The notes under the pieces are model-generated. The model ran no database searches and was not told the origin of the DNA. It saw nothing but the letters and a program-made list of their open reading frames with translations. A DNA stretch of 64,000 nt, taken from Magnetospirillum sp. (lineage in GTDB: Bacteria > Pseudomonadota > Alphaproteobacteria > CACIAM-22H2). The stretch is taken from assembly GCA_027532905.1 (NCBI GenBank), contig JAPZUA010000001.1, positions 147,565-211,564 on the forward strand, in the 5' to 3' direction. Below are positions 1-64,000 of the stretch, piece by piece (the stretch's first letter is position 1; each line of letters begins with the position of its first letter). A program made the position numbers and the translations under genes.

Positions 1-2
1 CG

Positions 3-650
3 ATGGACGGCGACGTGTCGCCGATCCACGCCTTCTGCGATTTGGCCGAAAAATACGACGCGATGACGTATCTCGACGAGGTCCATGCGGTCGGCCTCTA
101 CGGTGCGCGCGGTGCGGGCATCTCCGAGCGCGACGGCGCGCAACATCGCCTCGACATCGTGCAAGGCACGCTCGCCAAAGGCTTCGGCGTTGTCGGCGGC
201 TATGTCGCCGCGTCGGCGGCGCTGTGCGACGCGGTGCGCAGCACGGCCCCCGGCTTCATCTTCTCGAGCTCGATGCCGCCCGTCGTGGCCGCAGGCGCGC
301 GCGCGTCGATCCGCCATCTCAAGCAGAACAACGCCGCGCGCGAAAAGCTCGCCGAGCGAGCCGCACGCCTCAAGCGCCTGCTTGCGGCCGCCGGCATGCC
401 GGTGATGCCGTCGGTCACGCATATCGTGCCGCTAATGGTGGGCGACGCGCGGCTGGCAAAACAGGCCAGCGACGAATTGCTTCTGCGCCACGGCATTTAC
501 GTGCAGCCGATCAATTTCCCGACGGTACCGCGCGGCACCGAGCGGCTGCGCATCACGGCAACCCCATTCCACGACGACGCGCTCATGGACCGGCTCGTCG
601 AAGCTGTCGTCGATGTGTGGAGCCGTTTGGATTTGAGACGTGCGGCATAG
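3..650 (+). CDS. hemA: 5-aminolevulinate synthase, C-terminal part (5' end outside window)
   Basis: Translation reads [25 protein letters not shown]...[16 protein letters not shown]...[18 protein letters not shown]. This is a near-textbook match to the ALAS pyridoxal-phosphate region. Stop codon TAG at 648-650. Confidence 0.85.
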
Positions 651-1194
651 ATCCGCGACCGTTTTGCTCGCCTGTTTGGCGCTCGCTGGCTGCGCGAACC
701 CGACCGGGCGCTTCAACTACGTCCACACCGAAGGCTATACGGCCAGTACCGCCGCGTTCGCGGCCGCCGACGGTCCCACGTCGGTCGTCGTGCGCAACAA
801 TCCCTTTCCCGGCGACACGGACGGCGCCAGATTAGCGGCCGCGATGCCCACAGACACGATTTGGCGCTTTAAATTCGTCAATTCGCGGCCCGCTCGGAGC
901 TACGGCTACCTGTTCGTTATCGAATTCGGGCAAAACGCCAAGCTGGGCACATATTCTGTTTGCGCGACCGATCTGCCGGTCCAAACACCGCTGCCGCCGG
1001 ACAGCGCCACGGACGGCATCCCTTTTCGCGCCGGATTCTGCCGCAATGGCAGCGGCATCAGCGAGGTCGCGGGCATAGCACCTCACGCGCCGTCGCCCGA
1101 CGCCCCCGAATTCCGGAATTTTCTGGCGAATTTGGTTTCGTCGCTGACGCCGCCGAACGACTCGCCCAGCATACGCGACTACGAGGGCGGCTGA
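640..1194 (+). CDS. lipoprotein of unknown function
   Basis: GTG start overlaps the hemA end. N-terminus [18 protein letters not shown] is a signal peptide with a lipobox (LAGC). Confidence 0.5.
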
Positions 1195-1270
1195 TTCGCG
1201 AACGCGACCATCGACCGCCGGGCGCTTCTGCGGCATTCTCGCCGAGTCCGCACCAAGGAGCGCGCCGTAA

Positions 1271-2638
1271 ATGAATCCCCGCAGCGTCAAGACGGCCGAA
1301 CAGGCGGCCGCCCTTCTCGAACAGCGCAGCATCGACAACGTCAAAATCGGGCTGTTCGACATCGACGGCGTGATGCGCGGCAAATATCTCTCGCGCGAGA
1401 AGTTCGCGAGCGTGCTCAAAACCGGCTTCGGCTTCTGCGACGTGGTCCTCGGCTGGGATTCGAACGACCAGCTCTACGACAACAGCACCTACACGGGCTG
1501 GCACACGGCCTATCCGGATGCGCCTGTGCGCGTGCTGCCCGAGACGTGCCGCGCCCTGCCGTTCGAGCCGACGACGCTGCTGTTCCTCGCCGAGTTCGCG
1601 GGCAAGGCCGAGGCTTTGTGCCCGCGCGGGCTGTTGCGCCGCATCGTGCGCCGCGCCGCCGACATGGGCTTTGCCGCCAAGGCAGCGGCCGAGTTCGAAT
1701 TCTTCGTGTTCGAGGAAAACCCGGTCTCGGTGCGCGAAAAAAACTATCGCGGCCTCAAGACGCTTACGCCCGGCTTCTTCGGCTATTCGATGCTGCGCAG
1801 CTCCGTGCACGCCGAGTTCTACCACGGCCTGCTCGAGACGATGCGCGCCATGGACGTGCCGATCGAGGGTTTGCACACCGAAACGGGTGCAGGCGTGCTC
1901 GAAGCGGCCCTGCTCTACGACGACGTGCTCGCGGCGGCCGACAAGGCGAGCCTGTTCAAGACCTTCACGAAGGTCTTCGCGCAGCGCCAGAACCGCATGG
2001 CGACCTTCATGGCCAAATGGTCGCACGACTGGCCGGGCCAGTCGGGCCATCTGCATCTGTCGCTGCAGGACAAGGCCGGCACCCCTGTATTCCACGACGC
2101 GAATGCGCCCAACGGCATTTCCCAGACGATGCGCCATTTCATCGGCGGCCAGCAGCGTCTGATGCCGGAATTGCTGGCCATGGTCGCGTGCACGGTCAAT
2201 TCCTATACGCGCCTCGTGCCCGGCTTCTGGGCGCCGACGGCAAGCTATTGGGGCATCGAAAACCGCACCACGGCCTTGCGCGCGATTCCGGGCGGGCCGT
2301 CTTCGCAGCGCGTCGAGTACCGGATCGCGGCGGCCGACATCAATCCCTACATCGCCCTTGCCGCAGCGCTCGGGTCGGGCCTGTGGGGGATCGAGCATCG
2401 CATCGAGCCGACCGATCCCATCGCGGGCAATGCCTATGACGTGGCGCCGCCCGAAGCGCTCAAATTGCCGCGCACATTGGGGACGGCCGCTGCACGGCTT
2501 GCTGCGTCGGACGCCGCCAAGAGCCTGTTCGGGGAACAGTTCGTGGCGCACTACGCCGCCAGCCGCGACTGGGAGCAGCGCGAAGCCGACAAGGCCATCA
2601 CCGATTGGCAGCTGCAACGCTATTTCGAAATCATCTGA
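1271..2638 (+). CDS. glutamine synthetase family protein (gamma-glutamyl-amine ligase, PuuA/GlnA3-like)
   Basis: 455 aa with the GS catalytic-domain pattern (FEFFVFEE..., MAKW..., ENRTTALR). Strong Shine-Dalgarno AAGGAG 8 nt upstream of the ATG. Confidence 0.75.
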   Translation: MNPRSVKTAEQAAALLEQRSIDNVKIGLFDIDGVMRGKYLSREKFASVLKTGFGFCDVVLGWDSNDQLYDNSTYTGWHTAYPDAPVRVLPETCRALPFEPTTLLFLAEFAGKAEALCPRGLLRRIVRRAADMGFAAKAAAEFEFFVFEENPVSVREKNYRGLKTLTPGFFGYSMLRSSVHAEFYHGLLETMRAMDVPIEGLHTETGAGVLEAALLYDDVLAAADKASLFKTFTKVFAQRQNRMATFMAKWSHDWPGQSGHLHLSLQDKAGTPVFHDANAPNGISQTMRHFIGGQQRLMPELLAMVACTVNSYTRLVPGFWAPTASYWGIENRTTALRAIPGGPSSQRVEYRIAAADINPYIALAAALGSGLWGIEHRIEPTDPIAGNAYDVAPPEALKLPRTLGTAAARLAASDAAKSLFGEQFVAHYAASRDWEQREADKAITDWQLQRYFEII

Positions 2639-2651
2639 GGAAACGACCGCA

Positions 2652-3812
2652 ATGGCGCCCAAGGCCAATTGGAACTATCCGACGACGATCTGGGCGGGCC
2701 CCGGCCGCGTGGCCGAGCTGCCGGCCGCATGCAAACGCCTCGGCATCGCCAGGCCCTTGCTCGTGACCGACAAGGGCCTTGCCGCGACGGCGATGGTGCG
2801 CGCGGCACTCGCCGCAACGGGGGCCGCCCTGTTCGCCGACGTGCGCGGCAATCCGACAGGCAGCAATGTCGCGGCCGGCGTTGCCGCCCTCAAAGCCGGC
2901 GGCCACGACGGGGTAATCGCGTTCGGCGGCGGTTCGGGCCTCGACGCCGCCAAGGCGATAGCACTGATGGCAGGCCAGACGCAGCCTTTATGGGATTTCG
3001 AGGATGTCGGCGACAATTTCAAACGCGTCGATCCAGCCGGCATGCTGCCGGTCGTGGCCGTGCCGACCACGTCGGGGACGGGCTCGGAGACGGGTCGTGC
3101 ATCGGTCATCACCGACGAAGCCGCACATGTCAAAAAGATCATCTTTCATCCCAAAATGATGCCGGGGATCGTGATCCTCGATCCCGAACTCACGGTGGGT
3201 TTGCCGGCAAACCTCACGGCCGCCACCGGCATCGATGCGTTCGTGCATTGCTTCGAAGCCTTCTGCGCGCCCGGTTTCCATCCGATGGCCGAAGGCATTG
3301 CGCTCGAAGGCATGCGGCTGGTCAAAGACTGGCTGCCGCGCGCGTTTGCAAACGGGGCCGATATCGAAGCGCGCGCGCAGATGCAGGCGGCCGCCAGCAT
3401 GGGGGCGGTTGCGTTCCAGAAGGGGTTGGGCGGTGTGCATGCGCTTGCCCACCCGATTGGTGCCGTGTTCGACACGCATCACGGCCTCACCAACGCCGTG
3501 CTGCTGCCTTATGTGATGCAGCGCAACCGGGCGGCCATTACCGGGCGCATGGGCCGCCTCGCGCGTACGCTCGATCTTGCCGCCTCTGCCAAGCAAGCCG
3601 GCGATTTCGACGCCGTCCTTGCCTGGGTTCTCGAATTCCGCGCCAAGCTCGCCATTCCGCCCGCCCTTGCGGCCCTGGGTCTCGACGCGGCGCGCGCCGA
3701 CGAAATCGGCGCCATGGCGGCGGTCGACCCCTCGGCGGACGGCAATCCCTGCCCGCTCGACGCCACCGACTACGCGGAAATCTACCGCGCGGCGATAGCC
3801 GGAAAAATTTAA
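2652..3812 (+). CDS. iron-containing alcohol dehydrogenase
   Basis: Fe-ADH motifs GGGSGLDAAKAIAL, VPTTSGTGSE and HALAHPIG. Internal ATG at 2652 preceded by GAGG. The upstream part of ORF 2358 is Arg-rich junk. Confidence 0.8.
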   Translation: MAPKANWNYPTTIWAGPGRVAELPAACKRLGIARPLLVTDKGLAATAMVRAALAATGAALFADVRGNPTGSNVAAGVAALKAGGHDGVIAFGGGSGLDAAKAIALMAGQTQPLWDFEDVGDNFKRVDPAGMLPVVAVPTTSGTGSETGRASVITDEAAHVKKIIFHPKMMPGIVILDPELTVGLPANLTAATGIDAFVHCFEAFCAPGFHPMAEGIALEGMRLVKDWLPRAFANGADIEARAQMQAAASMGAVAFQKGLGGVHALAHPIGAVFDTHHGLTNAVLLPYVMQRNRAAITGRMGRLARTLDLAASAKQAGDFDAVLAWVLEFRAKLAIPPALAALGLDAARADEIGAMAAVDPSADGNPCPLDATDYAEIYRAAIAGKI

Positions 3813-3879
3813 CTCCGAGTTAGCGATTTCGAGGCTAGTTTCGGATCCAACCTGACCCTTTAACGCTTGCGGACCATCA

Positions 3880-4782
3880 ATGTCGAAAATCGAACTGTCG
3901 GACGACGAGTATTTCGCGATCGAAGACGCGCTGCAGAACAGCAGCCGCGGCCGCGCGTTCCTCCGTGCGCGCGACGCGCGGTCGCGCGTGGTGGCGGTCG
4001 ACGAGGCGCGGCGCATCGCCGCTTCGTTCCGCGAATGGACGATCCGGCAAATGGGGACCGTCAAGGAAACGCAGAGCGTCGAAGTGCTGCGCGCCGAGCT
4101 GCAGAGCATGGCGGCCCATATCCAAGCCGCCAAAAACGAAATCGCGTCGATCCACAACAAGGATCCCAAGGCCGCGATCTCCGACAACCGCATCAACAGC
4201 GCCACGAGCGAGCTCGACCAGATCGTCGCCTCGACCGAGCGTGCGACCTCCGACATTCTGAATGCCGCCGAACGGATCATGGAAGTGGCCGGCCATCTGC
4301 CGCCGGAACATGCCGAAGCGGCCCAGGTGCTCAACGACCAGGCGACCGAAATCTTCACCGCCTGCTCGTTCCAGGATATCACCGGCCAGCGCATCTCGAA
4401 GGTCGTCAATACGCTGCGCTACATCGACCAACGCGTGAACGCGATGGTCGAGATCTGGGGCCTCGACAATCTGCCGACCGCCACCGCCAAGTCCGACGCC
4501 AATGCCGACAAGCGGGAAAACGCGCATCTGCTGAACGGCCCCGCGATGCCGGGCCAGGGCCGCACGCAAGACGAAATCGACGCGCTTCTCGAAGGTGCGA
4601 GCTTCGACGCTCCCATCCCGCGCGCCGAGCCGCCGCCGCAGGCAGCAAAAAACCCGGCGCCCGCACCGGCCGCGGCGCCTGCACCGGCCCCCGCACCGGC
4701 CCCAAAGCCTGCGGCAGCGCCGGCGGCAGCGCCCGCCGGGGCGACCGCCTCGCAGGCCGACATCGACAAGCTCTTCGATTGA
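3880..4782 (+). CDS. cheZ: chemotaxis phosphatase CheZ homolog with C-terminal Pro/Ala-rich linker
   Basis: Active-site signature FQDITGQRISKVVNTLRYIDQRV matches E. coli CheZ D143/Q147. C-terminal ASQADIDKLFD resembles the CheZ CheY-binding tail (ASQDQVDDLLDSLGF). Long PAPAPAAAP linker. Confidence 0.75.
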   Translation: MSKIELSDDEYFAIEDALQNSSRGRAFLRARDARSRVVAVDEARRIAASFREWTIRQMGTVKETQSVEVLRAELQSMAAHIQAAKNEIASIHNKDPKAAISDNRINSATSELDQIVASTERATSDILNAAERIMEVAGHLPPEHAEAAQVLNDQATEIFTACSFQDITGQRISKVVNTLRYIDQRVNAMVEIWGLDNLPTATAKSDANADKRENAHLLNGPAMPGQGRTQDEIDALLEGASFDAPIPRAEPPPQAAKNPAPAPAAAPAPAPAPAPKPAAAPAAAPAGATASQADIDKLFD

Positions 4783-4812
4783 GCCAAGACCGGGCAGATC
4801 GGGGCTAGCAAT

Positions 4813-5913
4813 GTGCCCTCTTCCGGCGTAAAAGCCTTCACCATGGAACAAGTCAAGACACCAGAAGCGCCACCAGCGGTCGCCGGCGATATGAATGCCG
4901 GCGAGTACGACGCCGAAGGCCAGGACGCGCTCCATATTCTGCCGCTGAGCATCATCCCGCTCGAAACGCCGGGATTGCGGCGTCTGCGGCTCATCAAAAA
5001 CGTGCGGCTCGACTCAGTCGTCGAACTCTACAAAGACCAGGGTCACAAATCGGCGCAGGTGCCGCTCGACGCGCTCAACAGCGTGTTTCAGAGCTACGGC
5101 ACGCAGCTGCGCGCCGACATGCCGCTGCTGCAGAGCCTCAGCAGCATTCCCTCGTTCGACGTGTACACGCTGCGCGTGGCCTTGCGCTCCCTCAACTTGC
5201 CCATCGACGAGAAGACCGCTCTGCAGCTCTCGGACTCCAAGCGGCGCGAACTCACCGACCACATGAAGGTGTTCACGCATCCGCTGATCCAGCAGATCTA
5301 CGGCAGCGCCGAATTCGAAGTGAACGACGTATCGGATATCATGAAGTTGATTTCGTCGCCCAACCGCGACGACGCGCTCAAGAACCTGCGCATGATGTCG
5401 CAGAAGCTCAACGTACCGTTGACAGAGATCCCGCGCTTCCTCGAGGACTACGGCGACACATTCCTGTCGCTCGCCTATTTCCGCTCGTGCCTCGACAAGG
5501 TCGTCCCGCAGGTGCAGAGCTTCCTCGATTGGGTGAAGCCGCTTGACGACAACCAGATGATCAAGGGCGACCGCATGTCGAAGCAGATGCTCGACAAGAC
5601 GCGCGAGTCGATGTCGGGCGTGATCATCTCGCTGACCGGCCGCTTCGAAGCCTTCAACCGCAAAAGCTCGGATTTCTGGCGCGACATCAACGCCGACAGC
5701 TTCAGCCGCATGAAGGACATGGTGTTCTCGAACCACCGGTCGATCGGCGGCGTTTTGTGCGGCCTGTCGGTCAAGATGCAGCTGTGGCGCGACCGCTTCC
5801 CGTCGGCGAGCGGCGGCCCCAACAAGCGGCTCGAATTCGTGCGCTCGGAAGTCGTGCCGGGCATGCAGATCATCGACGAGCTCGAAGCGGCCGCGCGCAA
5901 GACCGGGCTTTAA
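4813..5913 (+). CDS. hypothetical protein, 366 aa, no recognisable domain
   Basis: Long ORF 30 nt downstream of cheZ on the same strand. GC noticeably lower than neighbours. Hydrophilic, no TM segment or signal peptide. Alternative start at M11 (4843). Confidence 0.55.
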   Translation: MPSSGVKAFTMEQVKTPEAPPAVAGDMNAGEYDAEGQDALHILPLSIIPLETPGLRRLRLIKNVRLDSVVELYKDQGHKSAQVPLDALNSVFQSYGTQLRADMPLLQSLSSIPSFDVYTLRVALRSLNLPIDEKTALQLSDSKRRELTDHMKVFTHPLIQQIYGSAEFEVNDVSDIMKLISSPNRDDALKNLRMMSQKLNVPLTEIPRFLEDYGDTFLSLAYFRSCLDKVVPQVQSFLDWVKPLDDNQMIKGDRMSKQMLDKTRESMSGVIISLTGRFEAFNRKSSDFWRDINADSFSRMKDMVFSNHRSIGGVLCGLSVKMQLWRDRFPSASGGPNKRLEFVRSEVVPGMQIIDELEAAARKTGL

Positions 5914-5930
5914 GCCCGCCTTTTCGCAAT
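5905..5930 (+). terminator. candidate intrinsic terminator
   Basis: GGGCTT-T-AAGCCC inverted repeat spanning the TAA stop, followed by GCCTTTTCG. Confidence 0.35.
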
Positions 5931-5938
5931 CGGCCCGT

Positions 5939-6002
5939 CAGAATCCGGGCCCGTCGAAATCCGGGCGACTCAAAATCCGGGCGACTCAAAATCCGTGCGA
6001 CA
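5939..6002. repeat. 4 x 16-bp tandem direct repeat (cAAAATCCGGGCGACT)
   Basis: Units are cagaatccgggcccgt / cgaaatccgggcgact / caaaatccgggcgact / caaaatccgtgcgaca. They lie between convergent genes and partly overlap the 3' end of the minus-strand ORF. Confidence 0.8.
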
Positions 6003-6660
6003 GGCAGACCATAGCGGCCTCCTGGCCGCGGAAAGGCATGCGCTTGGCCGTGGCTGCCACCGGCGTCATCACGCCCGACAGCGTTTTGAGCGGGGTGGGC
6101 ATCGGTGCGGACGCCGCGAATTTGCCGGTTGCCGCAAGCAGCGTTTTGAAATCACCCGGCAAGGCGAAATGGGCCGCGATCGACGTTCCCATCAGATCGA
6201 ACTCGCTGCCATCGAGCAATTCGCGGAACGGCGCGTTGAGCCACAGGATCGTCCCATCGGCAACGGCCACCAAAGCCGCCGCGATCGGAATTGCGTCGAG
6301 CGTTTCGGCAAGACGCGTTTCGGCCGCCTGGGCTTCGTTCTCGGCGGCGACCGCAAGGGCGAGCAGCACGCGCCCGGCCCCCAGCCCCACGACACGCAAA
6401 GTGCCTTCGTAGCGGCCGGCAAACATCGTCGCGGGGCCGCACGCCACATGCGCGACGGCCCCCTCGCTGATCGCGTCGATCGCCGCAACCAGATCAGCGG
6501 GTACATCGTCGCCGAAGGCGGGGGCCCCCGGTTCGGCGCCGGCAAATTCCTGCGCGAACAGGCTGTCGGCCCAGACCAGACGCGCCGCACGCGCGCGCCC
6601 CGGTTCTGCCGCCAATACGGCGATCCCGCCTGCAAGTTCCATTTCGCCGTCGTCCGACAT
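5986..6660 (-). CDS. standalone PAS-like domain protein
   Basis: Start MSDDGEMELAGG with GGGGGGA upstream. PAS-like segment DGTILWLNAPFRELLDGSEFDLMGTSIAAHF. No output domain. Confidence 0.45.
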   Translation of the reverse strand: MSDDGEMELAGGIAVLAAEPGRARAARLVWADSLFAQEFAGAEPGAPAFGDDVPADLVAAIDAISEGAVAHVACGPATMFAGRYEGTLRVVGLGAGRVLLALAVAAENEAQAAETRLAETLDAIPIAAALVAVADGTILWLNAPFRELLDGSEFDLMGTSIAAHFALPGDFKTLLAATGKFAASAPMPTPLKTLSGVMTPVAATAKRMPFRGQEAAMVCLSHGF

Positions 6661-6787
6661 TCCGCATCCCCCCAAGGCCCGAAACGGGCAAGTTCGCCGG
6701 ATGTTAGCCAAGAAAACGGCTCGACAGAAGCGGGCGTTACGAACATTTCCCAAGACGCGCGCGGACGGTCTAGACTTTGCGCCGCCA

Positions 6788-7566
6788 TGTTCGCAAAAGG
6801 CCCCCTGCTGATCCGCCACGCCGTCGTCACGATGCTCGATGCATTCGCGAAGACGGCGCAGGAAACGGCTGTAAAAAACGGCGGCAAGATCGATTCCGCC
6901 GACATCGCGCGCATCGGCGAAGCGATGAAGAACTCAGGCGAGATCGAGAATTTCTACCGCGCCGTTTTCGGCCAGGTCGTGGCCTCGATCGTCGAATCGC
7001 AGAACCAGCATCGGCGCATAAACGCGTTCGGCCGTCTCGTGGCGCACCCGCTCGGCGATTTTTTCCAGTCGCAGCGCCTCGACCGCGCACTTCTCCACAA
7101 TTTCTTCTTTTTCGTGCAAGCGCTGGTCGGCGAGGCCGAGAACGACTGGAACGCCACCTGCGCTGCCGTGCTCGACGAGATGCGCGACAAAGCGGGCGAA
7201 GCGTTTGCGTGGGAGACCTTCTACAACGATCCGCGCACGCAGGCGATTTTCTGGCAAGTGCTGGTGCGCATCGCCCAGTCCTTCAAGCGCTTCGACACGC
7301 GCCGCGACTGGTTCTTGCGCATCATGCAGCACAAACAGACGTCGGTGAGCCTTGCCCCCAACAAATACGTGCAGCTCGGCGACGGGCTCGACGTCGCCCA
7401 GTTCGGCAAAGACGAATTCCTCAATCTGTTCGACAGCCTGTTTGCACCGGTCAAACGCCTGACACTGCAGGAAGTCGTGCGCTTCGAGGCGGCAACGGGG
7501 CTCGCACCGCGCACGGCTTTCGACCGTTTCTTTAGCGATTTGGACCGCTACAGGCGCGAGCACTGA
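6788..7566 (+). CDS. hypothetical protein (259 aa)
   Basis: This is the 3' part of the long ORF 5995..7566 and starts at internal ATG 6788. Soluble, helical-looking, no motif recognised. Confidence 0.45.
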
Positions 7567-7618
7567 TTTTTTCGGCGGCCTTCATTGTTTGTTAAGACAT
7601 TTAGGATAAATTTTAAAT

Positions 7619-8023
7619 ATGTTGAAGATAAATCATCGCTCCCGTGTGTTTTTGGCCGCCGGCGTTGCCTGCGTGGCGCTTGCTGCCTGCACCAAAACGC
7701 CGAGTTTCCAGGGCAGCCCGCCGCTGTCGGCCGTGCCCAATAAGGTCAGCAACTTTGCGGCCCCTTATGTGAACGCTATCGTTACGCCCGGCGTGGTCGG
7801 GGCGGCGATGCTGGTCGGCCCGAACTTCCTGCCCGGGCGTTGCGACGAGATGTACCTCACCGGCGACCGCAAACTCATCTGCGACCAGATGGCGCGCTAC
7901 AACGACACGCCACTGCCGGGCAAATTGCCCGATCCCAACGCGCAGTATCGCTGCATCCGCACGCTGGGCGGCGTCACTGAATGCACCGACGCGCCGCGCG
8001 CCGCACGGATCGCGGCGCCCTAA
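7619..8023 (+). CDS. Cys-containing lipoprotein of unknown function
   Basis: Signal peptide with lipobox (VALAACT). Preceded by an AT-rich promoter-like stretch (7567-7618). Four Cys in the mature part. Confidence 0.5.
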   Translation: MLKINHRSRVFLAAGVACVALAACTKTPSFQGSPPLSAVPNKVSNFAAPYVNAIVTPGVVGAAMLVGPNFLPGRCDEMYLTGDRKLICDQMARYNDTPLPGKLPDPNAQYRCIRTLGGVTECTDAPRAARIAAP

Positions 8024-8042
8024 ACCTCAAACCTTCAAATCA

Positions 8043-8297
8043 TTACTTGGCGTCGGCAGCCGGCTTCTTCGGCACCGAGGACGGCGCTACCCACGTATTC
8101 CCGGACAAAGGCTTGCCGGGACCGGCATGGAAAACACGCGGATTGCGCGTGTTGAGTTCGTCGGCTTCTTTGTTGACCTTGGGCGGCGAATTGTTGGCGC
8201 GTGGATCGTCTGCCGCGGCGGCCGGATTGCTGCCGAACGCGGCCGAGCCTGCGATCGCCAAAGCCGTTGCCAGTGCCAAGATACCGCTGCGCGCCAT
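8043..8297 (-). CDS. small secreted protein (84 aa)
   Basis: C-terminal part of ORF 8043..9005 starting at ATG 8297 (MARSGILALATALAIAGSAAFG, signal peptide). GGGAGA RBS. Low-complexity Pro/Lys-rich mature part. Confidence 0.4.
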   Translation of the reverse strand: MARSGILALATALAIAGSAAFGSNPAAAADDPRANNSPPKVNKEADELNTRNPRVFHAGPGKPLSGNTWVAPSSVPKKPAADAK

Positions 8298-8414
8298 CGT
8301 CCATCTCCCAAATCCGGCATTCCGCCCCCTTTTCACGGGGCCGGAACGTGATAACGTCCTTGTCCTTCTTATAACATAATCGGCCTTCGACAATCTCGCT
8401 TTAAGGACAGGTAT

Positions 8415-9062
8415 TTGGAACCCACGGCCGATATCCATGCCTTGATCACCCAGTACGGGACGCTGATCTACGCGATTATCTTCGTGTGGACCTTCTTCGA
8501 GGGCGAAACCTTCGTGCTGTTTGCGGGTGCCGCTGCCCAGCAAGGCACATTGAATGTGTGGGTGCTGCTGGTTGTCGCGTGGCTCGGCAGTTTTGCCGGC
8601 GACCAGATGTGGTTTTGGATCGGCCGGCGCTACGGCAGCCAAATGCTCGAGCGGCGCCCGAAATGGCGGGCGGGCGTCGATGGCGCGCTCGAAATGCTCA
8701 AACGCTACGACACGTGGTTCATCCTGTCGTTCCGCTTCATCTACGGCGTGCGCAATTTCGCGTCGTTCGCGATGGGGGTGGCGCGCGTCGATCCGATGCG
8801 CTTTGCCGCCCTCAATTTCGTGGCGGCCTTCGTGTGGGCCGCGTCGTTCGTCGGCATCGGCTATCTGTTCGGCAGGGCACTGGAAGCGATGCTTGGCGAC
8901 GTCGTGCACTACTTCCTTTACGTGATGCTCGGCGTGTTCGTGGGCTCTTCGACGATCGTCTATCTCGTGCATCGCCACCACACGCGCAAAGCCGCGGCAC
9001 GCCAAGCGGCCAAAGACGAGGCCGCAAAAGCCGCCGCCGCCGCCGACATCGCCGCCGACTAG
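8415..9062 (+). CDS. DedA family membrane protein
   Basis: Conserved DedA/VTT core YGTLIYAIIFVWTFFEGETFVLFAG. TTG start. Confidence 0.75.
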   Translation: MEPTADIHALITQYGTLIYAIIFVWTFFEGETFVLFAGAAAQQGTLNVWVLLVVAWLGSFAGDQMWFWIGRRYGSQMLERRPKWRAGVDGALEMLKRYDTWFILSFRFIYGVRNFASFAMGVARVDPMRFAALNFVAAFVWAASFVGIGYLFGRALEAMLGDVVHYFLYVMLGVFVGSSTIVYLVHRHHTRKAAARQAAKDEAAKAAAAADIAAD

Positions 9063-9065
9063 ATT

Positions 9066-9956
9066 TCAGAACTGCAGAAGAGCGAGCGCCAAGGCCGCGA
9101 CGACGCAGGCCATGGCTGCGATCTCGGCCCAGCCCAGCGCCTCGCCCAGCAGCAGGGCCGAACTCAGCACGCCCACGACCGGAACCGCGAGCGTGCCGAT
9201 CGACGCAAGGGATGCCGGCAAGATCTCGAGCACGCGATACCACGCCCAATGGCAGAAAATCATCGGTACGGTCGCCGCATAAACAAGCCCCACGAGCGAG
9301 GGCAGCGACGGCAGGCCATGCGCAAAACCCGAGCCGCCGCCCTCGAAAACCACCATGCCGATCAGGACTGGCACGCCGCCGATCGCCAATTGCCATGCTG
9401 TGAGCGCGACGGCCGACATTTCGAAGCGCATCGCCTTGACCGCAACCGTGCCCGCCCCCCAGCCGACCGCGGCCGCCAGCATCAAAACAAGTCCCAAGGG
9501 CGACTGCGCCAGCGTATCGCCTGCGGGCAGCGCCAACAGCCCGAGACCGGCAAGCCCGCACAGGAGTGCGCCGATCTTGCGGGCACTCAGCCGCTCGCCC
9601 AGCAGCAAGGCTCCCAGCAGCGACGCCCACAGCGGCATCGTGAATGCCACCAGCACGGCACGCCCGGCCGACATCACGACAAGCCCATAGGCCGAGGTCA
9701 CGTGCCAGATCGTGATGTTGAGGAACGACGCCGCCGCCAGCGCCAAAACCCGGCCGCGCGGCAAACGCAGATCGAGCCCGCGCAGATAGCCCACCGCAAA
9801 CAGCCCGGCGGCCCCCACGTAAAGACAGATCGTGCGGAAGGTCCATGGCCCGACCTCGGCAACGGCAAGCTTCATGGCCGGCCAATTGATGCCCCACAAC
9901 AGCGCCAGGGCGACCAACAGCCACAGGCCTTCACGCCGGGCGGCAAGACTGGTCAA
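9066..9956 (-). CDS. EamA/DMT family transporter
   Basis: 296 aa with 10 predicted TM helices and the two-EamA-repeat architecture. Confidence 0.7.
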   Translation of the reverse strand: MTSLAARREGLWLLVALALLWGINWPAMKLAVAEVGPWTFRTICLYVGAAGLFAVGYLRGLDLRLPRGRVLALAAASFLNITIWHVTSAYGLVVMSAGRAVLVAFTMPLWASLLGALLLGERLSARKIGALLCGLAGLGLLALPAGDTLAQSPLGLVLMLAAAVGWGAGTVAVKAMRFEMSAVALTAWQLAIGGVPVLIGMVVFEGGGSGFAHGLPSLPSLVGLVYAATVPMIFCHWAWYRVLEILPASLASIGTLAVPVVGVLSSALLLGEALGWAEIAAMACVVAALALALLQF

Positions 9957-9962
9957 AGCGGT

Positions 9963-10205
9963 CTAGGCGCTCTTGCGGATATCGAACACGAATACGCCGT
10001 CCTGCTCGACGAGCTTTTCGAGCGTGGCCCCGGTGTTGCGGCACAAGGCTTCGAAATCGCGCACCGCCCCCGGATCCGTCGCCAGCACCTGCAAGGCGGC
10101 CCCCGCAGGCAGGCCTGCCATCGCCTTTTTGGCGCGCAGCACCGGCAGCGGGCAGTTGAGGCCTTTAAGGTCGAGGATTGTTACCGACATTTGCCCATTT
10201 CCCAT
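9963..10205 (-). CDS. tusA: TusA-like sulfurtransferase
   Basis: LDLKGLNCPLPVL CPxP motif. About 75-80 aa. Start may be M1 (10205) or M6 (10190). Confidence 0.8.
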   Translation of the reverse strand: MGNGQMSVTILDLKGLNCPLPVLRAKKAMAGLPAGAALQVLATDPGAVRDFEALCRNTGATLEKLVEQDGVFVFDIRKSA

Positions 10206-10293
10206 TCGTTTGACCGGAGCCTACGGGTTGAATATGCACGCCCGCAAGCCCTACATTCGCATCCCTGCCTTGCCCCGGAAAGACCAGCGCGCA

Positions 10294-11397
10294 ATGTCCG
10301 ACCTGCCTGTCCATCAGCTAGTTGCCCTTCTCGGTTTTGGCCTTGGGGCGGCCTTCGGCGCCGTCGTGCAGCGCACCAATTTCTGCGCGATGGGCTCGGT
10401 TTCCGACATCGTTTATCTTGAGGATTGGGGCCGCTTTCGCGCCTGGCTGCTCGCGATCGCCGTTGCGATCGCAGGAACGACAGCACTCGACGCCGCAGGC
10501 CTTGTCGATCTCAGCAAGGCCATCTACGCCACTCCCAATCTCGGCTGGCTCGGCGCGATTGTCGGCGGGCTGCTGTTCGGCATCGGCATGACGCTCGCGA
10601 GCGGCTGCGGCAGCCGCAGCCTCGCAAGGCTCGGGGCCGGCAACCTCAAAAGCCTTATCGTCGTGCTCGTGCTCGGCGTCTTCGCCTACATGACCTTGCG
10701 CGGCCTCCTCGGTGCGGCACGCGTGGCCGCGATCGAGCCCACGAATCTCGATCTGCGCGCAGCGGGCCATTCGACGCAATTGCTGCCCGGTCTGCTCGCA
10801 GCATGGACAGGTCTTGATGCCGCCAGCGTGCAGCTTGGGCTGGGGGCATCCGTCGTGCTGACGCTTGTTTGGTTCTGCCTCAAAGACCGCAGCTTCCGCA
10901 CCGATGCGCGCAATCTCGTGTCGGGCGTGCTGATCGGTCTGCTGGTCGTGGCCGGGTGGACTGCGACCGGCATCGTCGGCAACGACGATTTCGAGCCCGT
11001 CCCGCTTGCCTCCTTCACCTTCGTGGCGCCCATCGGCGATGCGCTTGTCTATCTGATGACATGGACGGGTGCGAAGATCAGCTTCGGCGTCGCCAGCGTA
11101 TTCGGCGTTGTCGCGGGGGCGTTTGTGGCCGCACGGTTGAGCGGCGAATTCCGGGTCGAAGCTTTTGCCGGTACGGCCGATCTGCTGCGCCATCTCGCCG
11201 GAGCCGCAATGATGGGAACGGGCGGCGTGCTCGCCTTGGGCTGCACGGTCGGCCAAGGCATTACGGGGCTTTCGACCTTGGCCGTGGGCTCGGTTCTGGC
11301 GTTCGCGGCCCTCGTTGCCGGTGCCGTGCTCGGGCTCAAATATCTCGAGCATGGCGGCATCGTGGCCGCCCTCAAAGCGCTGACGGCGCGCGCGTGA
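10294..11397 (+). CDS. yeeE: YeeE/YedE family thiosulfate/sulfur transporter
   Basis: Two conserved Cys loops, MTLASGCGSRSL and LALGCTVGQGITG. Divergent from tusA (TsuA-TsuB pair). Confidence 0.8.
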   Translation: MSDLPVHQLVALLGFGLGAAFGAVVQRTNFCAMGSVSDIVYLEDWGRFRAWLLAIAVAIAGTTALDAAGLVDLSKAIYATPNLGWLGAIVGGLLFGIGMTLASGCGSRSLARLGAGNLKSLIVVLVLGVFAYMTLRGLLGAARVAAIEPTNLDLRAAGHSTQLLPGLLAAWTGLDAASVQLGLGASVVLTLVWFCLKDRSFRTDARNLVSGVLIGLLVVAGWTATGIVGNDDFEPVPLASFTFVAPIGDALVYLMTWTGAKISFGVASVFGVVAGAFVAARLSGEFRVEAFAGTADLLRHLAGAAMMGTGGVLALGCTVGQGITGLSTLAVGSVLAFAALVAGAVLGLKYLEHGGIVAALKALTARA

Positions 11398-11792
11398 CGG
11401 CTTCCCTCGCCGTCTCGATCAAGGGCGTGCTCGCGATCGACGGGCGCTTTTGCCTGCTGCGCAATGCGCGCAACGAATGGGAATTGCCGGGCGGCCGTCC
11501 GGAGCCGGACGAAGAACCGCAAGCCGCGTGCGTGCGCGAGATTGCCGAAGAGCTCGGCCTCGATGCCGAAATTTCGCACATCCTCGACAGCTGGCGCTAT
11601 CGCGTGCTGCCCGACCGCAACGTGCTGATCGTGACCTATGCCTGCCGTCCGCTCGCAGGCGTGCGCCCACGCACCAGCGACGAGCATGTCGAATACGGTC
11701 TGTTCGCCGCCGCCGAGATCGACGCGCTTGTCATGCCCGCAGGCTACAAGGCCTCGATCCGGCGCTATCTCGAATCGCCGCCGCGCGGTTAG
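11394..11792 (+). CDS. NUDIX hydrolase
   Basis: Nudix box GGRPEPDEEPQAACVREIAEELGL. GTG start overlaps the yeeE stop (GTGA). Confidence 0.65.
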   Translation: MTASLAVSIKGVLAIDGRFCLLRNARNEWELPGGRPEPDEEPQAACVREIAEELGLDAEISHILDSWRYRVLPDRNVLIVTYACRPLAGVRPRTSDEHVEYGLFAAAEIDALVMPAGYKASIRRYLESPPRG

Positions 11793-12811
11793 GGCGAAAT
11801 GCGGCGTTCGGGTGCGGGCGGCAGGAAAGCTTCGGTATAGACTTCTTCGGGCTTCACGCGGCCGGCCACGTTGTAGGCCTCGGCAACGGTCGCAACCGAT
11901 GCGGCCAACCGTGCGGCCGGAACCGCCGACAGGCCGTTGCGCTTGACGTTGTCGGTCAGCATCGTGAGGTCGCGCACCATCTCGAAACGCTCGAGTTCGA
12001 TCGCTTCGTTGAACAAAGGATCGCGCTGCTTGAGCTGCGCCATGCCGCCCTTGGGATCGGCAAGCGCGTCGCGCACGCCCGCGATCGATGCGCGCACGAA
12101 GCGGCGAACCGTCTCGGGATTGCGCGCGGCAAACGACTGGCTCACGATCAAGGCCGAGCCCAGCAAATCCACGCCGTAGTCGTTGTAGCGATAGACCATC
12201 AATTCGGAAGGCTGCACGCCCGCCATTTTGATGTTGAACACGCTCGTCGAGATGAACCCGGTGACACCGTCGACCTGGCGCTGGACGAGCAAGGTTTCGC
12301 GCAGCTGCGGCGTCACGGTCTGCCAATTGATGCGCGCAAGATCGATGCCTTGGGCGCGCGCGAAAGCCGGGAACAGCATGCGGCCCGCATCGGCCTCGGG
12401 CGCTGCGAGCTTCAGCCCTTCGAGCCCCTTGGGGTTTGCGACCGCGCCTTTGCGCAGGATCACGGCGGCAAGCGACTGGTCCATGACCAGCAGCACGCCT
12501 GTGATCTTGTCCGTGTTGGCGGGGTTGGCGTTGAACGGGATCACCGTGTTGAGATCGGCATAGCCGATATCGTACGCCCCCGACGCGACCTTGGTGACCG
12601 TATCGCCCGAGCCGAAGCCGCGATCCATCGACACGGCGAGGCCTTCGCGCGCGTAATGGCCCTTGTCGAGCGCCATCGTGAAAACGGCATGGTTGCCCTG
12701 CAGCGCCCAATCGAGCGCGAATTTGACGGGCGTTTGCGCTTGCGCGGAGGCGGCCGTTGCGGCGGCGGCGACGCAGAAGGCGGCGGCAAGCTTAGCGGTA
12801 CGTTTCAGCAT
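11789..12811 (-). CDS. ABC-type substrate-binding protein, NMT1/SsuA/TauA-like (aliphatic sulfonate/nitrate family)
   Basis: Signal peptide MLKRTAKLAAAFCVAAAATAASAQA. NMT1-like fold residues. No cognate permease or ATPase adjacent. Confidence 0.6.
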   Translation of the reverse strand: MLKRTAKLAAAFCVAAAATAASAQAQTPVKFALDWALQGNHAVFTMALDKGHYAREGLAVSMDRGFGSGDTVTKVASGAYDIGYADLNTVIPFNANPANTDKITGVLLVMDQSLAAVILRKGAVANPKGLEGLKLAAPEADAGRMLFPAFARAQGIDLARINWQTVTPQLRETLLVQRQVDGVTGFISTSVFNIKMAGVQPSELMVYRYNDYGVDLLGSALIVSQSFAARNPETVRRFVRASIAGVRDALADPKGGMAQLKQRDPLFNEAIELERFEMVRDLTMLTDNVKRNGLSAVPAARLAASVATVAEAYNVAGRVKPEEVYTEAFLPPAPERRISP

Positions 12812-12910
12812 CGAAAATCCCCCCGGATCGTGATGGCACTTGTGCGACACTGCCAGCCGCCTGCAGGAAGGTCAATCTGCGGTGCAGGGCTAGGGGAGCT
12901 CCATTCGCGC

Positions 12911-13492
12911 ATGGGTTTTGTCGAAGCATTTTGGGGTGGTTTTGCAAGCCTCGGCGGCCCGTCGCGACTGCCGCTGCTGCTGCCCTTTGCGGCGCTGCTG
13001 CGGCTGGCTGGCCCCCTGTCGCTGCGCGCAACTTCTGTGTGGGTCGTCGCCTTTTGCATCGGCTTTGCCGCCAGCCTTGGCGGGCTCGAATTTGCCGGCA
13101 TCGAAACCGCCCGCTTCTGGGGCTGGATCGTGCTGGCTGCAGGGCTCGGGCTTGCCGGCTTCGGCCTCGCCGCAACCGGGGCCTTCGGACAACCGCACCC
13201 GCCGGGACCAGCGATGGCAGCCCTCCTTGGCGCGTGCATGGCCTTCGGTGCCACGCCGTTTCGCGGGCCGGTCCTGCAGGCGACGGAAGCACTTGGTTTC
13301 TATGCGCTCGGCGCTTGCGTCGGCGCCTTAGCCGTGGCGGCGGCGTTGCGCCCGCTGTTGCACCGGGCCCCCTCGCCCGCATTCTGCGGCGTGGCGCTTA
13401 TGGCTGCGGGCGGGCTGATCGCGATGGGGGCCTATGCCGGGCTCGGCTTCTGGCTGATCGAGTGGATGCCGGCGCTTGCGCAACTCGGCTAA
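12911..13492 (+). CDS. Gly/Ala/Leu-rich integral membrane protein (possible CcdA/TauE-like)
   Basis: At least 5 hydrophobic helices. Lies between the binding-protein gene and fccAB. Caution: the frame is also open far upstream as an antisense artefact. Confidence 0.4.
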   Translation: MGFVEAFWGGFASLGGPSRLPLLLPFAALLRLAGPLSLRATSVWVVAFCIGFAASLGGLEFAGIETARFWGWIVLAAGLGLAGFGLAATGAFGQPHPPGPAMAALLGACMAFGATPFRGPVLQATEALGFYALGACVGALAVAAALRPLLHRAPSPAFCGVALMAAGGLIAMGAYAGLGFWLIEWMPALAQLG

Positions 13493-13623
13493 TGTCGGTG
13501 TTTAGTTCCTTTGCGTTGCGCGCGGCGGGCTGGTTGCGTCAAGAAAATCCGCAGCTTGCCCCTCGCGCAAGAGCGCCCTAGTTTGCCTCGCAAGAACACT
13601 TCCAAGCTGGAGAAATCGTCCGC

Positions 13624-13959
13624 ATGAAACCGCTTCTTTCCGCGCTGTTCGGTCTGGCTCTCGGTGCGGCAAGCCTGCCCGCCGCGGTTGCCGCCCAAAC
13701 GCCGCCCGCCCCCGCTGCTGCCGCCCCCGCTGCAGGCCGCGTGCTCGTCGCCACCTGCACCGGCTGTCACGGCCAGAACGGCAAGAGTGCGGGGGCAATT
13801 CCGACCCTCGCCGGACAGAGCGAAGCGCAGATCCGCCAGGCGATGCTCGACTACAAAAACGACCGCCGCGCGGGCACGATGATGAACCGCCACGCCAAAG
13901 GCTTCAGCGACGATGAGATCGGCGCCATCGCGCGCGAAATCGCGACGAATTGGCGCTAA
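13624..13959 (+). CDS. fccA: c-type cytochrome, flavocytochrome c cytochrome subunit (FccA/SoxE-like)
   Basis: Signal peptide, CTGCHG heme-binding site, about 110 aa. Confidence 0.8.
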   Translation: MKPLLSALFGLALGAASLPAAVAAQTPPAPAAAAPAAGRVLVATCTGCHGQNGKSAGAIPTLAGQSEAQIRQAMLDYKNDRRAGTMMNRHAKGFSDDEIGAIAREIATNWR

Positions 13960-13973
13960 GGGAGATCGCACAC

Positions 13974-15278
13974 ATGGCTCAATTCAAACTCTCGCGGCGC
14001 GCGTTCGGCGCCTCGCTCCTCGCATCGAGTGCCTTGTCGGCCTGCGCCATCCGCACCGAGCCTGCACCCAAGGCCCGCGTGGTGGTCGTGGGCGGCGGCT
14101 TCGGCGGGGCAACCGCCGCCAAGTTCCTGCGCCTGGAGGATCCGGGCATTGCGGTCACACTCGTCGAACCCAAATCCGAATTCCAGACCTGCCCGTTTTC
14201 GAACTACGTGCTGTCCGGCTTCAAGACGATGGCCGATATCACGCACAATTATTCGGCCCTCACAGGTACGCATGGCGTGCGCCATATCCGCGAGACGGCC
14301 GTGGCGATCGATGCGGCTGCCAAAACCGTGCGCACAAGCGGCGGCCAGACGCTTGCCTACGACAAGCTCGTGCTGTCGCCCGGCATCGAGATCCGCTACG
14401 GCGCCCTCGAGGGCTACGATGCAGCCGCTGCCGAGCGCATGCCGCACGCGTGGGCCGCAGGGGCACAGACGGTGCTGCTGCGCCGCCAACTCGAAGCCAT
14501 GCCGGATGGCGGGACGGTCGTGCTGTCGATCCCGGCCAACCCGTTCCGCTGCCCGCCGGGCCCGTACGAACGCATCGCGATGATCGCGCACTATCTCAAA
14601 ACGACGAAACCGCGCTCGAAGATTCTCGCCCTCGACGCCAAGGACGCGTTCTCCAAGCAGGGGCTGTTCCAGGACGGCTGGCAGAGCCAATACGGCGCTA
14701 TGATCGAGTGGGTGCCGCTCGGCAAAGATGGTAAAGTCGTGCGCGTCGATCCGGCAGCGCTCACGCTGACGTCCGAGTTCGGCGAAGTGCACAAAGCCTC
14801 GGTCGCCAACGTGATCCCGCCGCAATCGGCGGGCCGCATTGCGGTCGCAAGCGGCCTTGCAGCGACCGAGGGTGCGCTTGCCGGCTGGTGCCCGGTCGAT
14901 CCGTTCACGTTCGAATCGACGCGCGCCAAAGACATCCACGTGATCGGCGACGCGGCGATCGCGGGGGCTATGCCAAAATCGGGTTTCGCAGCCTCGAGCC
15001 AGGCAAAGTTCGTCGCACAAGCCATCGGCGCGCAGGTGAACGGCCGCCCGGTGCCGACGGCCGTGTTCGCGAATACGTGCTACTCGCTGATCACGCCCGA
15101 TTATGGCATCTCGGTCGCAGACGTGTATCGCCCGACCGCCCAAGGCATTGTAGCCGTCCAAGGTGCGGGCGGCGTGAGCCCGCGCACGCCGGCAGACGCA
15201 GCCAATTTCCGCGCTCAGGAAGCGCACTATGCGGAAGGCTGGTACGCCTCGACGACGAAGGAAACCTGGGGCAGCTGA
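13974..15278 (+). CDS. fccB: flavocytochrome c sulfide dehydrogenase flavoprotein subunit (FccB/SoxF-like)
   Basis: Tat signal SRRAFGASLLASSALSA, FAD-binding VVVVGGGFGG, and full-length similarity to FCSD flavoproteins. Confidence 0.8.
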   Translation: MAQFKLSRRAFGASLLASSALSACAIRTEPAPKARVVVVGGGFGGATAAKFLRLEDPGIAVTLVEPKSEFQTCPFSNYVLSGFKTMADITHNYSALTGTHGVRHIRETAVAIDAAAKTVRTSGGQTLAYDKLVLSPGIEIRYGALEGYDAAAAERMPHAWAAGAQTVLLRRQLEAMPDGGTVVLSIPANPFRCPPGPYERIAMIAHYLKTTKPRSKILALDAKDAFSKQGLFQDGWQSQYGAMIEWVPLGKDGKVVRVDPAALTLTSEFGEVHKASVANVIPPQSAGRIAVASGLAATEGALAGWCPVDPFTFESTRAKDIHVIGDAAIAGAMPKSGFAASSQAKFVAQAIGAQVNGRPVPTAVFANTCYSLITPDYGISVADVYRPTAQGIVAVQGAGGVSPRTPADAANFRAQEAHYAEGWYASTTKETWGS

Positions 15279-15344
15279 CAGCGCCCCCGATCCCGAAAAG
15301 CATGCAGCCATAGGCCGAGCATCTTTGGACTTGGCGCAAGCCTT

Positions 15345-15377
15345 CCCGCCTGCTTGGATGGTGTCCAAACAGGCGGG
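15345..15377. promoter_or_regulatory. nested inverted repeat between fccB and the SDR gene
   Basis: CCCGCCTG-cTTGGAtggtgTCCAAa-CAGGCGGG, 11 nt upstream of the SDR start codon. Confidence 0.4.
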
Positions 15378-15388
15378 GAGAAACGGCC

Positions 15389-16141
15389 ATGAACAAGATC
15401 GATCTCGGCGGCAAGCGGGCCGTCGTCACGGGCGGTGCGCGCGGCATCGGACTCGCCATCGCCGAGCGGTTTCTGGCTTCGGGTGCCGACGTCGCTCTCT
15501 GGGACCGCGATCCGGCCGCCATCGACGCGGCCGCCAAGCGCCTTGCCGCCGGCAAACGCGTGACGGGGGTGGCGGTCGATGTCGCCGACGAAGCCACCAT
15601 CGCTGCCGCAATCGCCGCCACGGTGGGCGCACTGGGCGGCATCGACATCCTCGTCAACAATGCCGGCATCACCGGCCCCAACGCGCCGACTTGGGAATAT
15701 CCGGTTGCGGACTGGAAGCGCGTGATCGACGTCGATCTCACGGGACCGTTTTTGTGCAGCCGTGCGGCCATCCCCGTCATGCTCGAAGGCGGCTGGGGGC
15801 GCATCGTCAACATCGCCTCGGTCGCGGGCAAAGAGGGCAATCCGAACGCGCCCGCCTATTCGGCCGCCAAGGCCGGCCTCATCGCGCTCACGAAGTCGAT
15901 GGGCAAGGAGCTTGCGAAGTCGAACGTGCTCGTGAACTGCATCACGCCGGCCGTGGCCGACACCGACATCCTCAAGCAGATGAGCGAAGCGCACGTCGCC
16001 TACATGCTCGGCAAAATCCCGATGGGGCGCTTCGTTCAGATCGGCGAGATCGCGGCGATGGCGGCTTGGCTCGCCTCGCCCGAATGCTCCTTCACCACCG
16101 GCGGCGTGTTCGACATCACCGGCGGGCGCAGCACCTATTGA
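15389..16141 (+). CDS. SDR family oxidoreductase (FabG-like)
   Basis: TGGARGIGLAIA Rossmann motif, NNAG, and YSAAK catalytic Tyr-Lys. Confidence 0.85.
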   Translation: MNKIDLGGKRAVVTGGARGIGLAIAERFLASGADVALWDRDPAAIDAAAKRLAAGKRVTGVAVDVADEATIAAAIAATVGALGGIDILVNNAGITGPNAPTWEYPVADWKRVIDVDLTGPFLCSRAAIPVMLEGGWGRIVNIASVAGKEGNPNAPAYSAAKAGLIALTKSMGKELAKSNVLVNCITPAVADTDILKQMSEAHVAYMLGKIPMGRFVQIGEIAAMAAWLASPECSFTTGGVFDITGGRSTY

Positions 16142-17010
16142 GACTTGAGCTTGGCGGCGAGAAATTCGAGCACGTCCGGAAAGGCGGCCGCCCACGTGCC
16201 CCAATCGTGGTCGCCTTCGGTGACGGCACTCGTCACCGCAAGTCCGGCGGCCTTGAGGCGCAATTCGATCACGTCCTGCTCTTCAGCAAGGCGAAACCGG
16301 TCGCCGCGGCTTGCGGTCAGATAGAGTGCCGGGCGCGGCGCATCGGCCGCAAGACGGCGAGCAGTCTGCTCGGGATCGCGCGCGACGAAAAATTTGGGAT
16401 CGAAGGGTTCGCCGAAAGCACCCGAGAACACGCGCGCGAGGCGCGCTGACATCGTTTCGTCGATCGTGGTGTCGGGCTTGATGCGGGTCCAGAACGCCCC
16501 GCTCATCGAGGCGGCGGCAATGTAGCGCTCGGGATAGGCAAGGGCGATGCGCACCGCGCCGAAACCGCCCATCGAATTACCGGCGATGGCACGGCCCTCG
16601 CGATCGCGGCGCACGTCGAAATTCCGTTCCACGTCGGCCGCAAGATCGCGCACGATCGCCGTTTCGGCCGCCATTGCGGGTCCGTCCACGTACCAGCCAT
16701 TGCCGGTATCGGGCAGCACGATCATCAGGGGCGGAATGCGCCGCTCGGCCACGAGCCGGTCGAGCGTTTCGGCGACTTGGCCCAGCCGCAGCCATTCGGC
16801 GGCCGAACTGTCGCGCCCGTGCAAAAGATAGACGACCGGAAGCGTTCCTTGGGCCTTGTCGGGCCGCACGATCGAATAGTTCGCCTGCCGCCCGAGCGCC
16901 GCACTGTTGTAGTGCCGATCGACCGCGACCTCGCTTGCGCTCGCGGCGTGTGCAAACGCAAACAAAACGGCCAGCGCAAAAGCGCTAATCTTCGAACGGC
17001 AAGCCAACAT
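16135..17010 (-). CDS. putative esterase (esterase D / enterochelin-esterase-like alpha/beta hydrolase) with signal peptide
   Basis: GNSMGG nucleophile elbow, LHGRDSS. Start at M21 (MLACRSKISAFALAVLFAFAHAASA). Last gene of the pcaB-pcaL-pobA operon. Confidence 0.6.
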   Translation of the reverse strand: MLACRSKISAFALAVLFAFAHAASASEVAVDRHYNSAALGRQANYSIVRPDKAQGTLPVVYLLHGRDSSAAEWLRLGQVAETLDRLVAERRIPPLMIVLPDTGNGWYVDGPAMAAETAIVRDLAADVERNFDVRRDREGRAIAGNSMGGFGAVRIALAYPERYIAAASMSGAFWTRIKPDTTIDETMSARLARVFSGAFGEPFDPKFFVARDPEQTARRLAADAPRPALYLTASRGDRFRLAEEQDVIELRLKAAGLAVTSAVTEGDHDWGTWAAAFPDVLEFLAAKLKSQ

Positions 17011-18163
17011 AGTTCTCCGCCAAACTCGCCAGTGCGGCACGCGAAGATACCAGATATTCGAGATCCGCAAACTGCCGACGCTCGTCGAACGGCGTTTCGT
17101 CGCCGAATTTGTGCAGGAGCGACGTCATCCACCACGAAAAACGCTGCGCCTTCCAAATGCGGCGCAGCGCCGTGGTCGAATAGGCGTCGAGCTTCGTGCC
17201 GTCGCCGCGTTTGATCTGGGCTTCGAGGGCGCGGGCGAGCAGCCGCACGTCGCCGATCGCGAGGTTCATGCCCTTGGCACCCGTCGGCGGCACGATGTGC
17301 GCGGCATCGCCCGCCAGAAACAGCCGCCCGCTCTGCATCGGCTCGGTCACGAAGCTGCGCATCGCCGTGATGCCCTTCTGCAGCATCGGTCCCTCGGTCG
17401 CAAGCCCGCCCAGGCGGCGCTTGAGCTCGGCCCAGATGCGCGCGTCGGGCCAGTTGGCGATGGCGTCGTCCGGCTCGCACTGAAGATAGAGGCGGCTGAT
17501 TTCGGGCGAGCGCATCGAGAGCAGCGCAAACCCGTCGGCATGGCGGGCATAGACGAGCTCTTCGCACGCCGGTGGCGCCTTGGCGAGAATGCCGAGCCAG
17601 CCGAACGGATATTGACGGTCAAAAAAACGCAACTCGCCTGCAGGCACCGTCGGGCGCGCAATGCCGTGGAACCCGTCGCAGCCAGCAACAAAATCGCACA
17701 CGAGTTTTTTGCTCTGCCCCTGCTCGACGAAATGCAGTTCGGGTGCAGTAGCCTTGAAATCGTGGATGGCGACATCCTTGACGTCGAAGCGCACATCGCC
17801 GCCCGCCGCAAGGCGCGCCGCAATCAGATCCTTCACAACCTCATGCTGGCCGTAGACAGTGACGGCCTTGCCGTCGGTAAGATCGGCCAAATCGATGCGA
17901 TGGTTCACCCCGTGGAAATGCAGATTGACGCCCGTATGGCGCAGACCCTCGCGGCGCAGGCGCGCGCCCACACCCGCATCTTCGAGCAAGGCGGCAGCCC
18001 CGTGTTCGATGACGCCCGCACGGATGCGCTCTTCGACATAGCTGCGCGTGCGGTCTTCGAGCACGACCGACTCGATCCCTGAAAGATGCAGCAGATGCGA
18101 CAGCAGAAGCCCCGAGGGCCCCGCCCCCACGATGCCGACCTGCGTGCGCAACGTCGCGGTCAT
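16985..18163 (-). CDS. pobA: 4-hydroxybenzoate 3-monooxygenase
   Basis: Aligns end to end with Pseudomonas PobA (VGIVGAGPSGLLL..., AGCDGFHGI, GRLFLAGDAAHIVPPTGAKG, ENYVGLP). ATGA overlap with the pcaL stop. Confidence 0.9.
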   Translation of the reverse strand: MTATLRTQVGIVGAGPSGLLLSHLLHLSGIESVVLEDRTRSYVEERIRAGVIEHGAAALLEDAGVGARLRREGLRHTGVNLHFHGVNHRIDLADLTDGKAVTVYGQHEVVKDLIAARLAAGGDVRFDVKDVAIHDFKATAPELHFVEQGQSKKLVCDFVAGCDGFHGIARPTVPAGELRFFDRQYPFGWLGILAKAPPACEELVYARHADGFALLSMRSPEISRLYLQCEPDDAIANWPDARIWAELKRRLGGLATEGPMLQKGITAMRSFVTEPMQSGRLFLAGDAAHIVPPTGAKGMNLAIGDVRLLARALEAQIKRGDGTKLDAYSTTALRRIWKAQRFSWWMTSLLHKFGDETPFDERRQFADLEYLVSSRAALASLAENYVGLPFED

Positions 18164-19314
18164 TCGAGATCGCCTAATTCTTCGCGCACGGCCGCGAATG
18201 CGCCGTTGACCGCCGGCACGCCCGCATAGACAGAAGCATGCATCAAGAGTGCGCGCAACTCGGCGGGTGTGACGCCGTTCTTGAGGGCCGGGCGCAGATG
18301 AAGCTTGAATTCGGCCTCGCGGCCGAGTGCGATCATCATCGCAAGCGTGACGAGCGAGCGCGTTTTCAACGGCAGCGTCGCATCGCCCCACATCTCGCCC
18401 CACGCGATACGCGTGATGAAATCCTGCCACGGCTGACCGAAGGATCCAGCCTTGTCGAGCGAGCGCTGCACGTGGTCGACGCCGAGCACGGCTTTGCGGT
18501 TGGCAAGGCCGGCGGCGAAGGCCGCATCGGCGTGCACCTGCGACGGCGGCAGAAAATCGAGCAGCAAGGCGGCGGTCGCGTCGGCACGTTCGATCGCAAA
18601 CAGATGGGCGGCATCAGCGACGGCCGCAAAATTGGCACCCGCAATCCCACCGGCAAGGGTCTGGCCCATCTCGACGGTGGTGACGGGATCGAGCGTTGCC
18701 GCCACTACCAAGGTCGGTGCTTTGATGCGGGCCAATTGCGCGCCGAGATCGGCGTGTGCGATCGCCTCGCACGCGGCCGCATAGCCGTGCGCGTCGATGG
18801 CAAGGATACGATTGCGGTTGAGGACGACCATCGCCGGGTCGGCGGCAGGGCTGAACCAGCGCTGAAGCACGGCATCGACGATGGCGCCGAGCCCTTTCTC
18901 GCGCACGATCTTGGCGCGCGCAAGCCACGCGTCGGCTGGCGGCAACGCCGAGGCGGTGGCAAGGAGTGCAAGATGGCCGGTGCGCGCGGGAAAGCGGCTC
19001 GCAAAATCCTGCGCGACGATGCCGCCCATCGACAGACCGACGATATGCGCCTGTCCGATATCGAGCCGGTCCAGAAGCTGAACAAGATCGTCGGTATAGT
19101 CGCGCAAAGCGGCAGGGCCCGCTTGGTGCGCCGAGCGCCCGTGGCCGCGCGCATCGTAGCGCAGGCAGCGATAATGGGGGGCGAGGGCGCGCACCACGCC
19201 GTCCCACATCTCGACGGTCGCTCCAAGCGAGTTCGAAAACGCGACGACCGGGGCCGTGTGCGGGCCCGTGATATCGTAGAAGATCTTCTGACCGTTCAGT
19301 TCCGCAATCGGCAT
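18160..19314 (-). CDS. pcaL: bifunctional 3-oxoadipate enol-lactonase / 4-carboxymuconolactone decarboxylase (PcaL-type fusion)
   Basis: N-terminal alpha/beta hydrolase (GLSMGG) of about 260 aa plus a C-terminal carboxymuconolactone decarboxylase domain (AhpD-like). Start at the internal ATG at 19314. Confidence 0.8.
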   Translation of the reverse strand: MPIAELNGQKIFYDITGPHTAPVVAFSNSLGATVEMWDGVVRALAPHYRCLRYDARGHGRSAHQAGPAALRDYTDDLVQLLDRLDIGQAHIVGLSMGGIVAQDFASRFPARTGHLALLATASALPPADAWLARAKIVREKGLGAIVDAVLQRWFSPAADPAMVVLNRNRILAIDAHGYAAACEAIAHADLGAQLARIKAPTLVVAATLDPVTTVEMGQTLAGGIAGANFAAVADAAHLFAIERADATAALLLDFLPPSQVHADAAFAAGLANRKAVLGVDHVQRSLDKAGSFGQPWQDFITRIAWGEMWGDATLPLKTRSLVTLAMMIALGREAEFKLHLRPALKNGVTPAELRALLMHASVYAGVPAVNGAFAAVREELGDLE

Positions 19315-19322
19315 GTTTGCCA

Positions 19323-20687
19323 CTATGCGCGGGCGACGAGGCGCGCTGCAAGCGCATCCGCACGTGCCGCCACCGGCTCGACCCAAGCGGCGGCGGCCGT
19401 CACAGCCGCAGCAGGGTCGAACGCAACGCCAAGCGCTTTCGCGTCGAGGCCCGTGTCGGCCCCGGCAAGCACCGAATGCAGATCGCGCCCGCTGTCGCGC
19501 ACCGTATCGGCGGCACGTTCGACCAGCGCATGCGCCGCAGCGCGGCCGAGCTTGGGGGCGAGCAGCGAAGCCGCAGCATCCGCAAACACAAGGCCGCGCG
19601 TGGCGCCGAGATTGCGCAGCATCGCCGCTGCATCGACATGCAGCCCTTCGGCCAGAAAACGTGCATGTGCGACCGCACCACCCGCACAGCCGAACAGCGA
19701 CGCGACTGCATGCCATTCGGCGTGCCACGCCCCAGCCGGGCGCTCGTGGGCCGCAACGAGACTGCCGCTCAAACCTGCCGCAAGCCCGCCTGCCGCTTGC
19801 GCGTTGGCGAGGATCGCCGTAGCCGCGATCGGATTGCGCTTGTGCGGCATGGCGGTGGAACCGCCGCGCCCTTCGACATGCGGCTCGCTCACCTCGCCGA
19901 TTTCGGTCGAAGACAGCGCCACGATATCGCCCGCCATCTTGGCAAGCGTGCCGGCAAGTGTCGCAAGCCATTGCCCGGCCGCGACGATGCCCGCACGGCG
20001 CGTGTGCCAAGCGATGGGCGGCGCACCAAGACCGAGCTCGCGCGCATAGTCGGCCAGCACGGCGGGGCCTTTCACGCCAAGCGAGGCGAGCGTGCCGACC
20101 GGTCCGCCCAGTTGCGCCAGGCACGCAGCGTCGCGCCTTGCCGCGAGCGCGCTTGCCGCATCGGCGATGCCGGCAAGCCACACGGCCGCCTTGAAGCCGA
20201 ACGAAACGGGTGCGGCGTGTTGGCCGTAGCTGCGCGCAATACACGGCGTGTGCGCGTGGCGCCGCGCGAGGCTTGCAAGGGCGCGCAGCATGTCGGCAAG
20301 GTCGGCCGCCAAGAGATCGAACGCGACGGCCATCTGCAGCGCCAGTGCGGTGTCGAGAATGTCCTGCGACGTCGCCCCTTTGTGCAGATCGGCGCCGAAT
20401 TCGGCCGGCAGCAGCTTCTGCAGCGCCTTCACGAACGCGATCGTCGGCACGCCGGCAAGCACCGTTCCGGCCGCCAGCGCCTGCTTGTCGAACGAAGCGG
20501 GCGAGACGGCCTCGATCGAGTCGGCAAGGCCTGCAGGTGCGAGGCCCGCGCGCGCCTGAACGCGTGCGAGTGCTGCCTCGCTGCGCAGCATTGCGGCGAT
20601 CAACGCCTCGTCGGCGAACACCGCCGCCAAGCCGGGAGGGGCGAACAAAGGGCCAAAGATTTCGGAATCGAGAGGCGAAAAACTCAT
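19323..20687 (-). CDS. pcaB: 3-carboxy-cis,cis-muconate cycloisomerase
   Basis: Class II lyase signature GSTAMPHKRNP. Start MSFSPLDSEIFG. Confidence 0.85.
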   Translation of the reverse strand: MSFSPLDSEIFGPLFAPPGLAAVFADEALIAAMLRSEAALARVQARAGLAPAGLADSIEAVSPASFDKQALAAGTVLAGVPTIAFVKALQKLLPAEFGADLHKGATSQDILDTALALQMAVAFDLLAADLADMLRALASLARRHAHTPCIARSYGQHAAPVSFGFKAAVWLAGIADAASALAARRDAACLAQLGGPVGTLASLGVKGPAVLADYARELGLGAPPIAWHTRRAGIVAAGQWLATLAGTLAKMAGDIVALSSTEIGEVSEPHVEGRGGSTAMPHKRNPIAATAILANAQAAGGLAAGLSGSLVAAHERPAGAWHAEWHAVASLFGCAGGAVAHARFLAEGLHVDAAAMLRNLGATRGLVFADAAASLLAPKLGRAAAHALVERAADTVRDSGRDLHSVLAGADTGLDAKALGVAFDPAAAVTAAAAWVEPVAARADALAARLVARA

Positions 20688-20788
20688 CGTATTTTCGATT
20701 CTAACCGGTTCTGGGCGCCGCGCAATCGTTGCCCGCAAAGCATCGGCGTGCGATGCTCGTTTCCAACGACAAAAGAGGGGGAACACGC

Positions 20789-21964
20789 ATGCGAATTCGC
20801 CAGCTGCGGGCATTCATGACGCGCGACAAAGACCGTCCGCGCGTGCTCGTCGCCATCGACACCGACGAGGGAATTACGGGCTGGGGCGAGTGCTACAATC
20901 ACGGGCCCGACCGCGCCCTGATCCCGCTGCTCGACTATCTGGCGATCTTTCTGGCGGGCCAGGATCCGCGCCGCATCGAATATCTGATCCTTTATCTGCT
21001 GCAGCAGAGCCGCTTCCCGCCCGGCGCTTTGGGCCTCGCCGCGATCTCGGCGATCGACCATTGCCTGTGGGACATTTCGGCAAAAGCGCTCGGCGTGCCT
21101 GTCTATCGGCTGCTCGGCGGCGAGGTACGCAACCGCGTCCAGGTTTATGCCGGCGTCTACACCGCCCCCGATCCGCTGATCGCGCGCGATACGTTCGACG
21201 CGCTTTCGGGCGAGTGGGGCATCACGGCTTTCAAACTCAGCCCCTATCGCGGCGACCTCCATCGCCGGCGCTGGGGTGACGTGGTCCGCGAGAGCGCCGC
21301 CTATTTCGCGGCCCTGCGCGAAACCGTGCGCGCCGACTACGAAATCGCGTTCGACGCGCACGCCAAACTCTTCGAGCCCGTGCAGGCCATGCAGCTCGGC
21401 AACGCGCTTGCCCCTTACGATCCGCTGTTCTTCGAAGAGCCGATCCGGCCCGAAAACTTCGAAGCCTGGGGAGCGCTCAAAGCGCGGCTCGACTGCCCGC
21501 TTGCGACCGGCGAATGCCTCTATAGCCGCTTCGAATTCCTGCGCTTGCTGCAGGTGCGCGGTGCAGACATCATCCAGCCCGACATTTGCGTGGTTGGCGG
21601 CCTGCTCGAAATGCGCAAGATCGCCGCAATCGCCGAAGCGCACTACGTGACCGTGGCGCCGCACAACCCGATGGGTCCACTTGCCACGGCCGTGAACGTG
21701 CATTTCAGCGCTGCCCAGCCCAACTTCAAGATCCTCGAATATCGCCTGCCGCACGGTGCCAATTACGACGACAAAAACCCCGACCAGCTCGGCGCACCCT
21801 ACGTGCGCGATCCGTATTTGCCCAAGGACGGGCATCTCGAATTGCGGCCCGACCGGCCGGGCTGGGGTGTCGAGATCGACGAAGAGGTGCTGAAGCGCGA
21901 CGGCTACATACACTGGCAGCGCAAAGTCCCGACCAAGCCCGACGGCAGCAGCGGCTACGTATAG
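20789..21964 (+). CDS. enolase-superfamily (MR/MLE) sugar-acid dehydratase, galactonate/mannonate-dehydratase-like
   Basis: MRIRQLRAFMTRD...TGWGEC...DCPLATGE core. RBS AGAGGGGGAA. Confidence 0.7.
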   Translation: MRIRQLRAFMTRDKDRPRVLVAIDTDEGITGWGECYNHGPDRALIPLLDYLAIFLAGQDPRRIEYLILYLLQQSRFPPGALGLAAISAIDHCLWDISAKALGVPVYRLLGGEVRNRVQVYAGVYTAPDPLIARDTFDALSGEWGITAFKLSPYRGDLHRRRWGDVVRESAAYFAALRETVRADYEIAFDAHAKLFEPVQAMQLGNALAPYDPLFFEEPIRPENFEAWGALKARLDCPLATGECLYSRFEFLRLLQVRGADIIQPDICVVGGLLEMRKIAAIAEAHYVTVAPHNPMGPLATAVNVHFSAAQPNFKILEYRLPHGANYDDKNPDQLGAPYVRDPYLPKDGHLELRPDRPGWGVEIDEEVLKRDGYIHWQRKVPTKPDGSSGYV

Positions 21965-21965
21965 G

Positions 21966-22688
21966 CTAGCGGCCCTTGGCTTTGCGCCATGCCTCGAAAT
22001 CGATTTTCGATTTTTCGTCGGTCGGCGGATAGAGGCCCGCGATCGAGCGACCCTCCTGCACTTTCTCGACGACGAAGTCCTCGAACGCCGTCATCTCGAC
22101 GGCTTCGGTCGCGACTTCATCGGCAATCTCCGCCGGGATCACAACCACGCCCTCGCGGTCGCCGACCAGGACGTCACCGGGCCAAACCGGCACGTCGCCG
22201 CAGCCGATCGGAACGTTGCTTTCGACCGCCTGGTGGAGCGTGAGATTGGCGGGTGCCGACGGGCGATGGTGGTAGGCCGGAAACGGCAGAGCCGCAATCT
22301 CGGGCGAATCGCGAAAGCCGCCGTCGGTCACGATGCCCGCTACGCCGCGCACCATAAGGCGCGTGACGAGGATGCCGCCGGCGGACGCAGCGCGCGCATC
22401 CTTGCGGCTGTCCATCACCAACACGGCCCCCTTCGGGCATTCTTCGATCGCAACGCGCTGCGGATGCTTGCGGTCGAGAAACACCGTGATCGGGTTTAGA
22501 TCTTCGCGCGCCGGGATGTAGCGCAGCGTATAGGCCTCGCCGACCATGTTCGGCAGGTTCCCGTTCAAGGGCCGCACGTCCTGGATGAACTGGTTGCGCA
22601 AGCCCCGCTTGAACAACGCCGTGCACAAGGTGGCGACGCTGACCTGCATCAGCTTTGCCCGCGTCGCATCCGATAGTTTCGGCGCCAT
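21966..22688 (-). CDS. RraA family protein (class II aldolase/4-hydroxy-2-oxo-acid aldolase-like)
   Basis: RraA/MenG-like fold residues (GGILVTRLMVRGVAGIVTDGGFRD). Confidence 0.65.
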   Translation of the reverse strand: MAPKLSDATRAKLMQVSVATLCTALFKRGLRNQFIQDVRPLNGNLPNMVGEAYTLRYIPAREDLNPITVFLDRKHPQRVAIEECPKGAVLVMDSRKDARAASAGGILVTRLMVRGVAGIVTDGGFRDSPEIAALPFPAYHHRPSAPANLTLHQAVESNVPIGCGDVPVWPGDVLVGDREGVVVIPAEIADEVATEAVEMTAFEDFVVEKVQEGRSIAGLYPPTDEKSKIDFEAWRKAKGR

Positions 22689-22691
22689 CGC

Positions 22692-23915
22692 TCAGCCCTT
22701 CGGGAAATAGACGCCGCGCTTGAGGCGCGTCTGCACATAGACCTGCTCGTCGTACGTACCCTCGGCATAGGCGCCGCTTTTGGCGGCACCCGGGATCGAG
22801 ACGTTGCATTCGCTCGGGTGCTGCTTGACGAAAGCCTCGTCGATGTCGACGCCGAGCCCGGGCCCGTCAGGCACTTTGAGGAAGCCGTTTTCCTGCAGGG
22901 GATGCGGCACTACGGTCTGCGCGCGCCCCACCCAATCGTCTTCGATGCGTTCGAGGATGAGGCCGTTCGGGATCGCCGCCAGCACATGCAGGGCAGCGTA
23001 TTCGGCGACGGGCCCGAGCGAGCCCGAATGCGGCGCCATCATGATGTGGTGCGCTTCGGCCTGGGCCGCGATCTTCTTCATCTGCGTAATGCCGCCCGCA
23101 CGGCCCGTGTCGGGCTGCACGATATCGACAAGATCTTTTTCGATGAGTTCGCGCAAGCCGTAGACCGTTGCCATGCGCTCGCCCGCTGCGAGCGTCACGT
23201 TTGCCGAATCGCGGATGCGCCGGAAGCCGTCGAGATTTTCGGGTGCGATCGGATCTTCGACGAACATCAGTCGATAGGGCTCGAGGGCGCGTGCCACTTG
23301 CGCTGCGTCGGCTGGCGTCAGCCACGGCGGCCCGTGCAGATCGATCATCAGATCCATCTCGTCGCCGATCGCGTCGCGCAGCATCGCCACTTTGCGCACG
23401 GGATCCGAGACGCCGCCGCACTTGATCGCCGTGATGCCGCGCTTCTTGAGCGACAGCGCGACCTCGGCCGTGTTGGCATGCGCGTAGATGCGAATGCGGT
23501 CGCGGATTTTGCCGCCGAGCAAATTCCAGACCGGCGTATTGAGCGCCTTGCCCTTGATGTCCCACAGCGCCATGTCGATGCCGGTCATCGCCCCGCCGCC
23601 GACCGTGCCGACCATGCCGTGGCCCATGATGGCGCACATCATCTTCTGCCACAGCCGCTCGATATGCATGGGGTCTTCGCCGATCAGGATCGATTTGAGA
23701 TCCTGCACGGCCGTCTGGATCACGCGCGGCCAGCCGCTGCATTCGCCGATGCCGACGATCCCTTCGTCGGTATGCACCTTCACGAACAGCCAGTTGCGCG
23801 TGCCCGTGAGCCCCTGGCGCGTCGCTTTTGTTCCGAACGAACCGTCGGACGCCCACCCGCGTAGATTGGGCGCATCGACCTGCATCAAAAACGTCTCAAT
23901 ATCGACGATACGCAA
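22692..23915 (-). CDS. enolase-superfamily (MR/MLE) dehydratase
   Basis: GIGECSGWPRV..., KIAAQAEAHHIMMAPH. Same operon as the RraA-like gene and the ABC transporter. Confidence 0.7.
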   Translation of the reverse strand: MRIVDIETFLMQVDAPNLRGWASDGSFGTKATRQGLTGTRNWLFVKVHTDEGIVGIGECSGWPRVIQTAVQDLKSILIGEDPMHIERLWQKMMCAIMGHGMVGTVGGGAMTGIDMALWDIKGKALNTPVWNLLGGKIRDRIRIYAHANTAEVALSLKKRGITAIKCGGVSDPVRKVAMLRDAIGDEMDLMIDLHGPPWLTPADAAQVARALEPYRLMFVEDPIAPENLDGFRRIRDSANVTLAAGERMATVYGLRELIEKDLVDIVQPDTGRAGGITQMKKIAAQAEAHHIMMAPHSGSLGPVAEYAALHVLAAIPNGLILERIEDDWVGRAQTVVPHPLQENGFLKVPDGPGLGVDIDEAFVKQHPSECNVSIPGAAKSGAYAEGTYDEQVYVQTRLKRGVYFPKG

Positions 23916-23936
23916 AAGAACTCTCCCCCGATAGCC

Positions 23937-25630
<1,694 letters not shown>

Positions 25631-25634
<4 letters not shown>

Positions 25635-26752
25635 TTGTTGTAGGGGTCGGCTGCATCGCGCAGGCCGTCGCCGAGGAAGTTGAGCGCCATCACCGCGACC
25701 ACGACGGCCGCACCGGGGGCAAACAGCCACGGGGCCGTGGCGATCGAGCGAATATTCTGCGCCTCGCGCAGCAGCACGCCCCACGAGATCGTCGGCGGCT
25801 GCAGCCCGAGCCCCAGGAAGGACAGCGAGGTTTCAGCCAAGATCATCGCCGGGATCGCGAGCGTAATGCTTGCGATGATGTGGCTCATGAAGCTCGGCAG
25901 CATGTGGCGGAAAATCACGCGCCCTTCCGAGGCACCGTCGAGCCGTGCGGCCACGACGAACTCCTCGGTGCGCAGGCTCAGGAAGCGGCCGCGCACCACG
26001 CGCGCCAACTGCGCCCAGCCGGTCAGCGAGAGAATGACCGTGATCATGAAATACTGCGTGGTGGCGGGCCAGTCCTGCGGCATGGCAGCGGCCAATGCGA
26101 GCCAGATCGGGATCGACGGCAGCGACAGAATGAATTCGATCACGCGCTGGATCCCGAAATCGAGCTTGCCGCCGAAATAGCCCGATATGCCGCCGAGCAC
26201 CACGCCGATCGTCAGCGAAAGGAACACGCCGACCAATCCCAGTGACAGCGATATCTGCGCACCCTGCATGATGCGGCTGTAGACGCAGCGCCCGAGACGG
26301 TCCGCACCGAGCAGGAACAGCGGTTGGCGCGCATCGCTCGAGGCGAACATGTGCCGGTCGGTCGGGAACAGGCCGAACAAATTGTATTCGTAGCCCCTGC
26401 CGAATATTTCGAGCGGAATCTTGCGGCTCGTATCTTCGACATACACGGCCGCCAGCGACACGGGATCGCGACGCAGCGCGTAGGGATGGAAATAGGGACG
26501 GAACGCGAAGCCGTCGTCGGTGTCGAAAAAATGGATGGTCTGCGGCGGGTGGAAGGCGGCCCGCGCATTCTGGCGGGCAGGATCGTTCACGGCGAAAAAG
26601 CCCGGGATCGCCGCAACGAGATAGAGGAAGGCCACCACCACGAGCCCCACCATCGCGAGATGATGGCGCTTGAAAGCCCACCACAGCAATTGCCATTGCG
26701 AGGCAACCGCCATCTGCTTGGCATCGACCGCCCCTTCTGCAAGCGCCGCCAT
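25631..26752 (-). CDS. ABC transporter permease (DppC/OppC-like)
   Basis: BPD transport-system inner-membrane component; 6 TM helices. Confidence 0.75.
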
Positions 26753-26755
26753 CGT

Positions 26756-27742
26756 CTACTCCAACCGGATACGCGGGTCGACGAGAGCGAGCAGAATGTC
26801 GCTGACGAGTGAGCCCAGCAAAGTCAAAGCGCAGATCAGCAGCACGAAGGCGCCGGCCAGATACATGTCCTGGCTCATTAGCGACTGCAGCAGCATGGGC
26901 CCCGCGGTCGGCAGGCTCAGCACGATCGCAACGATAACAGAGCCCGACACGAGATTGGGCAGAAGCCACGCGATCGTCGAGATGAACGGATTGAGGGCCA
27001 CGCGCAGCGGGTATTTGACGAGCAAGGCGAACTCCGAAAGCCCTTTGGCGCGCGCCGTAGTGACGTAGGGCTTGTTGAGTTCGTCGAGCATGTTGGCGCG
27101 CATCACGCGGATGAGGCTCGCCGTACCGGACACCGCGAGGATCACGACCGGCACCCACAGATGCGACAAGAGATCGAGCACCTTGCCGAAGCTCCAAGGT
27201 GCGGCGACGTAAGGCTCGGAGAACAGCCCGCCGACATCCTGGCCGAACTTAACGGCCGCCACATACATGAGCACGAGGGCGAGCAGGAAGCTCGGGATCG
27301 CAAGCCCCAGAAAACTGAAGAAGGTCGCGATATAGTCGCCGACCGAGTATTTTTTGACCGCTGAAAAAACGCCGATCGGGAGCGCCAGCCCCCAGGTCAG
27401 CAGCAACGTCGAGACCGTCAGCAGCAAGGTCAGCGACATGCGCTCCCAGATGAGTTCGGAAACCGGCTGCTGCCACTCGAAGCTCAGGCCGAAATTGCCT
27501 TCGGTCACGATGCCGAAGATCCATTTTCCGTACTGCACGATCATCGGCTGATCGAGGCCGAAGCGCGCGCGCAGATCGGCGGCCGTGTTCTGGTCCACGA
27601 TTTCGTTCGAAGCGGCGAGCGTCGCGATATAGGTCGTAACGTAGTCGCCCGGCGGCAGTTCGATCAGCACGAACGACAGGAAGCTCAACGCCACCAGCGA
27701 CGGGATCATCCACAACAGACGCGAAACGATGAAGCGCAGCAT
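26756..27742 (-). CDS. ABC transporter permease (DppB/OppB-like)
   Basis: MLRFIVSRLLWMIPSLVALSFLSF start typical of DppB/OppB. Confidence 0.75.
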   Translation of the reverse strand: MLRFIVSRLLWMIPSLVALSFLSFVLIELPPGDYVTTYIATLAASNEIVDQNTAADLRARFGLDQPMIVQYGKWIFGIVTEGNFGLSFEWQQPVSELIWERMSLTLLLTVSTLLLTWGLALPIGVFSAVKKYSVGDYIATFFSFLGLAIPSFLLALVLMYVAAVKFGQDVGGLFSEPYVAAPWSFGKVLDLLSHLWVPVVILAVSGTASLIRVMRANMLDELNKPYVTTARAKGLSEFALLVKYPLRVALNPFISTIAWLLPNLVSGSVIVAIVLSLPTAGPMLLQSLMSQDMYLAGAFVLLICALTLLGSLVSDILLALVDPRIRLE

Positions 27743-27828
27743 TCGTGTTCGGGTTTCCGCTTGGGGGAAGAAGGCGGCGGCCGGCCCCGCCCTTTTCGAA
27801 GGGCAGGACCGGCCGCGCGAACCGTTCG

Positions 27829-29784
27829 TTACGTCGTGAAGAAGAACTGCTGCGGCAGGGACGGGCCCGGGTTGGGCCAGCTCCAGGCCTGCGGCATCTT
27901 CAGCGGCACGTTGCGCAGGTTGTTCTTCGCGATGCCGAACGAGTTGACCGCAAGGCAGACGCCGATCGTCTCGAAAGCGTCGGCCGTGAGGTCGAGCATT
28001 TCCTTGACGATCTGGCCGCGCTTGGCGATGTCGGGCGTGGCGCGCGCATCGTCGAACAGCTTCATGCGGCGCTTTTGGCTTTCCGGCGGCTCCTGGCCTT
28101 CCTTGCCGCCCGACACGTACCATTGCGTCCACGGGATCGCGTAACGCGAGCCTTGCGGATGCTGGGCGAGATAGTCGCGCGGATCGAGGATCGGATCGAG
28201 ACCACCGGGGCCGGGCCACGTCGCCGCGTCGTGGTCGTTATTGTCGCCGCGCGTGTAGTAGAGGGCGCGCTCGATCGTGTTGACTTTGATGTCGACGCCC
28301 AGTGCCGCCCAGTGGCGCTTGACGAGTTCGAGCGTGTCGACCGCGTCCGGGTAGAGGGTCGGGATCACGTCGATCGCGAAGAACACTTTTTGCCCATCGG
28401 GGCGCAGGCGCATGCGGTCGGGCCCACGCCGGTAGCCGAGGCGGTCGAGGATCGCGTTGGCTTGGGCCGGATCGTGGCTCGTGAACTGGCGCGCGAGCTT
28501 TTCGTGGTACCAGGGATGGCCCGGGCGCGGCCCGGTCTGGTAGGGCTCCGACTGGCCGAGATAGACGAGATCGATGATCTCTTTGCGGTCGATGCCGAGC
28601 GACAGCGCCTGGCGGAACTCCTTGTTGGCGAACATGGCGCGCATCGCGGGATCTTTGTGCGTCATGTTCAGATAGATCATGCATTGCTGCGCGCCGGAGG
28701 CGACCAGCTCGACGAGGCGGTAGGCGCCGCGCTGCATGTTCTGCGACAGGGTCGGCTTGTTCTGCAGCGAGTCGATGTGGCGGTCCTGGATGTCGATACG
28801 GCCCGAGATCGTGTCGAGCATCAGCGATTCGACGTCCTGCGAGATGTTCATCGTCAGCTGGTCGATATAGGGCAGCTGTGCGCCGTTGGTGTCGACCTGC
28901 CAGAAATACGGATTGCGGCGCATCGTCACGCGCGTCGCACCGCCCGTGTAGGCTTCCGCGACGACCCAGGGATCGAGCGTGGGCTTCTCGGCGTTGCCCC
29001 AGCGCGACGGAATTTCAATGTCGCCACAGCGCGCGCGGAACAAAGTCGGCCAATCCGAAAGGTTGGCCGCGCGCACCTGGGCGTCGAGGCCAGTGTTATA
29101 TTTCGGATGGAACTGGCTGCAATAATGCTTCGGGAACAGCGTGGGATGCTGACCGAGCGGCGTGGCCAGATTCTCGAGGAACATCGCATAGGGTGCTTCG
29201 AACGCGAACTTCACGGCCGTGTCGCTGACCTTGGTTACGACGGCCGGCTTACCGCCGATCGTGAGCACCGAGGGGACCGAGCGGTAGAGTTCGGAATTCT
29301 TCGTGCAGTCCTCGATCGCGAACACGACGTCGTCGGCGGTGAAGGGTTTGCCGTCCGACCATTTCATGCCCTGGCGCAGATGGAACACGAACTCGGTCGC
29401 GGTGGCGTTCACGTCCCAGCGTTCGGCGACGTTCGGCAGCACTTGCGTGAATTCGAGGTTCCAGCGCACGAGGCCTTGGTTGCCGACCATGCGCAGAATT
29501 CCGTTGTGGTCGCTCGAGCCGCGCAGGCCCCGGCGCAGCGTGCCGCCGTAGCGGCCCACGGTTTCGTGCGGCGTGACTACCATCGGATTGCGCGGCAGGC
29601 GCTGGTCGAGCGGCGGCAGGCGGTTTTCGGCGACCATGCGCGCGAGTTCGGGCGCTTCTTTGGGTGCGGCTTGGGCCAACGCCAAAGGCGGGCTTGCGGC
29701 GAGGGCAGCCACCCCGGCCACACCCTGCAGCAGAACGCGCCGCGATACGGCGCTCTCGGTCTTCGAATCCTGACGGTCCGACAT
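27829..29784 (-). CDS. ABC transporter substrate-binding protein, family 5 (peptide/opine/nickel-type), Tat-exported
   Basis: SRRVLLQGVAGVAALAASPPLALA Tat signal. 651 aa, SBP_bac_5 size. Confidence 0.75.
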   Translation of the reverse strand: MSDRQDSKTESAVSRRVLLQGVAGVAALAASPPLALAQAAPKEAPELARMVAENRLPPLDQRLPRNPMVVTPHETVGRYGGTLRRGLRGSSDHNGILRMVGNQGLVRWNLEFTQVLPNVAERWDVNATATEFVFHLRQGMKWSDGKPFTADDVVFAIEDCTKNSELYRSVPSVLTIGGKPAVVTKVSDTAVKFAFEAPYAMFLENLATPLGQHPTLFPKHYCSQFHPKYNTGLDAQVRAANLSDWPTLFRARCGDIEIPSRWGNAEKPTLDPWVVAEAYTGGATRVTMRRNPYFWQVDTNGAQLPYIDQLTMNISQDVESLMLDTISGRIDIQDRHIDSLQNKPTLSQNMQRGAYRLVELVASGAQQCMIYLNMTHKDPAMRAMFANKEFRQALSLGIDRKEIIDLVYLGQSEPYQTGPRPGHPWYHEKLARQFTSHDPAQANAILDRLGYRRGPDRMRLRPDGQKVFFAIDVIPTLYPDAVDTLELVKRHWAALGVDIKVNTIERALYYTRGDNNDHDAATWPGPGGLDPILDPRDYLAQHPQGSRYAIPWTQWYVSGGKEGQEPPESQKRRMKLFDDARATPDIAKRGQIVKEMLDLTADAFETIGVCLAVNSFGIAKNNLRNVPLKMPQAWSWPNPGPSLPQQFFFTT

Positions 29785-29837
29785 CGGTTCCCTCCCGTTA
29801 TGATGCGCCTTGGGGCGCGTTTGTTGGTTTCATTAGG

Positions 29838-29858
29838 GCACTAATATATCAGAGTGTC
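29838..29858. promoter_or_regulatory. GntR operator-like half-palindrome upstream of the ABC transporter operon
   Basis: GCACTAATATATcagaGTG shares 12 nt with the perfect palindrome at 30677-30696. Confidence 0.5.
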
Positions 29859-30642
29859 AACCTTGCTCCTCTTCGGCCGCATTGGGTGCGGTGGCAGCGG
29901 GTGCGGCGCGCACATATTCGGGAAAGCGCGCGCAGAGATTTTCGATGTTCGCCAGCGTGCCGGACAGATGCTTGCGCAGAAAAGCTTGCGCCACTTCCGG
30001 CTGGCGGTCGGCGATGGCTTCGACGATCGCCTGATGGTCATCGAGAACGATCTGGATCTTGCCGCGGGCGGGCAAATGCAGGCGCCGCAGCCGGTCGATC
30101 TGGCCGCTGTGGCGGCGGGCGAGATGCCACAGATCCTGCACGCGCGCCGCCTCGTACATCAGGCGGTGGAAATGCTGGTCCTCGGCCGAGAAGGCGCCAA
30201 TATCGCTGTCCTTGGCGATCAGGCGCTGGCGCGCAAGCGAGGCGCGCAAGGAAGCGATCAGCTCAGCCGAAGGCGCCATCGCAAGCTCGCGCACGATTTC
30301 GAGCTCGATCGAACGGCGCAGAAAATGCGCCGCGCGCGCGGCCGTAAGGTCGATGAGACTCACGACCGTGGCATGCTGCGGAAAAACTTCGACGAGCCCT
30401 TCGGCCGCCAGCCGCATCAGCGCATCGCGCACCGGCGTTTGGCTCACGCCCAATTGGCGCGCAAGTGCGGCACGCGACAAGACCGTGCCCGGTGCCAGTT
30501 GCAGCGACACGATTGCCTCGCGCAGCCGCTCGAAGGCGTGGGGTGCAGCCCGGCCGCGGCGCACGGGCACCGGCTTGGGTGCCGCAGCCGCCAATCGGCG
30601 GACGGGTTTGCGCGAGCGCAGCGGGGCAGCAGGCGTTGCCAT
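29857..30642 (-). CDS. GntR family transcriptional regulator (FadR/FCD subfamily)
   Basis: N-terminal wHTH (LARQLGVSQTPVRDALMRLAAEGLV) plus a C-terminal FCD domain. Confidence 0.8.
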   Translation of the reverse strand: MATPAAPLRSRKPVRRLAAAAPKPVPVRRGRAAPHAFERLREAIVSLQLAPGTVLSRAALARQLGVSQTPVRDALMRLAAEGLVEVFPQHATVVSLIDLTAARAAHFLRRSIELEIVRELAMAPSAELIASLRASLARQRLIAKDSDIGAFSAEDQHFHRLMYEAARVQDLWHLARRHSGQIDRLRRLHLPARGKIQIVLDDHQAIVEAIADRQPEVAQAFLRKHLSGTLANIENLCARFPEYVRAAPAATAPNAAEEEQG

Positions 30643-30676
30643 GAAACGCAGTGTATCAGAACGCGCGCTAGCGTCG

Positions 30677-30696
30677 AGCACTAATATATTAGTGCT
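30677..30696. promoter_or_regulatory. perfect 18-20 bp palindrome aGCACTAATATATTAGTGCt in the gntR-udh divergent promoter
   Basis: Exact reverse-complement symmetry verified base by base. Centred in an 80-bp divergent intergenic region. Confidence 0.7.
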
Positions 30697-30722
30697 TTGA
30701 AGCGAACCGCTTCCCCGCTAAA

Positions 30723-31559
30723 GTGGCCTTTATAAACGAACGGGAGGGACCCTTGAACATTCTTCTGACCGGTGCCGCCGGGCATATCGGCGGCAAACTG
30801 CGCCGCCTGTTCGCCGGGCGATTCTCGAAACTGCGCGTGAGCGATATCGCCCCCATCGCGGATCTCGCCCCCGGAGAAGAGAATTTCACCTGCGATCTTG
30901 CCGACCGCGACGCGGTCGAACGTGCCATGGTCGGAATCGACGGTGTCATCCATCTCGGCGCCTTGTCGGTCGAGTACGATTTCGACCGCATTCTGCAGGC
31001 CAACATCGTCGGCACCTACAATGTCTACGAGGCCGCACGCAAAGCCGGCACCAAGCGCATCGTGTTCGGCAGTTCGAACCATGCGGTGGGCTTCCATCCG
31101 CGCACGACCACGATCGACCACCGCGTCGATATCCGCCCCGATACGCGCTACGGCCTCAGCAAATGCTGGGGCGAAGCGGTGTCGGCCCTTTATGCCGACA
31201 AATACGGCGTCGAGACGCTCAACATCCGCATAGGCAATGCGGCCGACGTGCCGCAGACCTTGCGCGCCCTCGCCCTTTGGACGAGTGCACGCGATCTCGC
31301 CCAGCTCATCGCGATCGGCCTTGAGCATCCGGATATTCGCTGCGAGATCGTGTACGGCATCTCGCGCAACAGCCGCGCCTGGTACGACAATTCGAACGCC
31401 TATCGCCTCGGCTACAAGCCGCAGGACAGTGCCGACGACCATGTCGCGGCCGCCGAAGCCGGCGAAAGGAGTGCCGTGCAGGACGAGATCTCGCTGCACT
31501 TCCAGGGCGGGCCGTTCTGCTCGGCCGAATACGCAAAACCGCTGCGCGCGGCCCGTTAG
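30723..31559 (+). CDS. udh: uronate dehydrogenase (NAD-dependent epimerase/dehydratase fold)
   Basis: Strong similarity to Agrobacterium/Pseudomonas Udh (GAAGHIGG, YGLSKCWGE, LHFQGG near the C-terminus). Confidence 0.8.
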   Translation: MAFINEREGPLNILLTGAAGHIGGKLRRLFAGRFSKLRVSDIAPIADLAPGEENFTCDLADRDAVERAMVGIDGVIHLGALSVEYDFDRILQANIVGTYNVYEAARKAGTKRIVFGSSNHAVGFHPRTTTIDHRVDIRPDTRYGLSKCWGEAVSALYADKYGVETLNIRIGNAADVPQTLRALALWTSARDLAQLIAIGLEHPDIRCEIVYGISRNSRAWYDNSNAYRLGYKPQDSADDHVAAAEAGERSAVQDEISLHFQGGPFCSAEYAKPLRAAR

Positions 31560-31563
31560 CGCC

Positions 31564-32835
31564 ATGAATCGCTCCAATCCGCGCATCGCCGCCGTCCGCA
31601 CCACGCCGATCGCCTTTCGCGATCCCCCGCTCCTCAACGTGGCCGGCGTGCACGAGGCTTTTGCCTTGCGCAGCATCATCGAGGTCGAAACCGAAGACGG
31701 CCGCATCGGCCTCGGCGAGAGCTACGGCGATCTCGAAACGCTCGCCAACCTCGCCAAGATCGGCCCAATGCTCGTGGGCCTCGATCCCTACGACCTCAAC
31801 GGGCTTGCGAGCCGCAGCTACCAAGCGGTGACGGGCCAGGAATTCGCGGGCCAGACCTATCCGGCCGCCGGCGACAAAGCGCTGGCGAGTGCGACCGCCG
31901 CCTTCGAAGTGGCGTTCCTCGATCTGCAGGGCCAGATCGCGGGCTTGCCGCTCTATGCGATCCTCGGCGGCAAGGTGCGCAGCCACGTGCCCTTCAGCGC
32001 CTATCTCTTCTACAAATTCAAGCAGCACAAGGACAATCCCGGCTACCCCGCCGACGATTGGGGCGAGGCGATCGACCATGCCCAGATCGTGGCGCAGGCC
32101 AAGCGCATGGTGCTTGAATGCGGCTTCGGTTCGATCAAGCTCAAAGCCGGCGTGTTCGAACCCGATTTCGAAATCGAATCCCTGCGTGCATTGCGCAAGG
32201 CCTTCCCCGACCATCCGCTGCGCATCGATCCCAATGGCGGCTGGTCGGTCGCGACGACCAAGCGCGTGATGCCGCAGCTCGACGGTTTGCTCGAATATCT
32301 CGAGGACCCGACCGGTACGCTCGAAGAAATGGGCGAGGTCGCGACCTTCGCCAAAATGCCGCTTGCGACGAACATGGTCACGATCGCCTTCGGCCATATC
32401 CCGAAATCGGTGCGACTCAATTCCGTGCAGATCGTGCTGAGCGACCACCATTACTGGGGCGGCCTGCGCGCGACCCAGAATCTGGCGCAGATCGGCCGCG
32501 TGTTCGGGCTTGGCATCTCGATGCATTCGAACTCGCATCTCGGAATCAGCTTGGCGGCGATGACGCATGTGGGAGCGACGATCCCGAACCTCGCCTATGC
32601 CTGCGACACGCACTATCCCTGGCAGGTCGAAGAGGTGATCGACGGCGGCAAGCTGAAGTTCGAGGGCGGCAGCCTGGCGCCGCCGCAGGGCCACGGCCTC
32701 GGCGTGCGCCTCGACCGCACCGCCCTTGCCACGCTGCATCGCCAGTACCAGACCTGCGGCATTCGCAAGCGCGACGACGCCAAAGAGATGCGCAAATACC
32801 GGCCGGACTGGAGCTCGGCGCGGCCGCGCTTCTAG
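31564..32835 (+). CDS. gudD: glucarate dehydratase (enolase superfamily)
   Basis: GudD-like features (KLKAGVFEPDFEIESLRAL, DPNGGW, 423 aa). Confidence 0.75.
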   Translation: MNRSNPRIAAVRTTPIAFRDPPLLNVAGVHEAFALRSIIEVETEDGRIGLGESYGDLETLANLAKIGPMLVGLDPYDLNGLASRSYQAVTGQEFAGQTYPAAGDKALASATAAFEVAFLDLQGQIAGLPLYAILGGKVRSHVPFSAYLFYKFKQHKDNPGYPADDWGEAIDHAQIVAQAKRMVLECGFGSIKLKAGVFEPDFEIESLRALRKAFPDHPLRIDPNGGWSVATTKRVMPQLDGLLEYLEDPTGTLEEMGEVATFAKMPLATNMVTIAFGHIPKSVRLNSVQIVLSDHHYWGGLRATQNLAQIGRVFGLGISMHSNSHLGISLAAMTHVGATIPNLAYACDTHYPWQVEEVIDGGKLKFEGGSLAPPQGHGLGVRLDRTALATLHRQYQTCGIRKRDDAKEMRKYRPDWSSARPRF

Positions 32836-32837
32836 GC

Positions 32838-33404
32838 TTAGACCGCGAAGAAGACCGTTTCGCCTTCGCCTTGCAGGCGGATATCGAACCGCCACTGGCC
32901 GGACGCTTCTTGCGTTGCGATCAATGTCGAGCGCCGCTCGGCCGGCACTAACGCGAGCACCGGGTCGGTTGCGTTGGCGGCTTCGCCTGCAAAATAGACG
33001 CGTGTATAAAGCCGGTTCAGCAATCCGCGCCCGAGGACGGAAACGGCGATGTGCGGGGCGCTTGCACCTGCCGCACCCGGCCTTACGGTCTGCAACCGGA
33101 AGACGCCGCCCGCATCCGTGGCCACGCGTGCGAACCCTCGGAACGGCGCATTGGCGGGCAGCCCCGCATCCGCCCCCGCATAGCGCCCGGCCGCATCGGC
33201 CTGCCAGAATTCGAGCATTGCATCGCCGACGGGCGCGCCATCGCCGTCCAACACCGCGCCGACGATTTCGATCGCGGCTCCTGCCCCTGCTATCGCCGCA
33301 TCGACGGCGGCTTGGTAGGGATAGCCCGCCGGCGTCAGGCAATAATGGAAAAACGGTCCCACCGTCTGCGACGGCGTGATGCCCAACGTTTTGCGCTCAA
33401 CCAT
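32838..33404 (-). CDS. pcaG: protocatechuate 3,4-dioxygenase alpha subunit
   Basis: ITPSQTVGPFF... and RFDIRLQGEGETVFFAV C-terminus, as in Pseudomonas putida PcaG. Confidence 0.9.
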   Translation of the reverse strand: MVERKTLGITPSQTVGPFFHYCLTPAGYPYQAAVDAAIAGAGAAIEIVGAVLDGDGAPVGDAMLEFWQADAAGRYAGADAGLPANAPFRGFARVATDAGGVFRLQTVRPGAAGASAPHIAVSVLGRGLLNRLYTRVYFAGEAANATDPVLALVPAERRSTLIATQEASGQWRFDIRLQGEGETVFFAV

Positions 33405-34110
33405 GCGAACCACTTTCCATCGGCGTGGCCGCACGGCCGCGCAGCACGATGTCCCACACATAGCCGAGCGCCCATTCGGGCATCGTCGTGTCGATGTCGA
33501 AGCGCGCCACCATGCGGGCGCGCGCGGCGGCATCGGGCACCGAACCCATGATCGGATCGAGTGCGTGCAGCGGATCGCCGGGGAAATACATCTGCGTCAC
33601 CAGCCGCTGCAGAAACGAGCGCCCGAACAGCGAAAAATGGATGTGCGCGGGCCGCCAAGCATTGGCGTGGTTGCGCCACGGATAGGCCCCCGGGCGGATC
33701 GTGGTGAAGCGATAGCGCCCTTGCGCATCGGTCGCCACGCGCCCCGCCCCGTAGAAATGCGGATCGAGCGGGGCCGGATGCTGGTCGACCGCATGGATGT
33801 AGCGGCCCGCCGCATTGGCCTGCCAGATCTCGACGAGCGTGTCGGGCACAGGCCTGCCGTCTTCGTCGAGCACGCGGCCCGACACGACGATGCGCTCGCC
33901 TTGCGCCTCTTTGCCGTCGTCGGTCTTCGTAAGATCGTCGTCGCCGGGGCGGCTCGCATCGTGCCCGAGCATGGGCCCCGACAATTCGGAAGCCCCCGCC
34001 TGGATCGCGATCGGCGGCAGCAAGGGTGCGCGCTTCTGCGTGCTGCGATAGCCCGGCGACAGCGACGGCGCATGCGCTGCCAAACTCGCCACGGGATAGA
34101 TGTCGGTCAT
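33397..34110 (-). CDS. pcaH: protocatechuate 3,4-dioxygenase beta subunit
   Basis: TLVEIWQANAAGRYIH...TIRPGAYPWRNHANAWRPAHIHFSLFG. Confidence 0.9.
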   Translation of the reverse strand: MTDIYPVASLAAHAPSLSPGYRSTQKRAPLLPPIAIQAGASELSGPMLGHDASRPGDDDLTKTDDGKEAQGERIVVSGRVLDEDGRPVPDTLVEIWQANAAGRYIHAVDQHPAPLDPHFYGAGRVATDAQGRYRFTTIRPGAYPWRNHANAWRPAHIHFSLFGRSFLQRLVTQMYFPGDPLHALDPIMGSVPDAAARARMVARFDIDTTMPEWALGYVWDIVLRGRAATPMESGSHG

Positions 34111-34156
34111 GTCGTCTCCCCCCACTCTGTCCCAGCACTTGGCGTGCCGCTTCAGA

Positions 34157-34209
34157 TACGCGACAACAGGCTACAATCGGCGACAGGCGTTGACTATAGG
34201 CGACATCGG
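34157..34209. promoter_or_regulatory. three direct repeats (G)GCGACA spaced 20 bp apart upstream of pcaHG
   Basis: acGCGACAacagg / tcGGCGACAggcg / taGGCGACAtcgg at 34157, 34177 and 34197, i.e. a two-helical-turn periodicity. Confidence 0.45.
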
Positions 34210-34415
34210 TAACCTATTTCCAACGCGCTGAAAACAAACACGAAGCACGCGATTTTGGGCCAATTGGGAGACGGATTCGGATTTTTCGAAATGTCGCCAA
34301 TAGCCTTATTTCACCATGTCAAACAGCACAACGCCGCTGCCCCTCTTTTGCCGAAAGAGGAGCAGCGGCGCATTGTTCGAGAATACGCAGAACACAACCT
34401 AAATATCAATGATTT

Positions 34416-34832
34416 TCAGGCTGCGGCTTCGAACAGAATGTCCTGGGCACCCTGCCACAGCACGGTCTTGCCGAAGCTCGCGAGATTTTCGAGCCCGTCG
34501 GTCAGCGTGATGAAATGGTTGCCGGCCAACTGCCCGACCTTGCTCGCAAAGCGCACGCCACCATAGGCCAAGATGAGCTCGGTTTCGCTGATGCCGCCGG
34601 GATAAAGCAGGATATGGCCGGGGGCGGGATAGCTCGTGTGGTTCTCGAGCCCGAGGCCCAAATCGAGCGAGCCGAGCGGAATCCAGCAGCCCTCCCCACT
34701 CCAGCGCACATGGATGATCTTGCTGCGCCAGGGCAGCAGGCTGCGGAATTTCGCCACCGTCGCCGGGGCCGCTTCCGTCTCGAACCGACCGCCGAACACA
34801 TAGCTACCTGCCGTCACGCGCACGCGATCCAT
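34416..34832 (-). CDS. small conserved hypothetical protein (DUF3830/cyclophilin-like fold?)
   Basis: 138-aa ORF upstream of pcaHG on the same strand. Sequence looks non-random, but the family assignment is from memory only. Confidence 0.4.
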   Translation of the reverse strand: MDRVRVTAGSYVFGGRFETEAAPATVAKFRSLLPWRSKIIHVRWSGEGCWIPLGSLDLGLGLENHTSYPAPGHILLYPGGISETELILAYGGVRFASKVGQLAGNHFITLTDGLENLASFGKTVLWQGAQDILFEAAA

Positions 34833-34968
34833 TTTTTACCCTCTTGTTCGCCGATGATGCCGTTGTCGATCGACGGAATCTAGACGGCTCAGGTGCGGAC
34901 GTCCAACCCGCGACGTTGGCGGTCAACTCTCCGATTGTATGGCCGAAAAAAAAGCACGGATACTCGCA

Positions 34969-34997
34969 TTGACTTTCGATGATATTCGTATTATGTT
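34969..34997 (+). promoter_or_regulatory. candidate sigma70 promoter TTGACT-N17-TATGTT
   Basis: Found in an AT-rich stretch 40 nt upstream of the 35036 ATG. Confidence 0.35.
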
Positions 34998-35035
34998 CTT
35001 ATAAGACTATATAACCCTTTAGAGGTATTTAGCCT

Positions 35036-35512
35036 ATGCCGCTTATCGACAAGAAAATCCCCGGCTGGCTGAAAGGTGCGGTCGCCGGGATGCTGCTGCT
35101 GACGGTCGGGCATTTCATCTACCAGACCTTTTTCGTCGGCTGGCGGGAGTATCAAGTACTTGTCTTTGCGGATCAGCCTTTCGGGACTACCGACATCCGC
35201 TACGACATCTTCCTCGACGGCAACTACCGAGAAAAAACATTTTTCGTCAAACCGGCGCCGGACAGCACTTTCAGTCTCTTCGGCGCTGAACCGTTTCGCT
35301 CGACGGAGCGTCGCGTAAGCCTAGCGCTCGTTCCGCATTCGACCAACACAGCGCATCCGACCTACCGGTTCGTCGTCGAAGGCGATCCTGAAGGACATCG
35401 GTATTGCGAGATCGTGGTCTATCTGCACAACGGGACGCCCACAGTCGAAGCATGCAAGTTCAGAGAGTACGACGCTACGCTGTTTGGATTCTTCTTGAAC
35501 GTCGTCAACTGA
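35036..35512 (+). CDS. membrane-anchored protein of unknown function (158 aa)
   Basis: N-terminal TM helix (GAVAGMLLLTVGHFIY). Low-GC codon usage. RBS AGAGGTAT. Confidence 0.5.
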   Translation: MPLIDKKIPGWLKGAVAGMLLLTVGHFIYQTFFVGWREYQVLVFADQPFGTTDIRYDIFLDGNYREKTFFVKPAPDSTFSLFGAEPFRSTERRVSLALVPHSTNTAHPTYRFVVEGDPEGHRYCEIVVYLHNGTPTVEACKFREYDATLFGFFLNVVN

Positions 35513-35533
35513 CGGAAGGAGGAGGCAAACACC

Positions 35534-36295
35534 ATGAGCGAGAAAACACAAAGGCCGGTACCGCCCGTCGATCGGGCATACCCAAACGAACTGGAGGAAG
35601 CGGTTGCCCAAAACGCGCGACAGACCTCATACCCTGGCGCCAACAACGGTCCAGCCGATGCCTACCGACACATGTTCGGTATCGCCGAAGTGCAGCGACG
35701 TAGCTCTCAGACTGTCGCGCGCACTGTCGGAACCGCGAATGAAATCGACCGCAAGACCTGGCGCCTCAAGACGGACGCCGGTTCGCAAATGGATCTTCAC
35801 AACAATCGCATTGGCGAACGAATTGGCCGCGCCGCGCGCAACACCGCCGAGGTCGAAGCGTTGGTGCATGCCGAGGTGCGCGCCGCTGCCATCGAGGGCG
35901 GAACGGGGAAGAACGGCGCCGCCATATATCTGGCGCCCGAGAACTGGACCGGCGACGGCAATCGAACAACACCGATCGTCTGGCCACCGCACGATCTTGC
36001 GGGATCGAGCGAGGTCGAGCGGATTCTGGGCAAACCGACGCGGCTTTGGACCTCCGACGACGCGCGCAAAGTGATGCAAGACCGCATCTACAGGCAATGC
36101 ACGCATCCGCGCCAAGCCGAAGCGTTCGAAAAAGTGCGCAAGCATTTCGAACATCGCTACCCGGCACCGACGCGCGGCAGGGCGGCCACGCAAAGCAGAG
36201 AAGGCAGCAGCGGGCCTGTCCATGTCGATGCCTATACGCGCGGGGACGGCACGCAAGTGACCACCCATTCGCGCAGCGCACCTGGACCGCGCTAG
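35534..36295 (+). CDS. hydrophilic protein of unknown function (253 aa)
   Basis: Starts 22 nt downstream of the previous ORF with RBS GGAGGAGG. No signal peptide and no known motif. Confidence 0.5.
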   Translation: MSEKTQRPVPPVDRAYPNELEEAVAQNARQTSYPGANNGPADAYRHMFGIAEVQRRSSQTVARTVGTANEIDRKTWRLKTDAGSQMDLHNNRIGERIGRAARNTAEVEALVHAEVRAAAIEGGTGKNGAAIYLAPENWTGDGNRTTPIVWPPHDLAGSSEVERILGKPTRLWTSDDARKVMQDRIYRQCTHPRQAEAFEKVRKHFEHRYPAPTRGRAATQSREGSSGPVHVDAYTRGDGTQVTTHSRSAPGPR

Positions 36296-36390
36296 CGACG
36301 CCAGGGCGCGATCCAAGCGGCGGTTGGCGGCGATGCTGTCTTTGCTCTAACCTAGCTTCCGTCGCGAACAAGAAGACGGAAGAACGCCTA

Positions 36391-37533
36391 ATGCCCCTCA
36401 TCAAATACATCACCGACATCCAGATCGATTTTGGCGCGTCGAAGCTGCTGCACGAGGCTTGCGCTTCCGCGGGCATCAAACGCCCACTGGTCGTGACCGA
36501 TAAGGGCGTGGTCGCGGCTGGTGTGGCCGCCCAAGCGCTTGCCGCGATCGAAGGGAAGCTGCCGTACGCGATTTTCGACGGCACCCCCGGCAACCCGACC
36601 GAGTCTGCCGTCGAGGCCGCCCTCGAGGCCTATCGCGCGCACGGCGCGGACGGGCTTATCGCGGTCGGCGGCGGCTCGTCGATCGATCTTGCCAAGGGCT
36701 TGGCGATCCTGGCCACGCACCCTGCCCCACTGTCGCAATACGCCACGATCAACGGCGGTGCGCCGAAGATCAGCTCGGCGTGCGCGCCCTTGATCGCGAT
36801 GCCGACCACGGCGGGGACGGGCAGCGAAGTGGCGCGCGGCGCCATCGTGATCCTCAAAGACGGGCGCAAGGTCGGGTTCCATTCCTGGCACATCGTGCCG
36901 CGCACGGCCATTCTCGATCCCGACTTGACGCTGAGCCTGCCGCCGGGCCTTACGGCCGCGACGGGCATGGATGCGATGGCGCATTGCATCGAAACCTTCC
37001 TTGCGCCCGCTTTCAACCCGCCCGCCGACGGCATTGCGCTCGACGGGCTGGCACGGGCCGCCAAATGGCTGCGCCGAGCGGTCGAAAACGGCAGCGACCG
37101 CGAAGCGCGCCGCCAGATGATGAGTGCGTCGGCGCAAGGTGCACTCGCCTTCCAGAAGGGTCTGGGCGCCGTGCATTCGCTGTCGCACGCACTTGGCAGC
37201 TACAAAGTAAAATCGCTGCATCACGGCACGCTCAATGCCGTGGTGCTGCCCGCCGTGTTGCGCTTCAACGAAACCGCCGCAAGTGCGGTCGCCGAAGATA
37301 AATACGCGCGGCTGCGCCAGGCGATGGGCCTCGCCGCAGGTGCGGCCGTCGATGCGGCAGTGGCCAAACTCAACCGCGATCTTGGCCTTGCCTCGGGGCT
37401 TGGCGCCATGGGCGTGGAAAAAGACTTCATCGACGAGGCGATCGGCAAGGCGATGAAAGACCATTGCCATGCGACCAATCCGCGCATCGCGACACCCGAA
37501 GAATATCGCGCGATGCTGGCCGAAAGCTGGTAA
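36391..37533 (+). CDS. iron-containing alcohol dehydrogenase (second copy)
   Basis: GGGSSIDLAKGLAIL, MPTTAGTGSEV, HSLSHALG. Confidence 0.8.
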   Translation: MPLIKYITDIQIDFGASKLLHEACASAGIKRPLVVTDKGVVAAGVAAQALAAIEGKLPYAIFDGTPGNPTESAVEAALEAYRAHGADGLIAVGGGSSIDLAKGLAILATHPAPLSQYATINGGAPKISSACAPLIAMPTTAGTGSEVARGAIVILKDGRKVGFHSWHIVPRTAILDPDLTLSLPPGLTAATGMDAMAHCIETFLAPAFNPPADGIALDGLARAAKWLRRAVENGSDREARRQMMSASAQGALAFQKGLGAVHSLSHALGSYKVKSLHHGTLNAVVLPAVLRFNETAASAVAEDKYARLRQAMGLAAGAAVDAAVAKLNRDLGLASGLGAMGVEKDFIDEAIGKAMKDHCHATNPRIATPEEYRAMLAESW

Positions 37534-37570
37534 GGCCGTCGCCCGCGCGTCCGCATTTTTGGAAAAAACC

Positions 37571-39105
<1,535 letters not shown>

Positions 39106-39109
<4 letters not shown>

Positions 39110-39810
39110 AGCTCGAGATAGGTTTTTCGCACGGCCGAGTCTGCCATAAGTGCGGCCATCGTGCCCGTATAGCGCACCTGACCCTTCTCGAGGATCACGG
39201 TGCGGTCGGCGAGCCGCCGTGCGAAATGCAGATTCTGCTCGCACAGCAGCACGGCGAGGCCTTCTTGTTTGAGCGCGGCGATGGCCGCCTCCATCTGCTC
39301 GACGATGAGTGGGGCCAAGCCTTCCGACGGTTCGTCGAGCAGCAGCATTTTGGGATTGCCCATCAGCGTGCGCGCGACCGCGAGCATCTGCTGCTCGCCG
39401 CCCGACATGCGCCCGCCCGGCCGGTCGATCAGCGTTTCGAGATTGGGGAAGAGCTTGAACAGGCGCGCATGCGTCCAAGGCGCGAACCCGTCGCGCGGGG
39501 GGCGGCGCGCCACTTCGAGATTCTCGCGAACCGTAAGGTCCGTGAAAATCCGCCGTTCCTCGGGCACATAGCCGAGCCCGAGCCGCGCGATGCGATAGGG
39601 CGCCAAGCCCGCAATGTCGGCGCCGTCGAAAACGATGCGCCCGCGCGTGGGCGGTACGATCCCCAAGATCGCTTTGAGCGTGGTCGATTTGCCGGCCCCG
39701 TTGCGGCCCAGAAGCGCGACCACTTCGCCGGCCGCGACGTCGAGCGACACACCCGAGAGAATCTGCGCGCGGCCGTAGCTTGCGTCGAGATCGCGAAGTT
39801 CGAGCATCAT
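39106..39810 (-). CDS. livF: branched-chain amino acid ABC transporter ATP-binding protein
   Basis: LivF-type ABC domain. Confidence 0.8.
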
Positions 39811-40568
39811 GTCGCGTCGCCGTACATGGTGCCCGCACCGAGATAGACGCGGCGCACGGTGGGATCGTTGCGCACGGTCTCGGGGCTACCCTCGGCGATC
39901 AGGCGGCCGCGATCGAGCACGAGGATGCGGTCGGCGTGGGCGAACACCGTGTCCATGTCGTGCTCGGTGAAGAGCACGCCGATCTTATCGCGGCGCGCGA
40001 GGTTTGCCGTAAGCGCCATCAGCGCAAGCCGCTCGGCCGGCGCCATCCCGGCCGTGGGCTCATCCATCAGCAAGAGCCGCGGTTTGCCCGCCAGGGCCAC
40101 CGCAAGTTCGACGCGCTTCAAATCGCCGTAGGCGAGCGTGCCGCATTGCCGTTCGGCTTGGTCTGCCATACCCACGCGTGCCAGCAATGCAAACGCTTCG
40201 TCGCGAAAGAGCGCATCGGCCGAGCGCCACAGGCCAAAGCTTTTGCCCGCGAACGACTGCAACGCAGTCTGCACGTTCTCGCGCACACGCATCGAGGCGA
40301 AGGTCGCCGTGATCTGGAAGGTGCGGCCCACGCCCAAGCGCGCGATCGCGCGCGGCGGCAGCCTCGCGATGTTTTCACCCGCCAGCAGGATCGTGCCGCG
40401 ATCAGGCGCAAGCTGGCCGTTCAGCATGTTGAAGCACGTACTCTTGCCGGCCCCGTTGGGGCCGATCAACGCAACGACCTCGCCGGGGTCAACCGCGAAG
40501 CCGACATCGACGACAGCTTCGACGCCGCCGAAGGCTTTGCGCAAGTCCGTTGCGACGAGAAGCGTCAT
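39807..40568 (-). CDS. livG: branched-chain amino acid ABC transporter ATP-binding protein
   Basis: LivG-type ABC domain. ATGA overlaps on both sides. Confidence 0.8.
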   Translation of the reverse strand: MTLLVATDLRKAFGGVEAVVDVGFAVDPGEVVALIGPNGAGKSTCFNMLNGQLAPDRGTILLAGENIARLPPRAIARLGVGRTFQITATFASMRVRENVQTALQSFAGKSFGLWRSADALFRDEAFALLARVGMADQAERQCGTLAYGDLKRVELAVALAGKPRLLLMDEPTAGMAPAERLALMALTANLARRDKIGVLFTEHDMDTVFAHADRILVLDRGRLIAEGSPETVRNDPTVRRVYLGAGTMYGDAT

Positions 40569-42445
40569 GCAGCACCTCGCAGTCGCTTGAGCGCCCCGCC
40601 GAGCCCGTGCGGGAAGGCAAGTACGAGCGCCAGAATCGCGAGACCGAGGATCGCGCGCCAATACTGCGTGTTGCGCGCGATCTCGTCCTGCAGCCACGTG
40701 AAGACGGCCGCCCCCAAGACGGGGCCGGTCAAAGTCTGCACCCCGCCCAGCAGCACCATCGCCAACCCATCGACAGAGCGCGCCACACCGAGCGTTTCCG
40801 GCGAGATGCTGCCTTTGGCAAACGCGAACAGCCCGCCCGCAAGCCCTGCGAAAGCACCGGAAAGCGCAAAGGCGAGCCACTGCACGCGACGCGTGTCGAT
40901 GCCGATCGCCTCGGCGCGCATCGGCTGGTCGCGCGCGGCGCGCAAGGCAAGGCCGAAGGGGGCATGCACCGTGCGCCACAAAAAGAAGATGCCGGCCGCA
41001 CACAGCGTCAACGTAGCCCAGAAATAGAGCGTGCGATCTTTGAGCGCACCTGCGGGCCACAGGCCGATGAGGCCGTTCGACCCGCCGGTCGCATCGTTCC
41101 ATTGGAACACGACCGACCAGGCGATCTGCGCAAACGCGAGCGTGAGCATCGCCAAATAAACCCCGCTAAGGCGCACGCAAAACCAGCCAAACAGTAGGGC
41201 GGCAACCCCGCCCGCAAGCGGGGCTGCGAACAACGCCGCTTCGGCTGGCAGATCGAAGCGCAGGAAAACGAGGGCTGCCGCGTAGCTGCCGAGCCCGAAA
41301 TAGGCGGCATGGCCGAACGACACGAGCCCGCCCGGCCCCATCAGGAAATGCAAGGAAACGGCGAACAGGGCGAAGACCGCGATGTCGCCCATCAGCACCA
41401 GCAAATAGCGGTCGCCGCCGAGCGGGGCCAAGGCCAGGAGCACCAGAACGACCAGCGACGACGGCCAAAAGAGCGGCCCTGGCGGGTCGAGCGGGGCCGC
41501 ATGCGCCCCCGCCCCGCGTGCCAAGGCCAGCGGCTTGCCAAGCAGACCCCAGGGGCGCAAGACGAGGACCGCCGCCATGATCGCGAATTCGACAACGAGC
41601 GTGAGTTTGCTGAACGACACGACCGTGCCGAACATCGATACGTCGCCAAGGGCGATGCACAAGGCTTTGGCTTGCGCAATCAGCAGCGCCGCCAGAAAAG
41701 CACCGCCGATCGAGCCCATGCCGCCGACCACGACGACGACGAACGCATCCGAGATTACGGCGATGTCGAGCGACAATTGGGCGGGTTCGCGCGGGATCTG
41801 CAACGCCCCGCCGAGCCCGGCCAGAAACGCGCCCAAGAAAAACACCGAGGTGAACAGGCGCCGCTCGTCGGTGCCGAGGGCCGCCAGCATCTCGCGGTCT
41901 TGCGTGGCCGCGCGCACGAACATGCCGTAGCGCGTGCGGTGCAGGAGCAGCCACAGCAAACCAAAGACAAGCGGGCCGGCCGCGATCATCAGGAGTTCGT
42001 ATTCGGGAAAACGGCGGCCGAAGATTTCGACCGCACCGCGCAAGCCCGGAGCGCGCGGCCCCAGCAGTTCCTCGGCCCCCCAGAAATACAGCACGGCGTC
42101 TTTGATGATCAGGACCAGCGCAAACGTTGCGAGCAGCTGGAACAGTTCGGGCGCTTTGTAGATGCGCCGCAGAACGACAATCTCGATGGCGGCCCCGATG
42201 GCGCCGACGCACAAGGCGGCCGCCAGCACCCCGCCCCAGAATCCGAGCAGCGTGCTGCGCCCGAAAAGATCGATCAGGCTCCAGGCGAGATAGAGCCCGA
42301 GCATGAACAAGGCGCCGTGCGCGAAATTGACAATGCGCGTGACGCCGAAGATCAGCGACAGCCCCGCCGCCACCAGAAACAGCGACGAAGCGCCCGCCAA
42401 CCCGTTCAGAAACTGGATCAGGATGTCGGCGAAAATATCCGACAC
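40565..42445 (-). CDS. fused LivH-LivM branched-chain amino acid ABC permease (626 aa)
   Basis: Two consecutive BPD-type permease modules in a single ORF. Confidence 0.75.
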   Translation of the reverse strand: MSDIFADILIQFLNGLAGASSLFLVAAGLSLIFGVTRIVNFAHGALFMLGLYLAWSLIDLFGRSTLLGFWGGVLAAALCVGAIGAAIEIVVLRRIYKAPELFQLLATFALVLIIKDAVLYFWGAEELLGPRAPGLRGAVEIFGRRFPEYELLMIAAGPLVFGLLWLLLHRTRYGMFVRAATQDREMLAALGTDERRLFTSVFFLGAFLAGLGGALQIPREPAQLSLDIAVISDAFVVVVVGGMGSIGGAFLAALLIAQAKALCIALGDVSMFGTVVSFSKLTLVVEFAIMAAVLVLRPWGLLGKPLALARGAGAHAAPLDPPGPLFWPSSLVVLVLLALAPLGGDRYLLVLMGDIAVFALFAVSLHFLMGPGGLVSFGHAAYFGLGSYAAALVFLRFDLPAEAALFAAPLAGGVAALLFGWFCVRLSGVYLAMLTLAFAQIAWSVVFQWNDATGGSNGLIGLWPAGALKDRTLYFWATLTLCAAGIFFLWRTVHAPFGLALRAARDQPMRAEAIGIDTRRVQWLAFALSGAFAGLAGGLFAFAKGSISPETLGVARSVDGLAMVLLGGVQTLTGPVLGAAVFTWLQDEIARNTQYWRAILGLAILALVLAFPHGLGGALKRLRGAA

Positions 42446-42457
42446 GAAGCGATGGTC

Positions 42458-43666
42458 CTATTCGGGCGGGCGCAGGCTGCGGACCTCGGCGTCCGGCGGC
42501 AAATAATCGGCCCCGTCCGCGTAGCGCCAATCGGTCATGACGCCCTTGCCGTTGCGAAGGCCGATGCGGCCCACATAGGCACCCATCGTCGATTGATGGT
42601 CGAGCGGCCGGTAGACGATGCGCCCGAACGGCGTGCTGTGCGACAAACCCTTCATCGCGTCGACGATTTTTTCGGGCTCGAGCGAGCCCGCTTTGCGGAT
42701 CGCCTCGGCCGCACCGATCACGGCCGCATAACCAACGACCGAACCGAGGCGCGGATAGTCGCGGAACTTCGCCTGATAGGCCGCCAAAAACCGGTCGTGC
42801 TCGGGCGTTTTGATGTCCTGCCACGGATAGCCGGTCACGTACCAACCGACGGGCGCTTCGTCGAGCAGCGGGTCGAGATATTCGGGCTCGCCCGCCAGCA
42901 GGTTGAAGACCTCGACATTGCGGAACAAGCCGCGCGTGGTGCCCTCGCGCACGAAGCGCGACAAATCGGGCCCGAACAGCGACGAGAAAATCGCCTCTGG
43001 CCGGGCAGCCTGCAAGGCGGCCGCGACCGGACCCGCTTCGATGCGGCCCAGCGGCGTTGCCTGTTCGGCAACGAACTCGATATTCGGCTGGCGCGCCTGC
43101 ATGAGCTTCTTGAACGCAGCCGTCGCCGACTGGCCGTATTCGTAGTTCGGATAGACGATGGCCCAGCGGCGCTTGGCCACGCGCACGGCATCGGGGACAA
43201 GCATCGCGGTCTGCATGTAGGTCGAAGCGCGCAGACGGAACGTGTAGCGGTTGCCCTGCTCCCACACAATCTTGTCGGAAAGCGGCTCGGACGCCAAGAA
43301 CGGCACTTTGCGTTCCTTGGCAAAACTCGACACGGCAAGTCCCACGTTCGACGCGAACGTGCCCATCAGCATCGACACGCGCTCGCGCGCCAAAAGCTCT
43401 TCGGCCACGCGCACCGCGTCGCCGGGCTGGCCGTTGTCGTCGCGCACCACGATCTCGATCGGCCGGCCCAGAGCGCCGCCGCTTGCGTTGATCTCGTCGA
43501 CCGCGAGATCCATGCCCTTTTTGTAGGGCTCGAGGAAGGCCGCGAAGACTTTGTACGAGTTGAGCTCGCCGATGCGAATCGGCTCGCGCGCTTGTGCCAT
43601 CGCACGGGGCGCGGCCAGGGCTGCAGCGGCAGCTCCACCGATTTTCAGCACATGCCTGCGATCCAT
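42458..43666 (-). CDS. Leu/Ile/Val-binding protein family SBP (Tat/Sec signal)
   Basis: MDRRHVLKIGGAAAAALAAPRAMA signal and a periplasmic-binding-protein type I fold. AAGGAG RBS. Confidence 0.75.
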   Translation of the reverse strand: MDRRHVLKIGGAAAAALAAPRAMAQAREPIRIGELNSYKVFAAFLEPYKKGMDLAVDEINASGGALGRPIEIVVRDDNGQPGDAVRVAEELLARERVSMLMGTFASNVGLAVSSFAKERKVPFLASEPLSDKIVWEQGNRYTFRLRASTYMQTAMLVPDAVRVAKRRWAIVYPNYEYGQSATAAFKKLMQARQPNIEFVAEQATPLGRIEAGPVAAALQAARPEAIFSSLFGPDLSRFVREGTTRGLFRNVEVFNLLAGEPEYLDPLLDEAPVGWYVTGYPWQDIKTPEHDRFLAAYQAKFRDYPRLGSVVGYAAVIGAAEAIRKAGSLEPEKIVDAMKGLSHSTPFGRIVYRPLDHQSTMGAYVGRIGLRNGKGVMTDWRYADGADYLPPDAEVRSLRPPE

Positions 43667-43733
43667 CGCGTCGTCTCCTTCGGCGGAAATCATTGCGGCC
43701 GATTATGGCCCGATTATGGCTCAGATCGCCGCG

Positions 43734-45191
43734 CTATTCGACGACTGCTTCGGCTTCCATTTCAACCGCATAAGGGCCGACCAAGCGCCCGATCTCGAGC
43801 AGCGTGTTGGCCGGGCGGACGGCACCGAACACGCGCCCGTGCACGCGCGACACTGCCTCCCAGTCGTCGGCATCGGCCAGATACACGCGCGTGCGCACCA
43901 CGTCGTCGATCGAAGCCCCAAGCGCTTCGAGCGACGCTGCGATCTTGTCGAGAATATAGACGGCCTGGCCTTCGGCATCGCCGGGGCACACGGCCATGCC
44001 CGTTCCGTGCGTGGCGGTCGTCCCGCTCACGAACACACGCTGGCCCTCGCGCACCGCGCGCGAATAGCCCGCAATGGGTTCCCACTGGCTGCCGCTGTCC
44101 ACGCGCCAGCGCGCGGTGCGCCCCGGAACGGGCTGGGCTTCGTAGATTTTCGGCAACGAGTCGAGATGGTGGCTCAAATCGCCCGAGGCGGTCAGGAACG
44201 GCGGCTTGCGATATTCGTCGCCGCAATCGCCCGGAATGGGCGACGCGGTCGCCAACGCCGCATCGAGCCTCGCGCGGTCTTCTGCGTCGAACGAAAACGC
44301 AAACGTGCCGAGATTGGCCGTGCGATGCTCGCGCTCGCCGGGCCGCGACCCAACGATGGCAGCCGCCACGGCTTCATGGTCGAGCACCCAGCGCGTGGCC
44401 ACATTGGCGACCGACACGCTGTGGCGCTTGGCGATTGCGGATGCGGCGCCAAGGATTGTCTGCAGCACCGCCCAGCCGCCCGCCGCATCGATAAAGCGTT
44501 TGTATTTGGACTTGCTCCAGTCCGGAATGTCGACGGGCTCGGGCTGGCCGACCCAACGGTCGGTCAAGAAGCCGCCCGCAAGCGTGCCGTAAGCGAGCAG
44601 CTTGACGCCGTGCGCGTTGCAGAACGCGCTCATGCGGCCCGCCGCACGCCGGTCGAGCAGCGAGAACGACACTTGGTTCGTCGCGATCGGAATGCCGTGC
44701 TTGACCAAGAGCCGCAGATGGTCGGTATCGAAATTGGTGAGGCCGAGGGCGCCGATGCGCCCCTCGCCTACCATCTTCGCCATCTCTGCAAGCGCATCGA
44801 GATAGGCTGGATGGCGATACTGCCACCAATGGAACTGCATGAGATCGATGCGCGCGAGCCCCAGACGCTCGAAGCTGCGCCCCACGCCTTCGCGCACGAT
44901 CTCAGCATTCATCGGCCCCGGCGGCGGGCACCATTTGGTGAAAGCGCGCGCTTTGCCGCGCCACGGCCCTGCGAGCAGCCGACCGACGATGATCTCCGCA
45001 CTGCCGTAATGGTCGGCCATGTCGAACGCATCGAACCCGGCCGCCGCGTACTCTGCAAGAGATGCGGCGGCCACATCGGGATCGAGCGCCCCGCGATCGC
45101 GCTCCATGTCGGCGACCTGCCACAGGCCGGTCAGCAGGCGCGGGATCGCGAGCCCGGGTGCGAGTTCGATGCGCGGCGGAACAGCCGCCAT
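43734..45191 (-). CDS. aldo/keto reductase fused to C-terminal RidA (YjgF/endoribonuclease L-PSP) domain
   Basis: AKR core (paralogous to 46997-48046) continues without a stop into a RidA-like domain of about 130 aa. Confidence 0.65.
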   Translation of the reverse strand: MAAVPPRIELAPGLAIPRLLTGLWQVADMERDRGALDPDVAAASLAEYAAAGFDAFDMADHYGSAEIIVGRLLAGPWRGKARAFTKWCPPPGPMNAEIVREGVGRSFERLGLARIDLMQFHWWQYRHPAYLDALAEMAKMVGEGRIGALGLTNFDTDHLRLLVKHGIPIATNQVSFSLLDRRAAGRMSAFCNAHGVKLLAYGTLAGGFLTDRWVGQPEPVDIPDWSKSKYKRFIDAAGGWAVLQTILGAASAIAKRHSVSVANVATRWVLDHEAVAAAIVGSRPGEREHRTANLGTFAFSFDAEDRARLDAALATASPIPGDCGDEYRKPPFLTASGDLSHHLDSLPKIYEAQPVPGRTARWRVDSGSQWEPIAGYSRAVREGQRVFVSGTTATHGTGMAVCPGDAEGQAVYILDKIAASLEALGASIDDVVRTRVYLADADDWEAVSRVHGRVFGAVRPANTLLEIGRLVGPYAVEMEAEAVVE

Positions 45192-45216
45192 TGCGAAGAC
45201 CCTTGTGCGGCCCGCG

Positions 45217-46491
45217 TCAGCGCGGCGGCAGACGGCGCTGCACGTCCTGCACTTCGTTCGTCGACATTTCGCCGACCGTGACGATGTTGCCGTCCGTGAT
45301 GCGCCACTTGCGGAACGGACCCGTGATGTCGCCGTTCGCATCGAACGTGACCGGGCCGATCACGCCGACATACGAGATGCGCTTGCCTTCGCGCAGCAGC
45401 TGCAGGCCGCGGCGGAACTCGGCCGCACCGGCATGGATCGGCTCGCCGCCCGGGCCCGTCACTTCGCGGATCGCGTCGCGGATGGCGGCGGATTCCGCAC
45501 GGCCGGCTTTGGCGATGGCAAGGCCCAGAATGGCGGCGGCATCGTAAGCGCGGTCGGCGGCCGGCGCGTTCGCGTCGAACCCGCCCGACATGGCAGGGTA
45601 CGCGGTCGCGAAATACTCGGTCGACGGCGTGCGCACCGTGCCCGACGAGGTGCCGAACGCGTTGTTGAGGAAGCGCGGGCCAACGTCGCGGATGAAATCG
45701 GCACTGTTCATGCCGTCGTTGAGCAGGAAGGTCTGCGCCCCGCCCTGCTGCAGCCACGTGCGCGCGATCGTCGTGCCGTCGCCGGGATACGAGACGAGAT
45801 AGAGGGCGGGCGGATTGCCGCGCATCGCAGCCGTCACTTCGGGCGCGTAGGAGGGCTGGCTCGGATTGTAGGGCACGGTGTTCGTGATCTTGCCGCCGAG
45901 GGCTTCGAAGGCGCGGCGGAATTCGTTCACCATGTTGACGCCGAAATCGTTGTTCACATGGATGATGGCGAGTTCCTTGAGGCCCTGGTCCATCGCGTAT
46001 TTCGCGGCGGCCGTTCCCTGCAGCGCGTCCGACGTGATCGTTCGGAAAAACACGCCCTTGGACGTGCCCTCGGCCGACAGGCGCGTGAGCGTGGGCGAGG
46101 ACGATGCGGGCGAAATCTGCACGATGCCGGCAGGTGCGGTCACCGACGTCAGCACCGGGATCGACACTGACGAGATGATGCCGCCGAGGATTGCGGGCAC
46201 GCGGCGAAGATCGACCAACTGGCGCGCCTGGTCGACTGCGACCGAACCCTGGCTCTGCGCATCGCGCAGATCGATCGCCAGACGGCAGCCGGCAACGCCG
46301 CCTGCCGTGTTGAGATCGTTGAACGCAAGTTCAGCCGATTTGGATGCCGCCTGGCCGAAACGCCCGGCCGGCCCCGTCAGCGACACGACCATGCCGATCG
46401 TGTGGGTGCAGCCCTGCGCCAGAACGGGTGCGGGCTGGAATTGAGCAGCAGCGGCAACGGCAGCAACGGCGATCAGCGAAGCAAAGCGCAC
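45217..46491 (-). CDS. ABC substrate-binding protein, branched-chain amino acid/amide (LivK) family
   Basis: Signal peptide RFASLIAVAAVAAAAQ. The GTG start at 46491 is inferred; the ORF is open up to 46569. Confidence 0.6.
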   Translation of the reverse strand: MRFASLIAVAAVAAAAQFQPAPVLAQGCTHTIGMVVSLTGPAGRFGQAASKSAELAFNDLNTAGGVAGCRLAIDLRDAQSQGSVAVDQARQLVDLRRVPAILGGIISSVSIPVLTSVTAPAGIVQISPASSSPTLTRLSAEGTSKGVFFRTITSDALQGTAAAKYAMDQGLKELAIIHVNNDFGVNMVNEFRRAFEALGGKITNTVPYNPSQPSYAPEVTAAMRGNPPALYLVSYPGDGTTIARTWLQQGGAQTFLLNDGMNSADFIRDVGPRFLNNAFGTSSGTVRTPSTEYFATAYPAMSGGFDANAPAADRAYDAAAILGLAIAKAGRAESAAIRDAIREVTGPGGEPIHAGAAEFRRGLQLLREGKRISYVGVIGPVTFDANGDITGPFRKWRITDGNIVTVGEMSTNEVQDVQRRLPPR

Positions 46492-46583
46492 GGCTTGGAT
46501 CCTTTCGGAGGGGGGCGGTCGGGAGACATTAATTGCGCACAGTTTGGTAGGGGAATTCCGATTTGGCAAGCGGGTTCAGGCGC

Positions 46584-47000
46584 TCAACCCGCAATCCATG
46601 TCTCGTGCACGGCGAGCCAGCGCAGGCCATTGGGCGCAGCTTGGACCGGGCGGAACACGGCACTCGCGCGGCGCTGCAACGGACCGGGGCGGCCGGTCTG
46701 GATTTCGTCGTAGCCGACGCAGATGAAATCCGCCCCGTGCGCCAATGGTACAGCGGCTTCGATCGCGATGCCAAAACCGGCGCCGAAGGCGGCACGGTTT
46801 GCGTTCAGCATTGCGAGCACACCCGCGCGGTCGAGGCGTTTGCCGGCGGGGCCGACCATCGTGAATTCAGGCGCGAACGCCGATTCGAAACGCGCGAAGA
46901 GTTCGGGGCCGCCACCCAGCCCCATCCACGCCGCAAAAGCCGCGTGCAGTTCTTCGATCTCGCGCAAAGCGGCGGCGAAAGAAGGAACCGCGTCGGTCAT
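46584..47000 (-). CDS. SnoaL/NTF2-like small protein (DUF4440-like)
   Basis: 138 aa. ATGA overlap with the upstream AKR stop. Confidence 0.45.
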   Translation of the reverse strand: MTDAVPSFAAALREIEELHAAFAAWMGLGGGPELFARFESAFAPEFTMVGPAGKRLDRAGVLAMLNANRAAFGAGFGIAIEAAVPLAHGADFICVGYDEIQTGRPGPLQRRASAVFRPVQAAPNGLRWLAVHETWIAG

Positions 47001-48046
47001 GGCTTGTTCAGATTGTATTTCATGATGCGGCCGTGGCGGCCCTCCTTGTCGCGCTCGAGCGTGTAGGTGTCGCCGAGCGGCCCTCGACGGCGGGCGAGCA
47101 CCGCGTCGATCCGGGCACGGTCTTGCGCGTCGAGCGCAAAGGCGAACATACCCAGATTGTCGGCCAGGTGCGCTGCATAGCGGGCACCGACGATGATGCC
47201 GGCCACGTGCGGGCGGTCGAGCGTCCAGCGACCGGCCACGCACGAGAGCGACACGCCGTGCTTGTCGCCGATCGCCTGGCAGACCGCGAGCAGTTCCTGG
47301 AACAGATCCCAGCCGCCGAAATCGTCGATCACGAGCTTGTATTTGACGAGGCTGCGATTGTGCGAAAGATCGCTCGGCTCCGGTTTGCCGAGCCAAGCTT
47401 TCGAGAGAAAACCGCCCGCAAGCGTGCCGTAGCACAGGAGCTTCATGCCCGTGCGGGCGCACAGGCCCGCAAGGGCGGTCTCGGGGCGCGCGTCGAGAAG
47501 CGAATACTGCACTTGCATCGAGGCGAGCTTCACGCCCGCATCGAACATCGCTTGCGTGTGCGGCGTGTCGAAATTGGTCGCCCCGACCTGGTCGATCTTG
47601 CCTTCGCGCGCGAGATCGGCCAGCACGCAGGCGATCTCGGCATGGCGCGGTACTGCGTAGTTCCACCAATGGAACTGCACGAGATCGAGCCGCGCGGCAC
47701 CCAAGCGCTTGAGCGACCGCTCCACGATCGCGCGCGCATAAGCGGCGTCGCAGGTCGCAAGATCGTCCCAATCGGGCACAAATTTTGTGTGGACTTTGAG
47801 GCCTGCGAGGGCGGCGGCCCCTCGGGCTTGCAGCAGGCGGCGGCGGAATTCGCCGATGAGTTCTTCCACGCCCGTATAGATGTCCGCACAGTCGAAGACC
47901 GTTACGCCCGCATCGACGAACGCGAACATGTCGTCGACCGCGCGCGCCGCATCGACCGGGCCGTGGCCGCCCGCAAGCTGCCAGCCGCCGCGCAGCAGGC
48001 GCGAAATTTCGTAGCCTGGGGCGAGGCTGAAGCGTTCGACCGTCAT
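46997..48046 (-). CDS. aldo/keto reductase (paralog of the AKR-RidA gene)
   Basis: MTVERFSLAPGYEISRLLRGGWQLAGGHG..., ATNFDTPH, YGTLAGGFL. Confidence 0.75.
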   Translation of the reverse strand: MTVERFSLAPGYEISRLLRGGWQLAGGHGPVDAARAVDDMFAFVDAGVTVFDCADIYTGVEELIGEFRRRLLQARGAAALAGLKVHTKFVPDWDDLATCDAAYARAIVERSLKRLGAARLDLVQFHWWNYAVPRHAEIACVLADLAREGKIDQVGATNFDTPHTQAMFDAGVKLASMQVQYSLLDARPETALAGLCARTGMKLLCYGTLAGGFLSKAWLGKPEPSDLSHNRSLVKYKLVIDDFGGWDLFQELLAVCQAIGDKHGVSLSCVAGRWTLDRPHVAGIIVGARYAAHLADNLGMFAFALDAQDRARIDAVLARRRGPLGDTYTLERDKEGRHGRIMKYNLNKP

Positions 48047-48378
48047 GGCCGTTTCACGGCCGTCGTTGCGGCATGGCTGAAGCGGCGCTTCTCGCCCCGC
48101 TTGATGCGAAAACGCGTCGTGCAGTTGGGATCGGGGCAGGCGACTTCCGCGTCGGTCGTCATCCAATCGTTGGGATGCGTGGGGCGTTGTTTGGCCGCCA
48201 GCAGCGGCAGCAAGGCGCCCAGCGAATAGATCGAAAAACCCTGGCCCGGCGGCAGATGCAGCATCTCGCCGCGCAGCTCGAAATGATCGCCCGGTTTGGC
48301 GCCGCAATAGACGGCCCCGCCCTCGGGCGCCACGACCTCGACGCGCAGATCGTAAAGCTCGAAATTGTCGTCGCTCAA
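48043..48378 (-). CDS. small conserved Cys-containing protein (TIGR04076-like?)
   Basis: DDNFELYDLRVEV...CGAKPGDHFEL...THPNDWMTTDAEVACPDPNC. TTG start at 48378 with GGGGA RBS. An alternative ATG at 48441 would leave only 41 bp to the divergent livG. Confidence 0.4.
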   Translation of the reverse strand: MSDDNFELYDLRVEVVAPEGGAVYCGAKPGDHFELRGEMLHLPPGQGFSIYSLGALLPLLAAKQRPTHPNDWMTTDAEVACPDPNCTTRFRIKRGEKRRFSHAATTAVKRP

Positions 48379-48482
48379 ACGCCGATCCCCATGTTGCGAT
48401 GGCTTGCGGATGCGCGTTCCTTCATGCTCTATTTTCGCCATGCGCGCAACGCCCCCACATAAGCGCGCACATCTCGGGATCC

Positions 48483-49241
48483 ATGCTGCAAATACGCGAC
48501 CTTGCCAAACGCTTCGGCGGCAACCGCGCCGTCGACGGCGTCTCGTTCGACGTGCCCAAGGGTGCCATCGCCGGCCTCATCGGCCCGAACGGGGCCGGCA
48601 AAACCACGTTGTTCAACTGCGTGGCCGGGCTCTATCGGCCCGATGCCGGCGCGATAACGCTCGACGGCAACCGCATCGACGGCAAGCGGCCGTCGCTTGT
48701 GCATGCGGCAGGGCTAGGGCGCACCTTCCAGATCCCGCGCCCGTTTCCGGCCATGAGCGTGCTCGAAAACGTGCTGGTGGGGGTACCCGGCCAGAGCGGC
48801 GAGCGTTTCTGGGCCAACTGGTTTGCACCCGCACGCGTCGCTTCCGACGAAGCCAAGGCCCGCGAGACCGCGCGCGCCTGGATCGATTTCGTGGGCCTGA
48901 GCGCCCTCGAACAGGCCCCTGCCCGCGTGCTCTCGGGCGGGCAGCGCAAATTGCTGGAACTGGCGCGTGCGATGGTCGCCGACCCGCGCTTGGTGCTGCT
49001 CGACGAGCCGGCCGCCGGCGTCAATCCCGCCTTGCTCGAGAAGATCATCGACCGCATCGCCGAGATCAACCGGCGCGGGACGAGCTTCCTGATCGTCGAA
49101 CACAATATGGATATGGTCATGCGCCTGTGCCATCCGATCGCGGTGATGGCGCAGGGCAAGCTCATCGCGTTCGGCGACGCGGATTCCGTGCGCCGCAATC
49201 CGACCGTGGTCGAAGCCTATCTCGGCGGTGCCGTCGCATGA
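48483..49241 (+). CDS. livG: branched-chain amino acid ABC transporter ATP-binding protein
   Basis: Second Liv system, translationally coupled through ATGA overlaps. Confidence 0.8.
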   Translation: MLQIRDLAKRFGGNRAVDGVSFDVPKGAIAGLIGPNGAGKTTLFNCVAGLYRPDAGAITLDGNRIDGKRPSLVHAAGLGRTFQIPRPFPAMSVLENVLVGVPGQSGERFWANWFAPARVASDEAKARETARAWIDFVGLSALEQAPARVLSGGQRKLLELARAMVADPRLVLLDEPAAGVNPALLEKIIDRIAEINRRGTSFLIVEHNMDMVMRLCHPIAVMAQGKLIAFGDADSVRRNPTVVEAYLGGAVA

Positions 49242-49966
49242 GCGTCGCCCTCGAAATCTCCGACCTCGAAGCGGGCTACGAGCCGGGCCTTGCGATCGTG
49301 CGGGGTGCTTCGCTTGGCGTTGCGGCGGGCGAGATCGTGGCGTTGCTCGGACCCAATGGGGCGGGCAAATCCACGCTCGCCAAAGCGGTCGCGGGCCTCG
49401 TACCGATTTTTTCGGGCAGCGTGAGGCTTGGCGGTGCGGAGATCGCGGGCACGGCGGCGCATTTGTTGGCGCGTGCGGGCTTGGGCTTCGTGCCGCAGAC
49501 GGAAAACGTGTTCGCACCGCTCACGGTCGCCGAAAATCTCGAACTTGCAGCGGCCGTGGCGCACGTGAAAGCCAAGCAGCGCTTGCCCGAGCTTTACGCG
49601 CTGTTTCCGGATCTCGCCAAAGCGCGCCGCATCGATGCCGGGCGGCTCTCGGGCGGCCAGCGTCAGATGCTGGCGATGGCGCGCGCCCTCGTGCCCAACC
49701 CGCGCGTGCTGATCCTCGACGAGCCGTCGGCGGGCCTGTCGCCGAAGCTCGTCGATCACGCCTTTGCCAAACTCGTCGAAATCGCGGCATCGGGTGTGGC
49801 CGTGCTGCTCGTCGAGCAGAACGTCAAAGCCGCACTTGCGATCGCAGCACGCGGCGCGGTGCTGGTCGAAGGCCGCGTGCATGTCGATGCCCCCGCGCGC
49901 GACCTGCAAGTGCCGGGCGTGCTCGAGCGTTTGTTCTTCCCGCATGCCGAGGTGGGCGCACCATGA
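49238..49966 (+). CDS. livF: branched-chain amino acid ABC transporter ATP-binding protein
   Basis: Second Liv system, translationally coupled through ATGA overlaps. Confidence 0.8.
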   Translation: MSVALEISDLEAGYEPGLAIVRGASLGVAAGEIVALLGPNGAGKSTLAKAVAGLVPIFSGSVRLGGAEIAGTAAHLLARAGLGFVPQTENVFAPLTVAENLELAAAVAHVKAKQRLPELYALFPDLAKARRIDAGRLSGGQRQMLAMARALVPNPRVLILDEPSAGLSPKLVDHAFAKLVEIAASGVAVLLVEQNVKAALAIAARGAVLVEGRVHVDAPARDLQVPGVLERLFFPHAEVGAP

Positions 49967-50892
49967 TCCTGCAGATCCTCGCAGACGGCCTCATCGTCGG
50001 CTCGACGATTGCGCTCGGCGCCATCGGTCTCACCATGACCTATTCGCTGCTGCGCTTCGCCAACTTCGCGCATGGCGAATTCATCGCGTGGGGGGCGTAT
50101 CTGGTTTTGACGTTCCTCGGCTTTTTCCTCGCACTCGGCGGCGGCGGGGCGATGGCGCCATTGGGGCCGTTCTCGTTCGGCTGGCAATTGCTGGCGGCAC
50201 TCGTTGCGGGGGCGATCGCGACGGCACTCCTCGCCCTCCTGCTCGACTGGCTGCTGTTCGACCGGTTGTCGACGCAGGGCAGCGCCATCGTGCTAACGAT
50301 CGCGAGCTTCGGTGCCGCGCTGGCGCTGCGGAACTTTCTGCAGTTCGTCTACGGCTCGCTGCCCGCCTATTACACGCGCGAACTGCAGATCGCGATCCAT
50401 ATCGTGCCGCGCGATGTGGGCGGCGGCTTGCGCGCGACGCCCGACCAACTCTTCGTGCTGGGACTTGCCCTCGTGCTGGTCGTGGCCTTGCACCTGTTCT
50501 TGCAGCGCACGACGGCCGGGCGCGCGATGCGCGCGGTTGCGCACAATCCCGCTTTGGCGCGCGTGACCGGCATAGACGTTGCGAGCGTGGTGCGCTGGAC
50601 CTGGATTCTGGGTGCGATCCTTGCGGCGGTGGCCGGCACGTTTGCGGGCCTTGTAGGCCAGCTACGCCCGCAGATCGGTTTCGATCTGCTGCTGCCTTTG
50701 TTCGCGGCCGCCATTCTGGGCGGGATCGGCAGCGTGCCGGGTGCCGTGATCGGCGGGCTCATTGTGGGTCTCGCCGAAAGTGCCGCCGTTCCGCTGATCG
50801 GGGCCGAATACCGAGCAGCGGCCGCGTTCGGCGTGCTGATCGCGATTTTGCTCGTACGCCCGCAAGGTCTGTTTGCGGAGCGTGCGAAATGA
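49963..50892 (+). CDS. livH: branched-chain amino acid ABC permease
   Basis: Second Liv system, translationally coupled through ATGA overlaps. Confidence 0.8.
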   Translation: MILQILADGLIVGSTIALGAIGLTMTYSLLRFANFAHGEFIAWGAYLVLTFLGFFLALGGGGAMAPLGPFSFGWQLLAALVAGAIATALLALLLDWLLFDRLSTQGSAIVLTIASFGAALALRNFLQFVYGSLPAYYTRELQIAIHIVPRDVGGGLRATPDQLFVLGLALVLVVALHLFLQRTTAGRAMRAVAHNPALARVTGIDVASVVRWTWILGAILAAVAGTFAGLVGQLRPQIGFDLLLPLFAAAILGGIGSVPGAVIGGLIVGLAESAAVPLIGAEYRAAAAFGVLIAILLVRPQGLFAERAK

Positions 50893-51839
50893 GCGAGCTA
50901 CTGCCGGTCCTGTCCTACGCGACGTTCTTTTTCGTCTTCGCGTCGATCTTCGCGACGATGGCGCTCGGGCTCAATCTGCAATGGGGCTATACGGGGCTGT
51001 TCAATGTCGGCGTGGCGGGCTTCGTGGCGGTCGGTGCCTATGCCTCGGCCCTGCTGACCACGCCGCCCGACGCGGCACCGGGTGCCGTGCGCGTCGTCGG
51101 CCTCGGCCTGCCGATCGTGGTGGGCTGGATCGGCGGCACGGCCGCTGCCGGTCTCGTCGCTGCCGCCGTCGGATTTGCAGCTTTGCGACTGCGTCACGAC
51201 TATCTGGCGATCGCGACGTTCGGCATCGCCGTGGTGATCCAGCTCGTCGCCCTCAATGCGCAGAAATTGACTGGCGGGCCGTTCGGCATCCAGTTCATCC
51301 CGAAACCTTTCGACGCCGAACTCGACGGCTCGCTTGCCTTCAACGCGCTCTATCTCGTGCTGACGCTGGCGGCTCTCGGGGCCGTCTATGCGGGCCTCCA
51401 GCGTTTGGCCGCAAGCCCGTGGGGCCGCGTTTTGCGCGCAATCCGCGAGGATGAAACGGCCGCCGAAGCGCTCGGCAAACGCGCCTTCGCGTTCCGCCTG
51501 CAATCCTTCGCGATCGGCGGTGCGATCATGGGCTTCGGAGGTGCTCTCTATGCGCATTTTGTGGGCTACATCGCCCCCGAAGATTTTCTGCCGATCCTCA
51601 CCTTCCAAATCTGGACCATGCTGATCGTCGGCGGGGCCGGCAGCAATCGCGGGGCCATCGCAGGCGCCATCGTCGTGTGGGCGATCTGGACGATCGCGGG
51701 CAACGGCTTGCGCGAACTGATCCCGCCGGCCGACCAGGCGCGCGCGGCCTCGCTGCAGATCGTGCTGGTCGGCGTGCTGCTCGCGGCGATGCTGTTGTGG
51801 CGCCCGCACGGTCTCTTGGGGCCGCGCCCGTCCAAGTGA
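50889..51839 (+). CDS. livM: branched-chain amino acid ABC permease
   Basis: Second Liv system, translationally coupled through ATGA overlaps. Confidence 0.8.
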   Translation: MSELLPVLSYATFFFVFASIFATMALGLNLQWGYTGLFNVGVAGFVAVGAYASALLTTPPDAAPGAVRVVGLGLPIVVGWIGGTAAAGLVAAAVGFAALRLRHDYLAIATFGIAVVIQLVALNAQKLTGGPFGIQFIPKPFDAELDGSLAFNALYLVLTLAALGAVYAGLQRLAASPWGRVLRAIREDETAAEALGKRAFAFRLQSFAIGGAIMGFGGALYAHFVGYIAPEDFLPILTFQIWTMLIVGGAGSNRGAIAGAIVVWAIWTIAGNGLRELIPPADQARAASLQIVLVGVLLAAMLLWRPHGLLGPRPSK

Positions 51840-51915
51840 GGCGTTCCCGCTTGGCGAGCGGATGCGGGACGCGGTATCAAAAAGACTCCAAGAACCCGCG
51901 GAAAAGGGCACGGCC

Positions 51916-52926
51916 ATGATCGCAGCGCGCACGCTCGGCAAATCGGGGATTGCCGTCTCGGAGATCGGTTTCGGCGGCGCGCCGCTCGGCGATCTCTTCG
52001 CCGTGCTCGACGAAAGCGCGGCGGTCGCCACCGTCGAAGCTTCCCTCGATGCCGGCGTGACCCTGCTCGACACATCGCCCCTCTACGGCCACGGCCTGTC
52101 CGAACATCGCATCGGGGCTGCCTTGCGCCGACGGCCACACGTGCGGTCCGTGCTCTGCACGAAGGTGGGCCGTGTCGCCGATCCGTTTTTGCCGCGCGCG
52201 GGCGAGACCGATTTCGTCGGCGGATTGCCGCATCGGCTGCGCTTCGACTATTCCCACGACGGCGCGCTGCGCTCGATCGAGCAGTCGCTGCTGCGCTTAG
52301 GCACATCGCGCCTCGACGTCGTGCTGATCCACGACGTCGATGTGTGGACGCACGGGGCCGCCGCGATCGACGCGCGCTTCGAAGAAGCGGTCGCGGGCGC
52401 CTATCGCGCCTTGCGCCGCTTGCGCGACGAAAAAACCATCGGCGCGCTCGGTGTGGGCGTCAACGAAGCCGACATGTGCATGCGGTTCGCCGAGCGCTGC
52501 GACATCGACTGCGTGCTGCTGGCCGGGCGCTATTCGCTGCTCGAGCAGCCGGCCGCCGAAACGTTCCTGCCGCTTGCACAAGCGCGCAATATCGGCGTGA
52601 TGCTGGGCGGGGTATTCAATTCCGGCATCCTCGCGACAGGCGCTGTCGCAGGTGCCAAGTACAATTATAAACCCGCCCCGCCTGAGATCCGCGCGAAGGT
52701 CGAGAAGATCGAAGCGGTCTGCCGCCGCCACGGCGTCAAGCTCGCCGATGCCGCGCTGCGTTTTGCCCTCGCCCATCCGGTCGTCGCCAGCGTCGTGCTG
52801 GGGGCGGTGACGCCGACTGAAATCGCCGCCCAGCAGGCGAGCCTTGCCGCCACGATTCCGAGGGCCTTGTGGGCCGATCTCGTTGCCCAAGGCTTGCTCG
52901 ACGCAAATCTGCCGGTGCCCACATGA
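51916..52926 (+). CDS. aldo/keto reductase, D-threo-aldose/L-fucose 1-dehydrogenase-like
   Basis: AKR fold; context with the lactonase and FucU. Confidence 0.65.
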   Translation: MIAARTLGKSGIAVSEIGFGGAPLGDLFAVLDESAAVATVEASLDAGVTLLDTSPLYGHGLSEHRIGAALRRRPHVRSVLCTKVGRVADPFLPRAGETDFVGGLPHRLRFDYSHDGALRSIEQSLLRLGTSRLDVVLIHDVDVWTHGAAAIDARFEEAVAGAYRALRRLRDEKTIGALGVGVNEADMCMRFAERCDIDCVLLAGRYSLLEQPAAETFLPLAQARNIGVMLGGVFNSGILATGAVAGAKYNYKPAPPEIRAKVEKIEAVCRRHGVKLADAALRFALAHPVVASVVLGAVTPTEIAAQQASLAATIPRALWADLVAQGLLDANLPVPT

Positions 52927-53759
52927 CGCATCGGCACATCGACGCGCACCAGCATTATTGGCGCGTCGCGCGCGGCGACTATGGCTGGCTCACGCCCGCA
53001 TCGGGGCTGCTCTATCGCGACTACATGCCGCCGGATCTGGCCCCCCTGCTTGCCGCGCACGCAATCGGCGAGACCATTCTCGTGCAGGCGGCCCCCAGTG
53101 TGGCCGAAACGAATTTTCTGCTCGAAATCGCGCGCGGTACGCCGAGCGTTGCGGGCGTCGTCGGCTGGGTCGATTTCGCCGACGGCGACGCGCCTGCGAC
53201 CATCGCTTCACTCGCGCAAAATCGGCTGCTGGTCGGGCTTCGGCCGATGGTGCAGGACATCGCCGACGACGATTGGCTGCTCGACCCGCGCCTCGACGCG
53301 GCGTTTGCGGCACTCGCCGCACACGGGCTCGTGTTCGACGCGCTCGTTCTGCCGCGCCATCTGCGGCAATTGCTCGTGCGCGCCCGCCGCCATCCCAACG
53401 TAACGTTCGTGATCGACCATGCCGCCAAGCCGTTCATCCGGGCTGGCACGCTCGATCCGTGGCGCCGGGAACTCGCCGAACTCGCTTTGCTTCCGAACAC
53501 CACCTGCAAACTCTCGGGCCTCGCCACGGAAGCCGCCGAAAACTGGACCGTTGCCGACCTCGCCCCCTATGCGGCGCACGTGCTCGCCTCGTTCGGGACC
53601 GAACGCACGCTCTGGGGGAGCGATTGGCCGGTCGTCGAGAAAGCCGGCGGCTATGCGCGCTGGTTCGACACGGCTCAAACGCTTGCCGGTTTGCATCCCG
53701 GCGTGTTCGGCGACAATGCGGCACGCCTCTATCTTGCGACGCGCGGAAGGAACGCCTGA
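52923..53759 (+). CDS. amidohydrolase-2 family lactonase (L-fucono-1,5-lactonase-like)
   Basis: PF04909-type fold (HIDAHQHYW ... FVIDHAAKP). Confidence 0.65.
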   Translation: MTHRHIDAHQHYWRVARGDYGWLTPASGLLYRDYMPPDLAPLLAAHAIGETILVQAAPSVAETNFLLEIARGTPSVAGVVGWVDFADGDAPATIASLAQNRLLVGLRPMVQDIADDDWLLDPRLDAAFAALAAHGLVFDALVLPRHLRQLLVRARRHPNVTFVIDHAAKPFIRAGTLDPWRRELAELALLPNTTCKLSGLATEAAENWTVADLAPYAAHVLASFGTERTLWGSDWPVVEKAGGYARWFDTAQTLAGLHPGVFGDNAARLYLATRGRNA

Positions 53760-54214
53760 TGCTGACGAATATCGATCCGGTTCTGTCGCCCGATCTGCTG
53801 TGGGTGCTCGCCGCCATGGGGCATGGCGACGATCTTGCGCTCGTCGATGGCAACCATCCGGCCGAAACGATCGCGGCACACACGACGTCCAAGCGGCTGG
53901 TGCGCCTGCCGGGCTTGACGATGGAGCGGGCCGCGCGCGCCATCCTGTCGGTGCTGCCGCTCGACGATTTCGTCGACGATCCGGTGCGCCGCATGCAGAT
54001 GGTCGGCGATCCCGCGACCGTACCCGACGTGCAGAAGCGCGTACAGGCCGAGATCGATCGTGCCGCAGGCCGTAGCCTCGCACTCGTCGGCATCGAGCGC
54101 TTTGCGTTTTATGCGGCCGCAAAATGCGCGTTCGCCGTCGTACAGGTCGGCGATCCGCGCGCCTATGGCTGCTTCCTGCTGCGCAAGGGCGTGATCGCGA
54201 CCGAACTCCGATAG
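53759..54214 (+). CDS. fucU: L-fucose mutarotase (RbsD/FucU family)
   Basis: MLTNIDPVLSPDLLWVLAAMGHGDDLALVDGNHP closely parallels E. coli FucU. Confidence 0.8.
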   Translation: MLTNIDPVLSPDLLWVLAAMGHGDDLALVDGNHPAETIAAHTTSKRLVRLPGLTMERAARAILSVLPLDDFVDDPVRRMQMVGDPATVPDVQKRVQAEIDRAAGRSLALVGIERFAFYAAAKCAFAVVQVGDPRAYGCFLLRKGVIATELR

Positions 54215-54218
54215 GCAA

Positions 54219-55715
54219 TCAGCCGAAGACCGGCCCGTGCGGGCGCAAGCGTAAGCCTTTGCGCAAGCGCTTCCACGCGAGTGCGGCCGGATCGGCCGGA
54301 TTGGGGCCCGGTGCGGCGACAACCAGCACCTCTTCGGCGATCGGCTGGAAATCGGCGCGGAAATGCACCGAGCTCTTGACCGCGACGATCTTTTCGCGGA
54401 TCGGCTCGATGCCGACATGGCGGAACATTTCCTGGTCGGCCGTCTGCACCTTCTTGCTCGCGAGCACCACGCGAACGCCATTCGCCTCGAGTACTGCCAT
54501 CGGCCCCAGCTGCATGCGGCTGCCGCCGTAGAACGGCCCCGTGCACATGAAAGCACCGTCCCCGGTCGCCAGCACCTTGAACGGGCCGACGACCGGCTCC
54601 ACCCCCGGCCAGCCGAACAAGGCGCCCAACCGAAACTCGGCACTGTTGCCGATGCCCACTTGATGCGCCTGGCGTGCGGCGGCGGGATCGATCAGCATGC
54701 CCAACACCGCGCCTTGCGGGCGCAGGCGCAGCATGGCCGCAAGCAGCCCGGTCGTGTCGCCGTTGCCGCCCGCACCGGGATTGTCTTGCGTATCGGCGAG
54801 CACGACCGGCTTGCCGTTGCGCCCGCCACGTGCGGCCGCGCGTGCGACCGCGTCTGCAGGCGAATAGAGTTCCGCCACATAGTCGCGCTCGGCCTCGCAC
54901 ACAGCGGCCGCGAGTTCGGCAACGGCGGCCTCGATTGCGGCAGCATTGTGCGCAAAGCCGAACACGGACGGCGCGCAGTCGCGAATGTCGGCGGCCGGAA
55001 AGCCCGTGCAGTAGGACAAAACGGCACCGCTGCGCGTCTCGATCTCGGCCAAGCGCCGATAGAGTCCGGCACTTGGCTCGATCAGCGAGCATTGTGCCGT
55101 GAGCGGGATCATGAACGGGATCTGGCGGAAAGCGCCAGCAAGCCGCTCGCCCGTGGCAAGCAGGCGTGCGACGAGCGCGAAGGCGCGCGCGCCCGTCTCG
55201 GCCATATCGACATGCGGATAGGTGCGGTAGGCAACGCACGCATCCACGATATCGAACATCGCGCGCGACACGTTGGCGTGCAGATCGAGCGACACGACGA
55301 TGGGCACGTTCCGCCCGACGACCGCGCGCACGCGGCGCACGATTTCGCCCTCGCCGTCTTCGAGCGAGTCGGTGACCATCGCCCCGTGCAGATCGAGATA
55401 GACCGCATCGACCGGCAAAGCCTTGGCAAGATCGGCGCACATCGCGTCGACGACTTCCGCGAAGATGTCGTCGGCGACTTCCGCGGAGGGCGTGGCATTG
55501 GCACAGATCAGCGGGGCGAGCCTGTGGCCCGCGGCCGTGGCGGCCGCGATGAAACCCGCGATCGGCACGTTCATGCCCACAAATGCCGCCGGAATGGCAG
55601 CCCCCCGCACCATCGACGGCCAGCCGCCGCCATGCAGAAAGGCCGCGCGATCGGCTTTGGAAGGCGCAAACGTGTTGGTTTCGTGCTGGAAGGTTCCGAC
55701 CGCGATCGTCGCCAT
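54219..55715 (-). CDS. M81 family metallopeptidase (microcystinase MlrC-like)
   Basis: MATIAVGTFQHETNTF N-terminus and about 500 aa. Confidence 0.7.
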   Translation of the reverse strand: MATIAVGTFQHETNTFAPSKADRAAFLHGGGWPSMVRGAAIPAAFVGMNVPIAGFIAAATAAGHRLAPLICANATPSAEVADDIFAEVVDAMCADLAKALPVDAVYLDLHGAMVTDSLEDGEGEIVRRVRAVVGRNVPIVVSLDLHANVSRAMFDIVDACVAYRTYPHVDMAETGARAFALVARLLATGERLAGAFRQIPFMIPLTAQCSLIEPSAGLYRRLAEIETRSGAVLSYCTGFPAADIRDCAPSVFGFAHNAAAIEAAVAELAAAVCEAERDYVAELYSPADAVARAAARGGRNGKPVVLADTQDNPGAGGNGDTTGLLAAMLRLRPQGAVLGMLIDPAAARQAHQVGIGNSAEFRLGALFGWPGVEPVVGPFKVLATGDGAFMCTGPFYGGSRMQLGPMAVLEANGVRVVLASKKVQTADQEMFRHVGIEPIREKIVAVKSSVHFRADFQPIAEEVLVVAAPGPNPADPAALAWKRLRKGLRLRPHGPVFG

Positions 55716-55746
55716 TTTTTGTCCTCTGACTTTGCCGTACCCGCTT

Positions 55747-56868
55747 CTAGCCGACCACGTGCCATTGGTGGCGAAAGCCGCCCAGCGCCCGGCCGCCGTC
55801 GGTGCCGACCAGATAGTTGTTGGTGGCCGAAATCCCGAGCCCGTCGGCCGTGAGAATGCCGGGATGAATGTTGATCATCGTGTTTTCGCGGATCGGATCG
55901 GCCGATCCCGGCAGCCCGAATGGGCGCAGCAGCGAGTGCATGCCCTGGCCGTGGAAATCCCACAAACGGCGGCCGACGATCTCGACGCCGGCTTTTTCAT
56001 AGGTTCGGCGGATGACGCCCACGACGTCGTCCGCGACGATGCCAGGCCGCGTCGAGGCGATCGCGTTTTCGATCGCCTCGGCCACGAGGGAATGTTTGCA
56101 AAGCCACGCCGCTCCGGGCGGCCGAAACGAAAAACAAGCGCCAAGCTCGACGAGATAGCCGTCGTCGGTCAGGAACTCCATGAACATTTTGTAGACATCG
56201 TCGGCGTCGATGCGCCGATCCGTCGCCGGGCGCGTGCCGGCCTTAAAATCGTGGTTGAGATGGATGACGCCCTCGAGCGCACCCCGACCGATCGCCGTTT
56301 GGAACGCGTCGGCCACAACCTCGCGCTCGCTGCGGCCCGGGCGCAGCGCGGCTTTGAATGCGTCGAACACGCGCGCGACGTCGTCGTGCGCGCGCGCAAC
56401 GGCGCCGAGATCCTCGGGCGACAAAACGCACCACAGATCCTCGACGAGGTCGGTCGCATCGGCGAGCGGATTCGCCGGCAGGGCCGCCGCCAGCTGCTGC
56501 GCGTCACCATGCCCCAATATCGTCTTCATGCCGACGATGCCGATCGTCGCCTTGGCGCCGACGGTTTCCTTGAGAAGGGCGGCTGCGGCTGCGATCTTGT
56601 CGGGAACCGCGCGCGTGTCGGCGATGGCGCTAAGCTCCTTTGCCCATTCGGCCTGGGCACCCATCCCGAGCAGCAGTACTGGATCGCGTGCCAGCGAAAC
56701 CACTAGAAAAGCCGTGCCGCCATAGAGGCGCCAATTCGCGTAGTAGCGAATATAGCCCTTTTGCTGGAATTCGGTGTTGCCGACGATCACGAGGGCCTCG
56801 AAGCCCGCTTCGCGCATGCCTGCACGCAGGCGCTGCTGGCGACGGTCGATCTCGGTCGGCGATGCCAT
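55747..56868 (-). CDS. M24 family metallopeptidase (creatinase/Xaa-Pro peptidase-like)
   Basis: Creatinase N-terminal-like domain plus a pita-bread C-terminal domain. Confidence 0.65.
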   Translation of the reverse strand: MASPTEIDRRQQRLRAGMREAGFEALVIVGNTEFQQKGYIRYYANWRLYGGTAFLVVSLARDPVLLLGMGAQAEWAKELSAIADTRAVPDKIAAAAALLKETVGAKATIGIVGMKTILGHGDAQQLAAALPANPLADATDLVEDLWCVLSPEDLGAVARAHDDVARVFDAFKAALRPGRSEREVVADAFQTAIGRGALEGVIHLNHDFKAGTRPATDRRIDADDVYKMFMEFLTDDGYLVELGACFSFRPPGAAWLCKHSLVAEAIENAIASTRPGIVADDVVGVIRRTYEKAGVEIVGRRLWDFHGQGMHSLLRPFGLPGSADPIRENTMINIHPGILTADGLGISATNNYLVGTDGGRALGGFRHQWHVVG

Positions 56869-56982
56869 GCGGGCGTGTCCCTTCTGCGCGACCACGCGCG
56901 CAATTCGTTAGGCTAGCCGCATCCGCCCTTCGGAATCCACCGCCTTGCCGGTTCAGGGGTTCTGTTCAAATCTCGGAGCAAT

Positions 56983-58440
56983 ATGGGATACTCCCCGCCC
57001 CATGAACGCGCGATCCGAATCGGCGGCACGCATTTGACGCAAGCGGAAACAGACGACCGCCTCTACGACGTGCTCGTGGCGGGCGGCGGCAATGCGGCCT
57101 TGTGTGCGGCGATCGCGGCGCGCCGCGGCGGCGCAAGCGTACTGGTGCTCGAAGCCGCACCCAAATTCTACCGCGGCGGCAATACGCGCCACACGCGCAA
57201 CATGCGCTGCGCCCACGACACGGCGACCGAGACGCTGACGGGTCCCTACACGGAAGACGAATTCTGGACCGACCTCCTTCAGGTGACGGGCGGCCAGACC
57301 GACGAAGAACTTGCCCGGCACATGATCGCGGAATCCAAAGAAATGCTCGACTGGATCGCCGAACAAGGCGTGCGCTTCCAGCCGTCGCTGGGCGGCACGC
57401 TGAGCCTCGGGCGCACCAATTCGTTTTTTCTGGGCGGCGGGCGCGCGATGTTGAATGCGCTCTACCGCACCGGCGAAAAGCTCGGCGTCGAAGTGCGCTA
57501 CGATGCCGAACTCGTCGGCCTCGATATTCGCGACGGCATGTTTCTGGCAGCCCACGTGAAAAGCGGCGACCGCACGGCGAAGATCCGAGCGAAAGCCTTC
57601 GTTGCGGCAGCGGGCGGGTTCGAAGCCAATATCGAATGGCTCAAGCAATATTGGGGCGACAAGGCCGACAATTTCCTGATCCGCGGTACGCCCTACAATC
57701 GCGGCAAGGTTCTGAAGATGCTACTCGACGCAGGGGCCCATCCAGTCGGCGATCCCACGCAGTGCCATGCGGTTGCGATCGACGCGCGCGCGCCCAAATT
57801 CGACGGCGGTATCATCACGCGGCTCGATTGCGTCGTCTTCGGCATCGTGGTGAACAAACATGCCCAGCGCTTCTACGACGAGGGCGAAGATTTCTGGCCC
57901 AAGCGCTATGCGGTATGGGGCAGGCTCGTAGCCGCCCAGCCCGACCAGATCGCTTACATCCTGTTCGACAAAAGCACATCGACGCTGTTCATGCCGTCGC
58001 TGTTCCCGGCCATCGAAGCGCCGACAGTCGGTGCGCTTGCGACAAAGCTCGGCCTCGATCCGGCTGCCCTCGAAAAGACCGTGCGCGACTTCAACGCGGC
58101 CGTCCAACCCGGCAGTTTCGATGCGACGGTGCTCGACGATTGCCGCACGCATGCGCTGGAGCCGCCGAAAAGCCATTGGGCGCGGGCACTTGAAACGCCA
58201 CCCTACTTCGCCTATCCGGTGCGGCCGGGCATCACCTTCACGTATCTCGGCACAAAGATCGACAAGGGCGCGCGCATCCTGATGCAAGACGGCAAACCCT
58301 CTTCCAATATGTTTGCAGCCGGCGAGATCATGGCCGGCAACGTGCTCGGCAAAGGCTATGCGGCCGGGATCGGCATGACGATCGGTGCTGTGTTCGGCCG
58401 CATCGCGGGTCGGGAGGCCGCCAAACGTGCGAACAACTGA
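56983..58440 (+). CDS. tcuA: FAD-dependent tricarballylate dehydrogenase
   Basis: DVLVAGGGNAALCAAIAA FAD site. Immediately followed by tcuB. Confidence 0.8.
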   Translation: MGYSPPHERAIRIGGTHLTQAETDDRLYDVLVAGGGNAALCAAIAARRGGASVLVLEAAPKFYRGGNTRHTRNMRCAHDTATETLTGPYTEDEFWTDLLQVTGGQTDEELARHMIAESKEMLDWIAEQGVRFQPSLGGTLSLGRTNSFFLGGGRAMLNALYRTGEKLGVEVRYDAELVGLDIRDGMFLAAHVKSGDRTAKIRAKAFVAAAGGFEANIEWLKQYWGDKADNFLIRGTPYNRGKVLKMLLDAGAHPVGDPTQCHAVAIDARAPKFDGGIITRLDCVVFGIVVNKHAQRFYDEGEDFWPKRYAVWGRLVAAQPDQIAYILFDKSTSTLFMPSLFPAIEAPTVGALATKLGLDPAALEKTVRDFNAAVQPGSFDATVLDDCRTHALEPPKSHWARALETPPYFAYPVRPGITFTYLGTKIDKGARILMQDGKPSSNMFAAGEIMAGNVLGKGYAAGIGMTIGAVFGRIAGREAAKRANN

Positions 58441-59536
58441 GCCCGCAACGCCCGCCCTTGCCGAAGCCGACCGTTTGATGACGGTCTGCAACTCGTGCCG
58501 CTATTGCGAAGGCCTGTGCGCGGTGTTTCCGGCGATGGAGATGCGCCGTAGCTTCACCGACGGCGATCTGCGCTACTTCGCCAATCTCTGCCACGGTTGC
58601 GGCGCCTGCTACGACGATTGCCAGTTCGCCCCGCCGCACGAATTCGACGTCAACGTGCCCAAAGCGCTCGCCGAGCTGCGCGCCGAATCCTACGCGCTTT
58701 ATGCGTGGCCGCGCGGTGCGGGCCGTCTCTTCGAGCGCAACGGGCTTGCGGTCGCCCTTGCCGCGTCGCTGAGCGTGGCCGCTTTCGTCGCAGGCTTCGC
58801 GGCATGGACGGACCCAAGCGTGCTGTTCGGCGCGCATGCAGGACCGGGGGCGTTCTATCGCGTGATGCCGCACAACACGATGGTGCTGATTTTCGGCGGC
58901 GTTTTTCTCTACGCGCTCTTGGCCCTTGCGATGGGCCTGCGCGCGTTTTGGGCCGAGGGCAAGGGCGCTGATGCCGGCGCGCATGCGGCGGCAGCGCACG
59001 ATGCGGCACGGTTGCGCTATCTCGACGGCGGCGGTGCGGGCTGCAGCGACAGCGACGATCCCACGCCGGACCGTCGGCGCCTGTTCCACCATCTCACCTT
59101 CTACGGCTTCCTCTTGTGCCTCGCTTCGACCTCGGTCGCCACGCTCTACCATTATCTGCTCGGCCGCGAGGCCCCGTACCCTTGGTACGATCTGCCCGTG
59201 CTACTCGGCACGCTGGGCGGCATCGGCTTGCTTGTGGGCCCGATCGGCTTGCTGCGCGAGAAAGCCAAACGCGCGCGCGCCACGCGCGTGCCGCAGCTCG
59301 GCGGCATGGAAACGGCGTTCGTTGCGATGCTGTTCTTGACGAGCCTTACGGGCCTCGCCCTGCTGGCGCTGCGCGAAACGGCGGCGATGGGCCTGCTGCT
59401 CGCAGCCCATCTCGGCGTCGTGTTCGGACTTTTCCTGACGCTGCCCTACGGCAAGTTCGTGCACGGGCTTTATCGTTACGCCGCCCTTGCGCGCTACGCC
59501 AACGAGCGAAAATCGCGCCTGCACGCGGGCGAATAA
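58427..59536 (+). CDS. tcuB: tricarballylate utilization protein B (membrane Fe-S electron transfer protein)
   Basis: CNSCRYCEGLC and CHGCGACYDDC clusters followed by TM helices. GTG start with GGGAGG RBS, 14-nt overlap with tcuA. Confidence 0.8.
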   Translation: MRTTEPATPALAEADRLMTVCNSCRYCEGLCAVFPAMEMRRSFTDGDLRYFANLCHGCGACYDDCQFAPPHEFDVNVPKALAELRAESYALYAWPRGAGRLFERNGLAVALAASLSVAAFVAGFAAWTDPSVLFGAHAGPGAFYRVMPHNTMVLIFGGVFLYALLALAMGLRAFWAEGKGADAGAHAAAAHDAARLRYLDGGGAGCSDSDDPTPDRRRLFHHLTFYGFLLCLASTSVATLYHYLLGREAPYPWYDLPVLLGTLGGIGLLVGPIGLLREKAKRARATRVPQLGGMETAFVAMLFLTSLTGLALLALRETAAMGLLLAAHLGVVFGLFLTLPYGKFVHGLYRYAALARYANERKSRLHAGE

Positions 59537-59716
59537 CCAACGACTGCATCGCGCGAACCCGCGAACGCAGGTACGTAGAATCCGAGCCTATCGTCTTTCG
59601 GCGGCAAATTTGATGGTCGCGGCCGATGATCGGGTTCCCTTTCGCCGACGAACCGCTCATCGCGCCTGAAATGCCGTGGATATCGCTCCGCGAGCTCTCA
59701 ACATTTGGAGAAACTT

Positions 59717-60166
59717 ATGACAACGACTCTTCTGCACGACGACATCGTCGCGACCGCCGTCAAGGCCGGCTCGTTCAAGACTCTGGTCGCGGCCGTCAAA
59801 GCGGCGGGCCTCGTGGCGACGCTCGAAGGGACGGGCCCGTTCACGGTGTTCGCGCCCAACGACGACGCTTTCGCCAAGCTGCCGAAGGCGACGCTCGACG
59901 ATCTCCTGAAGCCGGAAAACAAGGCCAAGTTGACCGCGATCCTCACCTATCACGTGGTCAGCGGCAAGATGATGTCGAAGTCGCTTGCTGGCAAGGCGAC
60001 GAAGGCGAAGTCCGTTCAAGGCGCGGAGCTCTCGATCGATGCGACCAAGGATGTGATGGTCGAAAACGCCAAGGTCGTGAAGGCGGACATCGAGACGTCG
60101 AACGGCGTCATCCATGTCATCGATACCGTTCTCATGCCGCCCGCCAGCGCCAACACCCATCGCTGA
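59717..60166 (+). CDS. fasciclin (FAS1) domain protein without recognisable signal peptide
   Basis: FAS1 motifs [10 protein letters not shown] and ILTYHVV. RBS GGAG. Confidence 0.75.
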
Positions 60167-60199
60167 CGAACCCGAACCAGCAGCCATTGGGCTGCTGGT

Positions 60200-60583
60200 T
60201 CGCCCCTCGCCCGCGCTCCGAAAAGACCAGAAACAAGCGCTTCACGCGGCTTTCGACGCATGCGCAGCGATGCGTGCGGCGAGTTGTGGCATCCAAGCGC
60301 TGCAATTTCACTCAAGCCTTTGCTCTCCATGAGGATGCCCTTGGCGCGATCGACGATCTTGCGCGCTTCGAGCGATTCTTGCGCATCCACCAAGGCGCGT
60401 TTGAGGCGCTGATGCTCGCAAAGAACGCGCGATGGCCACGTCGAGAAAGGGCTTCACGCGCTTGGCGGCGAGGTCGTCGACAATGCGACTGCCCGAGCCG
60501 TCGAGCGCCTCGTCCACGAGGCGCGCGCGGGCCGGGTCGGCAACGACCAGCCGAATGTCGATCGGTTCGACGGTTTCGTCCAT
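60200..60583 (-). pseudogene. remnant of ANTAR-type response regulator (NasT/AmiR-like), N-terminally truncated and frameshifted
   Basis: Frame A (60583-60308) reads ...RVKPFLDVAIARSL. Frame B (from 60393) reads SLEARKIVDRAKGILMESKGLSE. Together they reconstitute the REC-end and ANTAR junction of NasT. There is no room for a full REC domain upstream, and the 3' part overlaps the fasciclin gene. Confidence 0.45.
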
Positions 60584-60756
60584 TGGCGCTTGGCGATGCA
60601 GGGTCTATGCCGAGGCCGCATGCGAACTCTTGCCCCGCCTCGTTGGGAAGATGCCAAGACCCAGTCTCGATGCCCAGCTATCCTACGCCGCAGGACGACA
60701 GAATGCCTTAGGCCGCGCGGCGAACGCCGATGCGGCGAGCGCAGCAGCGCCGAGAT

Positions 60757-61680
60757 CTATGCCGATTCCAACACGCGGGCGAACTTCGCGACTTGGCCGC
60801 TCGCGACCTCGGCGACATAGATGCTTCCCGAACCATCGACAGCGAGTGCGTGCCCGCCGAGCATCAAATCGCAAGCCGCTGAGTCGGTTCCGCACCATTG
60901 TGCCAGAAGGTGTCCATCCAATGTCCACAGACTGATGCGGCACCTGCCGGGACCGCGCTGCGCGTGGCGGAAGGGCTGAAGTTCGCTCACGTAAACAACG
61001 TCGTCGCGGATGCAGATCCCGCTCGGGTTCGCGAAAGGCCATTCATCGAGAAATGCACCTTCGCGATCGAATATCTGGACACGGTCGTTCTCGTCGTCGC
61101 ACACGAAAACACGCCCGCGACTGTCGAGTGCGATGTCGTGCACCAAAGCAAATTCGCCCGGCCCCGCCCCCTGTCGTCCCCACGAGGCGATCAGCCTTCC
61201 GTCGGCAGAAAAGCGATGGACCTTGTGATTGCCGTAGCCGTCCGCCGCATAGATTTCGCCGTCCGGGGCGATTGCCAGATTGGTCGGCATATTGAACGGG
61301 CGTGCACGCACAACACGTCCGTCGCAGGTCGGGGACGGTGCCAACTTGCGCCCCAGTGTCTGGAGGGGGCGCCCGTCGGGGCTGAACCGGGTCGCCACAT
61401 GCCAGTCGCGATCGACTATCCAGATCGTCCCGTCGGCAGCGGCAGAGATGCCGTGCGGCTGGTCCGAGACCAGACCGGCACCCCAGGCAGTCACGAACGT
61501 CCCGTCCGCACGCCACGCCGATACCGGATGGTGCGAATTCCGGCACAGGACCCAAACGAGCCCGTTCGGATCGACCGCGACGCCGCTGGTGCATTCGAGC
61601 GACCAACTGTCGGGCAAGAGCGGCCAGATTTCGGTCCGACGAAAGCGGTAAGCACCGCTGCCGACGATGGGATAGTTCAC
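60757..61680 (-). CDS. NHL-repeat beta-propeller protein
   Basis: Repeated NHL-like units (YAADGYGNHKVHRFS, VFVCDDENDRVQIFD, IYVAEVASGQVAKF). GTG start in GTGA overlap with the upstream ABC ATPase. Confidence 0.65.
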   Translation of the reverse strand: MNYPIVGSGAYRFRRTEIWPLLPDSWSLECTSGVAVDPNGLVWVLCRNSHHPVSAWRADGTFVTAWGAGLVSDQPHGISAAADGTIWIVDRDWHVATRFSPDGRPLQTLGRKLAPSPTCDGRVVRARPFNMPTNLAIAPDGEIYAADGYGNHKVHRFSADGRLIASWGRQGAGPGEFALVHDIALDSRGRVFVCDDENDRVQIFDREGAFLDEWPFANPSGICIRDDVVYVSELQPFRHAQRGPGRCRISLWTLDGHLLAQWCGTDSAACDLMLGGHALAVDGSGSIYVAEVASGQVAKFARVLESA

Positions 61681-62774
61681 GACACCTGTTTCGGGAAAAT
61701 GCGGCAGTCCGCCACGCCGAAACACGCCTGCACGGCCGCACCGTTTGCCGCAAGGCGGATGCTGCGCGCGTTCGGCAATTTCACGACCAGTTCGGCGCCG
61801 GACGCCAAACGCAAGACAACGCGCATTGAGTCGCCGTGGAAGATCGCCCGATCGACGACCGCCGGCAATCGGTTCGGCGCATCGACGCCGTCGATCTCGA
61901 TCCGCTCGGGCCGGATGCTGACAACGACCGGCGTGCCGACGGCAAGGCTGCGACGGTCGCCCGACAAAAGTATCGTTCCGTCGGCAAGCCGGATGCGCAC
62001 GCCGCTCGGATCTTCGCCCGCAATGGTTCCTTCCAGCCTGTTGTTCTCGCCGACGAACTCCGCGACGAAGAGCGACTCTGGCGCCTCGTAGAGCAATCCC
62101 GGTGGCGCCAACTGCTGAATGCGGCCTTCGTTGAAGACGGCGATGCGGTCGGACATCGTCAACGCTTCCGACTGGTCGTGCGTGACATAGACCATCGTCA
62201 CGCCGATGCGACGATGGAGTTGCTTGAGCTCGTCCTGCATCCGCTCCCGCAGTTGCTTGTCGAGAGCGCCAAGCGGCTCGTCGAGCAGCACCAGTTCGGG
62301 TTCGAAAACCAGCGCGCGCGCGAACGCGACACGCTGCTGCTGCCCGCCGGAAAGTTGCGCAGGCCTTCGCGCGCCGAAACCGCCGAGCTTCACCATATCG
62401 AGTGCGGCGTCGACCTTCTTCTTTATGTCGGCGGCAGCGACGCCGCGGACTTTCAGCGGATAGGCGACGTTGTCGGCGACCGACATGTGCGGGAAAAGTG
62501 CATAGTTTTGGAACACCACGCCGATGCCCCTTTTGTGCGGGGGCAGATGCGTGATGTCGTTGCCGGCGAGAAGTATCGTGCCGACGGTCGGCGCCTCGAA
62601 CCCGGCAAGCATCATCAGAGTCGTCGTCTTGCCGGAACCCGACGGGCCGAGCAGCGTCAAAAACTCGCCGCGCGCGATATCGAGATCAAGATCGCAGACG
62701 ACGCGCGTTCGCCCGTCGTAGCTTTTGCTGACGTTAGAAAACCGCACGAGCGGCGACGGGGCGGATCCATTCAT
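61677..62774 (-). CDS. ABC transporter ATP-binding protein, PotA/ModC-type with C-terminal TOBE domain
   Basis: LLGPSGSGKTT, LSGGQQQRVAFARAL. ATGA overlap with the upstream amidohydrolase. Confidence 0.8.
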   Translation of the reverse strand: MNGSAPSPLVRFSNVSKSYDGRTRVVCDLDLDIARGEFLTLLGPSGSGKTTTLMMLAGFEAPTVGTILLAGNDITHLPPHKRGIGVVFQNYALFPHMSVADNVAYPLKVRGVAAADIKKKVDAALDMVKLGGFGARRPAQLSGGQQQRVAFARALVFEPELVLLDEPLGALDKQLRERMQDELKQLHRRIGVTMVYVTHDQSEALTMSDRIAVFNEGRIQQLAPPGLLYEAPESLFVAEFVGENNRLEGTIAGEDPSGVRIRLADGTILLSGDRRSLAVGTPVVVSIRPERIEIDGVDAPNRLPAVVDRAIFHGDSMRVVLRLASGAELVVKLPNARSIRLAANGAAVQACFGVADCRIFPKQVS

Positions 62775-64000
62775 CGGGTGCGCTCGGCCCAGTCCGTGTA
62801 GGCCGGCGGAAACGCGGCGCCAAGCGAGCGGCCCTGCAGGTCGCTCTCCGGAAAGCGCTTCCAGACGCGCTCGCTGGAGGCGCGCGCCGACGCGACGATC
62901 TCCGCCTCGTCGGCAACCGTAATCTTTCCGTTTTCGACAAGGACCCGGCCGCCGACGACGACAGCCGAGATCATGCCCGGGGTTGCGACATGGACCAGCG
63001 CCCGCACGGGGTCCGGATTGGGTCCGAAGGAGAGGCTTTGCGCATCGACGACGACGATGTCCGCGGCAGCACCCGGCGCTATCCGTCCGATATCGGGGCG
63101 GCCGAGGGCGGCCGCACCGGCGAGATTGCTCGCCTCGAACACGGCATTGGCCGGGGCGGCCTCGAAGTTCTTTTCGACGGTCTTGCACATGATTGCGGCC
63201 AACCGCATCTCGCCGAACATGTCGAGCGGATACGTGTCCGTTGCGAGCGCCACATTCACGCCGGCGCGACGGAAACGATCGAAACTCTCGAACGCGACGC
63301 CGCGACGCGAAAACGCGACGGGCGAATGCGCGACAGTCGCACCGCTCTGCCCGAGCAGCGCCACGTCGTCGACCATCGGATAGCCGACCAGGCTGTGGCC
63401 CGCATGGTAGATGCAATGCGCGAGGATCGTACCGGAATCCAGAATGCCTTCGTCGGCGAGGATCTGAATCGGCGTTTTGCCGGTCGACTGCATCGTGTCG
63501 AAGAACTCGCGGTGCTGCTCGATGAAATGCAGCGTGAACGGAACGCCCAACGCGCGCGCCGCTTCCTTGCAGGCCTTGCGTAGGGCCGGCGTCGAAACAA
63601 GGTACTCGTCGAGCGCGATCATCCCGCACACGGCACCCCGCGGATTGCGTTTGAGCTTCTCGACAAAGGCGACGGTTTGCGCGAGAGCGGCCAATCCCGC
63701 CTTTTCGTCGATCTCGCGCTCGACGCGTCCGTCGTCCCCCAGCCAGTATCGCCCGCCCGAAACCAGCGGCGACCAGTAAAGCCGAATCCCGAATTCCTCG
63801 GCAGCGGCAAGCATCGTTTCGCCGCCGTCCGGACCCGCCGGTCCGAACGCGACAACTGTCGTCACGCCGTGCCGCAGCAGCGTTGCAAAGCCGTAGCGCA
63901 GCGAGGCGCGGCTGTCCTGCGGCGCCAGGAAACCCGGCCCGCCCGAGCGCCGCGCCGGGAGGAAATGCAGAAATCCGGAGCGCACGAAATCGCGCCGTCC
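62771..64000 (-). CDS. amidohydrolase family protein (cytosine/guanine-deaminase or chlorohydrolase-like), N-terminus beyond window
   Basis: TIM-barrel metal-dependent hydrolase C-terminal part. The reading frame is open to the window edge. Confidence 0.6.
   Translation of the reverse strand, partial: GRRDFVRSGFLHFLPARRSGGPGFLAPQDSRASLRYGFATLLRHGVTTVVAFGPAGPDGGETMLAAAEEFGIRLYWSPLVSGGRYWLGDDGRVEREIDEKAGLAALAQTVAFVEKLKRNPRGAVCGMIALDEYLVSTPALRKACKEAARALGVPFTLHFIEQHREFFDTMQSTGKTPIQILADEGILDSGTILAHCIYHAGHSLVGYPMVDDVALLGQSGATVAHSPVAFSRRGVAFESFDRFRRAGVNVALATDTYPLDMFGEMRLAAIMCKTVEKNFEAAPANAVFEASNLAGAAALGRPDIGRIAPGAAADIVVVDAQSLSFGPNPDPVRALVHVATPGMISAVVVGGRVLVENGKITVADEAEIVASARASSERVWKRFPESDLQGRSLGAAFPPAYTDWAERTR

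What the first reader, a model, noticed from the sequence alone, without database searches (positions are those of the whole stretch)
34860..36300. Low-GC islet with two co-oriented genes of unknown function
Between the pcaHG region and the Fe-ADH gene, GC drops sharply (34900-35530). The islet has a good sigma70-like promoter (TTGACT-N17-TATGTT). A TM-anchored 158-aa protein is followed 22 nt later, with a strong GGAGGAGG RBS, by a 253-aa soluble protein. Neither has motifs I recognise. The composition and tight coupling suggest a horizontally acquired two-gene module. Possibilities include a toxin/immunity, effector/chaperone or novel defence pair.
Basis: partly seen in the sequence, partly recalled or inferred. 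Interest (0 to 1): 0.6.

Follow-up and report, generated by a model that had tools for sequence, protein, structure and literature searches.

The report
Wnt-like cell-wall toxin with immunity gene
The two genes are most likely a bacterial weapon and its antidote: a secreted "Min-Wnt" toxin that attacks rivals' cell-wall assembly, and a membrane-anchored protein that protects the producer; it matters because this toxin type was thought to lack an antidote gene.

Summary
ORF-A (35036-35512, 158 aa: N-terminal TM helix plus a periplasmic beta-sandwich) is followed 21 nt later by ORF-B (35534-36295, 253 aa), in the lowest-GC stretch of the window.

In related genomes the A-then-B unit forms tandem arrays of one to four pairs at two fixed chromosomal sites, with orphan A genes and decayed B genes. 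The A ectodomain and the B toxin domain diverge together (r 0.85).

Best reading: a periplasm-acting cell-wall toxin with an inner-membrane-anchored immunity protein.

Not shown: toxicity, how B is exported, and whether B acts as an enzyme on lipid II or binds OmpA as reported for BteO.

The B architecture was catalogued computationally in 2025, without a partner gene. The partner and the array organisation appear to be new. Recent horizontal acquisition by this genome is not supported.

The parts
34969..34997 (+). Sigma-70-like promoter candidate, TTGACT-N17-TATGTT, in the AT-rich divergent intergenic region 34833-35035
   Evidence: 9 of 12 consensus positions; 2 sites found against 0.7 expected; the intergenic region is 46.3% GC. 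Function not shown.
35036..35512 (+). ORF-A, 158 aa: putative immunity protein. Short basic cytoplasmic tail, TM helix (aa 10-34), about nine-strand beta-sandwich (aa 37-141), short C-terminal helix
35405..35455 (+). Conserved Cys124...Cys140 pair flanking the last beta-hairpin of the ORF-A ectodomain; likely a periplasmic disulfide
   Evidence: C124 is invariant and C140 at least 90% conserved. The same C-x(7-9)...C hairpin occurs in the TM proteins next to distant relatives. The disulfide itself is inferred.
35518..35525 (+). GGAGGAGG ribosome-binding site, 8 nt upstream of the ORF-B start codon
   Evidence: Read directly from the sequence. The start at 35534 is supported by N-terminal conservation among homologs.
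35534..36295 (+). ORF-B, 253 aa: putative toxin. Min-Wnt (DUF6973) domain, then a helical middle region, then a C-terminal broken-hairpin. No signal peptide or TM segment
35588..35926 (+). Min-Wnt / DUF6973 Lipocone domain (aa ~19-131), modelled as five helices: 17-29, 40-56, 59-68, 82-100, 104-121
35666..35815 (+). Predicted active-site or binding-groove residues: R45/H46 (35666-35671), E70 (35741-35743), D87 (35792-35794), N90/N91 (35801-35806), G94 (35813-35815)
   Evidence: E70, D87, N90, N91 and G94 are near-invariant in about 90 relatives. The residues align with BteO R143/H144, E168 and D191, whose mutation abolished toxicity. They fit the Lipocone H2-His / H3-Glu / H4-Asp set and the sNxxG motif.
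35999..36163 (+). Conserved helical middle region of ORF-B (aa ~156-210), family-specific, role unknown
   Evidence: It stays 87-91% identical to L001 while the toxin domain drops to 60-76%.
36212..36283 (+). C-terminal broken-hairpin motif (aa ~227-250, within GPVHVDAYTRGDGTQVTTHSRSAPG)
   Evidence: AF2 models an interrupted beta-hairpin over aa 229-247. The motif recurs in 2-6 tandem copies in unrelated proteins, including an SNase nuclease. It fits the 'broken-hairpin' domain of PMC12419801.
36296..36307 (.). Indel junction. At this point the syntenic relatives carry an extra orphan A gene (L001) or a different array arrangement (L087)
   Evidence: the window lacks L001:8775-9349. Searches give the gene maps.

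Best explanation
ORF-A and ORF-B form an immunity/toxin cassette used in competition between bacteria.

**ORF-B (toxin).** It is a soluble Min-Wnt (Lipocone superfamily, Pfam DUF6973) toxin.
- It leaves the producer without a Sec/Tat signal. This step is inferred. It may depend on the single C-terminal broken-hairpin, or on a secretion system encoded elsewhere in the genome.
- It acts in the periplasm of target cells on cell-wall assembly.
- I favour an enzymatic mechanism, about 60:40: metal-dependent cleavage of the pyrophosphate or head-group linkage of lipid II or other undecaprenyl-linked precursors by the H46/E70/D87 site. TelC and YfiM do this in the same superfamily.
- The alternative is non-enzymatic sequestration of OmpA-type peptidoglycan-binding domains, as reported for the homolog BteO.

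**ORF-A (immunity).** It is anchored in the inner membrane by one TM helix. Its disulfide-stabilised beta-sandwich sits in the periplasm, where it would bind and neutralise the cognate toxin domain.

**Evolution of the locus.** The locus changes by gain and loss of tandem A-B units and by exchange of a cassette made of the A ectodomain plus the B toxin domain, between the conserved TM and C-terminal segments.

**Shown:** homology, architecture, array polymorphism and co-divergence.
**Inferred:** toxicity, neutralisation, topology, export route and substrate.
For: **1. Homology of ORF-B**
- Pfam DUF6973.
- Family profile hits BteO (PDB 9UU0) at E 2.6e-7.
- A profile of 26 published Min-Wnt sequences hits ORF-B at E 3.3e-16, with no decoy hits.

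**2. Functional residues**
- R45/H46, E70 and D87 align with BteO R143/H144, E168 and D191, which are essential for toxicity.
- They match the Lipocone His/Glu/Asp set.
- E70, D87, N90 and N91 are near-invariant in about 90 relatives.
- The YfiM mutants K28A, H31A, E72A and D91A lose pyrophosphatase activity on lipid-linked oligosaccharides.

**3. Site of action**
- BteO is toxic only in the periplasm, and this also holds in E. coli.
- Known Lipocone immunity proteins are all TM-anchored or lipoproteins.
- ORF-A is a TM helix plus a beta-sandwich with a conserved Cys pair.

**4. Cassette behaviour**
- A-B-A in L001 and L002.
- A-B-A-B in L087.
- Three pairs in L085 and four pairs in L090.
- Orphan A genes; a frameshifted B (L087_B1) and a truncated B (L090).

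**5. Co-divergence**
- Identity to L001 falls to 60-76% only across the A ectodomain and the B N-domain, against 87-97% in the flanks.
- dS is 1.0-1.5 there against 0.2-0.3 in the flanks.
- The window pair is orthologous to the second pair of L087.
- Mantel test r = 0.85, p = 1e-4; 9 of 12 nearest-neighbour assignments agree.

**6. Partner gene in distant relatives**
- Distant full-length relatives, including prophage-borne ones, also have a TM-plus-beta protein with the C...C hairpin beside them.
- A crude automatic screen found a partner next to 10 of 18 motif-bearing genes, against a 15% background.
Against: - No toxicity, neutralisation or secretion has been measured for this pair.
- ORF-B lacks BteO's N-terminal TM/Hcp-loading region.
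- No T6SS, T1SS or other secretion genes lie within +/-8 kb in the syntenic loci, or among the ten large ORFs sampled elsewhere in the window.
- ORF-A is unrelated in fold to BteO's immunity protein BtiO.
- Homology of ORF-A to the TM proteins next to distant relatives is not demonstrable: hhalign probability 30%, and iterative HMM search gives hits no better than decoys.
- Co-divergence of adjacent genes is expected from linkage alone.
- The paper that defined broken-hairpin toxins reports that they tend to lack immunity genes.
- Some DUF6973 genes are fixed core-genome genes with no partner, such as the Xanthomonadaceae gene between carA and carB. The domain is therefore not always a weapon.
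- The only experimental work on a Min-Wnt member (BteO) found no peptidoglycan hydrolase or amidase activity and argued for OmpA binding.
Confidence: 0.6

Rival explanations
1. The role is the same (toxin plus immunity), but the mechanism is that published for BteO. ORF-B has no catalytic activity. Its conserved groove binds the C-terminal peptidoglycan-binding domain of OmpA/Pal-family proteins in the target periplasm and uncouples the outer membrane from the wall. ORF-A competes for that groove.
For: BteO is the closest experimentally studied homolog. In BteO, the mutants R143A, H144A, H167A, E168A, D187A and D191A lost both toxicity and OmpA9 binding. No hydrolase or amidase activity was detected on sacculi or muropeptides. 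Animal SAA, from the sister family, is reported to bind OmpA.
Against: - Two of the six BteO contact residues differ in ORF-B: H167 corresponds to N69 and D187 to G83.
- ORF-A is not an OmpA-C mimic like BtiO.
- Near-invariance of a His/Glu/Asp/Asn set across relatives in several phyla fits a small-molecule active site better than a protein interface. In this superfamily the same positions are catalytic in YfiM and predicted catalytic generally.
- Lipid-linked substrates were not among the BteO assays described in the sections I read.
Confidence: 0.25
2. The pair takes part in phage-host conflict rather than competition between bacteria. ORF-B stays inside the cell and, on infection, destroys lipid-linked wall precursors (abortive infection), or excludes superinfecting phage. 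ORF-A is a membrane sensor or antitoxin.
For: - ORF-B has no signal peptide.
- The Lipocone paper predicts intracellular Min-Wnt effectors in antiviral systems and notes phage-encoded versions.
- It lists the broken-hairpin architecture in Duplodnaviria.
- Distant full-length relatives sit among terminase, portal and tail genes in L088 and L089.
- Variable arrays are also typical of defence loci.
Against: - No PADLOC hit.
- No defence genes nearby.
- The bulk of ORF-A is predicted to be periplasmic with a conserved Cys pair, so it could not meet a cytoplasmic ORF-B.
- BteO is non-toxic in the cytoplasm.
Confidence: 0.12
3. The pair is a housekeeping envelope module. ORF-B and ORF-A would act in the producer's own lipid-carrier recycling or outer-membrane/peptidoglycan tethering, as the conserved membrane-anchored DUF6973 gene of Xanthomonadaceae may do.
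For: - A TM-anchored DUF6973 gene is fixed between carA and carB across Lysobacter, Stenotrophomonas and Xanthomonas, with no partner gene.
- YfiM is a physiological pyrophosphatase acting on lipid-linked oligosaccharides.
- The window module is syntenic in its closest relatives.
Against: - Copy number ranges from one to four at a site, with orphan A genes and decayed B genes.
- dN/dS is two to three times that of the flanks, and the alleles are deeply diverged.
- Close relatives are absent from the species-representative genomes scanned: best identity 40%.
- ORF-B has no export signal that would take it to the envelope.
Confidence: 0.06

Closest known systems
Min-Wnt + broken-hairpin proteins of the Lipocone superfamily (Burroughs, Nicastro and Aravind, eLife 2025, PMC12419801; computational description)
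   Same: - Same domain family: a profile of their Min-Wnt sequences hits ORF-B at E 3e-16, and 33 of their sequences carry ORF-B's GPADAYRH motif.
- Same architecture: the Min-Wnt domain followed by a C-terminal broken-hairpin, with no signal peptide.
- Same taxa: Alphaproteobacteria and phages.
- Same wider fusions: beta-roll/RTX repeats, cadherin and Ig domains.
   Different: - That paper files this architecture under inter-specific toxins with no partner gene, and states that broken-hairpin proteins tend to lack immunity proteins.
- Here a TM-anchored beta-sandwich gene is consistently adjacent and co-diverges with the toxin domain, and the units form polymorphic arrays.
- The listed Min-Wnt immunity families (Imm-BamE, Imm-Jellyroll, Imm-4TM) are mostly downstream lipoproteins. 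ORF-A lies upstream and is TM-anchored.
- Whether ORF-A is related to Imm-Jellyroll could not be tested.
BteO-BtiO, Bacteroides fragilis GA3 T6SS effector-immunity pair (He et al., PNAS 2025, PMC12541434; PDB 9UU0/9UU1)
   Same: - Homologous toxin domain.
- Four of the six residues essential in BteO are conserved in ORF-B.
- A periplasm-acting, wall-disrupting toxin with an adjacent immunity gene whose product is exported.
   Different: - BteO has an N-terminal TM region, lies inside a T6SS locus and is thought to be loaded on Hcp. ORF-B has none of these, and instead has a helical C-terminal region and a broken-hairpin.
- BtiO is a signal-peptide protein with an OmpA-C-like alpha/beta fold. 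ORF-A is a TM-anchored beta-sandwich.
- The gene order is reversed.
TelC-TipC (Streptococcus intermedius T7SS lipid II phosphatase and its membrane-bound immunity protein)
   Same: According to PMC12419801 they are in the same superfamily. TelC is active only outside the cytoplasm, it cleaves lipid II, and its immunity protein works at the membrane/periplasm side. This is the template for the enzymatic mechanism proposed for ORF-B.
   Different: TelC belongs to a different Lipocone clade (prok-TelC). It has an LXG/T7SS delivery domain and comes from a Gram-positive host. No direct sequence match to ORF-B was seen.
Colicin M and its immunity protein Cmi
   Same: [quoted passage not shown]
   Different: The toxin fold is unrelated (no ColM match). 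ColM has defined receptor-binding and translocation domains, and none are recognisable in ORF-B. This is an analogy, not membership.
YfiM (E. coli pyrophosphatase acting on lipid-linked oligosaccharides; bioRxiv 10.64898/2026.09.16.752124)
   Same: A Lipocone member with a K/R-H...E...D site whose mutation abolishes Ca2+-dependent pyrophosphatase activity, and whose overexpression causes lysis. ORF-B has the same residue arrangement.
   Different: YfiM is an integral-membrane housekeeping enzyme of a different clade. It is not a toxin and has no immunity partner.

Membership tests
Pfam DUF6973 (PF22322) | Score above the curated gathering threshold | tested here: met
   39.7 bits against a cut-off of 27, E 4.2e-10, aa 23-111.
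Min-Wnt family, SAW clade, Lipocone superfamily | Significant match to a profile of published family members | tested here: met
   An HMM of 26 sequences from the authors' Min-Wnt set, excluding those with ORF-B's GPADAYRH motif, hits ORF-B at E 3.3e-16 (58.7 bits, aa 19-116). None of about 4,400 reversed decoys was hit.
Min-Wnt family, SAW clade, Lipocone superfamily | Conserved polar set: His on H2, Glu on or at the end of H3, Asp on H4, a polar residue downstream of the Asp, and a Gly capping H4 | tested here: met
   H46, E70, D87, N91 and G94 are present. E70, D87, N90, N91 and G94 are near-invariant in 12 close and 82 distant relatives. The feature is defined. Caveat: invariance at positions 38-46 is partly circular, because the genome scan was seeded on that motif.
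Min-Wnt family, SAW clade, Lipocone superfamily | sNxxGR motif on H4 | tested here: inconclusive
   ORF-B has N90-N91-R-I-G94-E95. The sNxxG part is present, but the final Arg is Glu in this subfamily. BteO has NNQIGR.
Min-Wnt family, SAW clade, Lipocone superfamily | Soluble four-helix cone with a fifth helix; structural similarity to Wnt | tested here: met
Broken-hairpin domain (PMC12419801) | Short C-terminal beta-hairpin with a central break, fused to diverse toxin domains, in proteins without a signal peptide | tested here: met
   AF2 gives interrupted strands at 229-231, 234-235, 241-242 and 245-247. The motif recurs in an SNase nuclease, a Sel1 protein and others, matching the fusions listed. 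No reference sequences for the domain were available for a direct profile test.
Broken-hairpin domain (PMC12419801) | Reported tendency: no associated immunity protein or secretion system | tested here: not met
   No secretion system is nearby, which agrees with the report. A conserved adjacent TM-anchored partner is present, which disagrees.
BteO-type T6SS effector | Homologous toxin domain | tested here: met
BteO-type T6SS effector | N-terminal TM/Hcp-loading region, and a gene inside a T6SS locus | tested here: not met
   ORF-B has no hydrophobic N-terminus. No T6SS genes lie in the syntenic +/-8 kb or in the sampled window ORFs. The rest of the genome was not available.
BteO-type T6SS effector | BtiO-like immunity protein (an OmpA-C-like mimic) | tested here: not met
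BteO-type T6SS effector | Binds OmpA-family C-terminal domains | not testable with these tools
   This needs a binding assay. Two of the six BteO contact residues differ in ORF-B.
Polymorphic toxin-immunity cassette (general) | Adjacent cognate immunity gene, variable copy number, orphan immunity genes, decayed toxins | tested here: met
   Arrays of one to four pairs at two sites; orphan A genes in L001 and L002; a frameshifted or truncated B in L087 and L090.
Polymorphic toxin-immunity cassette (general) | Co-diversification of the toxin domain and the immunity protein | tested here: met
   Localised drop in identity, raised dS, Mantel r 0.85. Linkage alone could contribute to this.
Polymorphic toxin-immunity cassette (general) | N-terminal trafficking domain with a variable C-terminal toxin tip | tested here: not met
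   In ORF-B the toxin domain is N-terminal and the conserved part is C-terminal.
Polymorphic toxin-immunity cassette (general) | Toxin kills, and the immunity protein neutralises it | not testable with these tools
   This needs expression and competition experiments.
Imm-Jellyroll (Min-Wnt immunity family of PMC12419801) | Membership of ORF-A | not tested
Known anti-phage defence systems (PADLOC-DB) | Match to any model | tested here: not met
   No hit for either protein at E <= 1.

The most novel reading that the evidence does not exclude
Broken-hairpin Min-Wnt proteins would be self-exporting, bacteriocin-like cell-wall toxins that do have dedicated immunity proteins: a previously unrecognised family of inner-membrane-anchored periplasmic beta-sandwiches. 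They would be used in kin-level competition through recombining A-ectodomain/B-toxin cassettes. By extension, the 'non-enzymatic' effector BteO would be a lipid II / undecaprenyl-pyrophosphate-cleaving Lipocone enzyme, and its reported OmpA-contact residues would be the catalytic His/Glu/Asp site.
Probability: 0.3. Interest if true: 0.75.

Novelty: new variant of a known kind. Interest (0 to 1): 0.55.

Why it matters
- **A candidate immunity family.** The pair supplies a candidate immunity family, and a polymorphic-array lifestyle, for a toxin architecture that was catalogued only in 2025 and described as lacking immunity genes. That would shift these proteins from weapons against other species toward kin discrimination.
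- **A link between two papers.** Neither of the two 2025 papers, as searched here, connects BteO with the Min-Wnt family. BteO, the only Min-Wnt member studied experimentally, was reported to be a non-enzymatic OmpA binder. The residues needed for its toxicity sit at the positions predicted to be catalytic in the Lipocone superfamily, and shown to be catalytic in YfiM. This makes a question directly testable: do bacterial Wnt-like toxins kill by cleaving lipid-linked cell-wall precursors?
- **A small experimental system.** A compact two-gene proteobacterial system, with natural cognate and non-cognate alleles, is convenient for testing this and for testing the proposed self-trafficking role of the broken-hairpin.

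Tried and rejected
- **Family libraries.** NCBIfam, PADLOC and PHROGs gave nothing for either protein. Pfam and PDB sequence searches gave nothing credible for ORF-A.
- **ORF-A as a BtiO/OmpA-like mimic.** Rejected: it is an all-beta sandwich.
- **Linking ORF-A to the TM proteins beside distant relatives.** hhalign gave only 30% probability. Iterative HMM search converged on 20 close sequences, and sub-threshold hits were no better than reversed decoys. Only the architecture, the position and the Cys-hairpin are shared.
- **Mobile-element signatures around the islet.** Only short chance-level repeats were found.
- **Secretion machinery.** None in the syntenic flanks or among ten large window ORFs. 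No PAAR, VgrG or Rhs domains among the top 120 of 766 family members. The longer relatives have no signal peptide or TM segment.
- **The 815-aa gene embedded in the site-2 arrays.** It is an alpha/beta-hydrolase plus a GT41 OGT-like protein, and says nothing about delivery.
- **RTX fusions as proof of T1SS delivery.** I first read them that way. They are adhesin-like (cadherin, He_PIG, BapA prefix), so the N-terminal domain could equally be a periplasmic retention module. I no longer count them as evidence of toxin delivery.
- **Automated partner screen.** It is crude: it misses known partners and has a 15% background rate. I use it only as supporting evidence.
- **Recent positive selection as the cause of divergence.** Rejected. 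dN/dS is 0.21-0.28 and dS is strongly raised, which points to exchange of old alleles.
Full report
**1. The observation**

The two co-oriented ORFs are present: ORF-A at 35036-35512 (158 aa) and ORF-B at 35534-36295 (253 aa). They are separated by 21 nt, with GGAGGAGG at 35518-35525. A TTGACT-N17-TATGTT site lies at 34969-34997. It matches 9 of 12 consensus positions, and the scan found 2 such sites in 2.4 kb against 0.7 expected, so it is only a weak indication of a promoter.

The GC dip is genuine. 34900-35530 is 52.9% GC against a window mean of 65.1%, and it contains the lowest-GC 477-, 630- and 762-bp windows in the 64 kb. The dip is due to the 203-bp divergent intergenic region (46.3%) and ORF-A (55.6%). 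ORF-B is near average in GC (63.0%), although both genes have lower GC3 (0.69-0.70) than their neighbours (0.77-0.79).

**2. What ORF-B is**

ORF-B passes the gathering threshold of Pfam DUF6973. It has 25 close homologs, all unnamed.

A profile of these homologs hits one solved structure significantly: 9UU0, at E 2.6e-7. 9UU0 is MBP fused to BteO residues 83-end, a Bacteroides fragilis GA3 T6SS effector. Subtracting 296 from the chain numbering reproduces every residue number in that paper, so the functional residues can be mapped onto ORF-B:

| BteO residue | ORF-B residue | Note |
|---|---|---|
| R143 / H144 | R45 / H46 | conserved |
| H167 | N69 | differs |
| E168 | E70 | conserved |
| D187 | G83 | differs; Asp in several close homologs |
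| D191 | D87 | conserved |

All six BteO residues were required for toxicity.

- The authors' Min-Wnt sequence file contains 33 sequences with ORF-B's GPADAYRH motif and hundreds with DAFRH or MDLHNN.
- An HMM I built from 26 of their sequences, excluding the GPADAYRH type, hits ORF-B at E 3.3e-16 with no decoy hits.
- ORF-B therefore belongs to the Min-Wnt family, as do DUF6973 proteins in general and BteO.
- H46, E70, D87, N91 and G94 occupy the defining positions. The terminal Arg of sNxxGR is Glu in this subfamily.

**3. The C-terminus of ORF-B**

The last ~35 residues (GPVHVDAYTRGDGTQVTTHSRSAPG) model as an interrupted beta-hairpin.

An exhaustive search with aa 150-253 showed that this motif recurs in two to six tandem copies in unrelated proteins. 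These include a bacterial SNase-type nuclease, a Sel1 protein, and Ser/Thr kinases of eukaryote or giant-virus type. No Pfam model reaches threshold on it.

This fits the "broken-hairpin" domain of the Lipocone paper. That domain is fused to Min-Wnt, SNase, ColM, alpha/beta-hydrolase and other toxin domains, in proteins that lack signal peptides, and the authors propose that it is a trafficking device in its own right. Their table lists "Min-Wnt + Broken-hairpin" for Alphaproteobacteria, phages and Terrabacteria, with no partner gene.

**4. What ORF-A is**

No library recognises ORF-A, and it has only 11 close homologs.

The basic N-terminal tail (K6, K7, K13) and the acidic stretch after the helix predict an N-in/C-out topology. 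C124 is invariant and C140 is at least 90% conserved, which fits a periplasmic disulfide. Both the topology and the disulfide are inferences.

**5. Context in relatives**

The window matches a MAG labelled Magnetospirillum sp. (Rhodospirillales). Its Fe-ADH is identical to MCZ8309383.1. The neighbouring PGAP gene call for ORF-B is 207 aa. By arithmetic that call would begin at Met47 and cut off the conserved motif.

| Locus | Site | Arrangement |
|---|---|---|
| Window | DUF3830 ... Fe-ADH | A-B |
| L001 (flanks ~89% identical) | same site | A-B-A |
| L087 | same site | A-B-A-B |
| L002 | second site (DUF1194 ... aminotransferase / P-II / glnA) | A-B-A |
| L085 | second site | three pairs |
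| L090 | second site | four pairs, one B truncated |

- The window lacks exactly the 575 bp that hold L001's third gene.
- L087_B1 is frameshifted at its C-terminus.
- The species-representative genomes scanned hold only relatives of 40% identity or less.
- The full-length relatives (Acetobacteraceae, Rhodospirillales) nearly always have a ~150-200 aa protein made of a TM helix plus a beta-rich domain directly beside them, with a C-x(7-9)...C hairpin like that of ORF-A.
- The same is true of copies embedded in prophage-like regions.
- Sequence homology between these partners and ORF-A could not be established.

**6. Co-divergence**

Against L001, identity is 87-97% in the flanks, in the ORF-A TM segment and in the ORF-B C-terminus. 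It drops to 60-76% across 35100-36000, which is the ORF-A ectodomain plus the ORF-B Min-Wnt domain.

| Segment | dS | dN/dS |
|---|---|---|
| ORF-A ectodomain | 1.5 | 0.23 |
| ORF-B N-domain | 1.0 | 0.21 |
| ORF-A TM segment | 0.17 | 0.22 |
| ORF-B C-terminal part | 0.31 | 0.21 |
| Flanking genes | 0.20-0.34 | 0.08-0.13 |

Because dS is raised as well as dN, this looks like exchange of old alleles rather than recent positive selection.

The window pair is orthologous to L087's second pair (A ectodomain 87-88%, B N-domain 92-93% identical), not to L001's pair (54% and 68-70%). Across 12 adjacent pairs, A-ectodomain identity and B-N-domain identity correlate at r = 0.85 (Mantel p = 1e-4), and 9 of 12 nearest-neighbour assignments agree. 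Linkage alone contributes to such a correlation. Even so, the sharp breakpoints at the TM/ectodomain boundary and near residue 155 of ORF-B show that the two variable parts travel together as one unit.

**7. Mechanism**

The role of toxin plus immunity rests on four lines of evidence:
- homology to a proven effector;
- the periplasmic site of action of BteO and TelC;
- the topology of ORF-A;
- the way the cassette behaves in relatives.

There are two candidate mechanisms for killing.

*Non-enzymatic OmpA binding.* The experimental paper on BteO reports binding to OmpA-family C-terminal domains, and found no activity on sacculi or muropeptides.

*Enzymatic cleavage of lipid-linked precursors.* The Lipocone analysis predicts cleavage of phosphate-linked head groups of lipid carriers such as lipid II. 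Two points support this:
- In YfiM, the corresponding K/H, E and D residues are essential for Ca2+-dependent pyrophosphatase activity on lipid-linked oligosaccharides, and overexpression of YfiM causes lysis.
- BteO's phenotypes (elongation, blebbing, lysis, altered muropeptides) are also what loss of lipid II would produce. The assays described in the sections I read used sacculi and muropeptides, not lipid-linked substrates.

Because the polar set is near-invariant across relatives in several phyla, I favour the enzymatic reading at about 60:40. The point is open.

Export is the weakest link. ORF-B has no signal peptide and no TM segment. No secretion genes lie nearby. No PAAR, VgrG or Rhs fusions occur among the top family members.

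**8. Caveats on the family**

Not every DUF6973 protein is a weapon.
- Xanthomonadaceae carry a 147-aa version with its own TM anchor, fixed between carA and carB and with no partner gene.
- The giant RTX proteins with an N-terminal DUF6973 domain look like adhesins, so there the domain may act as a periplasmic anchor.

These cases keep a housekeeping reading alive, at low probability. A phage-conflict reading is kept alive by the prophage-borne copies and by the paper's predictions of antiviral Min-Wnt systems.

**9. Novelty and verdict**

ORF-B's domain architecture was catalogued computationally in 2025, so it is a new member of a known kind. The following are not in that paper's text, table or neighbourhood statistics, which list no partner for this architecture and say such proteins tend to lack immunity genes:
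- the adjacent TM-anchored beta-sandwich partner;
- the tandem polymorphic arrays at two fixed chromosomal sites;
- the orphan and decayed copies;
- the joint exchange of the A ectodomain and the B toxin domain.

"DUF6973" appears in no paper in the searchable library. BteO appears in only two relevant papers, and the passages I read in them do not place it in the Lipocone superfamily. I rate the finding a new variant of a known kind, of moderate interest. It is a plausible but unproven toxin-immunity pair, and its main value is the testable link it makes between two recent lines of work.

Noticed in passing
ORF-B residues R45/H46, E70, D87 (window 35666-35794); literature PMC12541434 and PMC12419801: The residues reported as the OmpA-binding groove of the 'non-enzymatic' T6SS effector BteO (R143/H144, H167/E168, D187/D191) fall at the predicted catalytic His/Glu/Asp positions of the Lipocone superfamily. 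BteO matches the Min-Wnt consensus. Neither paper, as searched here, makes the connection.
   Followed up: partly
window 35534-35674 (ORF-B aa 1-46): The public annotation of what appears to be this same gene in a Magnetospirillum sp. MAG (MCZ8309382.1, locus tag O9320_00915) is 207 aa. By arithmetic that call would start at Met47 and remove the conserved PG-x-NGPADAYRH motif. Homolog conservation from Met1 and the strong RBS support the 253-aa call.
   Followed up: partly
L077:7923-8366, L083:7926-8369, L030:7947-8387, L021:7926-8369 and about 40 other Xanthomonadaceae loci: A 146-147 aa DUF6973/Min-Wnt protein with its own N-terminal TM helix sits at a fixed position between carA and carB in Xanthomonas and Stenotrophomonas. 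In Lysobacter (L021) extra ORFs intervene before carB. No partner gene is present, so it looks like a core-genome, non-cassette member of the family.
   Followed up: partly
L088:3040-4617 and 9019-10762; L089:2206-10762: Distant full-length relatives with the same broken-hairpin tail occur in two to four copies inside prophage-like regions (terminase, DUF4055 portal, tail terminator, tube). L088's copies each have an upstream TM-plus-beta protein. In L089 some copies are instead paired with divergently transcribed multi-TM proteins of about 210 aa.
   Followed up: partly
P0077, P0078, P0081, P0097, P0079, P0087, P0091: The broken-hairpin motif V.V.GYTR.DGT.V..[HY]TRS.P occurs in two to six tandem copies separated by Ser/Thr-rich linkers. 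It is found in Ser/Thr kinases that also carry YVDNAYNRKLGRVGK-type basic motifs (probably eukaryotic or giant-virus proteins), in a U-box protein, in an SNase nuclease and in a Sel1 protein. No Pfam model reaches threshold on it.
   Followed up: partly
L087:8001-8723 and L090:10001-10807: Two B genes within the arrays are decayed. L087_B1 has a frameshifted C-terminus (only 44% identity after residue ~185). L090's second B is split into 203-aa and 58-aa pieces. The adjacent A genes remain intact.
   Followed up: yes
L085:3155-5602 and L090:5527-7983: An 815-818 aa protein combining an alpha/beta-hydrolase domain with a GT41 (OGT/SPINDLY-like) glycosyltransferase domain lies inside or at the head of the site-2 arrays. 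Its role is unknown, and it has no evident link to secretion.
   Followed up: partly
L041:773-9010, L076:2545-8190, L023:3610-7179, L075:1951-4245: Large RTX-repeat proteins of 764 to 2745 aa begin with a DUF6973/Min-Wnt domain; the two largest (L041, L076) also carry adhesin-like domains such as cadherin, He_PIG or BapA-prefix. The N-terminal domain could be a delivered effector or a periplasmic retention/anchor module.
   Followed up: no
window 5995-7566 (+): A 523-aa ORF with coding-like codon-position GC has no Pfam hit. It spans the only other marked low-GC stretch in the window (about 6850-7400).
   Followed up: no
window 34126-34415: The intergenic region between pcaH and the DUF3830 gene is also low in GC (about 52-55%). 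It contains an 18-bp-stem terminator-like hairpin on the minus strand (34371-34331).
   Followed up: no

Follow-up and report, generated by a model that had tools for sequence, protein, structure and literature searches.

What is the function of a gene cluster that combines two aldo/keto reductases (AKRs), one of them fused to a Rid domain, with a periplasmic binding protein and divergent livGFHM genes? The question is raised by a locus in the 64,000-nt stretch of Magnetospirillum sp. DNA analysed here (the window). We addressed it by examining the gene calls, the conservation of the gene set across genomes, and the relationship of each component to proteins of known structure.

Gene organisation

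The five minus-strand genes described in the initial annotation are all present where it had placed them (Table 1). They encode a TIGR04076-family protein (g1), a stand-alone AKR (g2, AKR1), an NTF2/SnoaL-like protein (g3), a Peripla_BP_6 binding protein (g4, SBP1) and an AKR-Rid fusion (g5). Reading the junction sequences revealed the claimed ATGA overlaps at the g1 stop/g2 start and at g2/g3, but gaps of 92 nt between g3 and g4 and of 25 nt between g4 and g5. No terminator-like site was found in any g1-g5 gap, and the scan total was not above that of shuffled sequences. We infer co-transcription of g1-g5 only from the overlaps and short gaps. The genes of the proposed five-gene operon are thus real, but the co-directional run comprises nine genes: g1-g5 are followed by a second ABC system (g6-g9), which had been missed.

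Since the homologues of g1 begin at MSDDxFELYDL, its true start is probably TTG 48378, giving a protein of 111 residues. The divergent intergenic region between g1 and livG presumably contains the promoters for both sides. It has no match to the sigma-70 consensus. An inverted repeat, TGCGCGC-N15-GCGCGCA, was read directly at 48441-48469, between g1 and livG.

Table 1. Features of the locus, in window coordinates
Feature	Position	Strand	Details
g1, TIGR04076-family small protein	48043..48441	-	132 aa from ATG 48441; 3 Cys
g2, AKR1, stand-alone aldo/keto reductase	46997..48046	-	349 aa; PF00248, 209 bits
g3, NTF2-like (DUF4440/SnoaL-like)	46584..47000	-	138 aa
g4, SBP1	45217..46491	-	424 aa; GTG start; signal peptide; Peripla_BP_6, 156 bits
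g5, AKR-Rid fusion	43734..45191	-	485 aa; PF00248 + PF01042
g5 AKR domain	44256..45137	-	aa 19-312; PF00248, 190 bits; tetrad D57, Y62, K86, H121
g5 linker motif GDCGDEYRKPPFLTASGDLSHHL	44163..44231	-	aa 321-343; between AKR barrel and Rid domain
g5 Rid (YjgF/L-PSP) domain	43740..44081	-	aa 371-484; PF01042, 83 bits; signature RPxNT
g6-g9: SBP2, fused LivHM permease, two ATPases	43666-39106	-	67-nt gap after g5
Divergent intergenic region g1/livG	48379..48482	.	104 bp if g1 starts at TTG 48378
d1, LivG-type ATPase	48483..49241	+	ABC_tran + BCA_ABC_TP_C; syntenic with g5 in 65/80 loci
d2, LivF-type ATPase	49238..49966	+	ABC_tran; ATGA overlap with d1; syntenic in 64/80
d3, LivH-type permease	49963..50892	+	BPD_transp_2; syntenic in 63/80
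d4, LivM-type permease	50889..51839	+	BPD_transp_2; syntenic in 65/80

Conservation of the module

Our synteny sample comprised 80 loci from Alpha- and Betaproteobacteria and Rokubacteria. The genes kept beside the fusion are livGFHM (63-65 loci), SBP1 (62), TIGR04076 (59) and AKR1 (57), and the conserved unit of livGFHM, binding protein, TIGR04076, AKR1 and AKR-Rid occurs in at least six gene orders. The proposed link of the five genes with the divergent livGFHM genes (48483-51839) is therefore strongly supported. Most Alphaproteobacterial loci contain the bare core only. The Rhizobiaceae version is a self-contained unit of two operons with its own GntR/FCD regulator.

The transporter could in principle serve ordinary Liv/Bra branched-chain or general amino acid uptake, with housekeeping or stress reductases adjacent by chance. 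All of its parts match Liv-type families, and the public annotation reads livGFHMK plus 'aldo/keto reductase'. However, every Liv and Urt equivalog model scores the module's transporter parts far below cutoff, and TIGR04076 and both AKRs track the transporter in two proteobacterial classes and Rokubacteria. Chance adjacency is rejected because the same gene set survives rearrangement, and we consider an ordinary Liv/Bra operon very unlikely.

Alternatively, all nine genes could act as one unit here, g1-g5 cooperating with a Urt-like ABC system on a urea- or amide-like compound. The two sets lie on the same strand, the g5/SBP2 spacer of 67 nt lacks a terminator-like hairpin, a Telmatospirillum relative with 93% identity shows the same arrangement, and the g6-g9 components are most similar to Urt proteins. 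On the other hand, the Urt models score below their cutoffs, SBP1 and SBP2 are only 24% identical, and the 11-bp tandem repeat and strong ribosome-binding site in the spacer fit a control region belonging to g6-g9. Given that g6-g9 accompany the module in only one of the 80 loci, the nearest relative, we regard a nine-gene functional unit as quite unlikely.

The importer

SBP1 serves the divergent LivGFHM-type transporter as its periplasmic binding protein. The system shares its five-component architecture and protein families with the HAAT importers (LIV-I LivJ/KHMGF; Bra; Atu2422 of A. tumefaciens, 3ip5), but the SBP1 gene is grouped with enzyme genes in this arrangement and not with the permease genes. 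The best PDB relatives of SBP1 are the amino acid binders 3hut, 4n0q, 3td9 and Atu2422. Ser107, Ala129, Ser131 and Asp259 of SBP1 correspond to the anchor residues Ser79, Ala100, Thr102 (as Ser) and Asp226 of LivJ/Atu2422. They are generally conserved among 64 aligned SBP1 orthologues, 9 of which differ at anchor positions. The side-chain pocket has different lining residues, Phe77 being replaced by Ile and Tyr150 by Phe. Uptake of an amino acid or amide compound had been proposed; the retained anchor residues make an amino-acid-like ligand plausible.

The two aldo/keto reductases

AKR1 and the AKR part of g5 are paralogues, as the initial annotation recognised, with 43% identity over 334 residues (E 2e-72). 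The catalytic tetrad is kept in both, and that of g5 is conserved in 118-121 of 121 family sequences. The nearest structures to the g5 AKR domain are AKR18A1 (7utf), Tas (1lqa) and DepB (8hwn), at 24-27% identity. The (alpha/beta)8 barrel and the Asp-Tyr-Lys-His tetrad are shared with these enzymes as well as with AKR11B4 (3n2t) and AKR14A1/YghZ, and Foldseek comparison with bacterial AKRs gave a probability of 1.0 and target-normalised TM-scores of about 0.74-0.78. Membership of an AKR family needs about 40% identity, which places both g2 and g5 outside the families represented by these solved structures. They are further distinguished by their C-terminal extensions and, in g5, by the additional conserved linker and Rid domain.

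Among the NCBIfam models, both AKRs come closest to the methylglyoxal reductase YdjG and other detoxifying AKRs, as might be expected if the module served generic carbonyl-stress detoxification by methylglyoxal or aldehyde reductases, as opposed to a catabolic or salvage route. The matches reach 57-64 bits where the cutoff is 550, however, and a dedicated high-affinity importer with a binding protein is ill-suited to an endogenous toxin. We therefore find carbonyl-stress detoxification most improbable. More generally, the module's own importer and the specific GntR/FCD regulator of the Rhizobiaceae version make nutrient catabolism or salvage likelier than the detoxifying role that had been suggested.

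The AKR-Rid fusion and its Rid domain

The g5 reading frame is uninterrupted. All of the top 120 database homologues contain both domains, and relatives are encoded in at least 569 species genomes. The linker between the two domains is nearly invariant across the family. We considered a sequencing error as the source of the fusion and rejected it because the single open reading frame and the linker are conserved in 121/121 members; by this measure the AKR-RidA fusion claimed from the initial reading is genuine and ancient. No PDB entry spanning both domains was found. The AlphaFold2 model of g5 has a pLDDT of 88.9 and a pTM of 0.90, with lower confidence in the linker (about 60-80).

The Rid domain shares its fold and family (PF01042) with the archetypal RidA proteins (E. 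coli RidA, 1qu9; TdcF). These have an essential arginine, Arg105, but alignments to E. coli RidA, PH0854 and 1xrg place Asn462 of g5 (codon 43806-43808) at this position. Asn462 is invariant in 121/121 family sequences, and Asn also replaces Arg105 in the second Rid domain of the AKR-Rid-Rid variants found in some lineages. The equivalents of Tyr17 and Glu120 of RidA are retained. Arg459, three residues before Asn462 in the RPxNT signature, is invariant and might conceivably be a relocated substrate-binding arginine. The best PDB match is M. tuberculosis Rv2704 (3i7t; E about 2e-20), which also lacks the arginine but has Thr in its place. Applying the criterion of Niehaus et al. 2015 puts the domain among the arginine-less Rid subfamilies, which have no known function (PMC4433059).

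The initial annotation suggested for the Rid domain the RidA role of quenching reactive enamines and imines, of which 2-aminoacrylate is an example. On such a reading, an enamine or imine would arise from the nitrogen compound taken up, or from a product made of it by an AKR or a PLP enzyme, and its hydrolysis by the fused domain would protect the cell. The Rid fold is clear and its Tyr and Glu are in place, with Arg459 close by. A PLP enzyme (the kynureninase paralogue, see below) in the same operons of some lineages would also fit, as would the stand-alone Rid genes adjoining the module. However, RidA activity is almost gone without Arg105, and the NCBIfam RidA and RutC models score g5 far below their cutoffs. 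The arginine-less proteins that have been tested, Rid7 of S. enterica (PMC4433059) and Y3550 (PMC7221256), have neither imine hydrolase nor RidA activity. Because Asn stands where the essential Arg105 would be, canonical enamine/imine deamination by the g5 Rid domain is not expected, and we consider the quenching mechanism unlikely.

The small partner proteins

The g1 product matches NCBIfam TIGR04076 with 61 bits (cutoff 33). The median identity of TIGR04076 is 77.5%, compared to 58-66% for the module enzymes and transporter, and the g1 and AKR1 genes adjoin in 57/80 loci. The N-terminal domain of an XdhC/CoxI-family accessory protein (2we7) resembles a module component in fold at 9% identity, which does not amount to family membership; the Rossmann-like C-terminal domain of XdhC/CoxI and a molybdoenzyme are both absent here. 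We found no literature on TIGR04076 or on the AKR-Rid fusion.

g3 alone gives a sub-threshold match to DUF4440. Among 11 g3 orthologues, nine match DUF4440 and four match SnoaL_2, and a profile built from them aligns with the entire length of the P. aeruginosa NTF2-like protein PA1314 (1tp6; E 1.5e-21). PA1314 is itself uncharacterised. g3 is found in only about 10 of the 80 loci, and most versions of the module do without it.

Genomic association with kynurenine-pathway genes

In several lineages, the module lies beside or inside operons containing kynA, kynU or a kynureninase paralogue, together with genes for a hydantoinase-like lactamase, a cyclase-family protein and anthraniloyl-CoA-type enzymes. 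The bacterial kynurenine cluster (kynA, kynB, kynU) and the anthranilate/2-aminobenzoyl-CoA route are direct neighbours in Mesorhizobium-type loci, where g5 is followed by kynA (422 bits, cutoff 391), kynU (268 bits, cutoff 246) and genes of the benzoate-CoA-ligase-family and salicylyl/aminobenzoyl-CoA hydroxylase type. In Burkholderiales and Rokubacteria, a kynureninase paralogue is integrated into the module, along with HyuA/HyuB, within operons of the transporter or of TIGR04076 and AKR1. Conversely, all 14 metagenomic loci encoding a relative of the kynureninase paralogue at ≥65% identity contain module genes. Also recurrent nearby are indolepyruvate-oxidoreductase-family genes, HSL-type hydrolases and a PF04199 cyclase, of the KynB/isatin hydrolase family. 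Stand-alone Rid genes adjoin the module in some loci.

The tryptophan link is lineage-restricted, as most Alphaproteobacterial loci show the bare core and the 64,000-nt window contains no kyn or hyu homologues. SBP1 shares only 37-41% identity with the binding proteins of the kyn-linked Betaproteobacterial loci. The kynurenine pathway as known also works without an AKR, a Rid protein, TIGR04076 or a hydantoinase-like enzyme. The link might stem from a downstream product in common and not from the substrate itself.

Proposed function

The module is widespread and without prior study, and none of its components is closely related to a protein characterised by experiment. With moderate confidence, we propose that the Magnetospirillum locus is one copy of an uptake-and-redox module for an amino-acid-like, possibly tryptophan-derived, substrate. 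Its core would consist of a HAAT-family importer (SBP1 and LivGFHM), TIGR04076, and two paralogous AKRs, one fused to an arginine-less Rid domain. Judging by the protein families and conserved anchor residues, SBP1 would capture the compound in the periplasm and LivGFHM would import it. In the cytoplasm, the intact tetrads and paralogy suggest that AKR1 and the fusion AKR catalyse two NAD(P)(H)-dependent carbonyl/alcohol conversions, either at two different positions or with an oxidation followed by a reduction. The Rid domain would be no canonical imine deaminase of the RidA type. More likely roles would be to trimerise the enzyme, to bind or tautomerise the AKR substrate or product at the end that does not bear the carboxylate, or both. 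For TIGR04076, strict adjacency and very high conservation alone suggest an obligate partnership with AKR1, in which it may act as a subunit, chaperone or ligand carrier. Since the module lies within or next to kynurenine/anthranilate genes in several lineages, the likeliest substrate class would be a tryptophan-derived amino acid with a ketone, alcohol or lactam, of the kynurenine or oxindole type.

Gene organisation of the locus

The region has a G+C content of ~66%, and its genes were chosen from the GC bias at third codon positions and from the context of start sites (see the table below). The initial annotation described five minus-strand genes, g1 to g5, facing a divergent livGFHM set. 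This observation stands, with two amendments. Orthologues of g1 start MSDDxFELYDL, so the true g1 start is probably the TTG at 48378, which would give a protein of 111 aa and a divergent control region of 104 bp. In addition, the co-directional run extends beyond g5: a 67-nt spacer is followed by a second ABC system that reaches to 39106.

Features of the locus and its surroundings
Feature	Position	Strand	Length	Remarks
g1	48441-48043	minus	132 aa	TIGR04076, 61 bits vs cutoff 33; no Pfam match
g2 (AKR1)	48046-46997	minus	349 aa	PF00248, 209 bits
g3	47000-46584	minus	138 aa	NTF2-like
g4 (SBP1)	46491-45217	minus	424 aa	Peripla_BP_6 binding protein; signal peptide
g5 (AKR-Rid)	45191-43734	minus	485 aa	PF00248, aa 19-312; PF01042 (Rid/L-PSP), aa 371-484
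livG, livF, livH, livM	48483-51839	plus		divergent from g1; ATGA overlap at every junction
SBP2	43666-42458	minus		second binding protein; TAT signal
Second HAAT-type ABC system	39106-43666	minus		SBP2, fused LivH-LivM permease (626 aa), two ATPases
Third AKR and Amidohydro_2 gene	51916-53759	plus		ATGA overlap; 76 nt past livM
M81/MlrC-type metallopeptidase	54219-55700	minus		DUF1485 + MlrC_C; flanks region; not conserved with module
Aldehyde dehydrogenase	37571-39109	plus	512 aa	converges on end of Urt-like operon; not conserved with module

ATGA overlaps join g1 to g2 and g2 to g3, and gaps of 92 nt and 25 nt separate g3 from g4 and g4 from g5. No terminator-like hairpins were found in the g1-g5 gaps; the whole terminator and promoter scan yielded no more sites than shuffled sequence, and a Rfam scan of 38.5-54.5 kb found no RNA family. 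The control region between g1 and livG contains an inverted repeat, TGCGCGC-N15-GCGCGCA (window 48441-48469), part of which is kept in the closest locus, L001 (from a Telmatospirillum relative). Microvirga-type loci have a different conserved motif in the same spacer, TGTTGCG...TTTTGCGTCATGA...TGCAACAGGCA.

The second ABC system is closest to models of urea/amide Urt transporters, yet it scores under every cutoff, and it lies beside the other genes in only one of 80 loci compared (L001). The spacer between g5 and the gene for SBP2 contains an 11-bp tandem direct repeat, GCCATAATCGG GCCATAATCGG (window 43700-43725), with a strong GAAGGAGA ribosome-binding site directly downstream; the repeat could serve the downstream transporter genes as operator or promoter. 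On the other side, the third aldo/keto reductase (AKR; 51916-52926) is only 23% identical to AKR1 and is unrelated to the module. Its synteny and that of the Amidohydro_2 gene are limited to L001, which is also the single locus of 80 with the third AKR, the amidohydrolase and the aldehyde dehydrogenase near g5. The first two look like a sugar dehydrogenase and lactonase pair. Further away, at 20705-34170, is a dense catabolic stretch with three MR_MLE (enolase-superfamily) dehydratase-like genes, a RraA-like aldolase, an Opp-type ABC system with an SBP_bac_5 protein, a gene of the NAD-dependent epimerase/dehydratase family (PF01370) and a protocatechuate 3,4-dioxygenase beta-like gene.

The AKR-Rid fusion

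The best 120 protein matches of g5 are 457-619 aa long and 66-94% identical, and all 120 contain both Pfam domains. The linker between the domains comprises 23 residues, GDCGDEYRKPPFLTASGDLSHHL, and is almost invariant. The possibility raised at the outset that the fusion is a sequencing error can be ruled out, because the single open reading frame and the linker are conserved in all homologues; the suggested search of other genomes confirmed a genuine fusion, which is also old. Relatives of g5 occur in at least 569 stretches, counting one genome per species. Among the matches listed are proteins from Rhizobium, Mesorhizobium, Microvirga, Kaistia, Lichenihabitans, Methylocapsa, Rubrivivax, Polaromonas, Rhodoferax and a Rokubacteria MAG, the closest being from a Telmatospirillum MAG (93%). 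Some Betaproteobacterial and Rokubacterial proteins of 617-619 aa contain a second Rid domain in tandem (AKR-Rid-Rid; P0015, P0081 and P0091, and loci L007, L036, L077 and L082-L089).

An AlphaFold model of g5 built from 48 sequences has a pLDDT of 88.9 and a pTM of 0.90; its confidence drops in the linker. A Foldseek search with this model matched only AKRs, at 24-27% identity and covering half of the model, and found no solved structure with the AKR-Rid architecture. Databases already hold AKR-Rid fusions under the name 'aldo/keto reductase'. Literature searches for an AKR-RidA fusion, or for a keto reductase with YjgF and LivK, returned nothing relevant, and no AKR fusion was found in the supplements of the paper on the Rid family. 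The fusion of an AKR to a Rid domain of the kind described below is uncharacterised.

The aldo/keto reductases

AKR1 (g2), like the N-terminal domain of g5, belongs to the aldo/keto reductase superfamily: PF00248 is matched with 209 and 190 bits, respectively (cutoff 24), over profile positions 2-290 of 291, encompassing the whole (alpha/beta)8 barrel, and the g5 model matches AKR structures with a probability of 1.0. The two are indeed paralogues, as the initial annotation had it, with 43% identity over 334 residues (E 2e-72). Of the Asp-Tyr-Lys-His tetrad of g5, D57, Y62 and K86 never vary, and 118 of 121 sequences have H121; the same motifs are seen in g2 in a pairwise alignment with g5. 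The nearest solved AKRs (AKR18A1, DepB, Tas, MtmW, AKR11B4 and YghZ) all show ≤27% identity. AKR nomenclature places proteins in a family at ≥~40% identity to a member. At best identities of 24-27%, in a comparison restricted to solved structures, g2 and g5 fall outside the named families (AKR11, 14, 18, Tas and others), and their AKR lineage is distant from all solved ones.

The Rid domain lacks the RidA arginine

The C-terminal domain of g5 has the YjgF/L-PSP fold, as judged from a PF01042 score of 83 bits (cutoff 27) and matches to RidA structures at E values of 1e-9 to 1e-20. It does not fit the RidA subfamily: it lacks the conserved active-site arginine on which imine hydrolysis depends (Arg105 in E. 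coli/S. enterica numbering), and it scores under the curated cutoffs of the RidA, RutC and TdcF models (TIGR00004, 61 vs 106; RutC, 44 vs 169; PRK11401, 30 vs 222). Tool alignments to PH0854 and 1xrg place Asn462 opposite the active-site arginine. Asn462 is also opposite R105 of E. coli RidA, in an alignment with what we take to be the E. coli sequence, in which the positions of R105, Y17 and E120 check out. Asn occupies this position in all 121 family members, and both Rid domains of the AKR-Rid-Rid proteins share it, with the signature R-x-x-N-T. The best structural relative of the domain, Rv2704 (3i7t), has Thr where g5 has Asn462.

This arginine separates the imine-hydrolysing RidA and Rid1-3 groups from Rid4-7, and its mutation nearly abolishes activity; the Rid7 protein of S. 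enterica is without imine hydrolase activity (Niehaus et al., PMC4433059). The Arg-less Yersinia protein Y3550 is not a functional RidA deaminase (PMC7221256). The position is occupied by Trp in Rid4 and Rid7 and is variable in Rid5 and Rid6, and the authors of the classification termed the role of Rid4-7 'mysterious' (PMC4433059). Compared with these groups by description only, the Asn of g5 matches Rid5/6 and not the Trp of Rid4/7. An invariant arginine, Arg459, is found three residues upstream of Asn462 (signature RPxNT; RPVT in Rv2704) and could conceivably be a relocated arginine. With Asn in place of the essential Arg in 121 of 121 members, the RidA-type quenching of imines first proposed for this domain is probably wrong.

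Stand-alone genes of the Rid family are also seen beside the module in several genomes (L090:8085-8507, L092:20641-21036 and L039:13449-13916). In the last of these, reading the translation by eye, Met rather than Arg is at the apparent RidA arginine position.

TIGR04076, g3 and p164

The g1 protein is a member of the NCBIfam family TIGR04076 (61.3 bits, cutoff 33, model positions 2-89 of 91), and public records give its orthologues the same name. It contains three conserved Cys residues. It is the most conserved member of the module, across classes (48043-48378 and orthologues in 58 loci): the median identity is 77.5%, whereas AKR1 reaches 58%, g5 66% and the transporter 57-60%. Such high conservation hints at tight physical interactions. 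A PDB sequence search with g1 gave no match, and a literature search for TIGR04076 found nothing relevant, its function being only speculated on where the family is named.

On its own, g3 scores 21.3 bits, under the Pfam cutoff of 25.2. At the profile level, g3 belongs to the NTF2-like/SnoaL-like superfamily: the profile of its orthologues matches 1tp6 (NTF2-like PA1314) with an E value of 1.5e-21, and nine of 11 members match DUF4440. Betaproteobacterial and Rokubacterial versions of the module (L007, L077, L082-L087 and L093-L106) contain a conserved protein of 164 aa, p164, which has no Pfam or NCBIfam match and always follows the binding-protein gene (e.g. L082:3172-3666). That p164 is a divergent g3 was rejected (hhalign probability, 0.3%).

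The transporter and its binding protein

The divergent genes together with SBP1 make up a HAAT-type importer, comprising two BPD_transp_2 permeases, two ABC ATPases, one of which bears a BCA_ABC_TP_C tail, and a Peripla_BP_6 protein. SBP1 is neither a LIV-I branched-chain amino acid nor an Urt urea equivalog, scoring far under the cutoffs for LivJ/K (74 vs 477 bits) and UrtA (35 vs 493 bits). Its best relatives with known structures are the amino-acid binders 3hut, 4n0q, 3td9 and Atu2422. Relative to Atu2422, Ser79, Ala100 and Asp226 are preserved in SBP1, and Thr102 is replaced by Ser. The pocket residues Phe77 and Tyr150 are replaced by Ile and Phe. The aligned positions are conserved among 64 SBP1 orthologues. 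In structures of LivJ and Atu2422, the retained residues reportedly hold the alpha-amino and carboxylate groups of the ligand.

Gene neighbourhoods in other genomes

The window proteins were searched against the best 80 genome loci, many of them on truncated contigs. Orthologues of livGFHM are found next to g5 in 63-65 of these loci, SBP1 in 62, TIGR04076 in 59 and AKR1 in 57, and the NTF2-like g3 in ~10. The genes occur in at least six orders. In the order of the window, livMHFG run in one direction and g1, g2, (g3), g4 and g5 in the other; in the Rhizobiaceae-type order (24-25 loci), g4, g2, g1 and a GntR/FCD regulator face livGFHM-g5; and a third order is collinear (livGFHM, g4, g1, g2, g5). 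An annotated example of the Rhizobiaceae type, on the Neorhizobium plasmid pNCHU2750a, bears generic labels only. That the same genes stay together through repeated rearrangement is strong evidence that they form one functional module, and it vindicates the original linking of g1-g5 to the divergent livGFHM. The term 'operon' is better replaced by 'module', as g5 is not always within the operon of g1: because g5 goes with livGFHM in other genomes, g1-g5 would form not a fixed operon but a regulon-like module. TIGR04076 is strictly coupled to the AKRs. Six loci with a lone g5 (L002, L003, L016, L042, L051 and L072) have no consistent partner, their neighbours being unrelated when the translations are read.

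Clues to the substrate come from genes that accompany the module elsewhere. In four Mesorhizobium-type loci, the genes after g5 encode tryptophan 2,3-dioxygenase (422 bits, cutoff 391) and kynureninase (268 bits, cutoff 246), and then an enzyme of the benzoate-CoA ligase family and a flavoprotein of the salicylyl/aminobenzoyl-CoA hydroxylase type (1220 bits), along with apparent acyl-CoA dehydrogenase and enoyl-CoA hydratase genes identified by reading translations. In Burkholderiales and a Rokubacteria MAG, a paralogue of the kynureninase family scoring just below the cutoff (226-227 bits) and HyuA/HyuB, members of a hydantoinase/caprolactamase-type family of ATP-dependent lactam hydrolases, share operons with the transporter or with TIGR04076 and AKR1. 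We also reversed the search, querying a metagenome collection with the kynureninase paralogue. All 14 loci with a relative of at least 65% identity bear module genes, fewer on the shortest contigs, and six loci with distant kynureninases (27-33%) are without the module. In one of the 14, g1, g2, HyuA, HyuB and a KynU-like gene are on one strand and Abhydrolase_3, livGFHM, g4, p164 and g5 on the other. Other recurrent neighbours are an HSL-type alpha/beta hydrolase, a PF04199 cyclase, a protein of the indolepyruvate:ferredoxin oxidoreductase family, a reductase of the ornithine cyclodeaminase/mu-crystallin family and stand-alone Rid genes. PF04199 includes the kynurenine formamidase of bacteria and isatin hydrolase.

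By its neighbourhood, the module is tied to kynurenine-type metabolism. Kynurenine-type neighbours within 10 kb in some eight to ten lineages are unlikely to be due to chance, given that a single-copy pathway fills well below 1% of a genome; this is an informal estimate. No kyn, hyu or related genes were found in the window, and most Alphaproteobacterial loci consist of the core only, without a downstream pathway. For these reasons, the link to tryptophan and kynurenine may lie in a product common to both and not in the compound that is imported. A literature search for the combination of kynureninase, AKR and RidA found nothing relevant.

Discussion

Each component of the module comes from a known superfamily, and an ABC importer combined with cytoplasmic oxidoreductases is an ordinary catabolic design. 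Four features depart from the ordinary: the AKR fused to an Arg-less Rid domain, the coupling of TIGR04076 to the AKRs, the distance of this AKR lineage from solved ones, and the kynurenine-type neighbourhood. We propose that SBP1 and LivGFHM would import an amino-acid-like compound, on which AKR1 and AKR-Rid would then carry out two NAD(P)(H)-dependent carbonyl/alcohol steps. More speculatively, the Rid domain might trimerise the protein and/or handle a ligand, for instance as a tautomerase, instead of acting as an imine deaminase, and TIGR04076 might be a physical partner of AKR1. We give this general mechanism of uptake and two-step redox chemistry roughly even chances. Of the first interpretation, uptake coupled to detoxifying reduction, the uptake, the paralogy and the pairing with livGFHM are retained, and the imine chemistry is probably to be dropped.

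As substrate, a tentative candidate would be an amino acid derived from tryptophan that bears a ketone, alcohol or lactam group, of the kynurenine or oxindolylalanine type. Kynureninase has retro-aldol activity on gamma-hydroxy analogues, and a kynureninase-like enzyme could split dioxindolylalanine into alanine and isatin in this manner. Isatin is a classic substrate of AKRs as well as of the PF04199 isatin hydrolase, and leads to anthranilate derivatives. The most far-reaching reading is a hitherto unrecognised route for catabolism or salvage of an oxo-, hydroxy- or lactam-bearing amino acid made from tryptophan (kynurenine or oxindolylalanine type), in which an Arg-less Rid domain has gained a new role in catalysis or ligand handling, directly coupled to an AKR, and TIGR04076 is a small obligate partner, of a new kind, of the two reductases. 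As a whole, this reading seems improbable to us. If true, it would open up the function of both the Arg-less Rid proteins and the TIGR04076 family for the first time.

Three groups of proteins without an assigned function meet in this one module: the Arg-less Rid proteins, TIGR04076 and a distant AKR lineage. Bacteria that carry it number in the hundreds and come from soil, the rhizosphere, lichens and freshwater. If the kynurenine/oxindole link is false, what is left is still a well-defined orphan catabolic module, without conceptual surprise; if it is true, the module would represent a new branch of bacterial tryptophan catabolism. The natural fusion is a strong functional clue, as it couples NAD(P)H-dependent carbonyl chemistry to a Rid domain of the Arg-less kind, and through the dedicated binding protein the substrate can be approached directly by experiment. 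For at least one lineage, the role of the Rid4-7 groups becomes testable.
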